Below, in pieces: positions 1 to 54,406 of a stretch of 54,406 nt of DNA (position 1 is the stretch's first letter; each line of letters opens with the position of its first letter). This stretch comes from Nitrososphaeria archaeon. Lineage in GTDB: Archaea > Thermoproteota > Nitrososphaeria > JACIWG01. The stretch covers positions 1-54,406 of the forward strand of contig CAVVXT010000001.1 in the NCBI GenBank assembly GCA_963752255.1, given 5' to 3'. The translations under genes were made by a program, and so were the position numbers. Below the pieces are notes generated by a model. The model was not told the origin of the DNA and did not search any database. It saw nothing but the letters and a program-made list of their open reading frames with translations.

Positions 1-935
1 GCCATAGAAAATCAATTGACATTTGAAAGTATTCCAGATGGGGACCCATTAAAGTCGGTTGGTGTAAATGAAAAACAGGCTCCTCTGGTTGACTCAACTG
101 GAACACAATTCTCTCACGATGAATTTTTGGCAATCCGATTGGTGTTCCATCATATACCAATGATGCTGTAAGAACAGAAGAAATGATGATATGGGTCTCT
201 ACAATAGAATTTTTCAAGTGAAAATAACCTTCAGAGTTCTTTCAAAACTAGCAACTCAAATAATAATACATTTCTAAACTAGATCGAATTCGAATCGATT
301 CTTCAAAGAAGGCAAGGTTGATTGGTAAACTCTTGAATGATTATGACAATAAAGCAAACCGTATACCAGGTGAAAAATTATCTAGCGGTCTTCCGTGGAG
401 TGAAGAAGAAAAGACGCTCAATCGCTTTCAAGATATGTTCGTTGGATTCATAAAATCTAATGGGCAGCCTGTAGGGCTACCGATAGACCTTGGTTTTGTA
501 GGCTTTGAACTTGACGCAAATAACAATCCTCAAATAGCCTTAACAAAGGTAGGAGCCCAATTTGCCGCAATAACTAATCCGGTGATTGACTCAAAGAAAT
601 TGCAATTCGAAACTACTCTTTCAGATGAAGAAATCGATTTCTATCTTTCATATATAGGGCGTTGGATGCCTTTGGAGCAGAGGCTCTATTCCATAATCAT
701 AAGTTCAATAAATAAAGAGAAGAATACACCAGAACAACTTGATTCAATATTGAAAGGTGAATTAAGCGAAGAGGGATTTGGAGAAAAAGGACTTACTAGT
801 GAAAGAGCTGGTCTTTTAAGTAGACTTACAGAGCTTGGTATGATTAATAGAAGACGATTTGGGTTTAAAGTATTTTATGGCTTAACCAGCAAAGGAAAGA
901 AATTTCTTGATACAATTGGGGGAGAACTACATTGA
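1..935 (+). CDS. Hypothetical DNA-binding protein with C-terminal winged helix; 5'-partial and frameshifted upstream of 318
   Basis: ORF 318-935 ends in wHTH-like GLLSRLTELGMINRRRFGFKVFYGLTSKGKKFL. Upstream bases read AIENQLTFES (frame 1) and LYNRIFQVKITFRVL (shifted frame), so the gene runs off the window start. Confidence 0.6.
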
Positions 936-966
936 ACGCGAATAATAACATTCTGAGGTTATCAAT

Positions 967-3277
967 TTGAGAAAACTTTGTATGAAGTTAGCTAATGCGG
1001 ACTCAGAAGAAGAAGTTATTTCTATTTTAAGAAGCCAGACTATTGGGATAATCAGAAAAATTGGGAGACTATATGGAGACATAGAAAACAACTTCTCAGT
1101 GATAGGAAATCAACAGAGTTTACCTGAATCAGCAATTGTCGAGAAACTTATCAACTCTGTTGATGCTGTATTAATGAGAGAATGTTTAAGGAGACGAATT
1201 GATCCAGAAAGTTCGGAAGCCCCCAGAAAATATAATTAAGGCTCTCGAAGAGTTTTTCAAAGTAAGTCAGGGTAATCTTTGGAACGCTACTGCGATTTCA
1301 AGAACAAAACTGGCAGAAAACATAAGTTTTGTTGCAACAGGTAAGAAAGAAAATCCGTGCTATTCAATAATAGATATTGGTGAAGGCCAAACTCCGAAGA
1401 AAATGCCCGATACATTCCTTTCTTTGTCTAAGTCAAACAAATTAAGAATCCCTTTTGTGCAAGGAAAATTCAATATGGGTGGCACAGGTGTTTTTCAATT
1501 TTCAGGTCAAAATAATTTACAACTAATTGTTAGCAAAAGAGACCCGAAATTGCTAAAATTGAAAATGATGACACAAAGATTTTTGGGGTTTTACTATTGT
1601 GAGGAGGGAAGACCCAAAAGAAGGAAGGAAGAGTTCAGCATATACTTACTTACGATTGATGGATAAATTCCAATGTTCAAAGCTGATTCGCTACCTTTGT
1701 TACCTGGTGATTATCCTAAAGCTTATGACAAATCAATAGAATGGGGAACACTCATAAAACTTTACGAATATCAAATACCTGGATTTAAAACTAATATTAA
1801 ATTTGACCTTTACTATAGAATTTGTTTACTTCTACCTGAAATCGCTCTTCCAGTTAGATTTTACGAGAGGAGAAGTGGGTACAGCGGGCATTCATTTGAA
1901 ACTACAATGTCTGGCCTTTTTGTAAGACTTTTTGAAGATAAGAGGGCTAATTTAGAAGAAGGATTTCCGAATTCATGTACAATTTCTGTTTCTGGAGAGA
2001 AGATGTCTTGTCAAATATTCGCATTTAAAAAAGGCCAATCTGAAAAGTATAGGAGAGATGAAGGAATAATTTTCATATAAATGGTCAAACACACGGCCAT
2101 CTTCCCCTAATATTTTTTAAACGAAATCTGTTCGAATGGCATATCTTGCTGATTCATTCTAGTTACTGTCGATTGCGGGAATTTTAGCGGTAGAAATAGA
2201 GAAGATTTGTTCATGAATAGTAGAGACAGACTCAGAGGCGGAGATTTTAGGGATCAAATCGAAAGGAAATTAGAAGAGTTATTGGCTAACCATCCTGGTC
2301 TTAGAGCTCTAAGAGAAAAAAGGAGAAGAGAAGAAATCCAAAGTAAATTAGAGGATTCCCGACCTTTAAAAGAGATATTAGAAGATATATTAAAGAAATC
2401 CCCAGCTTTAGCTTCCCTTTTAGTTCCTGGAGTAAAAATAAAAACACCATTTGACCTTAGAAAAGTTAACGAACAGGAAGAGGAATATGTTGGTAAAGAA
2501 TTCCCAACATACTTCAAAATATTACAGAAAGGAATTAAACAATGCCCTATCAATACTAAGTTTAGAATACAATACGAAACTGATGCAGCAAATGATTATT
2601 TCGAAAGAAGTAGCTTACGCGGTGAGTTTGAATTATATATTCAAGAAGAAGAAATCACGGACTACATTTTAAATCTATGGAATGGTCTTGCAAATTTGAC
2701 AGTTAGTCTTCCTGAGAAAGTAAAAGTTGGAGATATACTGAACTACAAATCTGTTGTGAATGACCAATCACAATTCAGACCATTCGAACATCAATTTCAA
2801 GTTAATGTATTAGAGGAATTAAAGACATCTACTGAAGAGATCAAAGAACCTAGGGAAAAAGGAAAAGCGCCATCAGAAAAAGACGGAAATGATCGATTGA
2901 TTCCGTCAGGTCTGTCCCTACCTGAATTACACGAAATTCGTAAAGAACGTTGGTCAGAATTCAGTTTTAATGAGAATAGTGCATTAAAACCTCAAGAAAG
3001 TGGTGAAGGGGGTTATGACTTCTATATAAATATGGATAACATATGTCTTCTTTCAGAAATCAAGGCGAAAAGTTATGTCGATGTGAAACTGCTCCAAGAA
3101 AGATACAAGTATGCTTTGGCTCTCATTGGCCTAGCACTCTTAAAAGAATATGCCAATGACAAAGAAAAAGAAGTTGATCAAGATATCCTTAAGGATGTAG
3201 AAGTAATAACGACCAAATTATCACCTATCATTTTACCTATGATATCATATCTTGGAGAGTTAGAAATTGGAAGTTAA
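967..3277 (+). CDS. GHKL (HATPase_c; MORC/Hsp90/TopoVIB-like) ATPase, ~770 aa, broken into four ORFs by frameshifts
   Basis: N-box VEKLINSVDA (~1138-1167), G1 IDIGEG (~1370-1387), G2 QGKFNMGGTG (~1460-1489). ORFs 967-1239, 1199-1666, 1673-2080 and 2207-3277 join into one continuous protein-like reading across frame changes. Confidence 0.7.
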
Positions 3278-3282
3278 ATAAT

Positions 3283-3549
3283 ATGGGAAAAAGTATCATA
3301 TTTGCTCTCCTAGGAATAGGTATCAGCATAGCTATTAGTTTAGGTCCAATAGGGAGTATATTCTTTGGTCTAGGTATAGGGGCAGCTGGTCTCATAGCAT
3401 TCGGTCAATTTCTCTCAAGTGTAGGTCAAATATTTGGTTTACAACAACTCATGAATTCTGGGTACTCAATTATATCGTCTGGCGCAGTTATTATAGTACT
3501 TCTGATAATTCTTGCAGTTGCATTGTACGTTATAAAGGAGCGTTCATAG
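3283..3549 (+). CDS. Small membrane protein (88 aa, 2-3 TM helices)
   Basis: ATG 5 nt after the upstream stop; Gly-rich hydrophobic segments; basic C-terminus. Confidence 0.65.
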   Translation: MGKSIIFALLGIGISIAISLGPIGSIFFGLGIGAAGLIAFGQFLSSVGQIFGLQQLMNSGYSIISSGAVIIVLLIILAVALYVIKERS

Positions 3550-3619
3550 GGCTGGACAAAGAATAAAAGGCTTGTCTAGATAAAAAAAAGTGTAGCTTAG
3601 ACTTTCTAAGTTTCCCTTT

Positions 3620-4789
3620 TTATTTGGCAAGAAATGTGTAGACATCTTGGAGTTCTTTAACCCATTCTGTGCACTTTGTTACAAGTTCTGCGGTATAAAG
3701 ACTAGGGTCTCCTAATTTAATTGTAGGACATAAGATTCTGACAACGGGATAGTTAATTTTAGAAAGTGTTTCAATTAGGAATTTGACAGTGCTATGGTCC
3801 ACATAGCCTACATTAAATGAGCATATAAGGTGCCACGGCCAATCTTTACGTCTAGGTCTCTTTTTTTCGTGAATTTGCTCCCAGATAATGACTTTATACT
3901 CTTCATTAATGTCGTGTAATTTCTTTAGGTTAGTAAGAAAAATGTCTGGTTCTGATTTAAGTTTTTGTATAAACATATTAGTCACTTTCAATGATTCCAT
4001 TGTTATCATGCAATCTACTTCATCACTTCGCACATGAAACGTAAAATGAGGAACAGAAGCTAAATCCTTTTTCTCAGATTCAGCTAAGAAGAACCAACAA
4101 TCATCTCTTCTAAATCCTCTTACAGGTAGATTAACCACCAATCTTCTAGAATCAATGGCAGGGAAGTCTTTTGGATGTGTCTGAACATATTTCTCTATTC
4201 CTTCAACTAATAGTTGTATCTTTTTCTTTACAATATCCTTTCTTTTCGCGGCTTTTCCACTAAAGTAGTCAAGGTCAATCCGTTCAAACCCTTTGAAAGA
4301 GTACAACGTTTCGTATTCCAGCTGATTTACAATCTCTTCGTACAATTCACTATATCTGTTTGTGGGAACCGCTTTACTAATAATTTTACAATCTTGCCAT
4401 TGGGTTGCGACACTAATAATGCCTATCCCTTTAGCTTCACAAAGGTTTATTATTCTATCCCATTCCCTATGATTAGTCTTTTTATAGGGTTCAATTTCAT
4501 TATTTGGCAGAGCCAAGTAAGCTTCATTGCAAACCTTTTGGTACATTTCAGCTTGTGATATTCCTTGTAATATGTTTCCTGGCGATATCTCATTTTTAGC
4601 TTCAACTGCAATTACGTACTTATTTCTATCATGTACTATGCCTGCAACATCAATCTTCCAACCTTTTAATATGTCAAATGTAATCTTATTTATTGCAGTT
4701 TCGCAACCTAGGAAATTGGTATCATGCTCTAAGAATTCAGCAATTGGAGGATACATCTGATCCTCTTTGGGAAAGCTCAATGTAACCAA
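3620..4789 (-). CDS. PD-(D/E)XK nuclease (DUF2161/MmcB-like) fused to an uncharacterised C-terminal domain
   Basis: YPPIAEFLE...IDVAG...VEAK...QAEMYQ...AYLALP...LCEAKGIGIISV matches the restriction-endonuclease-fold pattern. Confidence 0.7.
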   Translation of the reverse strand: MVTLSFPKEDQMYPPIAEFLEHDTNFLGCETAINKITFDILKGWKIDVAGIVHDRNKYVIAVEAKNEISPGNILQGISQAEMYQKVCNEAYLALPNNEIEPYKKTNHREWDRIINLCEAKGIGIISVATQWQDCKIISKAVPTNRYSELYEEIVNQLEYETLYSFKGFERIDLDYFSGKAAKRKDIVKKKIQLLVEGIEKYVQTHPKDFPAIDSRRLVVNLPVRGFRRDDCWFFLAESEKKDLASVPHFTFHVRSDEVDCMITMESLKVTNMFIQKLKSEPDIFLTNLKKLHDINEEYKVIIWEQIHEKKRPRRKDWPWHLICSFNVGYVDHSTVKFLIETLSKINYPVVRILCPTIKLGDPSLYTAELVTKCTEWVKELQDVYTFLAK

Positions 4790-4968
4790 TCTTTGTTATA
4801 CTATGTATCTTATATGCATTTGTTAGTTTAGGTCCTATTCTTTTTGTTCTGATTCTTTCTAACGCAGGTATTTAGTGTACATGTTATATAATATATTTCA
4901 AGATTTTACCTGCTGACTCAGAATAGTGATTTTAACATGTTGTTTAAAGTTAAAACGAGAATGAAGAC

Positions 4969-5961
4969 TTGAAGAAGGCTGATAGTAACATGAATGAGTA
5001 CTTGCTGAAACTCATTTCGCTTTATAAACAAGGCTATTGTTCGTCTAAATACATATACTATCTGATACCAGACTACAAGATAAAGAAAAGGGATGAGAAT
5101 GGAAAGATCACAGAACTGGTACTAGTCGATTCCAAAGATGAATTTGTTAAACTCTGGAATGATGCTTGTGAGTACGCGGGTGATGCTTTAGAAAGAATCA
5201 TGAACATAGGTAAGAATGATTTTGGCGCTGTTAAATCTAATTTTATCCCCAACACCACAATTATTCCTGTTATTGGAGCTATAATGTTGTTCTATGACAA
5301 GAATTATGCGAACGCAATTCCCGAAGAAGAGTTTGACAAAATGCTCAACAAATGGTATTGGTCAACAGTCATATCTGGCGATTACAGTGGCTCGTCAGAT
5401 TCTGTTATGTCTGAAGATTTTAGGGATATAACAACTTGGTTTGAGAAAAAAGACATCTCAAAAATTCGTAGAATAAACAAAGTCAATGAGGAATTTGTGA
5501 AAGGGCTGAACTTAAGAACGTATGATAAAGGCTCAACACTCTACAATTGCTTGTTTTGTTCAATTGCATTAAACAAAGCTGAGGATTTCTACACTACTCG
5601 AACCCTGGATACTGGAAGCTTCAGGAATGAGAGAATTCATGATCATCACATCTTTCCAACAAAAGCAGAAGACTATCCTCAGGAAACAGCGAAGTATTTT
5701 GGTGATTGTCATGACTCGATTTTAAACAGATCACTACTCCTAGACGAAACAAATCAAAGTATCCTAGCCAGTAGGCCATCTCAATACCTAAAGGAGATTA
5801 GGAGAAGAATGGGCGGAGATGCGACCAAGCTAAAGTCATTGATGGAGAAACATCTAATCTCAAATGATGCTCTGCAATATATGGAAAAAGATAACTTCGA
5901 CAACTTTATTGTAGAACGAGAAAAGACCATGAAACAGAAATTGCTGAGTTTATTAACATAG
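4969..5961 (+). pseudogene. C-terminal half of a GmrSD-family (DUF262-DUF1524) type IV restriction endonuclease; DUF262 domain missing
   Basis: His-Me finger motif HDHHIFP...DSILNRSLL...TNQSI...PSQYL and terminal FIVEREK. No QR/DGQQR motifs, and the ORF begins mid-protein. Confidence 0.65.
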
Positions 5962-6265
5962 CATACGCCATAGATTGTACCTTGTGAGTCTGAATACAAC
6001 TGCGGAACCCTTGGTTGATCTAATCATAGCAATAGGTTCATTGATCATTGATTTAGTCATGGATTTCGTCTCAAACCTTGCTTAAATCCATCAAAGGACA
6101 TACAAAAGCTCCTTTAATATTATGATTTAAGAGGAAATAAAGATTTTCATATGATCTTTGAAGATAATAGAAAAGAATGTAAAAAGGTATTCTGCGCTAT
6201 AACTAACGCATACTTTAGTTAGAAAATCTTAGCAAGGAGATACATTTTACAAAAGAGAAACAAAA

Positions 6266-6766
6266 TTATGCTATTGTAGGCTTACCTAATCTCGCTTTCC
6301 TGAATGTCTCAATCATTTTTTTGTTTTTTGTGACTTTGGATATGTATCTGTCTATTGCTCGAAAGAAGTCATGGAAATATGTTATTATGTTGAACTTTAT
6401 TGTTCCATCTTGAAGAATCTCGATTCCACATTGACCAACACCCATAACGATAATTGCGTTCTTTTTTATAGTATATTCATGAGCTAATCCGCATCTGACT
6501 TCATTGTATATCCTCTTTCCTTCGTCTGAATTAATTAGTTTTCGGTAATTATTACCCATATATTCAAAAAAAGCTTTGTACGCATCTGAACTTTTCGTGT
6601 TAGGTTCAACGAGGAGATGTCCCCAAGCTTCTGTATAAATTGATAGACCTGCTGCTATCAGAAAGTTAGCTCCACAGCCTATGGCTAATCTGAGGTCATT
6701 AAACATGAAAAGTCTTGTTTTACTAAGGAATTCAACTTCCTCTTTTCTAAGCATCTCGAAAATCAC
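6266..6766 (-). CDS. Stand-alone HEPN-domain protein (putative RNase)
   Basis: R-x4-H motif in IYNEVRCGLAHEY; helical 166-aa protein. Confidence 0.65.
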   Translation of the reverse strand: MIFEMLRKEEVEFLSKTRLFMFNDLRLAIGCGANFLIAAGLSIYTEAWGHLLVEPNTKSSDAYKAFFEYMGNNYRKLINSDEGKRIYNEVRCGLAHEYTIKKNAIIVMGVGQCGIEILQDGTIKFNIITYFHDFFRAIDRYISKVTKNKKMIETFRKARLGKPTIA

Positions 6767-6892
6767 ATTACAGGTATAATTATATCTGATTAAGATAAGG
6801 CTTTCCTTTCTGACAAGAATACAAGTAGATATTTTGAATTAAGGTACGAAAAAGTAATCAATAGACTTAAAAGAGCTAAAGGTGAAATTTGA

Positions 6893-7240
6893 TTGGAGGA
6901 TATAGAATTGATTGTAACTAAATACACATTACCTAACGGGAACGTGTTTATTTGGCTTGGGACAGGTGGAATCTGGACGAGTAGCAAGGGTGTAGATAAT
7001 ATTCTAGTTCTAGAGGGTGGTGACGTATTATTCCTTAAAACTATCAAAGAAGTGTCTCTGTGGAAGGATGAAGTTAAAGAGGATATTGAGAAACTCAGCT
7101 TTGACGAGTTTGTTAAGAAATATGATGTACCTAATAATAGAGACCTATGGATGGACTTAAAAGAGGGGGTGAAAATGGGAAGTTACCCACCGTTCGTCAA
7201 CATTGATCAGAAGTTAGCTCTATTTAGAAATATGATATAA
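6893..7240 (+). CDS. Hypothetical protein
   Basis: 115-aa ORF with GGTGA ribosome-binding-like site upstream of TTG; no recognised motif. Confidence 0.55.
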   Translation: MEDIELIVTKYTLPNGNVFIWLGTGGIWTSSKGVDNILVLEGGDVLFLKTIKEVSLWKDEVKEDIEKLSFDEFVKKYDVPNNRDLWMDLKEGVKMGSYPPFVNIDQKLALFRNMI

Positions 7241-7454
7241 ACGTATATTGCAAGTTCATTGCAACTAACTTCTCCAGATAAGAAATTATCATTGCTTAAG
7301 GATATTATTCATGAATGCCAGATGGGAATAGAAAAGCTCACAGATAAAACATGAAGGGCTATCAAAATATAGAGAGTGGATGTTATTAATTTAAATAGGT
7401 ACAAGTTTACGGAAAATTAAGCAAACCAATTCACATAACAAAAAGTCAGATTAC

Positions 7455-8774
7455 CTATTTTCTTATTAGGACTCTTCGGCTTGGCAGTACGCTGACGAAC
7501 TGCCATCCGTCTTTGAGGTAGGATTCGAGCTCTTTCTCTTCAACTATTACCTGCGGGTCAGGCTGCTCCCTCATCTTCTTCATTTCAGATTCAAACAGCT
7601 CGATTGTTTCGTCTTGTGTCAGCTCTTTGTTCTCTTCCTTTTCCTTAGCTACCTTCAATTCAAGCAAGTCTATCCCGAACATCGTCTTCGCTATGCTCTT
7701 CAATGCTTCGATCTTCGCTTCCTTGACTATCGTGGTCTGCTCCGTCGGCTGGGCGACTGTGGATAGGAACGGCTCACATCGCCTGTACGCTTCCCTTATG
7801 TCTTCGATCATGTCCGGTGGAAGTCTGCCTTTGTTCGTGGAGTATCTTGCTTCAATGTCTCCCTTATGTCCAGCAATGAATTGAAGATAGGGATGAGAAA
7901 TCTTTGCTTTCGACTCCGCGATGATTAGCTGTGTTTCAGCGTATGCTCTGAGAACATAAGGCCTCTTATGTACACCTGCTTTACGCATCGCTTTCCTAAT
8001 AAGTTCAGTTATCTTTCTTGTGAGCATGAATGGTTTGGTTTCAGCATCGGTTCTCTCGTGTGCGATCAATGGACTATTAGGAGTCAACTCTTCATTTGTT
8101 CTAATCCTCTCTTCAAGGTATTCCTTCAAGTATGTGCAACCTTCGCTTGAAAGGAAAGTGAAGTACTTGTGTCGTGCCTTACTCAACGGCGCCCTAACAA
8201 TTATCATAGTTGGCATCTTATCGAAAACAACCTGTTCATTACCAATTCTTACTTCAGGTAGGTCGCCTAATTTTAGTCCGTCAGAGCCGTTATAGTTGCC
8301 AATTGATTCTGGCCTTAAGTCCGCGAATGCAATCAACACAGCCGCCAATCTTGCTCTATTCGAGGAATTTCTGAATATTCTCGCTAACTCTTCTTGTGAT
8401 GGTACCTGCTCGTCTTCTATGGTCGGCGTAGATGAGGGGTTTCTGATCTTGATCTTACGTGTAAGCGTGATATCGTTGTACTTTAGCCAGGACCTTATAT
8501 TTTTGAGTATTCCGGCAATGTATTGAGGCGCTTTATTCTCTTCTTCAAGTTTTTTAACTAAGTCTTCAAGACTGTCTTGGAACGTCTTCATATCTTCTCT
8601 TGCATGTATAACAATTTCATTTGGGGTAAGCTTTAGAAGTTCGCACGCTCTTCCTAGCCTTCTGAGCGCGACCTCTGCGGTGAGCGGGCTGCCACGCTCT
8701 ATGTTATCGAGCCATCGTCTTACATCGGGCAGGATGTTATCGTATTTTGAATTTTCTTTGCGCGGCATTTTCAC
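7455..8774 (-). CDS. Tyrosine recombinase / site-specific integrase
   Basis: Catalytic set DLRPES (R), SKARHK (K), RPYVLR (YxxR), AGHKG (H), EARYS (Y); adjacent to a tRNA fragment. Confidence 0.9.
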   Translation of the reverse strand: MKMPRKENSKYDNILPDVRRWLDNIERGSPLTAEVALRRLGRACELLKLTPNEIVIHAREDMKTFQDSLEDLVKKLEEENKAPQYIAGILKNIRSWLKYNDITLTRKIKIRNPSSTPTIEDEQVPSQEELARIFRNSSNRARLAAVLIAFADLRPESIGNYNGSDGLKLGDLPEVRIGNEQVVFDKMPTMIIVRAPLSKARHKYFTFLSSEGCTYLKEYLEERIRTNEELTPNSPLIAHERTDAETKPFMLTRKITELIRKAMRKAGVHKRPYVLRAYAETQLIIAESKAKISHPYLQFIAGHKGDIEARYSTNKGRLPPDMIEDIREAYRRCEPFLSTVAQPTEQTTIVKEAKIEALKSIAKTMFGIDLLELKVAKEKEENKELTQDETIELFESEMKKMREQPDPQVIVEEKELESYLKDGWQFVSVLPSRRVLIRK

Positions 8775-8796
8775 ACATCTGCTATCTAATATCTGC

Positions 8797-8804
8797 TAAA
8801 TAAA
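8797..8804 (-). promoter_or_regulatory. Putative TATA box of the integrase (leaderless-type spacing)
   Basis: TTTATTTA on the minus strand about 23 nt upstream of the GTG at 8774. Confidence 0.5.
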
Positions 8805-8823
8805 GTATTCGCACTTAATTGTA

Positions 8824-8863
8824 GGCGGGCCCGGTGGGATTTGAACCCACAACCTACAGCTTA
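8824..8863 (-). tRNA. Orphan 3' half of a tRNA (probably Arg, UCU/CCU); att core, not a complete gene
   Basis: Minus strand reads TAAGCTGTAGGTTGTGGGTTCAAATCCCACCGGGCCCGCC: perfect T-arm GTGGG/CCCAC, TTCAAAT loop, acceptor strand CGGGCCC plus G discriminator. No 5' half seen upstream. Confidence 0.75.
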
Positions 8864-9091
8864 CCGATTGACTAGCATCTCTTCGATCAATACCTAATCA
8901 CTATGCCTCACGAATATTTTGAGACCAATGTTGAAGCAGAGTGACAGGAGGTTCCAGAAATCTGGGAGAGATACAGTAGTATGGGAGAGAAATCTTTGTT
9001 GATGGGGATTATTTATCATAATCTCTACGATTTGCTAAGAAGTGCATATATAGGCGATGGAATTGGATGCATAGTTCATAGGTGACTTAAC

Positions 9092-10075
9092 ATGGTTGAA
9101 GATCTGGTAATTGAAACAAAAGGGCTTCGAAAGACTTTCATCTCTAAAGAGAGGGGCGGGAAAAAAGAGGTAGAAGCAGTTAAGGGTATAGATCTCACTG
9201 TTAGGAAAGGGGAAATCTTCGGTTTTCTCGGCCCTAATGGTGCTGGTAAGTCTACCACACAGAAAATGCTTTCTACACTGCTGTGTCCAACTGGTGGGGA
9301 AGCCAAGGTCCTTGGATATGACTTAGCAGAACAGCAGGAACAGATTAGACAGAACGTTGGATGCGTGAGCCAAGCCGGCGGAGCTGATTTAGGTGCTACA
9401 GGTCTTGAGAACCTAGTCCTCCAAGCTCAGCTGTACGGCTTAGATACTTCAACTGCAAAGAAATACGCGGCCGAATTCGTGGAGCGTTTCCAGATGAGCT
9501 CATTCATAGAGAGGCCGGCCTCGTCCTATTCCGGTGGCCAAAAGCGTCGCCTAGACGTTGCGCTTGGGATGATTCACCATCCACAACTACTTCTCCTCGA
9601 TGAGCCGACATCAGGTCTTGATCCGCAGAGCAGAGCATATCTGTGGGAAGAAATAAAAAAACTGAAAGCTGAAGGAGTCACCATATTTTTGACCACCCAG
9701 TACATGGATGAAGCTGACAAGCTCTGCGACACGATAGCGATCATAGATAACGGAAAAATTATTGTGACTGGAACGCCAGGGGAGTTGAAAAGCAACGTTG
9801 GCGGCGACACGATAGTTTTTAGTTTTCCATCAGAGGAGACCGCTCGCAATGCTGAAACTTTGTTAAAAGAGAAGATTCAGGTGGAGAAGATCCAAACCAA
9901 CAACAATTCAGTCTATCTATACATTAAAGATGGAGAGAGAATGTTGCCTGACCTCCTGCGATCATTCGATACAAAAAACCTAGAGGTGCAGAGCATCATG
10001 TTGTCCAGGCCGAGTCTAGATGACGTCTTCTTAAAGTACACTGGTCGTTCACTGAGGGAGGATGAAAGAAAATGA
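9092..10075 (+). CDS. ABC exporter ATP-binding subunit (DrrA-like)
   Basis: Walker A GPNGAGKST, signature YSGGQ, Walker B LLLLDEPT, C-terminal PSLDDVFLKYTG. Confidence 0.92.
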   Translation: MVEDLVIETKGLRKTFISKERGGKKEVEAVKGIDLTVRKGEIFGFLGPNGAGKSTTQKMLSTLLCPTGGEAKVLGYDLAEQQEQIRQNVGCVSQAGGADLGATGLENLVLQAQLYGLDTSTAKKYAAEFVERFQMSSFIERPASSYSGGQKRRLDVALGMIHHPQLLLLDEPTSGLDPQSRAYLWEEIKKLKAEGVTIFLTTQYMDEADKLCDTIAIIDNGKIIVTGTPGELKSNVGGDTIVFSFPSEETARNAETLLKEKIQVEKIQTNNNSVYLYIKDGERMLPDLLRSFDTKNLEVQSIMLSRPSLDDVFLKYTGRSLREDERK

Positions 10076-10837
10076 TGAAAATGTTACGCGACACAAGATT
10101 GATGTTCATCCGCAACATGCAGCACACGCTCAGGAGCCCCGTTTTCATTTTCGTGAGCATGTTCCAGCCTCTTCTTTACCTGTTCTTGTTTATGCCACTC
10201 CTGAACGGTCTCGGTAGTGTTCCAGGTATACCTGCGGGTAGGACAGTTGAGGTTTTCATCCCCGGGCTTTTAGTTATGCAAGCGCTCTTCGGCTCAGCGT
10301 TCGTGGGATTCTCACTTATCGATGATATTAGAACAGGAGTAATAGAACGGTTTTTAGTAACTCCCGTGAAACGCCCGGCAATTCTTTTAGGCAGAGTTTT
10401 GAGGGATGCGGTCGTCCTTCTCACTCCAATGTGTTTTGATTACATTAGTTGCTATCCCCTTTGGGCTGAGTGTAAATGTAGGCGGATTCTTACTCTCTCT
10501 ATTGTTATACGCTTTGATTGGAGTTACTATGGCATCTATGTCATACGGTTTTGCTCTTATATACAAAATTGAAGACCCTCTCGCTCCGACGTTGAACACA
10601 ATAACACTTCCTGTTTCTCTGCTGTCGGGTATTATCCTTCCTCTCGCGCTTGCGCCTATCTGGCTTCAAGATCTTGCGAAGGTTAACCCATTCTCATACG
10701 CAGTTAATGCGGCTCGCGCATTATTTGCCGGGAATTTTCAAAACGTCGAAATCGTAGAGGGGTTCGTCATCATCAGCGTACTTGCAATCGTCCTATTCCT
10801 GTGGGGGTTGAGGTCACTCAAGAAAATGGCATCATGA
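10072..10837 (+). CDS. ABC-2 type permease (DrrB-like), one frameshift near 10427
   Basis: ORFs 10072-10572 and 10406-10837 join; motifs FIPGLL, ERFLVTP, NPFSYAVNA; ATGA overlap with the ATPase gene. Confidence 0.88.
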
Positions 10838-11263
10838 CTATGAGATTTTGCAATTTCATACTGTTAGGAGAGCAATAGAACGTGGACTTTCTTTCGGCTG
10901 TCTTTATTATCTAATTTCGCTACAAGATCCTTTTGTAATATGGTCGTTAATCCCACTGGGCCAACTATAATAAAATAGATTTCGAAGAGATGATTATGGA
11001 TGGAAGTGTCAAGATTTTAACACGTGCAAAGTAAATTTCTTCCTTAGTTTATCTTATCCAATCTTCCCCTTTATCTCCTTTTTACTATTTAAGTTAAAAT
11101 ATGAGGATGGGTAAAGTTCCTAAAGTTAAGTTATATGGCAGAACTCTATGAGCTACCGCAGTGACTTCATCCGCTAGATAGAGAAAAAACTATAGACATT
11201 TTGGGGATAGAGCGATTTTCACTCCTATGACTCCCGTCGCCCCACCAGTAAAGAAGTCGGCTG

Positions 11264-12130
11264 CTAGGGTATTTTAACTCGTGGGAAAAGGGGTTTATAT
11301 GTAGAAGCTTTTAGCAGTAGCTCTTGTTGTTCTTTCTTGTTCATCGGGGTATAGCGTTCAGCGGCATCTATCATCATCTTGGCTATTCGGATATCAGAGG
11401 AACTGGCCGCTGTAGTTACGTATTGGGATAATGTAAACCATAAGGCTTCATCGACCTCTTTCTGAGTGTCAAAGGGTTGATACCAGCAGTTGTATGTTCT
11501 CTCATCAGTGGGCCAAGATTTCTTCACAACCGACTTCATGGCTATTACCCCAAGGTTTCTCTTCTTGGCTAGGGTGAGTACTGGTTCGTAATCATTCTTT
11601 GGTTCAGGATGGGCATGTAGAACGTAGTTGACAGGAAGTAGAACTGTATCGAAGTCAAAGCTTTTAAGTGCTCTCATAATGTTTTCAGGATTGTGACTAG
11701 TTATACCAATATACTTAACCAAGCCCTGCTTCTTAGCATCTAGTATAGCTCTTATTGCACCATCCTCGCTTAACGCAATTTCGAGTTCTTCTGGATCATC
11801 GAGTCCATGCAGTTGATAGAGGTCGAAGTAGTCGGTCTGAAGGTTCTTTAGACTTCTACTTAACTCGTCCGCAGCATCTTTTTTTGTCCTCTTCTGCGTC
11901 TTACACGCAATGAATAGATTTTCACGATATTCCTTAACCCATTTGCCTAGAATACGTTCTGCCTCACCGCTGCCATATGTGGGTGCTACATCGATGTGAT
12001 TCACCCCGTGATCTAAAGCCAGTTTAATAAAAGCGTCTGATTCTTTGCGGGTAGTTGGGCGTACGCTTGCCCCACCTAAAGTAATGAATGTACTTTTATG
12101 TCCCGTCCTTCCTAGGATTCTCTTCTCCAT
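11264..12130 (-). CDS. Aldo/keto reductase
   Basis: LGRTG, IDVAPTYG, LQTDYFDLYQLH, YIGITSH. Confidence 0.9.
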   Translation of the reverse strand: MEKRILGRTGHKSTFITLGGASVRPTTRKESDAFIKLALDHGVNHIDVAPTYGSGEAERILGKWVKEYRENLFIACKTQKRTKKDAADELSRSLKNLQTDYFDLYQLHGLDDPEELEIALSEDGAIRAILDAKKQGLVKYIGITSHNPENIMRALKSFDFDTVLLPVNYVLHAHPEPKNDYEPVLTLAKKRNLGVIAMKSVVKKSWPTDERTYNCWYQPFDTQKEVDEALWFTLSQYVTTAASSSDIRIAKMMIDAAERYTPMNKKEQQELLLKASTYKPLFPRVKIP

Positions 12131-12249
12131 TTTAACTCAATTATAAATGCTGAGCATCTTCTAATATACTTTTTTTTACCCTTCCTGCTAATAAATCTTC
12201 ATTATATTGATATACTTGGGTATCAACTACAAAGGATTGAAGGTTTGAT

Positions 12250-12732
12250 ATGACGTATTACTCAACTCCAGGAAGAGAGAACCTAGATAAGACCTTGGCT
12301 TTGGTCAAGAAGATAGCTGAAGAACTGGGAATAGACGATATAGTGATAGCCTCCACTACAGGCTACACTGCTAAGAAGGCAGTAGAAACGCTTAGCGGTA
12401 CAGGCGTAAAGTTGATGTTCGTTGGCACGGCGAGGGACAGGTTTCCAAGCGAACTAATAGTAGAGTTGAAGAAGAAGGGCTGTAATGTCTGTTTCAGCAA
12501 TGAGGTCAAATACGATTATCCTGAACTAGTAAAGATGGCCTATAAAAGATTCTGTCCAGGAGTAAAGGTGGCTATCGAAATCGCGATGATAGCCACTCAG
12601 GAGGGCTACGTCTCTACTGATAAGGACTTAATCTCGGTGGGAAAGTGGGACACGGCCCTTATAATAAAGCCATCGATGAGCAGTCGGTTCGAAGATCTAA
12701 TGATCAGAGAACTGATATGCAAACCACGATAA
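12250..12732 (+). CDS. Pyruvate kinase C-terminal alpha/beta domain protein (MTH1675-like)
   Basis: PGREN..T, IVIASTTGYTA, GVKVAIEI, DTALII, ELICKPR family motifs. Confidence 0.75.
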   Translation: MTYYSTPGRENLDKTLALVKKIAEELGIDDIVIASTTGYTAKKAVETLSGTGVKLMFVGTARDRFPSELIVELKKKGCNVCFSNEVKYDYPELVKMAYKRFCPGVKVAIEIAMIATQEGYVSTDKDLISVGKWDTALIIKPSMSSRFEDLMIRELICKPR

Positions 12733-12942
12733 GGTAGAGAAGGATGAAAGCAAGGCTTTAGCTCCCAAGAGCCCTACCAATTAAAAGAAAAAAAGATGTT
12801 TCAATAATCTTTCAGAGGAGTTTGGTGAATTGAGTGTTGGGCTTTGGATTCTGTTTCCTACAGTCTTCTATAAGCTATATTTGATTTGTCATAGATATTC
12901 TTATAACTTATTATCCTGGAGAACTTAGGGAGGTAACTTTGA

Positions 12943-13422
12943 ATGTTGATCAAGTCTCAAGATGCAGAGAGAGATGGTGCGCTAAACATTGCGAGATTGA
13001 TGTTGGTAGCTGCCAGAACCGCTCCCAAGGCGGCAGGACATGACAGCATAGCAACCGCCATACTTGACGGAGAGGATAAGGATAAGCTTGCCAATGAGAT
13101 GGAGCGTTCTGGCAAGGAGAAAAAAAATCCAAGAAGAATCAGAGATGCGGGAAACGTGAGGAACTCTGACCTAGTAATCTTGGTAGGGGTCAAATACGGG
13201 GGAGAGATCTCAAACGAGTTGAAGCTGATAGACCTTGGAATAGCTGTCGGCTCAGCCGCCAAGATTGCAAGCGGCTTAAACGTTGACAACAGGATCATGC
13301 GTAGCATTGGAGACGTTGCTGATAGTATGAAACTTCTGGAAGTAGATTACAGCTTAGGGATTCCGATCTCCATCAAAGGCAAAAACATCTACTTCGACAG
13401 ACCACAAGTTACAACCACATAA
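12943..13422 (+). CDS. DUF2148/COG4739-family protein lacking the Fe-S cysteines
   Basis: ARTAPKxxGxD, RDA.NV, DLGIAVGSA, VDNRIM, GKNIYFDR. Confidence 0.8.
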   Translation: MLIKSQDAERDGALNIARLMLVAARTAPKAAGHDSIATAILDGEDKDKLANEMERSGKEKKNPRRIRDAGNVRNSDLVILVGVKYGGEISNELKLIDLGIAVGSAAKIASGLNVDNRIMRSIGDVADSMKLLEVDYSLGIPISIKGKNIYFDRPQVTTT

Positions 13423-13806
13423 ACAATTTGAATCAAGGAACTTAGGCTCCATATGTGCTACCAGGACTACAGAACCTGATCAAGAGAGCTCTTGATAAAA
13501 TTGGAGGCTTTCGAGGGAGTGAGTACACACTTCCTATAATTCTCGCGCTACACGGAAGAATTCCTGAACCTGTGGAGCTGAAGGAGGCTGTTGAAAGGTG
13601 GAGCCAGATCAATCTCACTGATGAAACCAGTCCTCCAAGAGAGAAGGAAATCTAAGGGAAACTGGTGCTAATATAAGAATAATACTTTTAATTCAAGAGG
13701 AAACTAGCAAACATAATGGATGAAAATCAAATTCATGGAAGTTGCATATCCGAACGCAGAGTTGGAACAAAAGATATATAAATTAAGAAAGAAACGGTAA
13801 AATCAG

Positions 13807-14262
13807 ATGAATGAAAACCAGAATAATCCTCCTCAGAATCTGGATGACCAAGAAAAAATCCGCAACAACCCAAGATTCTGGATCGCTACCATCCTGATCC
13901 TAGGCATGCTAATTATTCTCATTATAGTTGTGCTTCAAGGCCAATACACCCAAACAGTTCAGCTAGCCGCAATATTCAGTGGCTGGATCACCACCATAAT
14001 CGCGTTCTACTTCTATACCCAAACCAGCAACCAACTCCAAAACCAAATGAAAACTTCAGCCGAATCAGAAGCTAAAGCCCACCAAAGTACTGAAACAGCC
14101 CTCAAGCGAGCGCAAACAGCCGAAAAAACAGTACACAGCATCAAAGGTGTCATAGCTGGCTCAGAACCCGCAAAAGAGTTTGTAGCTGAAGCCGACAAAG
14201 CAAAAGCCACCCAAGAAACCATAGAAACAATCAAAGCCATACTTCAAAGAGAAGAAACCTAA
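13807..14262 (+). CDS. Hypothetical protein, two TM helices plus coiled-coil tail
   Basis: 151-aa ATG ORF with two hydrophobic segments and an Ala/Glu/Lys-rich tail; GATATATA box upstream. Confidence 0.7.
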   Translation: MNENQNNPPQNLDDQEKIRNNPRFWIATILILGMLIILIIVVLQGQYTQTVQLAAIFSGWITTIIAFYFYTQTSNQLQNQMKTSAESEAKAHQSTETALKRAQTAEKTVHSIKGVIAGSEPAKEFVAEADKAKATQETIETIKAILQREET

Positions 14263-14572
14263 AACTGGTCAGGATATAGAATAGCTGAAACTATCTATAT
14301 CACTTAGACTACGTCACTTAACGTTTGACTAGGAACGGGGTCGTGCTAATCGTAGACTGCAAGAGTGCACCCAGACGAGTTAGAGTCATAGCGGCTCCGC
14401 CACATCTTAAGACCATAGTTAGAGACTCGAACCCATTTAGATATTAGTCCAACCGAACTTGAACCTAGTTGTCCTTCTAATAATTTACCAGTAGATTAAT
14501 GCTGGAATCTCACCCAATATATCAATTAGGAAAGCCATGTCCCTTAATCGAACAGAATAATTTTTAATAAAA

Positions 14573-14615
14573 TTTATAAACATCTATAAAGTGGGGTTTT
14601 TAGTTATTGGAGTGA
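14573..14615 (+). promoter_or_regulatory. Putative TATA box and Shine-Dalgarno of the thermosome gene
   Basis: TTTATAAA at 14573-14580 after an A-rich BRE-like stretch; GGAGTGA at 14609-14615, 8 nt before ATG. Confidence 0.5.
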
Positions 14616-14623
14616 TATAATAT

Positions 14624-16276
14624 ATGTCAACTACAGCAATGTCGGGTGTGACTTCCTCAGGTCAACCCGTGTTGATTTTGAAGGAAGGAACAGGTCAAAC
14701 AAGGGGCAGAGACGCTCAAAGGAACAACATTATGGCAGCAAAACTGGTTGGTGAAATTGTCAAATCATCTTTGGGTCCGAGGGGAATGGATAAGATGCTC
14801 GTTGACGGTCTAGGTGATGTTACAATTACAAACGACGGGGCAACAATACTTAAAGAAATTGATGTGCAGCATCCTGCTGCCAAAGCGATGGTGGAAATTG
14901 CGAAGGCGACAGACAACGAAGTCGGCGACGGAACAACTTCTGCAGTAGTTCTAGGAAGCGCCCTTCTAGAAAAGGCGGAGGAACTAATAGACAAAGACGT
15001 TCATCCGACAGTCATAGTGGATGGCTATAACAAAGCAGCTGAAAAAGCAAGGGAAATTCTTTCATCGATTTCAATAAAAGTAGATCCAAAAGATAAGCAA
15101 TGGCTTACTAAAATAGGCACAACCAGCATGGCAACCAAACTTGTCTCATCTGAAGGCGAATTCTTATCCAAAATGATCGTCGATGCCATGCTTATGGTGA
15201 CAGAAGAGCAAAATGGGAAGCTAAAGGTCGACATCGACGATGTCAAGGTAGAAAAGAAAGCAGGTGGATCTCTTACTGACACAAAACTAATAAAAGGCAT
15301 AATATTGGACAAAGAAGTTGTTCACAACGGTATGCCGAAGAGGGTGACAAATGCAAAGATCGCGCTAATTAACTGCCCACTAGAAATTGAGAAAACAGAA
15401 TTTGACGCAAAGATTAACATCAACAACCCTGAGCAGATCAAGATGTTCCTAGACGAAGAAAATAGCATGCTCAAATCGATGGTCGACAAGATTGCAAACG
15501 TAAAAGCAAACGTCGTCGTCTGCCAGAAGGGTATCGATGATATAGCTCAGCACTATCTGGCTAAGGCAGGAATACTTGCCGTAAGGAGAGCTAAACAATC
15601 TGACATAGATAAATTAGCGAAAGCAACTGGTGGAAGAGTCATAACGAGCCTAGAAGATCTCAACGCGGACGATTTGGGTAAAGCAGAACTCGTTGAAGAA
15701 AGAAAAATTGAAGAAGACAAATGGGTCTTTATTGAGGGATGCAAGAATCCAAAGTCGGTGACATTATTCATCAGAGGGGGAACACAGAGGGTAGTCGAAG
15801 AAGCTGAAAGATCGGTGCATGACGCACTTAGCGTCGTCAAAGACGTGATTCTTGAACCATACATTGTGGTAGGTGCAGGCGCACCAGAAGCAGAAATCGC
15901 TTCAAAGTTATTCGAATGGGCTCAGACATTATCTGGTAGGGAACAGCTTGCTGTACAAAAGTTTGCTGAAGCAATGGAAGTAATACCTTTGGCTCTCGCA
16001 GAAAATGCTGGAATGGACCCAATAGATACTCTGGTAGAGTTAAGAGCAAGACACAGCAAGGGTGACAAGAACTTCGGTGTTAACGCATTCGAAGGAAAGA
16101 TTCAAGACGCATCGAAATTCGGCGTTTATGAACCAACGGCGGTGAAGGAACAGATACTTGCAGCGGCGACTGAAGCAGCGACCATGATTCTAAGAATAGA
16201 CGATGTCATAGCATCGAGTAAGACCAGGGCTCCACCTCCATCACCAGGTGGCGGCGGCGGATACCCTGAAATGTGA
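14624..16276 (+). CDS. ths: Thermosome (group II chaperonin) subunit
   Basis: [31 protein letters not shown]. Confidence 0.97.
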
Positions 16277-16282
16277 TAAGCG

Positions 16283-16312
16283 TTTTCTTCCCTTCTCCTT
16301 TCTTTTTTTGTT
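16283..16312 (+). terminator. Oligo(T)/pyrimidine-rich archaeal terminator
   Basis: TTTTCTTCCCTTCTCCTTTCTTTTTTTG directly after the thermosome stop. Confidence 0.55.
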
Positions 16313-16364
16313 CTGCCTTCATAAACAAAATTCTTTTTAAACCGAAGCTCCTAAAGTATCATGT

Positions 16365-17717
16365 ATGACTGTGGATCGATTTGACGCGGTGGTGGTGGGT
16401 GCTGGAACAGGTGGAGCACTTACAGCTTTGACTCTAGCGGAAAAAAATGCTAAAGTCCTTCTTATTGATTCTAAAGAGGAGAAGCTGATCGGTAAGAAGA
16501 TCTGTGGAGATGCTCTTGGAATCCATCATATAAAGAACGTTGGAATCCCTTTTCCTCCGAAAGAAACCTTCAAGGGTGTGTTGGATACGGTTAGGGTCTA
16601 CTCTCCTTCCACAAAATATTTTGTGAATGTGGAAGGCAAAGGATTTGCATTGAACAGGTATAAATTTGGAAGATGGCTCTTAGACATGGCCCTTGATAAG
16701 GGTGCAGAGCTATTACCCGCTACAAGAGCTGAAGCTATAGTTTTCGGAGATGGCAGGGCAGAACAGCTGAAGATTGTTGACGCAAAGACCAAGGACTCTA
16801 AATACGTAAAGGCGAAATATTTTGTTGATGCATCAGGTTTCATAGGCGCTTTGAGGAGGCATATACCGGATACTCTGGGAGTCGATAAAGAAATACGGAT
16901 GTCGGATGTTGCCATTTTGTACAGAGAAATAAGAAAGGTCGAAAAGGTTGAAGACATAGGAATAGCAAAAATTTTCTTGGACCAGGGCACAGCCCCCGGA
17001 GGCTACTGGTGGTACTTTCCACAAGATGAGCACACACTAAATATTGGAGTAGGAATTCAAGGAGGAAAGAACATCAACCCAAAAGATGTGTTCACAGAAA
17101 TAATAAGAAGAAGAACCGATCTACAAAAGTCAGAAATTTTGGATGCAGGAGGAGGTATAGTATCACTCAGAAGAAGTCTCTACACTTTAGTCGCCCACAA
17201 TGTACTTTTCGTTGGCGATGCAGCTTGCACGGCGAATCCGATACACGGTGGAGGCATCGGCCCATCAATGCTAACCGGCAGGGCTTGCGGACAAGCCATA
17301 ATCAACGCGCTAAATAATATGGAGAATGAGAAAGAGGAGCTTTGGGCGGCTAACGTAAACTTTGTAAAGATGTACGGAGCAAAGGCTGCTTCACTGGACG
17401 TTTTCAGAATCTTCCTTCAAGCTCTTACAAACGAAGAAATAGAGTTTGGAATGGCTAAGAAATTAATTACAGAGGAGGATGTCACCGACCTCGGATACGG
17501 CACAGCGGATCTGTCGATAAAGGACAAAGCTCTAAAAATGCTGCGCGGATTTTCTAAGCCTGGAGTGCTGAAACATCTTGCAGAAACAGCGAAGTACATG
17601 AAATCTGTTAAACAAGAATACAACAGGTACCCCGCCTATGAGAACTTCCCAGTGTGGGTTGCGACGGTCGAAAGGATGTTCAGAGAATATTCGAACAAAT
17701 ACTTGCCACACACCTAA
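16365..17717 (+). CDS. Geranylgeranyl reductase family (digeranylgeranylglycerophospholipid reductase)
   Basis: GAGTGG dinucleotide fold, KICGD, PGGYWWYFP, VGDAA, NPIHGGGI. Confidence 0.88.
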   Translation: MTVDRFDAVVVGAGTGGALTALTLAEKNAKVLLIDSKEEKLIGKKICGDALGIHHIKNVGIPFPPKETFKGVLDTVRVYSPSTKYFVNVEGKGFALNRYKFGRWLLDMALDKGAELLPATRAEAIVFGDGRAEQLKIVDAKTKDSKYVKAKYFVDASGFIGALRRHIPDTLGVDKEIRMSDVAILYREIRKVEKVEDIGIAKIFLDQGTAPGGYWWYFPQDEHTLNIGVGIQGGKNINPKDVFTEIIRRRTDLQKSEILDAGGGIVSLRRSLYTLVAHNVLFVGDAACTANPIHGGGIGPSMLTGRACGQAIINALNNMENEKEELWAANVNFVKMYGAKAASLDVFRIFLQALTNEEIEFGMAKKLITEEDVTDLGYGTADLSIKDKALKMLRGFSKPGVLKHLAETAKYMKSVKQEYNRYPAYENFPVWVATVERMFREYSNKYLPHT

Positions 17718-17927
17718 TTTTTCAAGTTAATAGCAGAGTAAAATATTTAGTTGCTCAAATTTTTAATGCTTTAACTCGACTTGGATTTATGTAAAAGGGT
17801 CTCATAATTATTTGTAATAATTAAATATTGATGTTAATTTCGTTGGAATATGTTTGAAACTGAAACATTCCTCCATATGATATTATAAAGGTTTTATCAC
17901 GTTATGACACTTAAGTCGATCAGCTGC

Positions 17928-18488
17928 CTATGTCTTCTCAAGCATTTTTTCAAATGTCCAAGTAACTAGATTCAATATCTCTTTTAAACGAATCTTTGTT
18001 CGGTAATTCTTCACAGTAATCTTTTTTATAAATCCACCGTCTTCCTCGACTGAAAAGGATAGCAGGTCTTCTTCACCTATAATTCCGCTCCTAGCTTGGT
18101 CCTTGTCGGCCTGAACCATTTGAGGTAACTTTTTACCTATAAGATATGAAGTAAATGGTGGAGTAGATGTTTTAAGCTTAACTGTTGAGGCAGGTACAAC
18201 GGTAATTGTATTGGGTGCAAGGTAGGCTGTTGCCACTATTTTCCCATCTTTGATCTTGAGAGAAACAACTTCCTCTGCTACTTCCTCAGTTTTGGGGATT
18301 TCTTCCCTCACCTTTTCAACAGCTTCGGTTTGAATTTCAGCAGCGGGTTTAAACCCCTTCTGCAGAAGGAAGCTGTCTAAAACAACTAGTGTTTCACGTA
18401 ACGCGTCTGTTTCCTTCTCGAGCGCCTTTATCCTTTCTTCGATCCACATCTTAGTTCCCGCTACCTTCTTAACGTCTTCTTCGCTCAA
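17928..18488 (-). CDS. Hypothetical protein with N-terminal coiled coil
   Basis: 186-aa ORF, protein-like composition, TATA-like sequence upstream. Confidence 0.75.
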   Translation of the reverse strand: MSEEDVKKVAGTKMWIEERIKALEKETDALRETLVVLDSFLLQKGFKPAAEIQTEAVEKVREEIPKTEEVAEEVVSLKIKDGKIVATAYLAPNTITVVPASTVKLKTSTPPFTSYLIGKKLPQMVQADKDQARSGIIGEEDLLSFSVEEDGGFIKKITVKNYRTKIRLKEILNLVTWTFEKMLEKT

Positions 18489-18536
18489 ATCTTCTCACAT
18501 AAAATGCACCTTGTTAAGTATATAACTTTTTTATAG

Positions 18537-19175
18537 TTATGTAAAAAACGTTTTAACACGCTTTTCGATAGCGAGTATTAGAAGCAGCGCACCGACAGAG
18601 GCAATTGTTCTCTCATAGATTGTAAGCGGAATTATTATATAAAAATCTTCAGAAGTTAATGAAAGCAAAAACATCGCCAGGAAAGTGCCCGTTGCCTGCT
18701 GTGCAAAAGTTGAAGACAGAGTGTTGAAGAAGACGGTAAGACGGGAAGGTTTAAGGAAAAGGATTAGAATAGAACAGCATGACGCAGCAATATGAGGTAA
18801 AATAAACCACCAAACCGTAGGATATGTTATAGAAAAAAAGAAAGAGAAGAACAGCAGATAAATTGTCGTTATAAAAGGAAGTCCCCGTTTGTTTAAGCCG
18901 GCAAAAAGGGCGCCTGATGTCGGTATTACGATGCCTAGAAGGCCAAATGTGGCGCCTACAAAGAAGAAATTGCCCGCAAAAAAGCCGATGATCATCGAAA
19001 GAACACCGTAGTATGGCCCAAGAAGCCAACCGACAACTGGTGGCAGAACTTCGTTTAGACTAAACGAACTTCTACCTCCCACAATGCTCGTCCCTATGGG
19101 TATGAAGGAAAGGACAACGTAAAGGGAACCAAAGACTATGGCGGCAGAAAGCTTCCTGCGTGTAATTTTTGCCAT
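18537..19175 (-). CDS. Membrane protein, ECF transporter S-component-like
   Basis: About 6 hydrophobic helices; P.VGWLLGPYYG motif typical of S-components. Confidence 0.65.
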   Translation of the reverse strand: MAKITRRKLSAAIVFGSLYVVLSFIPIGTSIVGGRSSFSLNEVLPPVVGWLLGPYYGVLSMIIGFFAGNFFFVGATFGLLGIVIPTSGALFAGLNKRGLPFITTIYLLFFSFFFSITYPTVWWFILPHIAASCCSILILFLKPSRLTVFFNTLSSTFAQQATGTFLAMFLLSLTSEDFYIIIPLTIYERTIASVGALLLILAIEKRVKTFFT

Positions 19176-19327
19176 TGAAACGAAATGCCAAAGCTATTCT
19201 ATATAAATCTTATTTAGCTATAGATAGAATGATTTTGAGTTACATCTATAACTTTTTTTAGTCTTTTAACTAAGCTGAAAAGCTTATTATTCCTATTTAT
19301 AAATTAGTGAACGTGTGTTGGTTGGCT

Positions 19328-20614
19328 ATGTCCAGGACATCACAATTTTCAGGGTTCTATAAATTAAGTCTAGAGGAGAAGTTGAAGATAGTGAAGGAGT
19401 TCTCAGGCCTGTCTGAAGATGAGGTTTTGCAGCTTAAGACGGCTTCGGCGTTAAAGATGGACGGTGCGGAAAGGATGATTGAAAATGTCATCGGAATAAT
19501 GCCTGTTCCACTCGGCGTCGCCGTAAACTTCCTCATCAACGGGAGAGACTTCCTTGTACCTATGGCGATAGAGGAACCATCGGTGGTCGCGGCCGCAAGT
19601 AACGCGGCAAGAATGGCAAGAATCAAAGGTGGCTTCTTAGCTTCCAGCACAGAGCCGATCATGATTTCACAGATACAGGTAATAAAAATAGAAGATCCCT
19701 TCCGAGGGATGAACGAAGTCTTTAACAGAAAAGTAGATATCATAAAACTGGCGAATGAGCAGGACCCTTTTCTTATTTCCGTGGGCGGAGGAGTGAGAGA
19801 CATCGGAGCGAAAGTTATAGAAACTATCAGGGGAAAGATGCTTATCGTAGAACTGCATGTCGACTGCAAAGACGCTATGGGAGCGAATGTCGTTAACACA
19901 ATGGCTGAGGCTGTGGCACCGCTGATAGAAGAAATAACCGGAGGAACCGTACTCCTGCGTATTGTAAGCAACCTTGCAACCTTTAGATTAGCTCGGGCTT
20001 CTGCGGTGTTCGAAAAAGATGTCCTAGGAGGCGAAGACGTTGTCGACGCCATTTTGGACGCGTACGCTTTTGCGGAAGCGGATCCGTACAGGTGCGCTAC
20101 ACACAACAAGGGAATAATGAACGGTATCACCGCAGTCGTATTAGCGACCGGAAATGATACAAGAGCCATTGAGGCGGGAGCGCACGCTTATGCGGCTAGG
20201 AATGGGGGATACAGTTCCCTAACGAAGTGGGAAAAGAACCGTTTGGGTGACCTTGTGGGCTTTATAGAACTCCCACTCGCAGTAGGCATTGTAGGCGGTG
20301 CAACGAAATCTAACCCTATTGCGAAAATATGTACAAAGATACTTGGGATCAGGAGCGCAACCGAACTCGGAGAAGTTATCGCTTCTGTAGGATTAGCGCA
20401 GAACTTCGCTGCATTAAGAGCCCTAGCTACCGAAGGAATACAGAAAGGACACATGAAACTTCACGCGAGGAATATAGCTATTATGGCCGGAGCAACAGGT
20501 GAACTTGCCGATAAAATAGCAGAGAAGATGGTTCAAGAAGGTAAGGTTAGGATAGATAAGGCGAAAGAAATTCTCGAAAAGGTTAAAGACAGTCAACCTT
20601 CAAAGACTGATTGA
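19328..20614 (+). CDS. mvaA: Hydroxymethylglutaryl-CoA reductase, class II (degradative type)
   Basis: MIENVIG, EEPSVVAA, DAMGAN, THNKGIMNG, GIQKGHMKLH. Start placed at ATG 19328 (ORF track begins at 19307). Confidence 0.93.
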   Translation: MSRTSQFSGFYKLSLEEKLKIVKEFSGLSEDEVLQLKTASALKMDGAERMIENVIGIMPVPLGVAVNFLINGRDFLVPMAIEEPSVVAAASNAARMARIKGGFLASSTEPIMISQIQVIKIEDPFRGMNEVFNRKVDIIKLANEQDPFLISVGGGVRDIGAKVIETIRGKMLIVELHVDCKDAMGANVVNTMAEAVAPLIEEITGGTVLLRIVSNLATFRLARASAVFEKDVLGGEDVVDAILDAYAFAEADPYRCATHNKGIMNGITAVVLATGNDTRAIEAGAHAYAARNGGYSSLTKWEKNRLGDLVGFIELPLAVGIVGGATKSNPIAKICTKILGIRSATELGEVIASVGLAQNFAALRALATEGIQKGHMKLHARNIAIMAGATGELADKIAEKMVQEGKVRIDKAKEILEKVKDSQPSKTD

Positions 20615-20704
20615 ATAAGGCTCGTTAGATGGCTGGCATACTGAATTTATCAAAAGCAAAATGAAAGAAAATAGTTTTTTTAAAAAGTTTTTTAAGATGT
20701 CTGA

Positions 20705-22179
20705 TTGAGCAACTTGCGAACGGGAATGTCGCTTAAGTCATTTTTTGAACCAGCTTCGATTGCGATTGTTGGCGCATCTCCAAACATAGAAAAGGTGGGC
20801 GGCGTTGTCGCAAATACACTAATAACCAATATGAAAAGAGGCATTCTTAAAGCCAAGATCTACCCCGTGAATTCTAAATATGATAGCTTATATGATATAC
20901 CATGTTATAAGTCGATTAAGGATATTAAAGATAATATCGACCTTTTAATTGTAGCTATACCGGCTTCTGCGGTTCCAGAAATAATTAGAGAGGCAGGTGA
21001 ATCAGGGGTAAAATCCGCTATCATAATTACCTCAGGCTTCAAGGAGGTCGGCAATGTTCAACTGCAAGATGAAGTGGTAAATGTAGCTAAACAATATGGT
21101 ATAAGAATTATGGGTCCAAACTGTCTTGGAGTCTATGACTCACTCACTGGCGTGGACTCGCTCTTTCTACCCGAATTTAAAAAATTATCTACAGGAAAAG
21201 AAGTGTTAGCTACACCAAGACCGCGACCGGGATCGATAGTTCTTATCAGCCAGAGCGGTGCGCTGGGCGCGGCCCTGCTCGATTACATGGCGGGAATTAA
21301 CCTCGGTCTAAGGTGCTTTGTAAGCTTTGGAAACAGAGCGGATGTAAATGAATCCGAACTTCTTGAATATTTCAAGGAGGATCGTCTAACAAAAGTCATA
21401 CTGCTCTACCTCGAATCCGTAAGCGATGGCAGACTGTTCCTTGAAGCAGCAAGGAAGACCTGTGAAAAAAAGCCTATTATCGCGCTTAAAGTCGGAAAAT
21501 CTACGGTCAGGCGCAAGAGGGGCGGTCTCACACACGGGTTCTCTTGCAGGGATGGATCAGATATATCAGGCCGCATTTGAAGAATGCGGAGTCATCAGAG
21601 CTAACACCATAGAAGATCTCTTTGACATGGGTAGAGCGCTTCTTTACCAGCCTCCAGCGTTAGGCAAGAACGTCGCGGTTTTGACTAATGCGGGTGGGCC
21701 TGGAATAATCGCCGCTGACGCACTGGATGCTTCTGGATTGCAGGTTGTTGAGCTATCAGAGAGGTCTAAGAAAATCTTCCAGGATAAAATAAAGGAAGGA
21801 GTTTTCCCACCCTATATGTCGTATGCAAATCCCAGTGGATCTTTCAGCCCAGGTAGGCAGCGACGCATTCAGAGAAGCCTTGAACATACTCTTGGACGAT
21901 CCCGTTGTGAACGGAATACTGGTCATAACCCTGCATCACACACCGTTTATAATGGATGATGTCGTCGGAAAAATCGCAGGCCCAGCATTTGAGAAATCCA
22001 AGCCTGTTATCGCAGTGGATATAGGCGCAACAGAAATGGCTCAAGAAATCAGGGCAAGATTTGAGAAGTTCAGGGTGCCAGCGTTCAATGCGCCTGAGCG
22101 GGCGGCTAGAGCACTTTACGCGCTAGCCTATTATGGGACATTCCTCAAAGAAAAAATGATTGTGCAAGCGCCGCAATAG
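20705..22179 (+). CDS. acdA: ADP-forming acetate-CoA ligase alpha subunit (CoA-binding); two frameshifts near 21505 and 21830
   Basis: IAIVGAS, GPNCLG, SQSGALG, phospho-His SHTGSLAG, TNAGGPG, NPVDL, across three overlapping ORFs. Confidence 0.88.
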
Positions 22180-22180
22180 A

Positions 22181-22723
22181 GTGATTGAAAGGATGCCGTC
22201 CCCAAACGGGTCAACGGAAGAATACAGTAAAAAGGTGACTCTGAAGGATGGCTCATCGGTTCTGCTCAGGAAAGTAAAGGAAGGGGACGAAAAAGCCCTT
22301 CTAAACATGTTTACGGGCCTAAAGCCTGAGACGGTATACAACAGATTCTTCAAACTCAGAAAACCTTTTTCAATCGAAGAAGTAACAAAGATGGTTCAGG
22401 TTAAACCAGATGAAGAATTCGCGATAGTGGGGTCACCGCTGCAGCCTTCAGAACTTGACGTCATCGCTGATGCGAGATACTATGTTGAAGAGGGCATGAA
22501 CGCAGAGGTGTCTATTGTAGTGCATGATAGGTGGCAGCTTAAAGGATTGGGAACGGCTATGTTGAGTCATCTAATAGAAATTGGAAAAGAACATATGATA
22601 AAGCTGTTCTTCGTCTACGTCTTGAGCGATAACGCGGTTATGATTCACGTAGCCAAAAAGCTAGGCTTCAAACTTAAGTCTCAAACTTATGGTATAACTC
22701 GGCTGGACCTTAAAGTTGAATAG
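22181..22723 (+). CDS. GNAT N-acetyltransferase, Pat-type protein lysine acetyltransferase domain
   Basis: LKDG..V.LR, ETVYNRFF, AEVSIVVHDRWQLKGLGT, VLSDNAVM, KKLGF; GTG 1 nt after the acdA stop. Confidence 0.85.
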   Translation: MIERMPSPNGSTEEYSKKVTLKDGSSVLLRKVKEGDEKALLNMFTGLKPETVYNRFFKLRKPFSIEEVTKMVQVKPDEEFAIVGSPLQPSELDVIADARYYVEEGMNAEVSIVVHDRWQLKGLGTAMLSHLIEIGKEHMIKLFFVYVLSDNAVMIHVAKKLGFKLKSQTYGITRLDLKVE

Positions 22724-22770
22724 AAAACGTCAGAGCACTTTTTTTGGAAAAATCTATCGTTGACATTCTT

Positions 22771-23475
22771 CTATGTTTTCAATATTATTCTTGCGTCAAC
22801 AACAACTAGTCCTTTTTCGTATACTATAACGGGGTTTAAGTCGACCTGATCTATGACTGGATTTTCAATGGAGATCCTTGAAACATTACATATAACGTCT
22901 GCGATTGTATCGACATCGAGAGGTTTCGACCCTCTGAAACCCGAGAGAAGGGGGTAGCCTTTGACCTTCTTGATCATGTCGATAGCTTCCTCTTTGCTTA
23001 CTGGGGTGATTCTGAAGATAACGTCCTTCATTATTTCTATTAGAACACCTCCTAAACCGAACATTACAGCAGGTCCAAATGTCGGGTCGCGTAACATTCC
23101 AACAACAACTTCAACAGACTTCGGAGCCATCTTTTCGACGAGAACGCCGATTATTCTTGCGTTGGGGGCTTTTTCCCTGACGTCATTCAAAAGAGAAGTG
23201 TAATCCTCCTTGAGCTGTTGATCGTCTTTGATGCCTATTCTAACTCCTCCTACATCACTCTTGTGGATTATGTCGGGTGAGATGATTTTAAGGACAATCG
23301 GATATCCGATGCTGTTGGCAGCGGATTCGGCTTCTTCAATCGAATCGACCACTTTGTAGGGACAAATTGGGATACTGTAAGAAGATAAAACTTCATATGC
23401 TTCAGGTTCCAATAGATTCTTTCTACCTTCTGAGAGAACATGCTCAAGTAACTTTTGGGCTGCCATATCCACCAC
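22771..23475 (-). CDS. acdB: ADP-forming acetate-CoA ligase beta subunit (ATP-grasp)
   Basis: GYPIVLKIISPDIIHKSDVGGV, DPTFGP, DLNP, VVDARI. Confidence 0.92.
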   Translation of the reverse strand: MVDMAAQKLLEHVLSEGRKNLLEPEAYEVLSSYSIPICPYKVVDSIEEAESAANSIGYPIVLKIISPDIIHKSDVGGVRIGIKDDQQLKEDYTSLLNDVREKAPNARIIGVLVEKMAPKSVEVVVGMLRDPTFGPAVMFGLGGVLIEIMKDVIFRITPVSKEEAIDMIKKVKGYPLLSGFRGSKPLDVDTIADVICNVSRISIENPVIDQVDLNPVIVYEKGLVVVDARIILKT

Positions 23476-23507
23476 ATTAGCCCTTATTTCGATTGAATAT
23501 TTAATCC

Positions 23508-25424
23508 TTAACCGTCGTAGTCAGGTGACCTTTTTCCAATTTCTTTGTCTTGCAGGAACCTTCTTAATATCTTGCCGCTTCTTGTCTTAGGAAGGTTGTT
23601 TATCGCTTCAATCTCTGATGGGACAGCTATTAAGCCAATGTATTCAGTGATTCTGCGCCGAATCTCCTCCATTAATTCGTCGTCGAGTGTCCATCCTTCC
23701 TTTAAAACAACGAAGACCTTCACTGTTTCACCTCCTAAAGGGGATGGTTTTCCTATTGCGGCAGCGTCGACTATCGCAGGATGGGACAGTACAGCCTTCT
23801 CTATTTCAGCTGTTCCGATTCTATACCCAGCTATCTTAATCACGTCATCAGACCTCCCCTTGATCCAAAAGTATCCATCAGCGTCCCTTGAGGCGATATC
23901 GCCTGTGATGTACCATCCTTGAACGATATCCCAATAGTCTATATACTTCCTCGGATCCTGGAAAACCGTCTCCATCATGCCAGGCCAGGGGCCACCGATT
24001 GCTAGTAGGCCTTCCTCCCCGTTCTTTAATATCTCACCCGTCGGGGATATCACAGCGGCTTTTATTGATGGAAAAGGTTTTCCAACGGAACCAGGTTTCA
24101 GGGGGATAGATGGGAAACCAGTAATAAGTATGATACCGGTCTCAGTCTGCCACCATGTGTTAATGACGGGACAACATTCTTTCCCGACAGCCCTATAGAA
24201 CCATTTCCAAGTTGAAGGATCAATTGGTTCACCAACGGTTCCGAGAATTCGAAGGGACCGGAGAGAATATTTTTTTAGAGACGCTTCTTCGGACATAAAA
24301 CTCCTGATATTTGTCGGTATGGTGTAAAATGCGTTGATGCCGTAATCGTCAATGATCTTAGCCCACCTTGTAGGGTTTGGATAGCTGAGGTCACCTTCAT
24401 AGATGAATATGGTTGAACCATTGATTAACGGGCCATAGGTTACATAGGTATGCCCTGTAATCCACCCGGGTGAGGCTGTGCACCAATAGATGTCGTCGTC
24501 CCGAATATTAAAAACCCACTTTGTTGTTAAATAGGAGCTAACCATGTAACCTCCATGAGAGTGGATTATTCCTTTCGGCTTACCGGCGGTGCCTGAGGTG
24601 TAAATTATGAACAGTGGATCATAGGACTCCATTATCTTGCATTCGGCGACATCGGGAACTCCGTTGACAATTTCGTCCCAAAAGAGGTAAACCGGTTCTC
24701 CTTTCAAAGGAGTAGGCCTGTACTGTTCTGTTATGATCGGTATGTCCACCCTTTTCTTTACTATCACGTACTTTAGCGAAGGACACTGTGATAGCTGAGC
24801 GACGGTGTTTGCGACTACCGTCAGTTTTCCGCCATAATATGCCCCGTTGGAAGTGATGAGAACCTTGGAGGCGGTTTCCATAACACGTTCCCTTAAGATC
24901 CTTCCACTATAACCATAATATATTACATCATGAACTGCACCTATCTTGGCGCACGCGAGCATAGCAATAATCTGTTCAGGGACAATTGGAAGAAAGATCG
25001 TTACAAAATCGCCTTTTCTGATTCCAAGCTTCTTCAGCACGTTTGCAAGCCTGTTTACGTGCCTGTACAGTTCGCCATACGTGATGGATCTCTTTTCCCC
25101 TGGCTCACCTTCCCAGTAAATGGCAACCTTATTTCTTCTCCATGTATTAACATGCCTGTCCAGAGCATTCTGTACAATATTGCATTTGGCGTCAACAAAC
25201 CATCTTGCTCTAGGGTACTGCCAATCTAAAACCTTGGTCCATGGGTTAAACCATTCAACTTCTTTAGCGGCGTCTCCCCAAAAGCCTTCAACGTCGTTTA
25301 TCGACTTTTCGTAAACTTCATCATATCTTTTTAAATAAGCTGTTTCGACAATATCTTTTTGAGGGTAAACCATTTCCTCCCTAGAGTCCGGTGTATTAAT
25401 GTTCACATTGGCAGGTATTCCCAA
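23508..25424 (-). CDS. acs: AMP-forming acetyl-CoA synthetase
   Basis: YTSGTAGKPKG, GWITGH, WWQTETG, GRSDDV, PKTRSGKILRR. Confidence 0.92.
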   Translation of the reverse strand: MGIPANVNINTPDSREEMVYPQKDIVETAYLKRYDEVYEKSINDVEGFWGDAAKEVEWFNPWTKVLDWQYPRARWFVDAKCNIVQNALDRHVNTWRRNKVAIYWEGEPGEKRSITYGELYRHVNRLANVLKKLGIRKGDFVTIFLPIVPEQIIAMLACAKIGAVHDVIYYGYSGRILRERVMETASKVLITSNGAYYGGKLTVVANTVAQLSQCPSLKYVIVKKRVDIPIITEQYRPTPLKGEPVYLFWDEIVNGVPDVAECKIMESYDPLFIIYTSGTAGKPKGIIHSHGGYMVSSYLTTKWVFNIRDDDIYWCTASPGWITGHTYVTYGPLINGSTIFIYEGDLSYPNPTRWAKIIDDYGINAFYTIPTNIRSFMSEEASLKKYSLRSLRILGTVGEPIDPSTWKWFYRAVGKECCPVINTWWQTETGIILITGFPSIPLKPGSVGKPFPSIKAAVISPTGEILKNGEEGLLAIGGPWPGMMETVFQDPRKYIDYWDIVQGWYITGDIASRDADGYFWIKGRSDDVIKIAGYRIGTAEIEKAVLSHPAIVDAAAIGKPSPLGGETVKVFVVLKEGWTLDDELMEEIRRRITEYIGLIAVPSEIEAINNLPKTRSGKILRRFLQDKEIGKRSPDYDG

Positions 25425-25512
25425 GGCGGTTTAAAAATTGTTTTAAACAATTGTGATAAACATTTCAGACCTCAACCTAAGATTTATAAAGAAAAGTTTA
25501 AAATGATAGTTT

Positions 25513-26315
25513 ATGGAGCAATTTAAAATCGGTAAAGATGGGAAGATTGATGTTCTGGGGTTCGGAACATACCGTATAGGAGAAACAATAGGTCTCTCAA
25601 GTGATGAAAGCAACATCAAAGCTTTGAAGAAAGCATTCGAGTTGGGATATAGATTGATTGATACTGCAGAAGCTTATGCTGCAGGGCATACAGAGGAGCT
25701 CATCGGAAAAGCGTTGAAGTATTTTGAAAGGGATGATTTTTTTATAACTTCAAAGGTTTGGACAAACCATATGCACTACGGGGATGTGATTAAAGCGTGT
25801 GAAGGAAGTCTTAGGCGACTTCAAGTGAAATGCATCGACCTCTACCTCATCCACTGGCCGAACTCCCAGGTTCCAATAAAGGAAACGGTCAGCGCTCTTG
25901 AAAAGCTTGTAGACGACGGGAAGATAAAGTACATGGGTGTAAGCAACTTTTCAGCGAATGAGCTGCAGGAGGCAATGGAATGCACAAGCAAACATCAGAT
26001 AGTCGCAAACCAAGTTCGATACAGTCTTCTAGATAAGGAGCCAGAAGCGAGCTTGTTGCCTTTCGCTAAGGAGAACAACGTCAGAATAATCGCTTATACG
26101 CCGCTGAAAAAGGGCACATCAGAATCCCCCTGCTAAGAGACCTGTCCTCAAAGTATGTTAAAACGGAAAACCAGATCGCATTAAATTACCTCATATGTAA
26201 AGAATCTATACCGATACCAAAAGCCGTGCATGAAGAACATATGATCGAAAATCTTGGGGCTGTCGGATGGAGGATGAGTAGTGAAGACGTGGAGAAATTG
26301 AGCTCACTGAAATAA
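25513..26315 (+). CDS. Aldo/keto reductase, one frameshift near 26110
   Basis: GFGT, IDTAEAY, DLYLIHWP, GVSNF, AYTPL; continues in the shifted frame QIALNYL...PIPKA...ENLGA to TAA at 26315. Confidence 0.88.
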
Positions 26316-26498
26316 ATGATGCACAAATTAGATTAAGGAAGCTCTCTCTGGGAATAATTTTTATTATCCTATGTTTTATTGTGGGAGTACTCTTGAACGC
26401 GATCTCCGGTCTTATAGAAATATTATCTGTGGTTATAGCATTAGCTGTTCTGACGCTGATAGTTATGTTGTTTGAGAAAAAATAAAAAGAAAAGACTT

Positions 26499-28355
26499 TT
26501 ACATTTTTAGCTTCTTCTTCAAGACCGCGTCTACGTTCTCTAATCCCAGTTCCTTCAATGTCTCAGATGTGGGGACACCATTCTCATCCCAACCCATTAT
26601 GTCGTAATATTCTTTCTTCATTGTTTTCACTTCTTCTTTATCAGTGAATTTGCCTTTATGTGGACCTGAAGGTAAAGGCTCATAGAATCTAGGTGGATTC
26701 TCGTCAATTCCTAACCAGCTCGCATCTGGGCCTCCTATGAGTACTGCTGCCCTTTGAATTTCGAGGATCCTCTTAGAGATAACGTTATACCAATCATCAA
26801 AAGATATACCGAATCCTGTTACAGCATTGAGAAAATCGATCTGGGACTGTGGTGTATCTCGATTAAACATACAGAATACACCTGAATCGCAGAGAAGCGT
26901 AGAATGCTCACTACTGTTATGTGTTATAGGTAAATAGGCTACAGAGGTATGGTCACCTCCCTGAACCGAACATGTATATGAAAATACTTGTAGGTAGTCA
27001 AGATTACTTCTAATTCCGTGAGCACCACATGAAATCCCCTTGGATTGAATAGCGAACTTGAGCAGATCTTTTCCCTTTATTTTACCTAGTTTTTGTGCGG
27101 CCCGATAAGTTCCTTCAGCTAAGATATCACCTATACCTTTCCTAAAAGCGATCATTTCAGCAAGCTTCACAAAGGCTTTGGAATCTCCCCATTTGAGATC
27201 TATTCCATCAAGATCTTCCTTAGTCAGTATACCACGTTGATATAGTTCACCCGCAAAGCCCATAACATTTCCACCCTGGATACCACAGAAACCTAAGTCT
27301 TCGATTGTAGAGTTAATAAATACGTTAGCTTCAGGAGAGAAAACGCCTAAGTTAGGTCCACAGTAGGCTTGTGTTTCATAGTCAGGGTTATCTGTTATAG
27401 CACCTTTGAACTCTCCCGTTCTTACCACAGAAAGCTTTTCGCAGGCAGTTGGACATCCGTAGTCAGCCCAATATCTCTTTACCCAAACTCTACTTTCATA
27501 TTGTTCAACGCCAATAGATTTTTCATCATGCCATTCTTCCTGCCAGTTTCTAATAGGCTCTGAGCTAGTACCGTTACCTACATTATAGCCTAAATGTCCT
27601 GTACCCCACCTTCTCATACTATCGTTTTTATAACATATTTTTCTACACTCCTCTATGAGTTTAACTGTTTGATTCCAATCGGCGACTTCTGGCAAAGGTC
27701 CGGTGCCCCTCGCAAGAACAGCTTTGATCTTCTTTGACCCCATTACAGCGCCATAACCACCATATCCTCCGCCGTGAGCCCATTTACCTAGTACAGCGGC
27801 TATTCTACATTTGTTTTCTCCTGCAGGACCAATGTATACCATTGAAGGCTCTCTCCATTCACGTTCTGTGAACTTTTTGTTCCATTCATTTCTAACTTCT
27901 CTGGATAAGGTTAGAGAAGTCTGTTTACCATCTTTACCCCAAACATGGCTGGCATCTCTTATTTCAATCGTAGAATCTTTCACGAGTATATAGGAGGGCT
28001 TCTTGGCTTCACCAGTTATGATTAAACCATCCCAACCTGCACATCTAAGATCAACAGGAAATTCACCTGCCATTGTGCTTCCAACAATACCATTACTTTG
28101 AGGTGACTTTCCTGAGAAACAGGTCCTTCCACCTGGAAAATATCCTGTTAGTGGACCTGTTGAAATTATTAAGATGTTTTCTGGACCCAGTGGATCAACT
28201 TTATCCCATTTTTCTCCTAATCGATCCCATAATATTTTTGTCGATAGACCTCTTCCACCTATATAATTTCTTAGTGTTTCCTTATCAAACTTTACATCCG
28301 TTATTTGCCCGTTGCTTAAGTCTATTTCTGCAAATTTTCCAGCATATCCTTTCAT
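26499..28355 (-). CDS. Tungsten-dependent aldehyde:ferredoxin oxidoreductase family, WOR5-like large subunit
   Basis: GGRGL, KSPQSNG, GAVMGSK, SSEPIRNWQEE, YWADYGCP..C, PDYE, GGDH; closely resembles Pyrococcus WOR5 as I recall it. Confidence 0.9.
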   Translation of the reverse strand: MKGYAGKFAEIDLSNGQITDVKFDKETLRNYIGGRGLSTKILWDRLGEKWDKVDPLGPENILIISTGPLTGYFPGGRTCFSGKSPQSNGIVGSTMAGEFPVDLRCAGWDGLIITGEAKKPSYILVKDSTIEIRDASHVWGKDGKQTSLTLSREVRNEWNKKFTEREWREPSMVYIGPAGENKCRIAAVLGKWAHGGGYGGYGAVMGSKKIKAVLARGTGPLPEVADWNQTVKLIEECRKICYKNDSMRRWGTGHLGYNVGNGTSSEPIRNWQEEWHDEKSIGVEQYESRVWVKRYWADYGCPTACEKLSVVRTGEFKGAITDNPDYETQAYCGPNLGVFSPEANVFINSTIEDLGFCGIQGGNVMGFAGELYQRGILTKEDLDGIDLKWGDSKAFVKLAEMIAFRKGIGDILAEGTYRAAQKLGKIKGKDLLKFAIQSKGISCGAHGIRSNLDYLQVFSYTCSVQGGDHTSVAYLPITHNSSEHSTLLCDSGVFCMFNRDTPQSQIDFLNAVTGFGISFDDWYNVISKRILEIQRAAVLIGGPDASWLGIDENPPRFYEPLPSGPHKGKFTDKEEVKTMKKEYYDIMGWDENGVPTSETLKELGLENVDAVLKKKLKM

Positions 28356-28359
28356 CTCA

Positions 28360-28896
28360 TTACACCTCTAATTTTTCTCCATAAATCAGTTCAGATAGCC
28401 CTTCTGTTATTAGCTTAGGTGTCTTTGAATAGAGTCTATGATTAACTGCATCGCCCAATTTAGTATATGTAGTTTTACTCAGGCAATAGTATTGAGCTTC
28501 TTGACAAATTTTAACGCATTGTGGATCTCCATTACATAAGTCGCAAATCGTTGCCTTCTTGTCCACAGGATGCAAAAATGGAATATGCCCAGGACAGGCT
28601 TGGATGCATTTCTTGCAACTTATACAGATTTTCCTATCAACTAAAACCGCACCAGTTTTCTCGTCGACTGAAAGCGCCTTTTTTGGTTTTGTCGGGCAGG
28701 AGGCTACACATGGATAATCGCTACACTGTGCGCATAGATGAGGAAGTTCTAAACCGGGAGCAAGCATAAAGACTCGGACCATTGAAGCTTCCGGCCAGAT
28801 CTTCTTTTCATGATAAATTGAACATGCAATTTCGCACATCCTACATCCAGAACATTTGGGATAATCTCTCATTACCCAAACCTTATCTGATGACAT
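28360..28896 (-). CDS. Poly-[4Fe-4S] ferredoxin subunit (WOR5S/DmsB-like)
   Basis: CSGCRMCEIAC, CAQC..YPCVASCP, CISCKKCIQACP, CDLC.G.PQC...C. Confidence 0.9.
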   Translation of the reverse strand: MSSDKVWVMRDYPKCSGCRMCEIACSIYHEKKIWPEASMVRVFMLAPGLELPHLCAQCSDYPCVASCPTKPKKALSVDEKTGAVLVDRKICISCKKCIQACPGHIPFLHPVDKKATICDLCNGDPQCVKICQEAQYYCLSKTTYTKLGDAVNHRLYSKTPKLITEGLSELIYGEKLEV

Positions 28897-29033
28897 GGCA
28901 AATCATTTGGAAGTTAACCTAATAAATATTTCCAAGTTTTATCCACAACCTGATGTCAATCTACAGAGGATTGCGAAATGTGCGCTATTAAAATCATAAC
29001 ACTTAATAGAAAGAAAGGAGACGATGTAATTGA

Positions 29034-29799
29034 GTGAATAAATTGACCGACACTGGAAAAATTTTGCGAATGGGTAATATAACAAGAAAGGATGGCAGAA
29101 CATTAGTGATCGCCATGGACCATGGCGGTGGTGGAACAACTCTTGGAATAGAAGATATTGAAGACGTTGTTGAAAAAGTAATAGAAGGGGGAGCAGACTC
29201 GATACTAGGCAAACCTGGGTTTTGCTAGGAGAATAGCGAAGACAATTAGAGGGAGAATTGGATTAGTATTGTCAATACCTTACAATCCAGTCTACGTTAA
29301 ACTAGCTGCTCAGATCGGTGCGGATATGGTGAAGACGACATACTTTGGCCCTGTACCTCTCAGCGAAGAAAGAATGAAGCAAATTGAAGAAATAACATTA
29401 GCTTCAGAAGAATGGGGAATGCCCTCCATGGTTGAAGTTGTCCCACTGGACAACAAAGGTAAGACTATCTACGACCTATCTGCAATAAAGCAGGCGGCAA
29501 GAATAGGTTCTGAGCTTGGAGGAGACGTCATTAAAACAGCATATGTAGGTAGCCCGCATGAATACAGAGAAGTGACAAGAACCTGCCTTACGCCTATAGT
29601 CGTAATGGGTGGTCCAAAAATGGATAGCGCTTCGGATCTACTGAAGATGGTTAAAGACAGTGTTGACGCCGGTGCCATCGGTGGTGCCATAGGAAGGAAC
29701 ATATGGCAGTACAAGGATCCTGTAAAGATTACGAGAGCAGCAATAAGTATCATTCACGAAAAAGCGAGCTTAGAAGAAGCTTTGAAGGTGCTCAAATAG
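29034..29799 (+). CDS. Class I aldolase, DhnA/FbaB/LsrF family; one frameshift near 29220
   Basis: IAMDHG, ELGGDVIKT (Schiff-base Lys), GGPK, GRNIWQ. Confidence 0.85.
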
Positions 29800-29862
29800 A
29801 AACTAAAGATAAAATCTTTATTGTCTTATCCTTTTACTGCATCTTCCAGAACAAACTGTTTA

Positions 29863-30141
29863 TCAATATTCTATATCAAATGTTTGAAACTCCCCACCAT
29901 ATTCTTCTGATGTAACTTCAACTTTTTCGACCTCCGCACCAGGGGGGCCTGTCTTGCACCATTCAATAAGCTTTCTAAGAGAAGCCTCTTTACCCTCAAC
30001 AACCGCATATACGCGTCCGTCATCGAGGTTTCTGGCATAGCCTTTTACACCTAATTCCATAGCTTTATTTCTCATACTTCCTCTGAAGAAGACTCCTTGA
30101 ACTGAGCCAGAAATATATATGTGAACTCTTGTCTCCACCAT
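29863..30141 (-). CDS. acyP: Acylphosphatase
   Basis: GSVQGVFFR, GYARNL.DG, GPPGA.V; start placed at ATG 30141. Confidence 0.92.
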   Translation of the reverse strand: MVETRVHIYISGSVQGVFFRGSMRNKAMELGVKGYARNLDDGRVYAVVEGKEASLRKLIEWCKTGPPGAEVEKVEVTSEEYGGEFQTFDIEY

Positions 30142-30558
30142 ATCATCACAGTATTTTGGACTGATATTATTTAACATGTTATAAATTGCCGAGTAATTCC
30201 AATATTTTTATTTCTACATAATATATTTTAAGGTCTTCATCTAGCTTTCTGACGCCTAAAAGAGGCTGTAAATGATAAATGGGTCAATTCATGAATCTCT
30301 TTTTGTCACTCTAATTTGTAACAATTGCTCAGCTATGGGCCGGCTTGCACATCAGATGGCTCTCGAAAAAGACCTTGTCTCACACATGATCGAATCAGTT
30401 GAACTCCAACAGATGTTTTAAAAATCTAATGTAGTTTCCGTTACCAAGACCTTATAAATGATAAGATAGATTCTATTAGTGCGTTTACATTAGGTTTACA
30501 AAAAAGATTTATTAGTTCTAAGATTAACCTATTTTTCTGGAAAAAATAATAAAAATGA

Positions 30559-30867
30559 TCAGGTGAGGGAAACCCTAAGTTGGACCTCTTCAGGCATCTT
30601 CAAACGCATGAACTGCCTTAGAGTACGTTCATCCTGATCAATTTCCACATACCTTCTGTGAATTCTCAGCTCCCATTTATTAAAAGTATTTGTGCCTTCA
30701 CCGCTCGGAGATTTCCTTACGGTGAGCTTTCTCTTCTTCGTTGGTAAAGGTACAGGCCCGCGCATCTTTATCCCAGTCTTTTCAGTAATAGCCTTTATCT
30801 GGTTGCAGACGTCATCCAGTAGTTTGACGTTTGTACTCGTTAGTATTATTTTTGCTTTTCCTGGCAA
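30559..30867 (-). CDS. rps10: 30S ribosomal protein S10 (uS10)
   Basis: GPVPLPTK, RKSPSGEG, WELRIHRR. Confidence 0.96.
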   Translation of the reverse strand: MPGKAKIILTSTNVKLLDDVCNQIKAITEKTGIKMRGPVPLPTKKRKLTVRKSPSGEGTNTFNKWELRIHRRYVEIDQDERTLRQFMRLKMPEEVQLRVSLT

Positions 30868-30904
30868 ACAGGCACACCGCCAATGGGTAAAGGTCAGAAG
30901 GTTT

Positions 30905-32203
30905 TTAGCCTTTTATCGTAACTTCCTTCACAATACCCGCGCCAATAGTTGTGCCCATGTCACGTACCGCAAAGCGGCCCATTTGTGGTATCACGCTATA
31001 CGGTTCAATTGCGAAAGGTCTTAATGGAGCAAGTCTCACTAGCGCGCTATCTCCTGTTTTTATAGACTTAGGTTTATCTTCGACGACTTGGCCACTTCTT
31101 GGGTCTATTCTAGCAATAATCTCCTTAAATGTCGTAGCCACTTGAGAAGTGTGCGCGTGCAATACAGGAGTGTATCCCGCTGATATTGCAGAAGGATGGT
31201 ATATTATAATCAGCTGAGCGATGAATTCCTTAGCTACCGTAGGTGGGTTATCTGCTAATCCAATGACAAAACCTCTTTTAATGTCCGTCTTAGAAACTCC
31301 CCTAAGGTTTACGCCTACGTTATCTCCTGGAATAGCTTTTTCTATTGGAGTGTGATGCATTTCGATTGACTTGACTTCAGCTGCAAAGTTACCCGGGTTG
31401 ATTATTACTTTATCATTTGGTCTGAGAACACCTGTCTCTACTCGTCCGACTGGCACAGTGCCTACACCCGTAATGGAGTAAACATCTTGAATCGGCATAC
31501 GGAAAGGTTTGTCGATGGGCTTCGATGGCTCACTAATGTTGTCAAGCGCCTCCTGAAGTGTGGGTCCCTTGTACCATGGCATGTTAGTTGATCTCTGAAC
31601 AAGGTTTTCTGCAGTCCATCCTGAAACAGGAATGAACGGAATCTTTGATATGTCGAATCCCGTTGTCCTTAGCAATTTCTCGAATTCCGTCTTAACAGCA
31701 TTATACCTTCCTTCAGCATATTTCACTGTGGCATCATCCATCTTGTTTATCAGTGCTATGATTTGTTGAACTCCCAAGGTTTTTAGTAAAAATGCATGCT
31801 CCCTTGTCTGTCCTCCAAAACCTAGTCCGACTTCAGTTTCTCCAGGTTTCCCTGAAAGGACAACTATTGCGACATCGGCTTGGCTGGCACCTGTGATCAT
31901 ATTCTTTATGAAATCTCTATGACCGGGTGCGTCTATTAGAGTATAGTAATATTTCTTTGTTTCAAATTTCTGAAATGCTAGATCGATGGTAACACCACGT
32001 TCTCTTTCATCCTTCAATCTATCAAGAACCCAAGCATATTTGAAAGAATCTCCTACACCAAGTTTTTCCGATTCCTTGGCGTATTCTTCTATTGTCCTGG
32101 CATCGACTCCTCCCATTTCTACTAGGAAATGGCCCATAGTGGTTGACTTACCGTGGTCAACATGGCCTGTAACTACCAGGTTTAGATGAGGTTTAGTAGA
32201 CAT
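30905..32203 (-). CDS. tuf: Translation elongation factor EF-1 alpha
   Basis: GHVDHGKST, ERERGVTID, DAPGHRDF, NKMD, GRFAVRDMG. Confidence 0.98.
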   Translation of the reverse strand: MSTKPHLNLVVTGHVDHGKSTTMGHFLVEMGGVDARTIEEYAKESEKLGVGDSFKYAWVLDRLKDERERGVTIDLAFQKFETKKYYYTLIDAPGHRDFIKNMITGASQADVAIVVLSGKPGETEVGLGFGGQTREHAFLLKTLGVQQIIALINKMDDATVKYAEGRYNAVKTEFEKLLRTTGFDISKIPFIPVSGWTAENLVQRSTNMPWYKGPTLQEALDNISEPSKPIDKPFRMPIQDVYSITGVGTVPVGRVETGVLRPNDKVIINPGNFAAEVKSIEMHHTPIEKAIPGDNVGVNLRGVSKTDIKRGFVIGLADNPPTVAKEFIAQLIIIYHPSAISAGYTPVLHAHTSQVATTFKEIIARIDPRSGQVVEDKPKSIKTGDSALVRLAPLRPFAIEPYSVIPQMGRFAVRDMGTTIGAGIVKEVTIKG

Positions 32204-32384
32204 TTTCTACACCTTTGCACCGATTTTGAACTTCAACCTTATTATATAAACTATATGGTTCAAGACATGTTTAGCAATCTTATCATAATTTAATACTCGA
32301 ATGGTATCGTCCTAGACTAAGATCTTCTCGAGTTTGAAGTAGGTTTCGTTACAAGCTATTTTATTCGATTTATTCTCTATAGTT

Positions 32385-32993
32385 CTACCTAGATGACATC
32401 GCAATCCGTTCCTGCTCGTTCTTCTTCTTCACTGCGTAACTGTTCTGATCGTTGTTGGAAGCTAAGATAAGTTCGTCTGCAAGAGCTTCTTCAAGCGATA
32501 TCTCTCTGTTGAAGGTGGCTTCCCTCACACCCTCCGATATGAATCTAAGCGCTAAGTCGATGCGTCTCTGTGGAGAAATGTCTACTGCGACATGATATAC
32601 TACACCGCCGTACATCAACCTTGTAGTGTCTTCGTTTGGGGAAGAATTTTCTATTCCTTTAACAAGAACCTGTAGAGGATTTGTTCCCGTCTTTAAGTTG
32701 ATGATTTCTAAAGCCGATCTTACAGATTTGAGCGAATTGTATTTCTTGCCTCCCATTCTACCAGTGTTCTTTGCATACTTCTTCCCAAAGTGCATAAGCA
32801 CATTTGAGACGCGTTCAACTATGTTGGTTTTTGACTTTGCAAATTTCTGGTGAGCGTGTCTCCCGAAAGAATGCGGTAGAAACGTAGGTGTAAGGTCTAT
32901 AACGTTCTTTAGTCCGATGTCTTCGATTTTCACGTCCTTGAAGCTCCATTTGCCGAAAAGCAGCATGTTGGAGGCGTCCGATTTTGATGACAA
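32385..32993 (-). CDS. rps7: 30S ribosomal protein S7 (uS7)
   Basis: LFGKW, VDISPQRRIDLALR, ERIAMSSR. Confidence 0.96.
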   Translation of the reverse strand: MSSKSDASNMLLFGKWSFKDVKIEDIGLKNVIDLTPTFLPHSFGRHAHQKFAKSKTNIVERVSNVLMHFGKKYAKNTGRMGGKKYNSLKSVRSALEIINLKTGTNPLQVLVKGIENSSPNEDTTRLMYGGVVYHVAVDISPQRRIDLALRFISEGVREATFNREISLEEALADELILASNNDQNSYAVKKKNEQERIAMSSR

Positions 32994-32998
32994 ATCGT

Positions 32999-33442
32999 TT
33001 ACCTCCTCGGCTTCTCCTTTCTGCCCAAGACGAGCATAGGTAGCGATATGCCGTTTACTTTGAATACCCTATAGCGGACTCCTGGTATGTCACCCATAGA
33101 GCGCCCAAGAGTGCCACCGATACCTTCGATGTGAACTTCATCATGCTCATCAATATAGTTCAGGGCACCGTCTCCCGGTAAAAAAGCTGTTACCTGCTTG
33201 TTGTTTTTTATAAGCTGAACACGAACACATTTTCTAATGGCTGAGTTAGGCTGCTTTGACTCCACACCTACCTTCTCTAAAACGATTCCTCTACCCTGCG
33301 GCGCGCCTTCAAGCGGGTCATATCTTTCCTTAATCCTTAGAGCACGTCTAACATAGTGTTTACTTGACCACTTGAAATGCTTTCTTTTCTCGATCAGTAT
33401 TCGAGCAGAAAATTCGCCCGTAGTCTTGGTGGACTTTCCCAT
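32999..33442 (-). CDS. rps12: 30S ribosomal protein S12 (uS12)
   Basis: [26 protein letters not shown]. Confidence 0.97.
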
Positions 33443-33499
33443 GTTATCAGCAGAAAGGCGGACCTTTTACCGTTATTTAACCGTTTTCATTCTGCAGTC

Positions 33500-33949
33500 T
33501 TAGGGCTGCACTACGATTCTCACGTCGGCTATGTCAAAATATCTCCTGATAAGAAGCCTTGCTCTCTCAGCGTTTTTCCCGCCTAAGCCGACGACGGCGC
33601 CCTGGAATTTCGGGCTGCTCAACACCACAACAGCTATCTTACTGCCGTCCAGCCTCTCACTTAGCCTAACTTCGCTTATGTACTTCTTGTTCAGAGAATT
33701 CTTTATCAGCTGTATTGGGTCATCGGAATGTATGACTATTTCAACCGGTTTCTTGATCATGTTTTCGATGGCCTTCACGCATGAACCATTCTTCCCTATA
33801 GCTAAACCTATCTCGTTTGGGGCGACTAAGAAGATCACCCTATTCATCTTTTGGTCAATGATGCAGTCCTTGGCTGTGGCTCCACTTATCCTCTGGAAGA
33901 GTGACATCAATTCGAGCTCTTGTGAGGACCAATTTATCCTGCTTGGCAT
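33500..33949 (-). CDS. nusA: Archaeal NusA-like KH-domain transcription factor
   Basis: AIGKNG and VVGLGGKN KH motifs; conserved position between rpl30e and rps12. Confidence 0.92.
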   Translation of the reverse strand: MPSRINWSSQELELMSLFQRISGATAKDCIIDQKMNRVIFLVAPNEIGLAIGKNGSCVKAIENMIKKPVEIVIHSDDPIQLIKNSLNKKYISEVRLSERLDGSKIAVVVLSSPKFQGAVVGLGGKNAERARLLIRRYFDIADVRIVVQP

Positions 33950-33956
33950 CTAAAGG

Positions 33957-34271
33957 TCAGCTTTTTGTTTCCTCACGTAGTATCTCTTTAAGCTCATATC
34001 CACCGGTAGCTTTGATCGAAAAAGTGGATATTCTAAATTTCTTCCCGACAGCTTTTCCCAGCTCCATTGAGCTGCCTTCGTATTCTATGAAGGGTATAGA
34101 AAGCTTCTTACAGTCCCTCTGCAGCTTTTGCGATATTTTGTGTTCCAAATTCTCTGACACGATAACTGCTTTGGAACCCTTTAATTCGTCGACAACCTCC
34201 TTTGTACCGTAAACTATCTTTCCCTTCTTAGACACCTTGTTCAGATAGCTATCAAGAATCTTCTTTTCCAA
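33957..34271 (-). CDS. rpl30e: 50S ribosomal protein L30e
   Basis: GKIVYG, ELGKAVGK.F; synteny after rpoA. Confidence 0.85.
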   Translation of the reverse strand: MEKKILDSYLNKVSKKGKIVYGTKEVVDELKGSKAVIVSENLEHKISQKLQRDCKKLSIPFIEYEGSSMELGKAVGKKFRISTFSIKATGGYELKEILREETKS

Positions 34272-37200
34272 CTTCCTTGCCTCCTTGCGTCATAAACAGG
34301 TCCACCATACCTGTTCCTACTGGGATAGGCAGCCCTACTATAACACTTTCGGTTACACCCTTTAACTGCTCGGTTTCACCTTTAACAGAAGCTTCGGCCA
34401 GCGTCGGAACAGTTATCTCGAAGGCGGCTCTTGCTAGAACACTTGCTTTGCCTCCGACTACACCGTGGCGGCCTACCTGTTTAAGTGAGCCTGTAACAGT
34501 CATCAGGTCTGCGACAAGACATATGTGTCTTATATCCACTTCCAACCCCTGCTCCTCCATAGTGTCTCTTACTTCCCTTACCAGAGCAGATCTTGCAGCT
34601 TCGATGCCTAGCGTTGACCATATTTCGTAGATGTCATTTGTAGTGGTTCTAGCTGGGTTGACGCCTTCGATCTTCATGACCTTTGCAAGGTTTGATCCTT
34701 TAGTCTGGATAACCCATTCCCCCCCTTCGTGAACCACTGAAGCCTCAGTTATGCCCGGTATACCTTTTAGTCTGCTGTTCAAGATTTTCGTCTTCATTCT
34801 CTGGAGAGATAGAGGATCCGCGCCTTCGGCCATTATTATTAAGGTGTCCTCGCCGACGATCTCAGGCTTCCTCTTGCTGGTCTCCATCGCAGCCGCTACA
34901 TCTTTAGCTGCGACGATGAGGTCGTTCATGGCTTCTACGTCGAGGACTATCGTAATCTGGCCGCTGGGGTCGATCTCACTGCTCTTTATAACATCGTTTA
35001 TCTTTGAGAAACGTATCTCTGCGGCGATCCTTTTGGCAACATCCAAGTCGTCAGCGAATTCGGATAGGAGGTAAATGTCCATAGTGGGGGTGGACGGTTG
35101 TCTTCTTGCATCAACCAGTTCTATGAGCCTTGGCAGACCCAACGTTATGTCCCTTTCTTTAACGCCGGCAAAGTGGAATGTTCTAAGCGTCATCTGTGTG
35201 CTTGGTTCACCTATAGACTGTGCGGCGACGACGCCTACAGCTTCCCCCGGCTCTATCAGCGCTTGCTCAAAAAGCTCTGATGTACGCGATATAACACGCT
35301 CTGCGCTCGCCTTCGGAAGTTTTGACTTAGATAATTCTGTCTTAAGTTCCTCGATTACCTTCGGATTAAGTGACTTGGCATATTTTTCGAGGTTTGCTTC
35401 AAGATCTTTTTCTTTTATTGCTGCCCCACCTGCTGTGAGCTGTTCTGCTTCGATAAGTCTTTTGACGTTTACGGCTTTGCTGTGGTCACTCTTGGAGGGG
35501 TCGACGCCGTCTTCACTGTAGAGAAACTGGATTATCGCGCCTTCCGGATCCCTTACAGTTCGGTCGTATTCGACTCTGAGATGTTCCATTGCGTTGACAA
35601 GACGTCTTTGCATGTAACCGCTCTGCTGCGTTCTAACGGCTGTATCAACAAGCCCCTCTCTACCGCCCATTGCGTGGAAGAAGAATTCAAGAGCGTTAAG
35701 GCCTTCTCTATAGTTTGACTTAATGAACCCTTTTGCGTCGGGGTTTATGTCATTTGATTCAAAGTGGCATAGAGTCCTGTATTCATAGCCTCTCATAATT
35801 CGTTTGCCACGGATGGACTGTTGTCCAAGAGCGGCGGCCATGTGACCTATGTTCAAAGGCGACCCCCTCGCACCCGTCCTCGCCATAATGATAGCGCTGT
35901 TTTCGTCTGAAAGGTTCCTGTCAGCGACCTTTCCAGCGGCGTCACGCGCTTTGGAAAGTTCGTTGACTATGTAAAGTTCGAGCACTTCCTCAGGGGAAAG
36001 GCCTCTCATCAGAGTCAGAGTGCCTTCTCTATAACGTTTCTGAAGGTCGTCAATTCTTCCGTAAGCGTCTTTAATCGACTGTTTAACCGCGTCCACAACG
36101 CTTGGAGGCAGCCAAAAATCGTCGTAGCCGATCGTGAACCCCTTGAAGGTTATGTAAGCCTTTATAACCCTAAGAATCGAATTAAGGAAATTTTTTGCCG
36201 CCTCGCTACCATATTCTTTTACGATCCTATGAAGCACACTGTCCGGTCTTTCAGCGCCGATAGAGGCTTTGTCGATAACACCGGAGACCAGTTCGCCGTC
36301 CCTTATAACCACCTGTTTACCATACCAACTCGACTTTAACACGTAGTTGAATCCTTCCGGTAGAAAGAGCGAGAACAGCTGTCTTCCATGATAAAGTTCT
36401 TCCGGTTCTTGCTTCGCCGGTTTAGGTATCTTTCCCACATATCCCCCGATTGTGGCGAGATTCACGAACTCCTCCTTTGTTAGGTATGAGTCTTCTTTAG
36501 TCAGCAAATATGCCCCAGTGATGTAGTCTCTAATAGCGCCTATTATGGGTCCCCCGTATCTCGGAGACAGTATCTGGTCCTGAACACGCATCAGCAACTC
36601 TGCTTCACATCTTGCTTCCTCTCCCTGTGGCACGTGAAGGTTCATTTCGTCTCCGTCGAAGTCGGCGTTGTATGGAGTGCAGACCGCTGGATGAAGTCTA
36701 AATGTTCTGCCTGGCAGAACCTTTGCACTGTGCGCCATGATGGACATCCTGTGCAAGGAAGGCTGTCTGTTGAAAAGGACGATGTCTCCATCTACAAGAT
36801 GTCTTTCGACAATATATCCGGGACCGAGCGCGGAGGCAACTGCTGCTCTATCCTGAACGTAATCTAGTCTTATTTTTACTCCGTCTGGGCGTATAATGTA
36901 ATTGGCGCCAGGATACTTGTCGCCGTTTGCGACAAGCTGCCTTAGGCGGTCGATGTTCCAGCCTATAACCTTCTCCGGTATCGTAAGCTTCTTTGCTACT
37001 TCAGCCGGTATGCCCACTTCGTTTATGTCCATGTTTGGATCAGGTGAGATGACTGTACGGCTTGAGAAGTCAACACGTTTTCCTGAAAGGTTGCCTCTAA
37101 ACCTTCCCTCCTTACCCTTAAGTCTTTGGCTCAGTGTTCTCAGAGGTCTGCCTGAGCGGTGGTGGGCTTGAGGGATGCCGCTGACTTCGTTGTCAAAGTA

Positions 37201-38046
37201 GGTTGTAACATGATATTGAACTAGGTCAACTAGGTCTTGAACGATCAGCGGTGGTGAACCGGACTCCTTACTTTCTTTCACACGCTGATTCGTCCTAAGT
37301 ATGTCCACAAGCTTGTGGGTTAAATCGTCTTCGGACCGGATTCCTGTTTCAAGAATGATTGAAGGACGAACTGTAACGGGGGGAACCGGAAGCACTTGAA
37401 GGACAAACCACTCCGGTCTAACCTTATCCAATTCGTAGCCCAAGAGAACAAGGTTTTTATCGTTTATTTCTTCAAGCCATGCGCGTATCGAGCTCGCCAA
37501 AAGTCTAGAAGGGCCTTCATCCCTGATTTCATAGAACGTTGTTGGCTTCACCAACTGGATTTCGTACTTTACGCTTCCGCAATGAGGGCACTGTCTTGCC
37601 TTCTTTGCTTTTAGCCTGATCTCTCTAAAGATCTTCTCTAACACTTCAGAAGTGACGTACTTACTGTCCTCGATCCCTTTCTTGTATCCGTTTATTATCT
37701 CGTCACTTAATATTAGCTTGTGGCAGACACGGCAAGTTGTCTGAAGAATAGTGTATATGTCGTCTACGAAGGCGACATGGATTATCGGCTCAGCTAATTC
37801 GATGTGTCCAAAATGTCCAGGGCATTTTACTGAAGTGTTTCCGCATGTTGCACATTTCTGACCGGGTTCTAGCGTGCCCAGTCTTGGATCCATTAAGCCT
37901 CCGGGAACAGAAAGTCCGTCCCTGTCGTATGTTTCCGGCGCCATTACTTCAACAACGCTGTACGATCTGACAATTTGAGGTGAAAATATCGTAAACTTTA
38001 TTCCACCAATATTCTTTTGAAGATCTTCGATTGACATTTCAACCAC
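34252..38046 (-). CDS. rpo1: DNA-directed RNA polymerase subunit A'/A'' fused (Rpo1)
   Basis: CPGHFGH, NADFDGD, followed in frame by A'' motifs SIGEPSTQMTLRTFH and GTG; 1264 aa. Confidence 0.98.
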   Translation of the reverse strand: MVEMSIEDLQKNIGGIKFTIFSPQIVRSYSVVEVMAPETYDRDGLSVPGGLMDPRLGTLEPGQKCATCGNTSVKCPGHFGHIELAEPIIHVAFVDDIYTILQTTCRVCHKLILSDEIINGYKKGIEDSKYVTSEVLEKIFREIRLKAKKARQCPHCGSVKYEIQLVKPTTFYEIRDEGPSRLLASSIRAWLEEINDKNLVLLGYELDKVRPEWFVLQVLPVPPVTVRPSIILETGIRSEDDLTHKLVDILRTNQRVKESKESGSPPLIVQDLVDLVQYHVTTYFDNEVSGIPQAHHRSGRPLRTLSQRLKGKEGRFRGNLSGKRVDFSSRTVISPDPNMDINEVGIPAEVAKKLTIPEKVIGWNIDRLRQLVANGDKYPGANYIIRPDGVKIRLDYVQDRAAVASALGPGYIVERHLVDGDIVLFNRQPSLHRMSIMAHSAKVLPGRTFRLHPAVCTPYNADFDGDEMNLHVPQGEEARCEAELLMRVQDQILSPRYGGPIIGAIRDYITGAYLLTKEDSYLTKEEFVNLATIGGYVGKIPKPAKQEPEELYHGRQLFSLFLPEGFNYVLKSSWYGKQVVIRDGELVSGVIDKASIGAERPDSVLHRIVKEYGSEAAKNFLNSILRVIKAYITFKGFTIGYDDFWLPPSVVDAVKQSIKDAYGRIDDLQKRYREGTLTLMRGLSPEEVLELYIVNELSKARDAAGKVADRNLSDENSAIIMARTGARGSPLNIGHMAAALGQQSIRGKRIMRGYEYRTLCHFESNDINPDAKGFIKSNYREGLNALEFFFHAMGGREGLVDTAVRTQQSGYMQRRLVNAMEHLRVEYDRTVRDPEGAIIQFLYSEDGVDPSKSDHSKAVNVKRLIEAEQLTAGGAAIKEKDLEANLEKYAKSLNPKVIEELKTELSKSKLPKASAERVISRTSELFEQALIEPGEAVGVVAAQSIGEPSTQMTLRTFHFAGVKERDITLGLPRLIELVDARRQPSTPTMDIYLLSEFADDLDVAKRIAAEIRFSKINDVIKSSEIDPSGQITIVLDVEAMNDLIVAAKDVAAAMETSKRKPEIVGEDTLIIMAEGADPLSLQRMKTKILNSRLKGIPGITEASVVHEGGEWVIQTKGSNLAKVMKIEGVNPARTTTNDIYEIWSTLGIEAARSALVREVRDTMEEQGLEVDIRHICLVADLMTVTGSLKQVGRHGVVGGKASVLARAAFEITVPTLAEASVKGETEQLKGVTESVIVGLPIPVGTGMVDLFMTQGGKEVGKEDS

Positions 38047-41000
38047 CTAAATTTTATCTTTAAGAAGGACACGGGGCAGTATGTTAAGACTCATCATTTC
38101 CTGCACCAGCAATTTGAAAGCGTACGCCATGGACACTGTAGCTATTTTCGCGTTTGAACCACATATTCTACAAATGTACTTCCTTGTCCTTGCATCGAAG
38201 TACGCTATTAGACCACAATTTTCACATATGAACACATCTGTCTTGTCTGATTCATCAAGAAGTCTATCTTTTAAAACCATCGACGTGCCATACGCTATAA
38301 GGCAGTCACGTTCCATCTCTCCAAACCTTAGGCCTCCGCCTCTTGATCTTCCTTCGGTCGGCTGTTTTGTTAGCATCTGTACCTGACCTCTTGCTCTGGC
38401 ATGAATCTTATCCGCAACCATATGGTGCAGCTTCTGATAATAGACTACACCGACAAAGATTTCGGCGGGGTATTTTCTTCCAGTTCTCCCATCATACATG
38501 ACCTCCTTGCCTGTATTCACGAATCCGAGTTCCTTCAGCTGTCCCTCTATCGAGTCCACCGTCTCGCCACAGAACGGTGAGCCGTCAATCTGAGTCCCTC
38601 TAAGTGAGCCGACCTTTCCTCCCATCGATTCAATGAACTGTCCCACGGTCATCCTTGAAGGGAATGCGTGGGGGTTGAGGATAATGTCTGGAATAACCCC
38701 TTCTTCAGTGTAAGGTAGATCTTCCGGGTTCGCTAGAAGACCGAGGATACCCTTTTGACCGTGTCTGGACGCAAACTTGTCGCCTATCTCAGGCACACGC
38801 ATGTCTCTTACCTTAATCTTGAACATCTTTCCTCCCTCAACGTTCACCGACATTATTATGGAGTCTACGATGCCCGTCTCCGAAGGCCTTACAGATACTG
38901 AGGTGTCTCTCATATACGGACCGCTGGCCTCTATCTCCCTATATTCTTCGGTAAAACGTGGCGGGCTTGTTCTTCCGATCAAAACATCGCCGCCTGAGAC
39001 ATTCGCTTCTGGGAAGATGCCACCATCAGATTCCAGAAGACGATAGAACTTATCGCCGCGGTATCCCTTGATGTTGGCGTCAGAGTTCGGCACTTCAAAT
39101 CGGTCCTTCATTCCTCCTAGGTAGAGCTGTGCCTCCGCTTCATAGAGTCTGAAGAAGAATGTCCTTCCGAAGCCTCTTTCCACAGAAGACTTGTTCATTA
39201 CGATGGCGTCTTCGATGTTATAACCTTCATAGGACATAACTGCGACCACAGCGTTTTGCCCTAGAGGTCTATCGTTCAAGTTCAGCATTTCGAATGAGCC
39301 AGTTGTCACCATAGGCTTTTGAGGATAAATCAGAAGATGGGCTCTGACGTTCATTGTATGTTTATAAATCGGCGATGGGAAGCCGAGCGCCTGTTTTGCC
39401 ATGGCGCTTTCATAAGTGTTTCTCGGTGACTGGTTGTGCTCCGCATATGGTATGACTGAGGCTACTGCGCCAAGCATGCCGGTCATAGAGATCTCTAAAT
39501 GGCTGTGCTTAGAGTTAAGCTGGTCCGGTTTCGTCGCAATAAGACAATTTTCTTCCTCGTTAGCGTCAATGAGTTCGAGTTCACCCTTCTTCAAGAGCTC
39601 TCTCCAAGATATTTTTTCTTCCAGAACTTCTTCCAGGTCTTCCTTTTTTAACAGAGGCGAGCCGTTCTTAGCTACAATAAGCGGTCTCAAGACTCTGCCT
39701 GAATAGGCGTTGATGTAAATTCTTGTTTCCGCTTTCGGGTTCTGTGGAACCTTAAGGTATATGCTCACATCACTGTTGATCAACGCGTTTCTCCTCATGT
39801 TCCTGAACTCGCTGCAGAATTCTTCAGGATCCATAACGTAGCCTGATAGGCTGCTGTCCAAGAAAACCCTTGCCCCGGCCATTTTGACTTCATTGGAAGC
39901 ATCTTTGTATGATGTGAGCCCTATCTGTGAGATGACGTTGAAAATTTCTCTGGGATCCGCTGAAACAGATATTACCGCGGAAAGTGCGAGGTTCTTTACT
40001 AATCCACAGTTTGAGCCTTCAGGGGTCTCACACGGGCATATTCTCCCGAAATGTGTAGGATGAAGGTCTCTTGCCTCAAAGTTGGGCTGGCTTCTGGATA
40101 GAGGCGATTGAATTCTTCTTAGATGGCTGATGGTTGAAAGGTAGTTCGTCCTATCAAGCAGCTGGGTTATACCCACCTTGCCTCTTCCCCAGTTTCCTGT
40201 AGCTATCGCGTTCCTAAGCTTGTCAGTTATTATACCCGGCCTAATTGCTACGTTTACTACTCCGATACCCCTTTTCTGTCCTGAATGCTCTAGCTGGTAT
40301 TTCATATCCTTTATCAGGTTTCTGAAGCAAGTCCTGAACAGGTCGGCTAAAAGCTGACCTGAGAGACGGATAACTTTATTACCGTAATGGTCCTTGTCGT
40401 CTGAATTAATCCACCCAAGCTTGTATTCAAGAAGCTTGCAGACAGCTTCACCTATGAAAAGAGACTTGTCTACACGATTCTGCGTAGACTTCCCAAGGTG
40501 TGGTAGCAGCCCCCAATCGAGAACGTTTTCAGCCCGTTTAACCCGGTACTCCTCCTGTAATCCATGAGCAACTCTGTTCCCTAGGTATACGAGCGCATCG
40601 TTGACGGTGACAACTTCGCTACTTTTATCAAATGTGGGCCCTAGGAAGTCTTGGATCTCAGATTTTAGCGAAATCGATTCTACAATTTCTTTATCCGATT
40701 CCAGACCCAGCGCTCTCATCAGAACGACAACTGGAATGTCGGTGGGAACGTTTGAGAATCTGGCGTAGATGACGCCGTCTTGATGCAGAGATATTGCCAG
40801 CTTTGACCTATACCCCACGACAGACGAATAGACGGTTGCAGTGGATATGTTAACGCCACCCTGCTTCTTTACGTCGACAAGAATCTTGTTAGGTGCAAGA
40901 TCTTCAAGTCCTACAATAACACGTTCTGAACCATTGATTATGAAGTAGCCTCCAGGGTCCAGATAGTCTTCACCTTCTTCGATGAGCTCTTCGTAAGACT

Positions 41001-41409
41001 TCTTAGACAGCGTGCAGAGCTCCGATTTAACCATAACGGGGAGGTCGCCGATGTACAAATATTGAGAGTCCGTAACAACTCCATTCGACAGGATCTTCAT
41101 CTCAAGCTCTACCGGCGCCGAATATGTCAGGTTCCTCATTCGTGCCTCCATCGGCGATACAGAGGATTTGGAAGCGTCATGTTCGGTGACTCTTGGTGAA
41201 CCGATACGAACCTTTCCAAACTGCACAGTGTACGGGTTCGTCAACGTCTCAACATCTATTTTCGCTATTTCGTCAACGATCACCTGAACGCCATATCTTA
41301 TGAATTCGTTGTATGAGTTTATGTGCTGTCTAGCGATACCTTCTTCTTCTACGACCTCCTTTAAGAGAGGCCATAAGTCTTGAGATTTCTTTTCAACCAA
41401 CCCTATCAC
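38047..41409 (-). CDS. rpo2: DNA-directed RNA polymerase subunit B (Rpo2), unsplit
   Basis: GYFIINGSERV, ETPEG.NCGL, GDKFASRHGQKG, GLRFGEMERD. Confidence 0.98.
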   Translation of the reverse strand: MIGLVEKKSQDLWPLLKEVVEEEGIARQHINSYNEFIRYGVQVIVDEIAKIDVETLTNPYTVQFGKVRIGSPRVTEHDASKSSVSPMEARMRNLTYSAPVELEMKILSNGVVTDSQYLYIGDLPVMVKSELCTLSKKSYEELIEEGEDYLDPGGYFIINGSERVIVGLEDLAPNKILVDVKKQGGVNISTATVYSSVVGYRSKLAISLHQDGVIYARFSNVPTDIPVVVLMRALGLESDKEIVESISLKSEIQDFLGPTFDKSSEVVTVNDALVYLGNRVAHGLQEEYRVKRAENVLDWGLLPHLGKSTQNRVDKSLFIGEAVCKLLEYKLGWINSDDKDHYGNKVIRLSGQLLADLFRTCFRNLIKDMKYQLEHSGQKRGIGVVNVAIRPGIITDKLRNAIATGNWGRGKVGITQLLDRTNYLSTISHLRRIQSPLSRSQPNFEARDLHPTHFGRICPCETPEGSNCGLVKNLALSAVISVSADPREIFNVISQIGLTSYKDASNEVKMAGARVFLDSSLSGYVMDPEEFCSEFRNMRRNALINSDVSIYLKVPQNPKAETRIYINAYSGRVLRPLIVAKNGSPLLKKEDLEEVLEEKISWRELLKKGELELIDANEEENCLIATKPDQLNSKHSHLEISMTGMLGAVASVIPYAEHNQSPRNTYESAMAKQALGFPSPIYKHTMNVRAHLLIYPQKPMVTTGSFEMLNLNDRPLGQNAVVAVMSYEGYNIEDAIVMNKSSVERGFGRTFFFRLYEAEAQLYLGGMKDRFEVPNSDANIKGYRGDKFYRLLESDGGIFPEANVSGGDVLIGRTSPPRFTEEYREIEASGPYMRDTSVSVRPSETGIVDSIIMSVNVEGGKMFKIKVRDMRVPEIGDKFASRHGQKGILGLLANPEDLPYTEEGVIPDIILNPHAFPSRMTVGQFIESMGGKVGSLRGTQIDGSPFCGETVDSIEGQLKELGFVNTGKEVMYDGRTGRKYPAEIFVGVVYYQKLHHMVADKIHARARGQVQMLTKQPTEGRSRGGGLRFGEMERDCLIAYGTSMVLKDRLLDESDKTDVFICENCGLIAYFDARTRKYICRICGSNAKIATVSMAYAFKLLVQEMMSLNILPRVLLKDKI

Positions 41410-41660
41410 TCTATAACATACCTGTAGTAGAATACTACTCCAGAAACGTCACTTTTCCTGGTTATCTTAATGATGTCTCCAGGCTTGGCACCGAGTTCTC
41501 TTATCGCTGGATCCAATGAAAAAATGTATGGAAGCTGGTGGGACTTGATGTGGAACGTATCTAGAATCTTCTGAGCTTCCTCAGCCGATAATATCTCGTG
41601 CTTTGGTACGAGAATGTGATCTGATATCAAAAATTCCTTCTTCTCTGTTTTTTTACTCAT
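41406..41660 (-). CDS. rpo5: DNA-directed RNA polymerase subunit H (Rpo5)
   Basis: HILVPKHEIL, LP.I...DP, GDIIKITRKS, YYRYV. Confidence 0.96.
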   Translation of the reverse strand: MSKKTEKKEFLISDHILVPKHEILSAEEAQKILDTFHIKSHQLPYIFSLDPAIRELGAKPGDIIKITRKSDVSGVVFYYRYVIE

Positions 41661-41775
41661 ATATAAAAACCTCTATGCAGAGGAATAAAGGAAAAATTTC
41701 CATTTAAAAACTCCTAAGAGACCCTTAGATGACGGTTATTTAAATGTTACCATATTTTTATAAATGAAGGCAATG

Positions 41776-44055
41776 TTATGAACAGGCGCTGTAACCGCAC
41801 GCTGGACAGCTTAGGCATCCTTCTGAATATTGTACAGGCGCACCGCACTCAGGGCAGGTCGGTGGCATACCGTTGAGAAAGTCTTTGCGCTCAACGTTCG
41901 CATCATCGCTTGAATCTTTCTCCTCACCCCTTCTTGATGAGGATTCAGAATATTTCAGCAGAGATTCCTGTTCTTTGAGTCGTCCGTCAAGACGCATTTC
42001 CATAGTTAACGATATCGCATGTGAGCATGAAAGAACCTGTACACCTTCACTCCAAGTCGGGATAGGACACCTTATGCCTTTAAGCTGTTCAACGATCGCT
42101 CGAGGGTCGACACCGCTTCTTAAAGAAAGCGAGATGAGCCTGCTAAGGCCTTCAGCGAAACTATTCATACATCCACCAGACTTACCCATGGTCGTGAAGA
42201 CTTCGCATAAACCGTTTTCATCTTCGTTAATTGTGACATACAGGTTGCCGCAGCCTGTCCGAATCTTGTACGTGAATCCTCTTGTGATCGGAGGGCGATC
42301 CCTAGGCTTAGTCATAGTCTTCTCTTTCGATTCGCCGAGGCCGAAGCTTATTACCTGAGTGTCTTTGCTTTTATCTCGATAGATTGTTACACCCTTACAT
42401 CCCAGATCGTGCGCTAAAAGGTATATCCTTGCCACGTCTTCTTTGGTCGCATCGCTTTCAAGATTAACTGTCTTGGACACCGCGTTATCGACATATTTCT
42501 GGAACGCGGCCTGTATTCTGACATGCGTCTCCGGAGCGATGTCATGAGCGCTCACAAAGATTTTCTGGACATCTTCAGGTATAGACTCCATCCCTCTTAC
42601 AGAGCCTTTTTCAGCAACTTTCTTCATAACATCTTCAGTGTAGAAACCCTTTGCTCTAGCATATTTTTCAAAGTGCGGGTTGACTTCAACTAAATCGGTT
42701 CCATCGAGCACATGCTTGACGTAGACGACAGAGAAGATGGGCTCGATGCCGCTTGAACAGTTTGCGATCATGCTTATTGTACCGGTAGGAGCGATGGTAG
42801 TAAGAGTAGCGTTCCTCAAATACGGATACTTACCGAAAAATGTGCTCTTCTCAAAATTGGGAAAACTCCCCTTATCCTTCCCCAAAGCCACCGAACAAGC
42901 TCTAGCCTCATCTGAAACAAATCTCATGACATCATCCGCTACTTTAAGAGCTTCATCGCTGTCGTAAGCAATCCCCAAAAGAATCAGCATATCAGCGAAC
43001 CCCATCACACCTAAACCAATCTTCCTGTTTCCCTTGGTCATCTGCTCAATCTCCTCCAAAGGATACCTGTTCATATCAATCACATCATCGAGGAAGCGCA
43101 CCGAAGACCAGACAACCCTCCTTAACCTATCAAAATCGATCACAAACCTACCCTCCACTTCACTAACCATCAAAGCAAGATTGATTGATCCCAAATTACA
43201 TGACTCATAAGGGAAAAGTGGCTGTTCTCCACATGGGTTTGTGCTCTCTATCTGCGCTATGGACTGCAGGGGGTTTGCTTTGTTTATCTGGTCAATGAAG
43301 ATTATCCCTGGGTCGCCGGTGGTCCACGCTGTTTCCACTATTAGGTTAAAGATGTCCTTCGCTTTCTCATTCTTTGTAGGCTGGTTTGTTCTCGGGTTTA
43401 TTAGTTGATATTCTTCATCAACTCTCATCTTCTTCATGAAATCATCGGTGACTGATACGGAAATGTTAAAATTCGGGAACGACCTCCTATCAAGTTTACA
43501 TGTAACAAAAGATCTAATGTCTGGATGGTCGATTCTGAGAACACCCATATTTGCGCCTCTTCTTGTGCCACCTTGTTTTATTGCTTCAGTAGCGGAGTCA
43601 AACACTCTCATAAAAGAGACTGGGCCGCTTGATACACCTCTTGTTGACTTGACGATGTCGTTAGCAGGTCTAAGCCTTGAAAAAGAGAAACCTGTTCCGC
43701 CACCACTTTTATGGATGAGCGCCGCATTCTTTATTGCGTCAAAAATGCCTTCCATTGAATCTTCGACAGGAAGGACAAAGCATGCTGATAGTTGTCCAAG
43801 CGGGCGTCCGGCGTTCATCAAAGTCGGGCTGTTAGGTAAAAATTCTAGATCAGCCATCATCCTGTAGAATTCATTTCCTAGAAGACCGATCTCCTCATCA
43901 TTTTTTCCGTATAATTTTTCGGCTGAAGCAACGGTCTTAGCTACGCGTAAGAACATTTCTTCTGGGGTCTCGATAGTCTTCCCATTTTCATCTTTTGCCA
44001 AATATCTTTTCTCTAAAATGGTCAGCGAGTTATCGGAGAGTTTTATTTGTTCCAA
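41776..44055 (-). CDS. nrdJ: Class II (B12-dependent) ribonucleotide reductase with C-terminal TSCPD domain and Zn ribbon
   Basis: PNSPTLMNAG, SACFV, TNPCGEQ, CNLGSINL, IAPTGTIS, GCGNLYVT, CPECG...EGCLSCPACGYS. Confidence 0.95.
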   Translation of the reverse strand: MEQIKLSDNSLTILEKRYLAKDENGKTIETPEEMFLRVAKTVASAEKLYGKNDEEIGLLGNEFYRMMADLEFLPNSPTLMNAGRPLGQLSACFVLPVEDSMEGIFDAIKNAALIHKSGGGTGFSFSRLRPANDIVKSTRGVSSGPVSFMRVFDSATEAIKQGGTRRGANMGVLRIDHPDIRSFVTCKLDRRSFPNFNISVSVTDDFMKKMRVDEEYQLINPRTNQPTKNEKAKDIFNLIVETAWTTGDPGIIFIDQINKANPLQSIAQIESTNPCGEQPLFPYESCNLGSINLALMVSEVEGRFVIDFDRLRRVVWSSVRFLDDVIDMNRYPLEEIEQMTKGNRKIGLGVMGFADMLILLGIAYDSDEALKVADDVMRFVSDEARACSVALGKDKGSFPNFEKSTFFGKYPYLRNATLTTIAPTGTISMIANCSSGIEPIFSVVYVKHVLDGTDLVEVNPHFEKYARAKGFYTEDVMKKVAEKGSVRGMESIPEDVQKIFVSAHDIAPETHVRIQAAFQKYVDNAVSKTVNLESDATKEDVARIYLLAHDLGCKGVTIYRDKSKDTQVISFGLGESKEKTMTKPRDRPPITRGFTYKIRTGCGNLYVTINEDENGLCEVFTTMGKSGGCMNSFAEGLSRLISLSLRSGVDPRAIVEQLKGIRCPIPTWSEGVQVLSCSHAISLTMEMRLDGRLKEQESLLKYSESSSRRGEEKDSSDDANVERKDFLNGMPPTCPECGAPVQYSEGCLSCPACGYSACS

Positions 44056-44442
44056 GCAAATCTGAACGTCTGCTATGTGGCATAATTAACTTTTGTGTTA
44101 GGAATAATTGACTAAAATTACATAAGAACATTCTTGGTTGGTCTGGTGGGTAAAAAAGTTTTGATAAAAATTACTAATACTAATGGAAAGACATTTATAT
44201 TTCAGAAAAATGTGATAAATTGCAAGATTTCTGTATCTTCTCCAAGTATAAACCAAATGGAAATATTTATTTTTTTTAATTTCCATCACAGTTAATAAGT
44301 AAAAGGATTATCCAACTATAAGTCTAAACTTGTATCACCTAATTAAGTATGTATAACATATTTGGTTACATTACATCGTTCGGAATTGACTTTTTTTATG
44401 CCCGTCCTTTTTGGCCTAAACATGTACGATCAAATTCTTAAG

Positions 44443-45508
44443 CTAAACTTGAATTCTTGCCTTCTGAAATGCCAAAGCTACACCTTCGTTAGTTAAAACT
44501 CCGATAACTTTGGTTGCATCAGATCTGTCAACTACGGGTACAAGATCTAGCTTTTCCTGTTGCATAACCTTATAAGCTTCTGTTACTGGCTCGTCCCAGA
44601 AGACAAACTTTCTTTAACGGAAACTGGTTCAATCGTAATCCATTCCTCTCTTCAGGCTTTTTCTTCATGATTTCTTCCCAACTCACTACCCCCTGCATAA
44701 TGTTATCCTTCATCACAATTATATCATGGTATCTTGCTTTGAACATGATTTCTACAGCTTCCGCAAGTGTTGTTTCTGGGTTAGATGCGGCCACTTCGGT
44801 GTACATAACGTCTATTACTCTTATATTCTTCATAGACTTGGATAGGATTGTCGATTCGGTTTCTTCTGCTGCACCTACATATACAAACAAACCGATTATA
44901 ATCAACCAGAAATTTGTGAAGGCTCCAAGGAAAGCCATTGTTATACCAAGAAATTTTCCGATAGTAGCCGCGTACCTTGTTGCGTCTGAAAAATCCATTC
45001 TTTCAGCCAGAATTGCTCTAAGCACCCTTCCACCATCCATTGGGAATGCAGGAATTAGGTTAAATGCTGCTAAAACAATGTTTATAGCCCCTAGGTCTAG
45101 AGGAAGATTTTTGGTGGGAGTCAAATTTAAGAGAGAAAAGGAAGGGAGTTTCCCACCGAACATAACCAGTCCAAGTGTTAGTAATAGTAGACCCAAAATA
45201 AGGCTTGTTAAAGGTCCAGCGATAGCCATCCTCCATTCCACTCTCGGATTGTCTGGAATCTGATCTATTTGAGATGCCCCCCCAATGGGGTAAAGGACAA
45301 TCTTTCTAACTCTTATACCATAATGTCTCGCAACCATTGAATGAGATACTTCGTGTGCCAAAACCGAAATAAAAAGAAATACTGTGAGGATGAAAAGGTA
45401 AAGGTCCGGATAGGAAAAAATGCGCACAAAAACCATTAACAATATAAATGTGATATGAAGTTCTATAGGAATACCCCAGATAGTTATGACTCTAAATGAA
45501 TACTTCAC
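44443..45508 (-). CDS. Site-2 protease (M50) with CBS pair, one frameshift near 44590
   Basis: HEVSH, AGP, NLIPAFPMDGGR; second CBS domain EAYKVM...LVPVV...VIGVLT in the shifted frame to TAG at 44443. Confidence 0.9.
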
Positions 45509-45630
45509 GAATAATATAGGTCTAATAAATTTATAAGTCTTTCGAATCTTCAGAAGTTTTCTAGATTTAAAGCGATTTATATAGATAAATTAAAAATTTT
45601 TCTATTAGACATTCCTATCTCAATCCCTCA

Positions 45631-46521
45631 TCAGTGTTCGTTAGCGGCTTTCGGATAGTTTTCGTCTTCAAGCTGGAAGGTAGTATGATCTATCCCAAAG
45701 TCTTTCTTCAATTCATTAATCAGATCTGAAATTAAACGCTTTCTGTCCACGTTTTGGTTTACAACAATGTGGCAGCTTAAACAGCATGTTTTGTTCGGAG
45801 CAATGCACCAGACGTGAAGATCGTGCACACTAATCACACCATCCATCTCAGAAATCTTCTTTTCAAGCCAGTTTATGTCAACCCCTTGGGGGACTCCTTC
45901 TAGGAGAATGTTAAGAGATTCAAGGATCAGCTTACCTGAACTATAGAAGATCAAGACGCCAATCATTATGCTTATCAGGGCATCTGCCTGATACCAACCT
46001 GTTAACAGCATCACTACACCTGCCGAAATAGCACCTATAGAACCCAAAACATCAGACATAACATGCAAGAAAGCCGCTCTAATATTCAAGCTCGAAGTCT
46101 TGGTCCTTGAGATAACTAGTGCGGAAAGGCCATTTGCGCCCAAGCCGAGAATTGCGATAATCAACATGCTTAGGCTTTTAACCTGTTGTGGCTCTTGAAT
46201 ACGTTGAATGGCTTCAAATATGATAAATATAACAATCCCCCAAAGGAAAATACCATTGAGGAAGCCCGCAATTATTTCTGCTCGATAATATCCGTAAGTT
46301 TTTCTGATCGTGGCAGGCCTTGTAGCAATCCATGCAGCTGTAATTGAGAAGGCAAGGCCGAAGACATCGTTCAACATGTGCCATGCGTCAGTCGTCAGGG
46401 CTAAGCTGTTTGTGAGAATACCACCTACAAGTTCAATTACGAAGAAGACAGCCGTGATGCCCAACGCTATACCTAAATTTCTTGTACTGTCTGGTGGGCA
46501 GGAGGTTTCCTGCATCTTCAA
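45631..46521 (-). CDS. czcD: Cation diffusion facilitator (CzcD-like Zn/Co/Cd exporter)
   Basis: DAWHMLND, TYGYYRAE, AFLHVMSD, HDLHVW, HTTFQLE. Confidence 0.9.
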   Translation of the reverse strand: MKMQETSCPPDSTRNLGIALGITAVFFVIELVGGILTNSLALTTDAWHMLNDVFGLAFSITAAWIATRPATIRKTYGYYRAEIIAGFLNGIFLWGIVIFIIFEAIQRIQEPQQVKSLSMLIIAILGLGANGLSALVISRTKTSSLNIRAAFLHVMSDVLGSIGAISAGVVMLLTGWYQADALISIMIGVLIFYSSGKLILESLNILLEGVPQGVDINWLEKKISEMDGVISVHDLHVWCIAPNKTCCLSCHIVVNQNVDRKRLISDLINELKKDFGIDHTTFQLEDENYPKAANEH

Positions 46522-46678
46522 TACGCCGTAGAAATGAATACCCTTCAGTGGTTATTAAACTTGAATCTTAATTCAGTTCAATTAGCTCTTTACTTTTATG
46601 TGCGTTTCCGTTAGGCGATGTCGAAGCTTTAGATCCCAAAAACTTTTTTAAAGAAGTGAGCCCTCGAAATATTCTGCG

Positions 46679-47095
46679 ATGGGAAGGGAAACACCAAGCG
46701 TTTTCAAGAAGATACCTAAAAAGGAGAAAAGCGATCTTATTGCGGCAATAAAAGGTAAGAAATATTGGAACGTTTCTGAAGAAGACAAGAACTACGTCTA
46801 TGTAGTTGCACTGTCGAGAGCTAGAGAGAAAGCTCCAGTCGGATATTATGCGAAGACTTCCGCTCATGGGAAGGTTCAGGTGATTCCAGAAGCGGCAAAA
46901 TATTGTAGGAAATATAGAATATTAATTTTAGACCTTGAGAATCGTTCTGCGTTTTCGGTGTTGACTTGGATGGCATTCACAAGAATAATGAGAAGAAACG
47001 ATGAATTAGTTAAGATGCTCATTAAGAGCGGGCTGACTCCTCCTTATATTAACAGGAAGGTTCTTAGGGAACTCTCTGAAAAATGTCTGAAGTAG
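46679..47095 (+). CDS. Hypothetical basic protein
   Basis: 138-aa ATG ORF filling the intergenic space; no recognised motif. Confidence 0.65.
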   Translation: MGRETPSVFKKIPKKEKSDLIAAIKGKKYWNVSEEDKNYVYVVALSRAREKAPVGYYAKTSAHGKVQVIPEAAKYCRKYRILILDLENRSAFSVLTWMAFTRIMRRNDELVKMLIKSGLTPPYINRKVLRELSEKCLK

Positions 47096-47457
47096 AGGTA
47101 AAAAATAAAAAGGAATTAATATTATTCATATCCATTTAAAAGACTTTTTTTCGTTAAATGTAAAACGATAATTTAACCTAAACTATTAAATTAATCAATA
47201 TAAAAATATATTTTGTTTGAAAGGATAACTTTTTTAGTAAGGTTTCTAACAATATATGTTTGGAGCTAAAATACGTTCTGGGTGAATCAAATAATATGGC
47301 TGAAAAAATGGTTAGCAATAAATCTGATATCATATGGAGTGGTAAACCTTGGATGCTGATGAAACATACATTTCTTGTGTCTCTTTGAAATTAAATTGGT
47401 TCCATATTATATTGTAACTTTGTGGATTGAAAATATATATTCATGAAGAGTGCAAAC

Positions 47458-48051
47458 TTATCGCAACATTTCGTTTAATTTGATGAAATCATGTTCTAAA
47501 ATTTTTAAATTTTTTGGGTCATAAAGGGCCGCAGCTGGATGTATAGTTGGGAGAAGTGAAAATTTCCTTGAATCTCTCTGGAATTCATAAATCTGACCTC
47601 TCACAGATAAAATTCCTCCTGCGACGATTCCAGCCTTTGACAAAAAATAGATCGTTGAATATCTTCCCAAGCTTGAAACAATCTGCGGCTTAACTATGCT
47701 TAATTGCCTTTCCAAGTAAGGGGTGCAAGTCTCAATCTCCAATTGGGAAGGACCCCTGTTTTCAGGTGGCCGGCATTTGACAATATTCGTAATGTAAACG
47801 TTTTCGCGCCTAATACCAAGCGTCTGTTCAATCATTTTAGTAAGAAGTTTTCCGGCAGCCCCGACAAAAGGTCTGCCCTCTAAATCTTCGTGATATCCAG
47901 GTGCCTCGCCTACAAACATCAATTTAGCGTTAGAATCTCCCTCCCCTGGAACGGCGAGAGTTCGAGACAGGTGAAGAGGACATTTAATGCAGCCTCTTAC
48001 TTCCTTTTCCAGTTGTCTTAACATATACCTATTAGGCAATATATAATGCAT
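47458..48051 (-). CDS. udg: Family 4 uracil-DNA glycosylase
   Basis: CxxC, GEAPG, PFVGAAG, KCRPPENR, HPAA. Confidence 0.93.
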   Translation of the reverse strand: MHYILPNRYMLRQLEKEVRGCIKCPLHLSRTLAVPGEGDSNAKLMFVGEAPGYHEDLEGRPFVGAAGKLLTKMIEQTLGIRRENVYITNIVKCRPPENRGPSQLEIETCTPYLERQLSIVKPQIVSSLGRYSTIYFLSKAGIVAGGILSVRGQIYEFQRDSRKFSLLPTIHPAAALYDPKNLKILEHDFIKLNEMLR

Positions 48052-48189
48052 ATTATAATCATTCCCCCGGGGAGAACCTTGATAATGTTTAGTTTATGAA
48101 AAATTTTTTTTCACTTTTTTGAATTAGATAAGGTTGGATAAATTTATAAAAGGTTAAAAGATAGAAATGCAAGGTGCTGTTTACCCTTT

Positions 48190-51165
48190 ATGGAAGAAGA
48201 TAAGCCACTCAATGCTGGTAAAGGGGAAGTATCTAGCATATCTAAAGATAAGTCGATTGGGGGATCTAGCACAGATTTTGAACAAGGGTTATCCCAAAAT
48301 GAGGCTGAAAAGAGACTCCAAGAATTTGGCTTAAACGCCGTACCAAAAATAAGACCCAACTTGTTCAGGTCATACGTCTCTCCCTTAATGAATTGGCTTA
48401 TTAGTATCTATTTGATAATCAGCATAATCTTAGCCTTACTTGCTTTTTTTATACGACCGAGAATTTATGGCCAGGTGTTTCTATGGCTTATTGTGATCGC
48501 GATCAACGCGGTCCTGATAATTATACAGCACTTCAGAGCCCAGATCAATCTGGAGGCGCTTCAGAAACTTTCTCCGCCGGAGAGTAAGGTGATTCGAGAC
48601 GGAAAGATTGTCGTAATACCCTCTGAGCAGATAGTTCCAGGCGACATTATCATGCTTAGTGCAGGGGATAAAGTTCCAGCAGATGCTAGAATTATTTCTT
48701 CTCCATACCTTAAAGTAAACGAAGCAGCACTTACAGGTGAGTCTGAGGAAGTTGAGAAATGCGCTGACAACACTACGGAAGTTACACATATTACATCCAA
48801 CTCATCAAATCTTATCTTCTTAGGAACTTGGGTGACCGCAGGTTCAGCAAAAGTTGCTGTTTTAAAAACAGGCAAGGAAACTGAACTTGCAAAAATTTCA
48901 AGAAATGTAGAAAAAAGGAATGTGATGCAAACAACTTTACAGACAAAAATAAATAAAATAGCAAAATATTTGGGATTCGCGGTTCTCGCCTATCTAGCTA
49001 TTGCACTTGTACATCAAGTAGTTCTCATATATGTAAACCACATTCTCCATCAGAATATCGTGTATAACGTTGACCTTATCGCAAGAACTGTAGAGAGAAA
49101 TCTAACAACAGCGATGAGTATTATGCCAATCAATATTCCACTTCTAACTACAATTACACTTCTAACAGGTGCAATAGCGATGGCCAAGCATAAGGTTATA
49201 ATACGGGATTTGAATTCGATAGAGAGCCTTGGCAGAGTTTCCATAGTGTGCGCAGACAAAACAGGAACAATGACAAAAAATGAAATGACAGTAAAATGGA
49301 TATGTTTTCCTTCTACCGAAAGCAACGATTTACTTTATGGTGTAACTGGGAGTGGATATGAATCTGAAGGCAAAATTATAGAAATAAATGAAAGCATTGG
49401 ATTAAAAGATATTGCAGCACAAACTCCTGAAACGATAGGTGTAAATGTAGTGAGTATACATTCAGGAATGTTGCTTGAACATCTTCTTGTTTCAGGAATG
49501 CTCAACAATGATTCCACGTCTGTTATAAGTAGGTCATCTGCTTCGGTAGCAGAAAAAGAAAAACCAGTTGTTAAGGTAATTGGTGATGCAACTGATTCTT
49601 CATTGTCGATCTTGTTTGACAAGTCAGGATTAAATTTGGAAGAATATAAGTTACAGTTTAAAGAAATACTTTCTTTCCCGTTTGACTCAAACTTAAAGTG
49701 CATGAGCAAGGTTTTTGTGAATAAAGATGGTGGGTACGTTACTTTTACAAAAGGTGCTACTGAGACCATTTTACCGATGTGCAATTTTATTGTTGAGGAT
49801 GCAATAAATAACGTGCGAGAATTTAAAGGCAGAGATAAGGAGACAATCTTTAAGAAGGCTAACATCCTTGCTTCTTTCGGATACAGGATTATCTCGTTTG
49901 CTTTTAGGAAATCTGGAACCCTAGAAACAATTCAAAGAGAAAGGAACTCGATAGAAAGGGATTTAACTTACTTGGGATTTATAGCTATCTCAGATCCATT
50001 AAGGGAAGATGTCCATGAATCTGTAGCAGAAGCGAAGGATGCAGGAATCAGGACGGTCATGGTAACCGGTGACAATCCAACAACGGCGAAGACGATAGCT
50101 GAACAAGCAGGAATATTTAACCAAAACGATTTGATTACTGAAGGGCAAAGTTTAGAGTCGCTTTCAGAAGATGAATTTATCAGAACTTCAGTATTTGCCA
50201 GAATCTCTCCTGAACACAAAAAGATAATTGTGGACCATTATAAAAGGCTAGGGGACGTTGTAGCCGTAACAGGTGACGGAGTAAATGATGTAATTGCACT
50301 TTCGGAAGCAGACGTCGGCGTCGCTATGGGTGTTACCGGAACAGACGTTGCTAAAGAATCTGCTGATATGATCGTATCCGACGATTCGTTCAGTACCATT
50401 ATCACAGGAATACGTGAAGGCAGAGGGCTGTTCGAAAAAATTCGTACCATAATTTTCTTCTACATCGCCGTAAACCTTGCAGAAGCTTTAGTTTATTTTG
50501 GGGCTTCCTTTTTATCCGGTTTCTATCTACTAAACGCCTATCAACAGATATATATTTTTATGACCGCTCACTCCATCCCGCCTTTTGCGATACTAATAGA
50601 GCAACTGAGCTTAGGGATCATGAAAGAGAAACCGAGGAAAACGGAGGATATATTCACCAAGAGACTCATCATCGCTCTACTTCTCTTCTCAATTTCATTG
50701 GCGTTCATGCTTTTTGTTACATACTACGCAACGATATCCGGTCTAATACCTGTTTTTGCAGTGAACAAGTTAGGATATGTCCCTAACTTTAGCGCATCCA
50801 ATTTCTTGAATCCGATCGATTGGGCTCAGGCAAAAGCTCGAACAATGTTGCTTACTGTCGTACTTATCGCGGAATGCACGCTAGTTATTTCTTTAAGAAG
50901 AATAAACGAGTCAATATTTAAAATACTAAGGGAAAACAACTATTGGGTTATTTGGCTTTTAATATTATCTGTTCCAATAGCCCATTTGACGCTGATGTAT
51001 ATACCATCTATTCAATCAATTTTGTTTAATTATTTTGGCATCAATTTAGAGATAATCCGTCTCTCATTCATTGACTGGATAGTTGTCATCGTCTTGGGGT
51101 TGATGCCTGTGACGGTACTGGAAGTGTATAAGATGAAGCTCAAAAGGCAGGGGCTTTTCTTTTAA
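48190..51165 (+). CDS. P-type ATPase, P2-like scaffold with atypical transport site
   Basis: TGES, DKTGT, KGA, TGD, TGDGVND; about 10 TM segments; M4 reads MPINIP. Confidence 0.92.
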   Translation: MEEDKPLNAGKGEVSSISKDKSIGGSSTDFEQGLSQNEAEKRLQEFGLNAVPKIRPNLFRSYVSPLMNWLISIYLIISIILALLAFFIRPRIYGQVFLWLIVIAINAVLIIIQHFRAQINLEALQKLSPPESKVIRDGKIVVIPSEQIVPGDIIMLSAGDKVPADARIISSPYLKVNEAALTGESEEVEKCADNTTEVTHITSNSSNLIFLGTWVTAGSAKVAVLKTGKETELAKISRNVEKRNVMQTTLQTKINKIAKYLGFAVLAYLAIALVHQVVLIYVNHILHQNIVYNVDLIARTVERNLTTAMSIMPINIPLLTTITLLTGAIAMAKHKVIIRDLNSIESLGRVSIVCADKTGTMTKNEMTVKWICFPSTESNDLLYGVTGSGYESEGKIIEINESIGLKDIAAQTPETIGVNVVSIHSGMLLEHLLVSGMLNNDSTSVISRSSASVAEKEKPVVKVIGDATDSSLSILFDKSGLNLEEYKLQFKEILSFPFDSNLKCMSKVFVNKDGGYVTFTKGATETILPMCNFIVEDAINNVREFKGRDKETIFKKANILASFGYRIISFAFRKSGTLETIQRERNSIERDLTYLGFIAISDPLREDVHESVAEAKDAGIRTVMVTGDNPTTAKTIAEQAGIFNQNDLITEGQSLESLSEDEFIRTSVFARISPEHKKIIVDHYKRLGDVVAVTGDGVNDVIALSEADVGVAMGVTGTDVAKESADMIVSDDSFSTIITGIREGRGLFEKIRTIIFFYIAVNLAEALVYFGASFLSGFYLLNAYQQIYIFMTAHSIPPFAILIEQLSLGIMKEKPRKTEDIFTKRLIIALLLFSISLAFMLFVTYYATISGLIPVFAVNKLGYVPNFSASNFLNPIDWAQAKARTMLLTVVLIAECTLVISLRRINESIFKILRENNYWVIWLLILSVPIAHLTLMYIPSIQSILFNYFGINLEIIRLSFIDWIVVIVLGLMPVTVLEVYKMKLKRQGLFF

Positions 51166-51384
51166 GGTTTCCCAAAACATAAAGACACCTTAAGAACCAA
51201 GAACATTGGACTCTTGATCAAACTTTCTCCATCAGACTTGGGTGTGCTAACCTAAGAGATGAATTCTAAGTTTAATGAATTCAATTCTTCTGATTAATTT
51301 TAAACCATTAAACGGTTCCGTAGACTTTTGTACATGAAGTTCAGGCATACTTTGAGGAAAGGCTTTTACCCTATCTTTAGATTC

Positions 51385-53052
51385 TTAAATTTGGCTGTTT
51401 GCTAGGAACTTCTTAGCATTACGCAGAGCAATCCTATAAAATAAGAACGTTATCATAAAAGAAATAACCGCACTAAACGTAACGGCTATAGGAACATTAA
51501 TTTTGGGTAAAAACTCTATAAAGGGTAAAGCAAGCAAACGGGCAGCATAATAAAGTAAAGGTAAAAGCACAATCACTGATATAACTACACTTATAATCAA
51601 GCCGACTAGCGAAGTCACTGGATTAACCATCTTAGGTATGGGCGCTTCAGTGAACTGCGCGCCTTTTATTCCCGAACCGATTGAAACAGCAGCTATTGCA
51701 AAGATTAAAAGGAAAGATTCAATTATTGATACAACAATTAGGATTATAGAAGGATGCGTAACTAAGATTCCTACAATGTCACAAAGAATTGAAACTAGGC
51801 AGGAGATGGATACAACGAAGGTATACTTGGATTTTAGCAAGTTACTAGCACTAATAGGAGAAGAGTATATGAGCCAAATCGACAGGCCTTCTTCACCAAT
51901 TATAATAGTCCCGAGAGATGTAGACATAAGGGCACCTGGTAATAGGAGTATCCAAACAGAGAAGAAGGATGAAAATGATGATTGAATCTGACCAGCTGAC
52001 CCTAGTATTGGCGCCAGGATAATAATTAGAGGCAGTATGAAAATATACATTAACTCTCTCCTTCTTGTGAAAGCTCTGAGGTCTTTTCTTATCAAAGTGA
52101 CTTCTGATGTAGAGAAACCGAATCTTTCCAAAAACGATGTCCTTGGAACATAAACTCCCTTCGATACTGTTATTGCCGGAGGTTCGTATAAACCGAATTT
52201 TACGTTTAGTCTAACTGCCAGAAAAAAGAGGAGAAAGGTGAAAGCTACAGAAGCAATTAAGCATAGGAAGGTGTTCAGAATATTTCCATTGTTGAGGGAA
52301 GCAAGTGCCAATCCTGGCCAGGCGTACGGAACATACCAAATAGCACCTTGGGCACTAGCTACGGTTTGAATTAGCACTATCGCATTTGAGCCTGATGTAA
52401 TAATGAAATATAATACATAGAAAAAGATCAAAAAGAAGATAGAACCTACGAACCTCACCCAGACAGCAGCCTTACCCGATGACTTGTAGACTGCGCCTAT
52501 GAACCGGGTCTGCAGAACCCTGAAGATGTCTGTTGTTGTGCTTGCCAAGAAAGCAGCTACAAGTAATGCAAACGTTGCAAAAAGTGCAAGAGAAACCAAG
52601 TTAAGGAAGATGGATGATATCAACACAGCCAAACTGATCGCAATAATTGAGGCCAAGGGAAAACCTATCAGATGCGATATGACTGAAGCAAGGGTATGTT
52701 CTTCCCAAGTTATGGGTAACCAATATGGAACCTGGACAGATAACCTCATTCCTCCCTGCTGAATCTGGCTCATCATTGTAAATATCAAGCTATAAAGAAG
52801 TATCAATATCGGAAGTGAGAGAAAAACGTACAGAGCTCCCTGATAAATGAGGCTTTTGAATTCAAGATCAAGAAGGTTGCTGTAGAAGAACCCAACAGAT
52901 AGACCTACCAACAACCCTATCGTTACACCACCCCCATACAGTAGGTATTGAAGTGTCCTATTTTCTCTGTATCTTCTGAGTTGACTACTTCTAATTAACC
53001 TTCCAGACTTTATGTCCACATTAACGAGCCTGACCACGTTTCTCCAGTTCAC
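51385..53052 (-). CDS. Large ABC-2 type exporter permease
   Basis: 555 aa, many TM helices, IRKDLR and EG...WLIYSSP motifs; overlaps the ATPase stop. Confidence 0.8.
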   Translation of the reverse strand: MNWRNVVRLVNVDIKSGRLIRSSQLRRYRENRTLQYLLYGGGVTIGLLVGLSVGFFYSNLLDLEFKSLIYQGALYVFLSLPILILLYSLIFTMMSQIQQGGMRLSVQVPYWLPITWEEHTLASVISHLIGFPLASIIAISLAVLISSIFLNLVSLALFATFALLVAAFLASTTTDIFRVLQTRFIGAVYKSSGKAAVWVRFVGSIFFLIFFYVLYFIITSGSNAIVLIQTVASAQGAIWYVPYAWPGLALASLNNGNILNTFLCLIASVAFTFLLFFLAVRLNVKFGLYEPPAITVSKGVYVPRTSFLERFGFSTSEVTLIRKDLRAFTRRRELMYIFILPLIIILAPILGSAGQIQSSFSSFFSVWILLLPGALMSTSLGTIIIGEEGLSIWLIYSSPISASNLLKSKYTFVVSISCLVSILCDIVGILVTHPSIILIVVSIIESFLLIFAIAAVSIGSGIKGAQFTEAPIPKMVNPVTSLVGLIISVVISVIVLLPLLYYAARLLALPFIEFLPKINVPIAVTFSAVISFMITFLFYRIALRNAKKFLANSQI

Positions 53053-53828
53053 TGTAGGAGCGCCCCGACAACTTCCTTTATATCTTCTGTTCCTGTAAGT
53101 TTCAAAAAGATATCTTCAAGATCTGAACCAGGCATCCGAGCTTTCTCTCTAAGATCTTCCATATTTCCTAAAGCCTGCAGTCTCCCTTGAGACATTATAG
53201 CTATCCTATTAGCCATGGCCTGGGCGATTTCAAGAATATGAGTTGATACAACAGAAGTCACCCCCTGCTCTGTCAGCTCTTTCAGAAGGTCTTTGACAAT
53301 CCTAGCCGACTTTGGATCTAAACCGTTAAGGGGTTCATCCAAAATCAGCAGCTTCGGTTTATGAATTAAAGCTGAAATTAGAACGATCTTCTGTTTCATA
53401 CCCTGAGAGTAGCTATTTATTACGTCTCCTTCCCTCCCTTCTAGGCCAAGTGCTTCCATATACTTCTCTATTCTCGCCTTCTTGTCCGAAAGTGGGACCC
53501 CATAGATGTCCCCTACAAAGTCGAGGTACTCTAAGCCAGTCAAGAATTCGTAAATTCGAGGGGTTTCGGGAACATAACCTATGAGCCTCTTTACTCCCAC
53601 TGGATCTTCGACAACATTCTTTCCGAGCACTTTAACGACTCCTGAATCTGGTTTCACTAATCCCAAAATCATCTTCAGCGTAGTAGATTTTCCAGAACCA
53701 TTGGGTCCCAAGAGTCCAAGAATTTCCCCTTGCGGGACAGTAAGATCTAAGCTATCAACTGCTACTATGTCTGAGTAACGCTTGACTACTTCCTTAAGTT
53801 CCACTGCATATTCTGGGGAAAAACCCAT
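53049..53828 (-). CDS. ABC transporter ATP-binding protein
   Basis: GPNGSGKST, YSQGM, LILDEP, STH. Confidence 0.93.
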   Translation of the reverse strand: MGFSPEYAVELKEVVKRYSDIVAVDSLDLTVPQGEILGLLGPNGSGKSTTLKMILGLVKPDSGVVKVLGKNVVEDPVGVKRLIGYVPETPRIYEFLTGLEYLDFVGDIYGVPLSDKKARIEKYMEALGLEGREGDVINSYSQGMKQKIVLISALIHKPKLLILDEPLNGLDPKSARIVKDLLKELTEQGVTSVVSTHILEIAQAMANRIAIMSQGRLQALGNMEDLREKARMPGSDLEDIFLKLTGTEDIKEVVGALLQ

Positions 53829-53978
53829 ACACTAACGTCTCTAGATTTGCCCTAAAAGTGTATATGTCTTTTGATGAACTTCCAGTTAGAAGTCGTATTT
53901 GATTCTAGCACACAATATACTTTAGTCTTCTTTTTGATTGTTCAACCTTGGACCGTTCTAATGGAGGGTCTTATCCAC

Positions 53979-54097
53979 AAGGTAATTGTTGACCCTTGCA
54001 TTTCTGACAAAAATCTTTGTCCTAAGTTGATGATGTTCAAGAAGCAGACGTTGTACTAGTAACTCATAGTGCTCCCGACAATATGAGGGATGAATAG
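53979..54097 (+). pseudogene. Remnant of a metallo-beta-lactamase-fold hydrolase
   Basis: KVIVDPCI then, shifted, EADVVLVTHSAPDNM*: a decayed form of IDP...AD.ILVTHxHxDH. Confidence 0.45.
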
Positions 54098-54352
54098 CTT
54101 TTAACCTACACTCGAATCCCTTAAGAAAATAGTCCCTTAGATTGATCCATCATGAAACTTATTCTTTGACTTGTTAAGGCTGTTTACCTAACCAAACTCC
54201 CTTTTCCCAGAGCAAAGTCCACACATTATGTTCTTCGATCGTCTTCTCTGATTCTATTATCTCTTTTAGAGACTGGAAGATTATGTTATGTCCTTTCTCG
54301 TCTTCAACGACCATATTTAATTCAATAACTTCAGAACACTGCTCTCAGTAAC

Positions 54353-54406
54353 TTAGATTCCAAGAAGTAGGATGATCATGAATTCTACAAACAATGCTAT
54401 AGCACT
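54353..54406 (-). CDS. 3' end of a probable membrane-protein gene (partial)
   Basis: Open frame from the window edge: SAIALFVEFMIILLLGI*. Confidence 0.4.
   Translation of the reverse strand, partial: SAIALFVEFMIILLLGI

Follow-up and report, generated by a model that had tools for sequence, protein, structure and literature searches.

A P-type ATPase family with an altered ion-binding pocket, near-core in Asgard archaea and sporadic elsewhere

The classes of P-type ATPases are distinguished by substrate, and the substrate is set by residues in M4, M5, M6 and M8. The gene described here, from a 54,406-nucleotide stretch of contig CAVVXT010000001.1 of a Thermoproteota genome (the window), raises the question of what might be transported by a pump of this superfamily in which the M4 Glu of the Ca2+ pumps is replaced by Ile and their M6 Asp by His.

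The gene, its product and its ion-site residues

The open reading frame at 48190..51165 (+) is, by ORF analysis, translation and Pfam, a complete P-type ATPase gene and a member of the PINIP/His family described below; its product of 991 aa is intact, with zero internal stops. The motifs located in it by script include the A-domain dephosphorylation motif TGES (residues 182-185; 48733-48744, +), the phosphorylation motif DKTGT with D356 (residues 356-360; 49255-49269, +) and the P-domain hinge motif TGDGVND (residues 694-700; 50269-50289, +), in agreement with a sequence-only reading that had described these three as intact, as well as KGAT (residues 521-524), DPLR (602-605) and TGDN (626-629). 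D356, K357, T358, G359 and T360 are invariant in the family alignment A1. Five Pfam domains (E1-E2_ATPase, Cation_ATPase_N, Cation_ATPase, Hydrolase and Cation_ATPase_C) score above their gathering scores, and membership in the superfamily of P-type ATPases is indicated by the presence of all of the motifs and by 246.5 bits against TIGR01494 (cut-off 62.3). The specific NCBIfam subfamily models all score below their cut-offs, the highest being the PMR1-type model (TIGR01522; 414 bits versus 798), and a cytoplasmic metal-binding domain or a His/Cys-rich tail is absent from the protein. An A/T-rich, TATA-like box (tttataaaa, ~48143-48151, within 48140..48189, +), recognized by inspection ~40 nt 5' of the ATG and within the 138-nt divergent spacer to a uracil-DNA glycosylase gene, is likely to be the gene's own promoter.

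The AF2 model of the protein (pLDDT 79.4, pTM 0.73, the first 24 residues being of low confidence) has SERCA E2 states as its top fold matches (TM-score 0.81), and the Foldseek matches listed at ranks 1-50 are all P2 pumps. The domain set, the fold and branching with P2A instead of P3 pumps all place the protein on the broad P2 scaffold. We consider it probable, as part of the explanation favoured below, that the gene product is a functional Post-Albers P-type ATPase with this Ca2+-pump-like scaffold.

Residue conservation at the ion sites was evaluated by comparing 144 family sequences (31-95% identity) with 96 canonical pumps. In the window protein, M4 reads AMSIMPINIP (residues 308-317; 49111-49140, +; the span 49123-49140, first given for this motif, is exactly MPINIP), M5 contains NLAE (residues 762-765; 50473-50484, +), M6 is QIYIFMTAHSIP (residues 786-797; 50545-50580, +) and contains TAHSIP, and M8 contains IAEC (50866-50877, +) with E895 at the site-I M8 acidic position; the motifs were located by script and E895 by alignment as well. 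A HMMER alignment to the Listeria Ca2+-ATPase LMCA1 (PDB 9euq/6zhf) sets P-I-N-I under P-E-A-L and F-M-T-A-H under N-L-V-N-D, and thereby matches an earlier by-eye alignment to SERCA in which E309 had become Ile, N796 Phe and D800 His. We take these SERCA numbers to be the equivalents of I314, F790 and H794.

Ile is present at the Ca2+-site-II Glu position (I314) in 94% of the family, whereas Glu is present there in 100% of the canonical pumps; F790 (in the family F 53%, V 26%, Y 7%) stands in place of the site-II Asn (97% of canonical pumps), and H794 (His in 99% of the family) in place of the Asp that is common to both Ca2+ sites (90% of canonical pumps). The P2A ligand set, namely the Glu of M4 PE(G/A)L and the Asn and Asp of M6, is thus missing, and M4 is PINIP in the family where P2A pumps have PEGL/PEAL. 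N315 occupies the M4 Gly position (Asn 94% versus Gly 90%), M309 replaces Val (Met 85% versus Val 94%) and M312 replaces Ile (Met 83% versus Ile 72%). The M5 Asn and Glu are common to P2A pumps and the family, so that these Ca2+-site-I ligands are kept (N762 in 97% and E765 in 100% of the 144 sequences), and M8 carries Glu (E895) in 93% of the family, in contrast to most prokaryotic P2A relatives, which have Gln (canonical pumps Q 55%, E 35%). The initial impression that NLAE and the M8 Glu had been retained is therefore correct for N762, E765 and E895. Further differences from canonical pumps are found in M1, with Pro65 and Tyr74 instead of Gln (92%) and Leu (100%), and in the M7-M8 loop, where the family has an insertion in which N859 and K882 are conserved. 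Across the 144 family sequences, the pocket residues are conserved far beyond chance, and the conserved loss of the site-II Glu/Asn and of the shared Asp supports the original view that the protein is something other than a normal two-Ca2+ pump.

The placement of E895 comes from the M8 Q/E column of the 96 canonical pumps, with which it aligns; against the PDB, the last 242 residues had zero matches at E<=0.001, and a 302-residue C-terminal query gave a weak M8 alignment to SPCA1 and nothing more. It is only in this weak second stretch of the HMMER alignment that E895 falls under the SPCA1 M8 Asp. In the AF2 model M4 is unwound at 312-315 and M6 is broken at 792-795, which are the positions of conserved residues. 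By homology with the solved Ca2+ pumps, the conserved five or six residues would face one cavity.

Phylogeny and distribution of the family

We define the family by P-[IVFW]-N-x-P in M4, N-x-x-E in M5, a His in the unwound segment of M6, a Glu in M8 and a family-profile score that canonical pumps do not come near. All four sequence features are present in the window protein, for which the family profile gives 1354 bits, versus at most 786 for PEGL pumps of the same phylum. Among the 120 homologues listed, PINIP occurs in 109 and the M6 His in every one; TGES is found in 114, the others having TGEA (2), TGEG (1), TGEP (1) or a truncated N-terminus (2), and DGET is found in none. A check on whether PINI and the M6 His are conserved across an archaeal clade had been proposed, and they are; the substitutions are therefore not unique to the window sequence.

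Trees were built from prokaryotic P2A pumps, the family and the genome's own P3A and P3B pumps, with eukaryotic P2B, P2C, P2D, P4 and P5 sequences left out. In the tree of 78 rows (LG+G4), the family is a clade with SH-aLRT support of 100 that includes a more divergent PFNFP/PWNFP group, also with the M6 His. The canonical PEGL/PEAL pumps are its sister group (support of the union 99), the genome's P3A and P3B pumps lying outside. An LG+C20 PMSF tree of 32 rows gave the identical result, with 99 for the family and 99 for the union.

In a sample of Asgard archaea, the family profile detects members in 209 of 301 genomes at E<=1e-250, and all of the 150 matches listed score at least 1220 bits. 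Within the window's own phylum, family-level scores occur in 2 of 401 genomes (1354 and 1104 bits); the next-best score is at most 786 bits, and PEGL or PEAL is present at each of the 28 loci read next in rank. In a Chloroflexota sample, with scoring limited to the top two candidates of each genome, the family was found in 0 of 401 genomes. A contig search with the family alignment and generic patterns (KTGT..., TGDGVN) kept 80 loci of which 79 are ordinary pumps (28-34% identity) and one is a family member. The nearest ESM Atlas cluster has 327 members, mostly from Promethearchaeota, and cultured Dehalogenimonas species carry a homologue of ~50% identity. The 19 loci (39-56% identity) recovered from metagenomes with the Dehalogenimonas protein include none that is close to Dehalogenimonas. 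The earlier notion of a form belonging to TACK archaea thus gives way to an Asgard-centred family, and the window's Thermoproteota genome is one of its rare hosts outside the Asgard archaea. A division of the labelled rows into 44 Asgard and 5 non-Asgard rows as two sides was not rejected in an AU test (p = 0.186), and the nesting of the non-Asgard copies within Asgard diversity is therefore not proven by the tree. Collectively, these sequences constitute a large and conserved family, apparently not described before, that is sister to the P2A Ca2+ pumps of prokaryotes; it is near-core in Asgard archaea but sporadic elsewhere.

Candidate substrates

The explanation that we regard as probable, taken as a whole, is that of a sister family on the P2 scaffold with site II erased and site I rebuilt. 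Hydrophobic side chains would fill Ca2+ site II (Ile for E309, Phe/Val for N796), and site I would be kept in a rebuilt form by Asn and Glu of M5, Thr/Ala and His of the unwound M6 and Glu of M8, with M4 contributing an Asn and two Met that are new. Counting against this explanation are the missing cytoplasmic metal-binding domain or His/Cys-rich tail, the uninformative gene neighbourhoods and the empty Rfam searches described below. With site II filled and site I rebuilt, one small cation per cycle is most likely; it would bind at the Glu-His-Glu-Asn pocket and be exported from the cytoplasm, and protons would probably be taken back in exchange. We infer both the single-site stoichiometry and the direction of transport. 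The invariant buried Glu of M5 (100%) and the Glu of M8 (93%) likewise argue for a cation as the substrate.

Within this explanation, a divalent transition metal (Fe2+/Mn2+/Zn2+/Co2+/Ni2+ class) is our tentative choice, to which we would give somewhat less than an even chance. The choice is an argument by analogy, drawn from the ligand chemistry of a His and two carboxylates with Met near the site, and from the P1B-4 (Co2+/Fe2+/Zn2+) pumps. These have SPC in M4 and HEGxT in M6, and their His and Glu membrane ligands are in the helices flanking the phosphorylation domain, as in the family. P1B pumps differ in having another scaffold, with 6-8 helices and without Cation_ATPase_N or Cation_ATPase_C; the family M4, unlike SPC, has no Cys, and the heavy-metal models reach 196-233 bits on family members (cut-off 346).

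The main rival to a transition metal is the proton. An H+ (or H+/K+-type) pump, which we think unlikely, would have site II plugged and would carry the proton on His794, paired with Glu765 and Glu895, instead of on the Asp of P3A pumps. Both His and Glu are well suited to carrying protons, and H794 lies within the unwound part of M6 in the AF2 model. The P3A H+-ATPases resemble the family in having a hydrophobic residue after the M4 Pro, as in AHA2 (5ksd; PIAMP), Pma1 (7vh5, 1mhs; PVGLP) and the genome's own P3A-like pumps (PVALP/PVSLP), from which it would follow that site II is plugged in both groups; they also have a single key titratable M6 residue, which is Asp in P3A pumps and His in the family. 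The family nevertheless branches with P2A pumps in both trees, and the P3A pumps, on a long branch, form a clade of their own that lies outside the grouping of the family with P2A; with the P3A model TIGR01647 (cut-off 615), the window protein scores 321 bits and the family 311-375. The host genome, moreover, already has four P3A-like loci. None of the listed family-specific conserved residues is a basic one that we would assign to the inside of a transmembrane helix, where it might have acted as the P3A M5 Arg does; K882, R903 and R904 are close to or at the M8 ends. Two buried Glu residues that lack a counter-charge of the protein's own would suit a bound cation better.

The Ile of AHA2 also bears on the suggestion that Ile at the E309 position is a hallmark of the P4 phospholipid flippases, since it shows that the residue is not peculiar to them. 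P4 flippases have PISL in M4 and DGET in the A domain. Their likeness to the family is confined to the M4 Pro-Ile, and the family differs by its TGES and by its retained buried acidic residues (100% and 93%). That the family is a forerunner of P4/P5 pumps or a convergent form, acting as a lipid flippase or on another large substrate, is in our judgement highly improbable. The P4 model (TIGR01652, cut-off 431) does give a mean that is ~14 bits higher for nine family members than for six canonical pumps, and the family is near-core in the archaea that are the closest relatives of eukaryotes; however, the window protein scores 97 bits in a family range of 86-126 (n=9) that overlaps the 84-98 of canonical Ca2+ pumps (n=6), and in a scan of 14 proteins a long stretch passed alone only in P0001 and P0087 and in no other family member. 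For the P5 model, the ranges of the family and of canonical pumps are equal. P4/P5 structures are absent from the Foldseek matches listed at ranks 1-50, and a conserved neighbouring subunit gene was not found across 20 Asgard loci. CDC50 (PF03381) had no match in the host genome (94.7% complete) nor in 14 control genomes, which leaves that search without a positive control. The proposal of a P2-to-P4 intermediate is thus at odds with both the P4-model scores and the fold matches, and no test result points to a lipid or other large substrate.

The P2A pumps LMCA1 (9euq, 6zhf), SPCA1/PMR1 (8iww, 7yag) and SERCA1/2 share their domain order and catalytic motifs with the family, and P2A Ca2+(/Mn2+)-ATPases match it best by HMM, by sequence and by fold (LMCA1 375 bits) and are its sister clade in both trees. 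Such closeness, the oxygen ligands kept at four of the five site-I positions and the public records that label relatives as 'Ca2+-transporting ATPase' might be taken to mean that these are one-site Ca2+ or Mg2+ ATPases working via site I instead of site II. We consider this improbable, more so than a proton pump. The known one-site Ca2+ pumps (LMCA1, SPCA and PMCA) retain site II, not site I; in the family the site-II Glu and Asn are lost, and the Asp common to both sites is His in 99%. The specific NCBIfam Ca2+ and Mg2+ models are all far under their cut-offs, and family scores on the P2A models are about half of the curated values: the window protein reaches 380 bits against 703 with the SERCA-type model (TIGR01116), and eight further family members score 405-541 (PMR1-type) and 367-496 bits (SERCA-type), versus 639-794 and 616-709 bits for six canonical pumps. 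The same genomes, in addition, retain a canonical PEGL/PEAL pump.

Significance and genomic context

The family is an example of a whole clade on the Ca2+-pump scaffold in which one site appears to have been erased and the other rebuilt around a histidine, the change being conserved over ~30-95% identity. It is present in most of the sampled Asgard genomes, yet public records say 'Ca2+-transporting ATPase'. A broader possibility, to which we give a little under an even chance, is that of an unnamed P-type ATPase subclass in ~70% of the sampled Asgard genomes, sometimes passed to other anaerobes, whose His-Glu-Glu-Asn pocket would pump a transition metal (Fe2+, Mn2+) or protons. If so, heavy-metal or proton pumping would have been invented a second time, independently of P1B and P3A, and the 'Ca2+-ATPase found in all Asgard archaea' that is cited for eukaryote-like Ca2+ signalling would not be a Ca2+ pump. 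Such an ion specificity, novel on a scaffold that is very well understood, would be directly testable, and the homologue in cultured Dehalogenimonas gives an experimental handle.

In a study of Asgard transporters, all five Asgard proteomes covered are reported to contain 'orthologs of a putative Ca2+ ATPase (TC 3.A.3.2.21)' (PMC7997004), a point in favour of the Ca2+ or Mg2+ reading, although these orthologs may or may not belong to the PINIP/His family. If the substrate of the family is not Ca2+, inferences on how the archaea closest to eukaryotes handle Ca2+, such as one in PMC7997004, would need revision. The window extends the family beyond the Asgard archaea, and this non-Asgard host is the new point here.

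The surroundings of the gene vary between lineages and give no informative context, as judged from 20 Asgard loci with ~8.5 kb on each side (one region being a gene end only). The recurrent neighbours, panB, a subtilase and a UFM1-ligase-like protein, represent synteny inside one Asgard group and were rejected as a functional link for that reason; neighbouring histidine kinases were rejected because they recur as paralogues. At gathering scores, riboswitch or other Rfam matches numbered 0 in the whole window and 0 in the 19 metagenome loci.

The host, a Thermoproteota genome from peat or soil, has about twelve P-type ATPase loci, the four P3A-like ones among them. It also carries a canonical PEALP pump, and the PINIP gene is therefore an extra paralogue. 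A recent transfer into this host was considered, of which the base composition gives no sign: the GC content of the gene is 0.388 and that of the genome 0.408, which ranks the gene at the 28th percentile among 3-kb windows. One Asgard genome (G401) has two tandem copies of the family together with one PEGL pump.

Gene, motifs and placement of the pump

The gene at 48190-51165 (+) is an uninterrupted ORF encoding a 991-aa protein with the full P2/P3-type set of Pfam domains (Cation_ATPase_N, E1-E2_ATPase, Cation_ATPase, Hydrolase and Cation_ATPase_C). None of its catalytic motifs is broken; TGES, DKTGT and TGDGVND had been described as intact in the sequence-only reading, and six motifs were located in all: TGES (residues 182-185), DKTGT (356-360), KGAT (521-524), DPLR (602-605), TGDN (626-629) and TGDGVND (694-700). 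The membrane motifs likewise lie where that reading had put them, with AMSIMPINIP in M4 (residues 308-317; nucleotides 49123-49140 encode exactly MPINIP), QIYIFMTAHSIP in M6 (786-797), and the retained NLAE of M5 (762-765) and Glu of M8 (E895). An HMMER alignment to Listeria LMCA1 sets P-I-N-I against P-E-A-L in M4 and F-M-T-A-H against N-L-V-N-D in M6, reproducing substitutions that had been aligned by eye to SERCA. In SERCA numbering the sites would correspond to E309, N768, E771, N796, T799, D800 and E908; the M8 equivalence of E895 comes from an alignment to 96 canonical pumps (P2A Ca2+ pumps with PEGL or PEAL in M4) and a weak HMMER stretch against SPCA1.

The generic P-type model is the only NCBIfam model that the window protein passes, and every specific subfamily model falls below its cut-off: PMR1-type Ca2+ (414 bits, cut-off 798), SERCA-type (380, 703), P2D (365, 645), P3A (321, 615), P5 (237, 618) and P4 (97, 431). 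In a 78-row tree built by quick search under LG+G4, the family defined by a PINIP-like M4 motif and an M6 His forms, together with a divergent group, one clade (SH-aLRT 100). Its sister is the group of canonical PEGL/PEAL pumps (99), and the union of the two (99) excludes the P3A-like and P3B-like pumps of the window's own genome. A second tree of 32 rows (LG+C20 PMSF) agrees, with support of 99 for the family, 99 for the union and 93 for the canonical group. Placement relative to the P2B, P2C, P2D, P4 and P5 classes comes from model scores and fold matches, not from the trees. The AF2 model (pLDDT 79.4, pTM 0.73) has its helices broken at 312-315 in M4 and 792-795 in M6, exactly at the conserved residues; its top fold matches are SERCA E2 states (TM-score 0.81), and those listed at ranks 1-50 are SERCA, SPCA1, LMCA1, Na,K-ATPase and H,K-type pumps. 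The PINIP/His family is a P2-type subfamily, so far without a name, whose ion site has been rebuilt.

The conserved transport site and its candidate substrates

PINI and the M6 His, whose conservation across an archaeal clade had been named as a check, are indeed conserved among the 120 homologues (40-95% identity) listed by a word-indexed search: M4 reads PINIP in 109, PISIP in 5, PINVP in 4, PINIT in 1 and PIAIP in 1, the His is present in 120/120, and TGES is found in 114. When representatives at 50% identity were searched exhaustively, the family extended down to about 470 bits, below which ordinary PEGLP pumps replace its members; it takes in a divergent PFNFP/PVNFP/PWNFP group in which the Asn of M4 and the His of M6 are retained.

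When residues were compared between 144 family and 96 canonical sequences, the M4 differences were I314 (94%, versus E in 100% of canonical pumps), N315 (94%, versus G 90%), M309 (85%, versus V 94%) and M312 (83%, versus I 72%). N762 is kept in both (97% and 95%), as is E765 (100% and 89%), while position 790 is F (53%) or V (26%) instead of N (97%), H794 (99%) replaces D (90%), and E895 is Glu in 93% of the family compared with Q 55% and E 35%. Other family-specific positions are P65 (canonical Q 92%) and Y74 (canonical L 100%) in M1, W99 in M2, N255 in M3, and N859 and K882 inside an insertion of the M7-M8 loop. The site-II side chains are exchanged for Ile and Phe/Val, and a polar pocket is conserved at the positions of SERCA Ca2+ site I, comprising N762 and E765 (M5), T/A793 and H794 (M6) and E895 (M8).

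The Ile at the E309 position had led to the proposal of a P4-like lipid flippase or a P2-to-P4 intermediate. As a mark of P4 flippases this residue is too narrow a criterion, since the plant H+-ATPase AHA2 (5ksd) has it as well (PIAMP); Pma1 (PVGLP) and a P3A-like pump of the window genome (PVALP) are also hydrophobic at the position of I314, and a hydrophobic residue here is the ordinary means of closing site II. With the P4 model, nine family members score 86-126 bits and six canonical Ca2+ pumps 84-98, the family being higher by about 14 bits on average and far short of the cut-off; with the P5 model the ranges are 216-256 and 218-276 bits. A CDC50 search of the window genome, run without a positive control, gave no match, and no conserved partner gene adjoins the family across 20 Asgard loci. 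The A-domain motif is TGES. A cation site would account for the buried Glu765, which is invariant, and for the conserved Glu895; P4 pumps are not known to have acidic residues at the equivalent positions. The P4 and intermediate labels are not borne out, and we regard a lipid flippase as most improbable.

The companion view that this is not a normal Ca2+ pump we judge to be right. With a complete catalytic apparatus and P2 fold, the protein would most likely take one ion per cycle from the cytoplasm into the rebuilt pocket in E1 and release it outside in E2P, with protons probably returning on the two Glu residues and the His. The favoured substrate is a divalent transition metal (Fe2+, Mn2+, Zn2+, Co2+ or Ni2+), because the His, two carboxylates and Asn/Thr oxygens would make a neutral, roughly octahedral site suited to such ions, because the M4 break is flanked by a pair of conserved Met residues, and because all known hosts appear to be anaerobes from sediments, peat or groundwater, settings in which Fe2+ and Mn2+ stay dissolved. 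The proposal is one of ligand chemistry and of analogy, with the P1B-4 pumps and with the part played by Met in the selectivity of NRAMP transporters. Its main rival is a P3A-like proton pump with His instead of Asp; this would share the hydrophobic M4 residue of the H+-ATPases, and the separation of P3A-like pumps in the trees counts against it. Residual Ca2+ or Mg2+ function ranks third; the retained Asn and Glu of M5 are common to the Ca2+ pumps, and a site of the composition seen here would probably suit these ions poorly. The transition metal remains the favoured cargo.

Distribution of the family

A profile built from 34 members matches, at E<=1e-250, 209/301 sampled Asgard genomes, many with two copies, and the 150 Asgard matches listed all score >=1220 bits. 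In the window's phylum the family occurs in 2/401 sampled genomes, the window's own (1354 bits) and G073 (1104 bits), and the next 28 best loci read (<=786 bits) are all PEGL/PEAL pumps; the suggested placement in TACK archaea is not supported. The family was found in 0/401 sampled Chloroflexota genomes and, going by source names, in two cultured Dehalogenimonas species. Named archaeal members come from Odin-, Thor-, Heimdall-, Hod-, Njord- and Atabeya-archaea and Promethearchaeota, with one Bathyarchaeia and one Nitrososphaeria, the latter 95% identical to the window protein.

Wherever a source is named, even the deep divergent branches belong to Promethearchaeota. The Asgard genome G401 carries a PINIP and PINLP pair plus one PEGL pump; each of the two copies has a long, deep branch of its own, which makes the duplication an old one. 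This tandem pair (L119, L120; C91:77105-83023) is on the same strand, 196 nt apart. The window protein falls within a subclade of 27-28 rows, starred in the family tree, that also has Odin, Njord, Atabeya, "Asgardarchaeia", Bathyarchaeia and Dehalogenimonas sequences, and the second Thermoproteota copy is in the same subclade but is not its sister. This mixture and the genome counts suggest that the family passed out of Asgard archaea by transfers. A tree keeping 44 labelled Asgard rows apart from 5 non-Asgard rows was not rejected (AU test, p = 0.186), and the GC of the pump gene (0.388, genome 0.408) is unremarkable, so the direction of transfer is inferred from distribution. The window adds a non-Asgard host for the family.

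Literature searches, with subscription journals outside their coverage, found no description of this family, which matters to pump specialists and Asgard physiology. A 2023 review (PMC10654040) has no occurrence of "Asgard" and treats P4 and P5 pumps as unique to eukaryotes, PMC7016017 traces the origin of SERCA and PMCA to bacterial pumps, and a search of Asgard sequences for Spf1 was uninformative (PMC10456885). A "putative Ca2+ ATPase (TC 3.A.3.2.21)", possibly a member of the PINIP/His family, is reported to have orthologues in all five Asgard proteomes studied, which is read there as support for Ca2+ signalling (PMC7997004).

Locus and genomic background

The pump gene stands alone, with a TATA-like box about 40 nt 5' of its ATG. 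On one side it diverges from the gene for a family-4 uracil-DNA glycosylase, and on the other it converges with the genes of an ABC transporter pair (ATPase, 53049-53828 (-); 555-aa polytopic membrane protein without Pfam match, 51385-53052 (-)). Two genes upstream is a CDF-type cation-efflux gene (Cation_efflux + ZT_dimer, 45631-46521 (-)), which does not recur beside family pumps in the other loci examined; it adjoins an M50 peptidase gene with a CBS domain (44570-45508) and is separated from the glycosylase gene by one for a 138-aa basic protein without Pfam match (46679-47095 (+)). GC differs strongly between parts of the window, as seen in 1-8000 and 33000-42000: it is 0.35 over the initial 6 kb and 0.47 near the gene for RNA polymerase subunit B (38047-41409), with a genome mean of 0.408. 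Soil and peat metagenomes contain near-identical DNA; five runs from three studies share half or more of the sampled window words, and the listed matches include no RNA run.

The window genome (2.1 Mb, 94.7% complete) has about twelve P-type ATPase loci: two CPC (Cu/Zn-type), four P3A-like, of which two are apparently broken, two MgtA-like, and one each of KdpB, canonical PEALP, PEGF and PINIP pumps. Given the canonical PEALP pump, the PINIP pump supplements an ordinary Ca2+ pump and does not substitute for it. The P3A-like loci (PVAMP/PVALP/PVSLP) are at C2:46815-48496, C6:36793-38734, C2:30049-32463 and C19:362274-364328; those at C2:46815-48257 and C6:37373-38734 stop after about 450-480 aa, with the remainder in another frame, and look frameshifted or split.

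A 651-666-aa protein starts at or just past the pump stop codon in five loci that form a single Asgard syntenic group (L158, 11425-13410 (+); same position in L164, L165, L167 and L168). The L158 protein, the only one of the five scanned, matches Pfam E3_UFM1_ligase (PF09743) at 41.6 bits (E 1.5e-10, no single stretch passing alone), and a eukaryote-like ubiquitin-fold-modifier ligase domain thus adjoins the pump in that locus.
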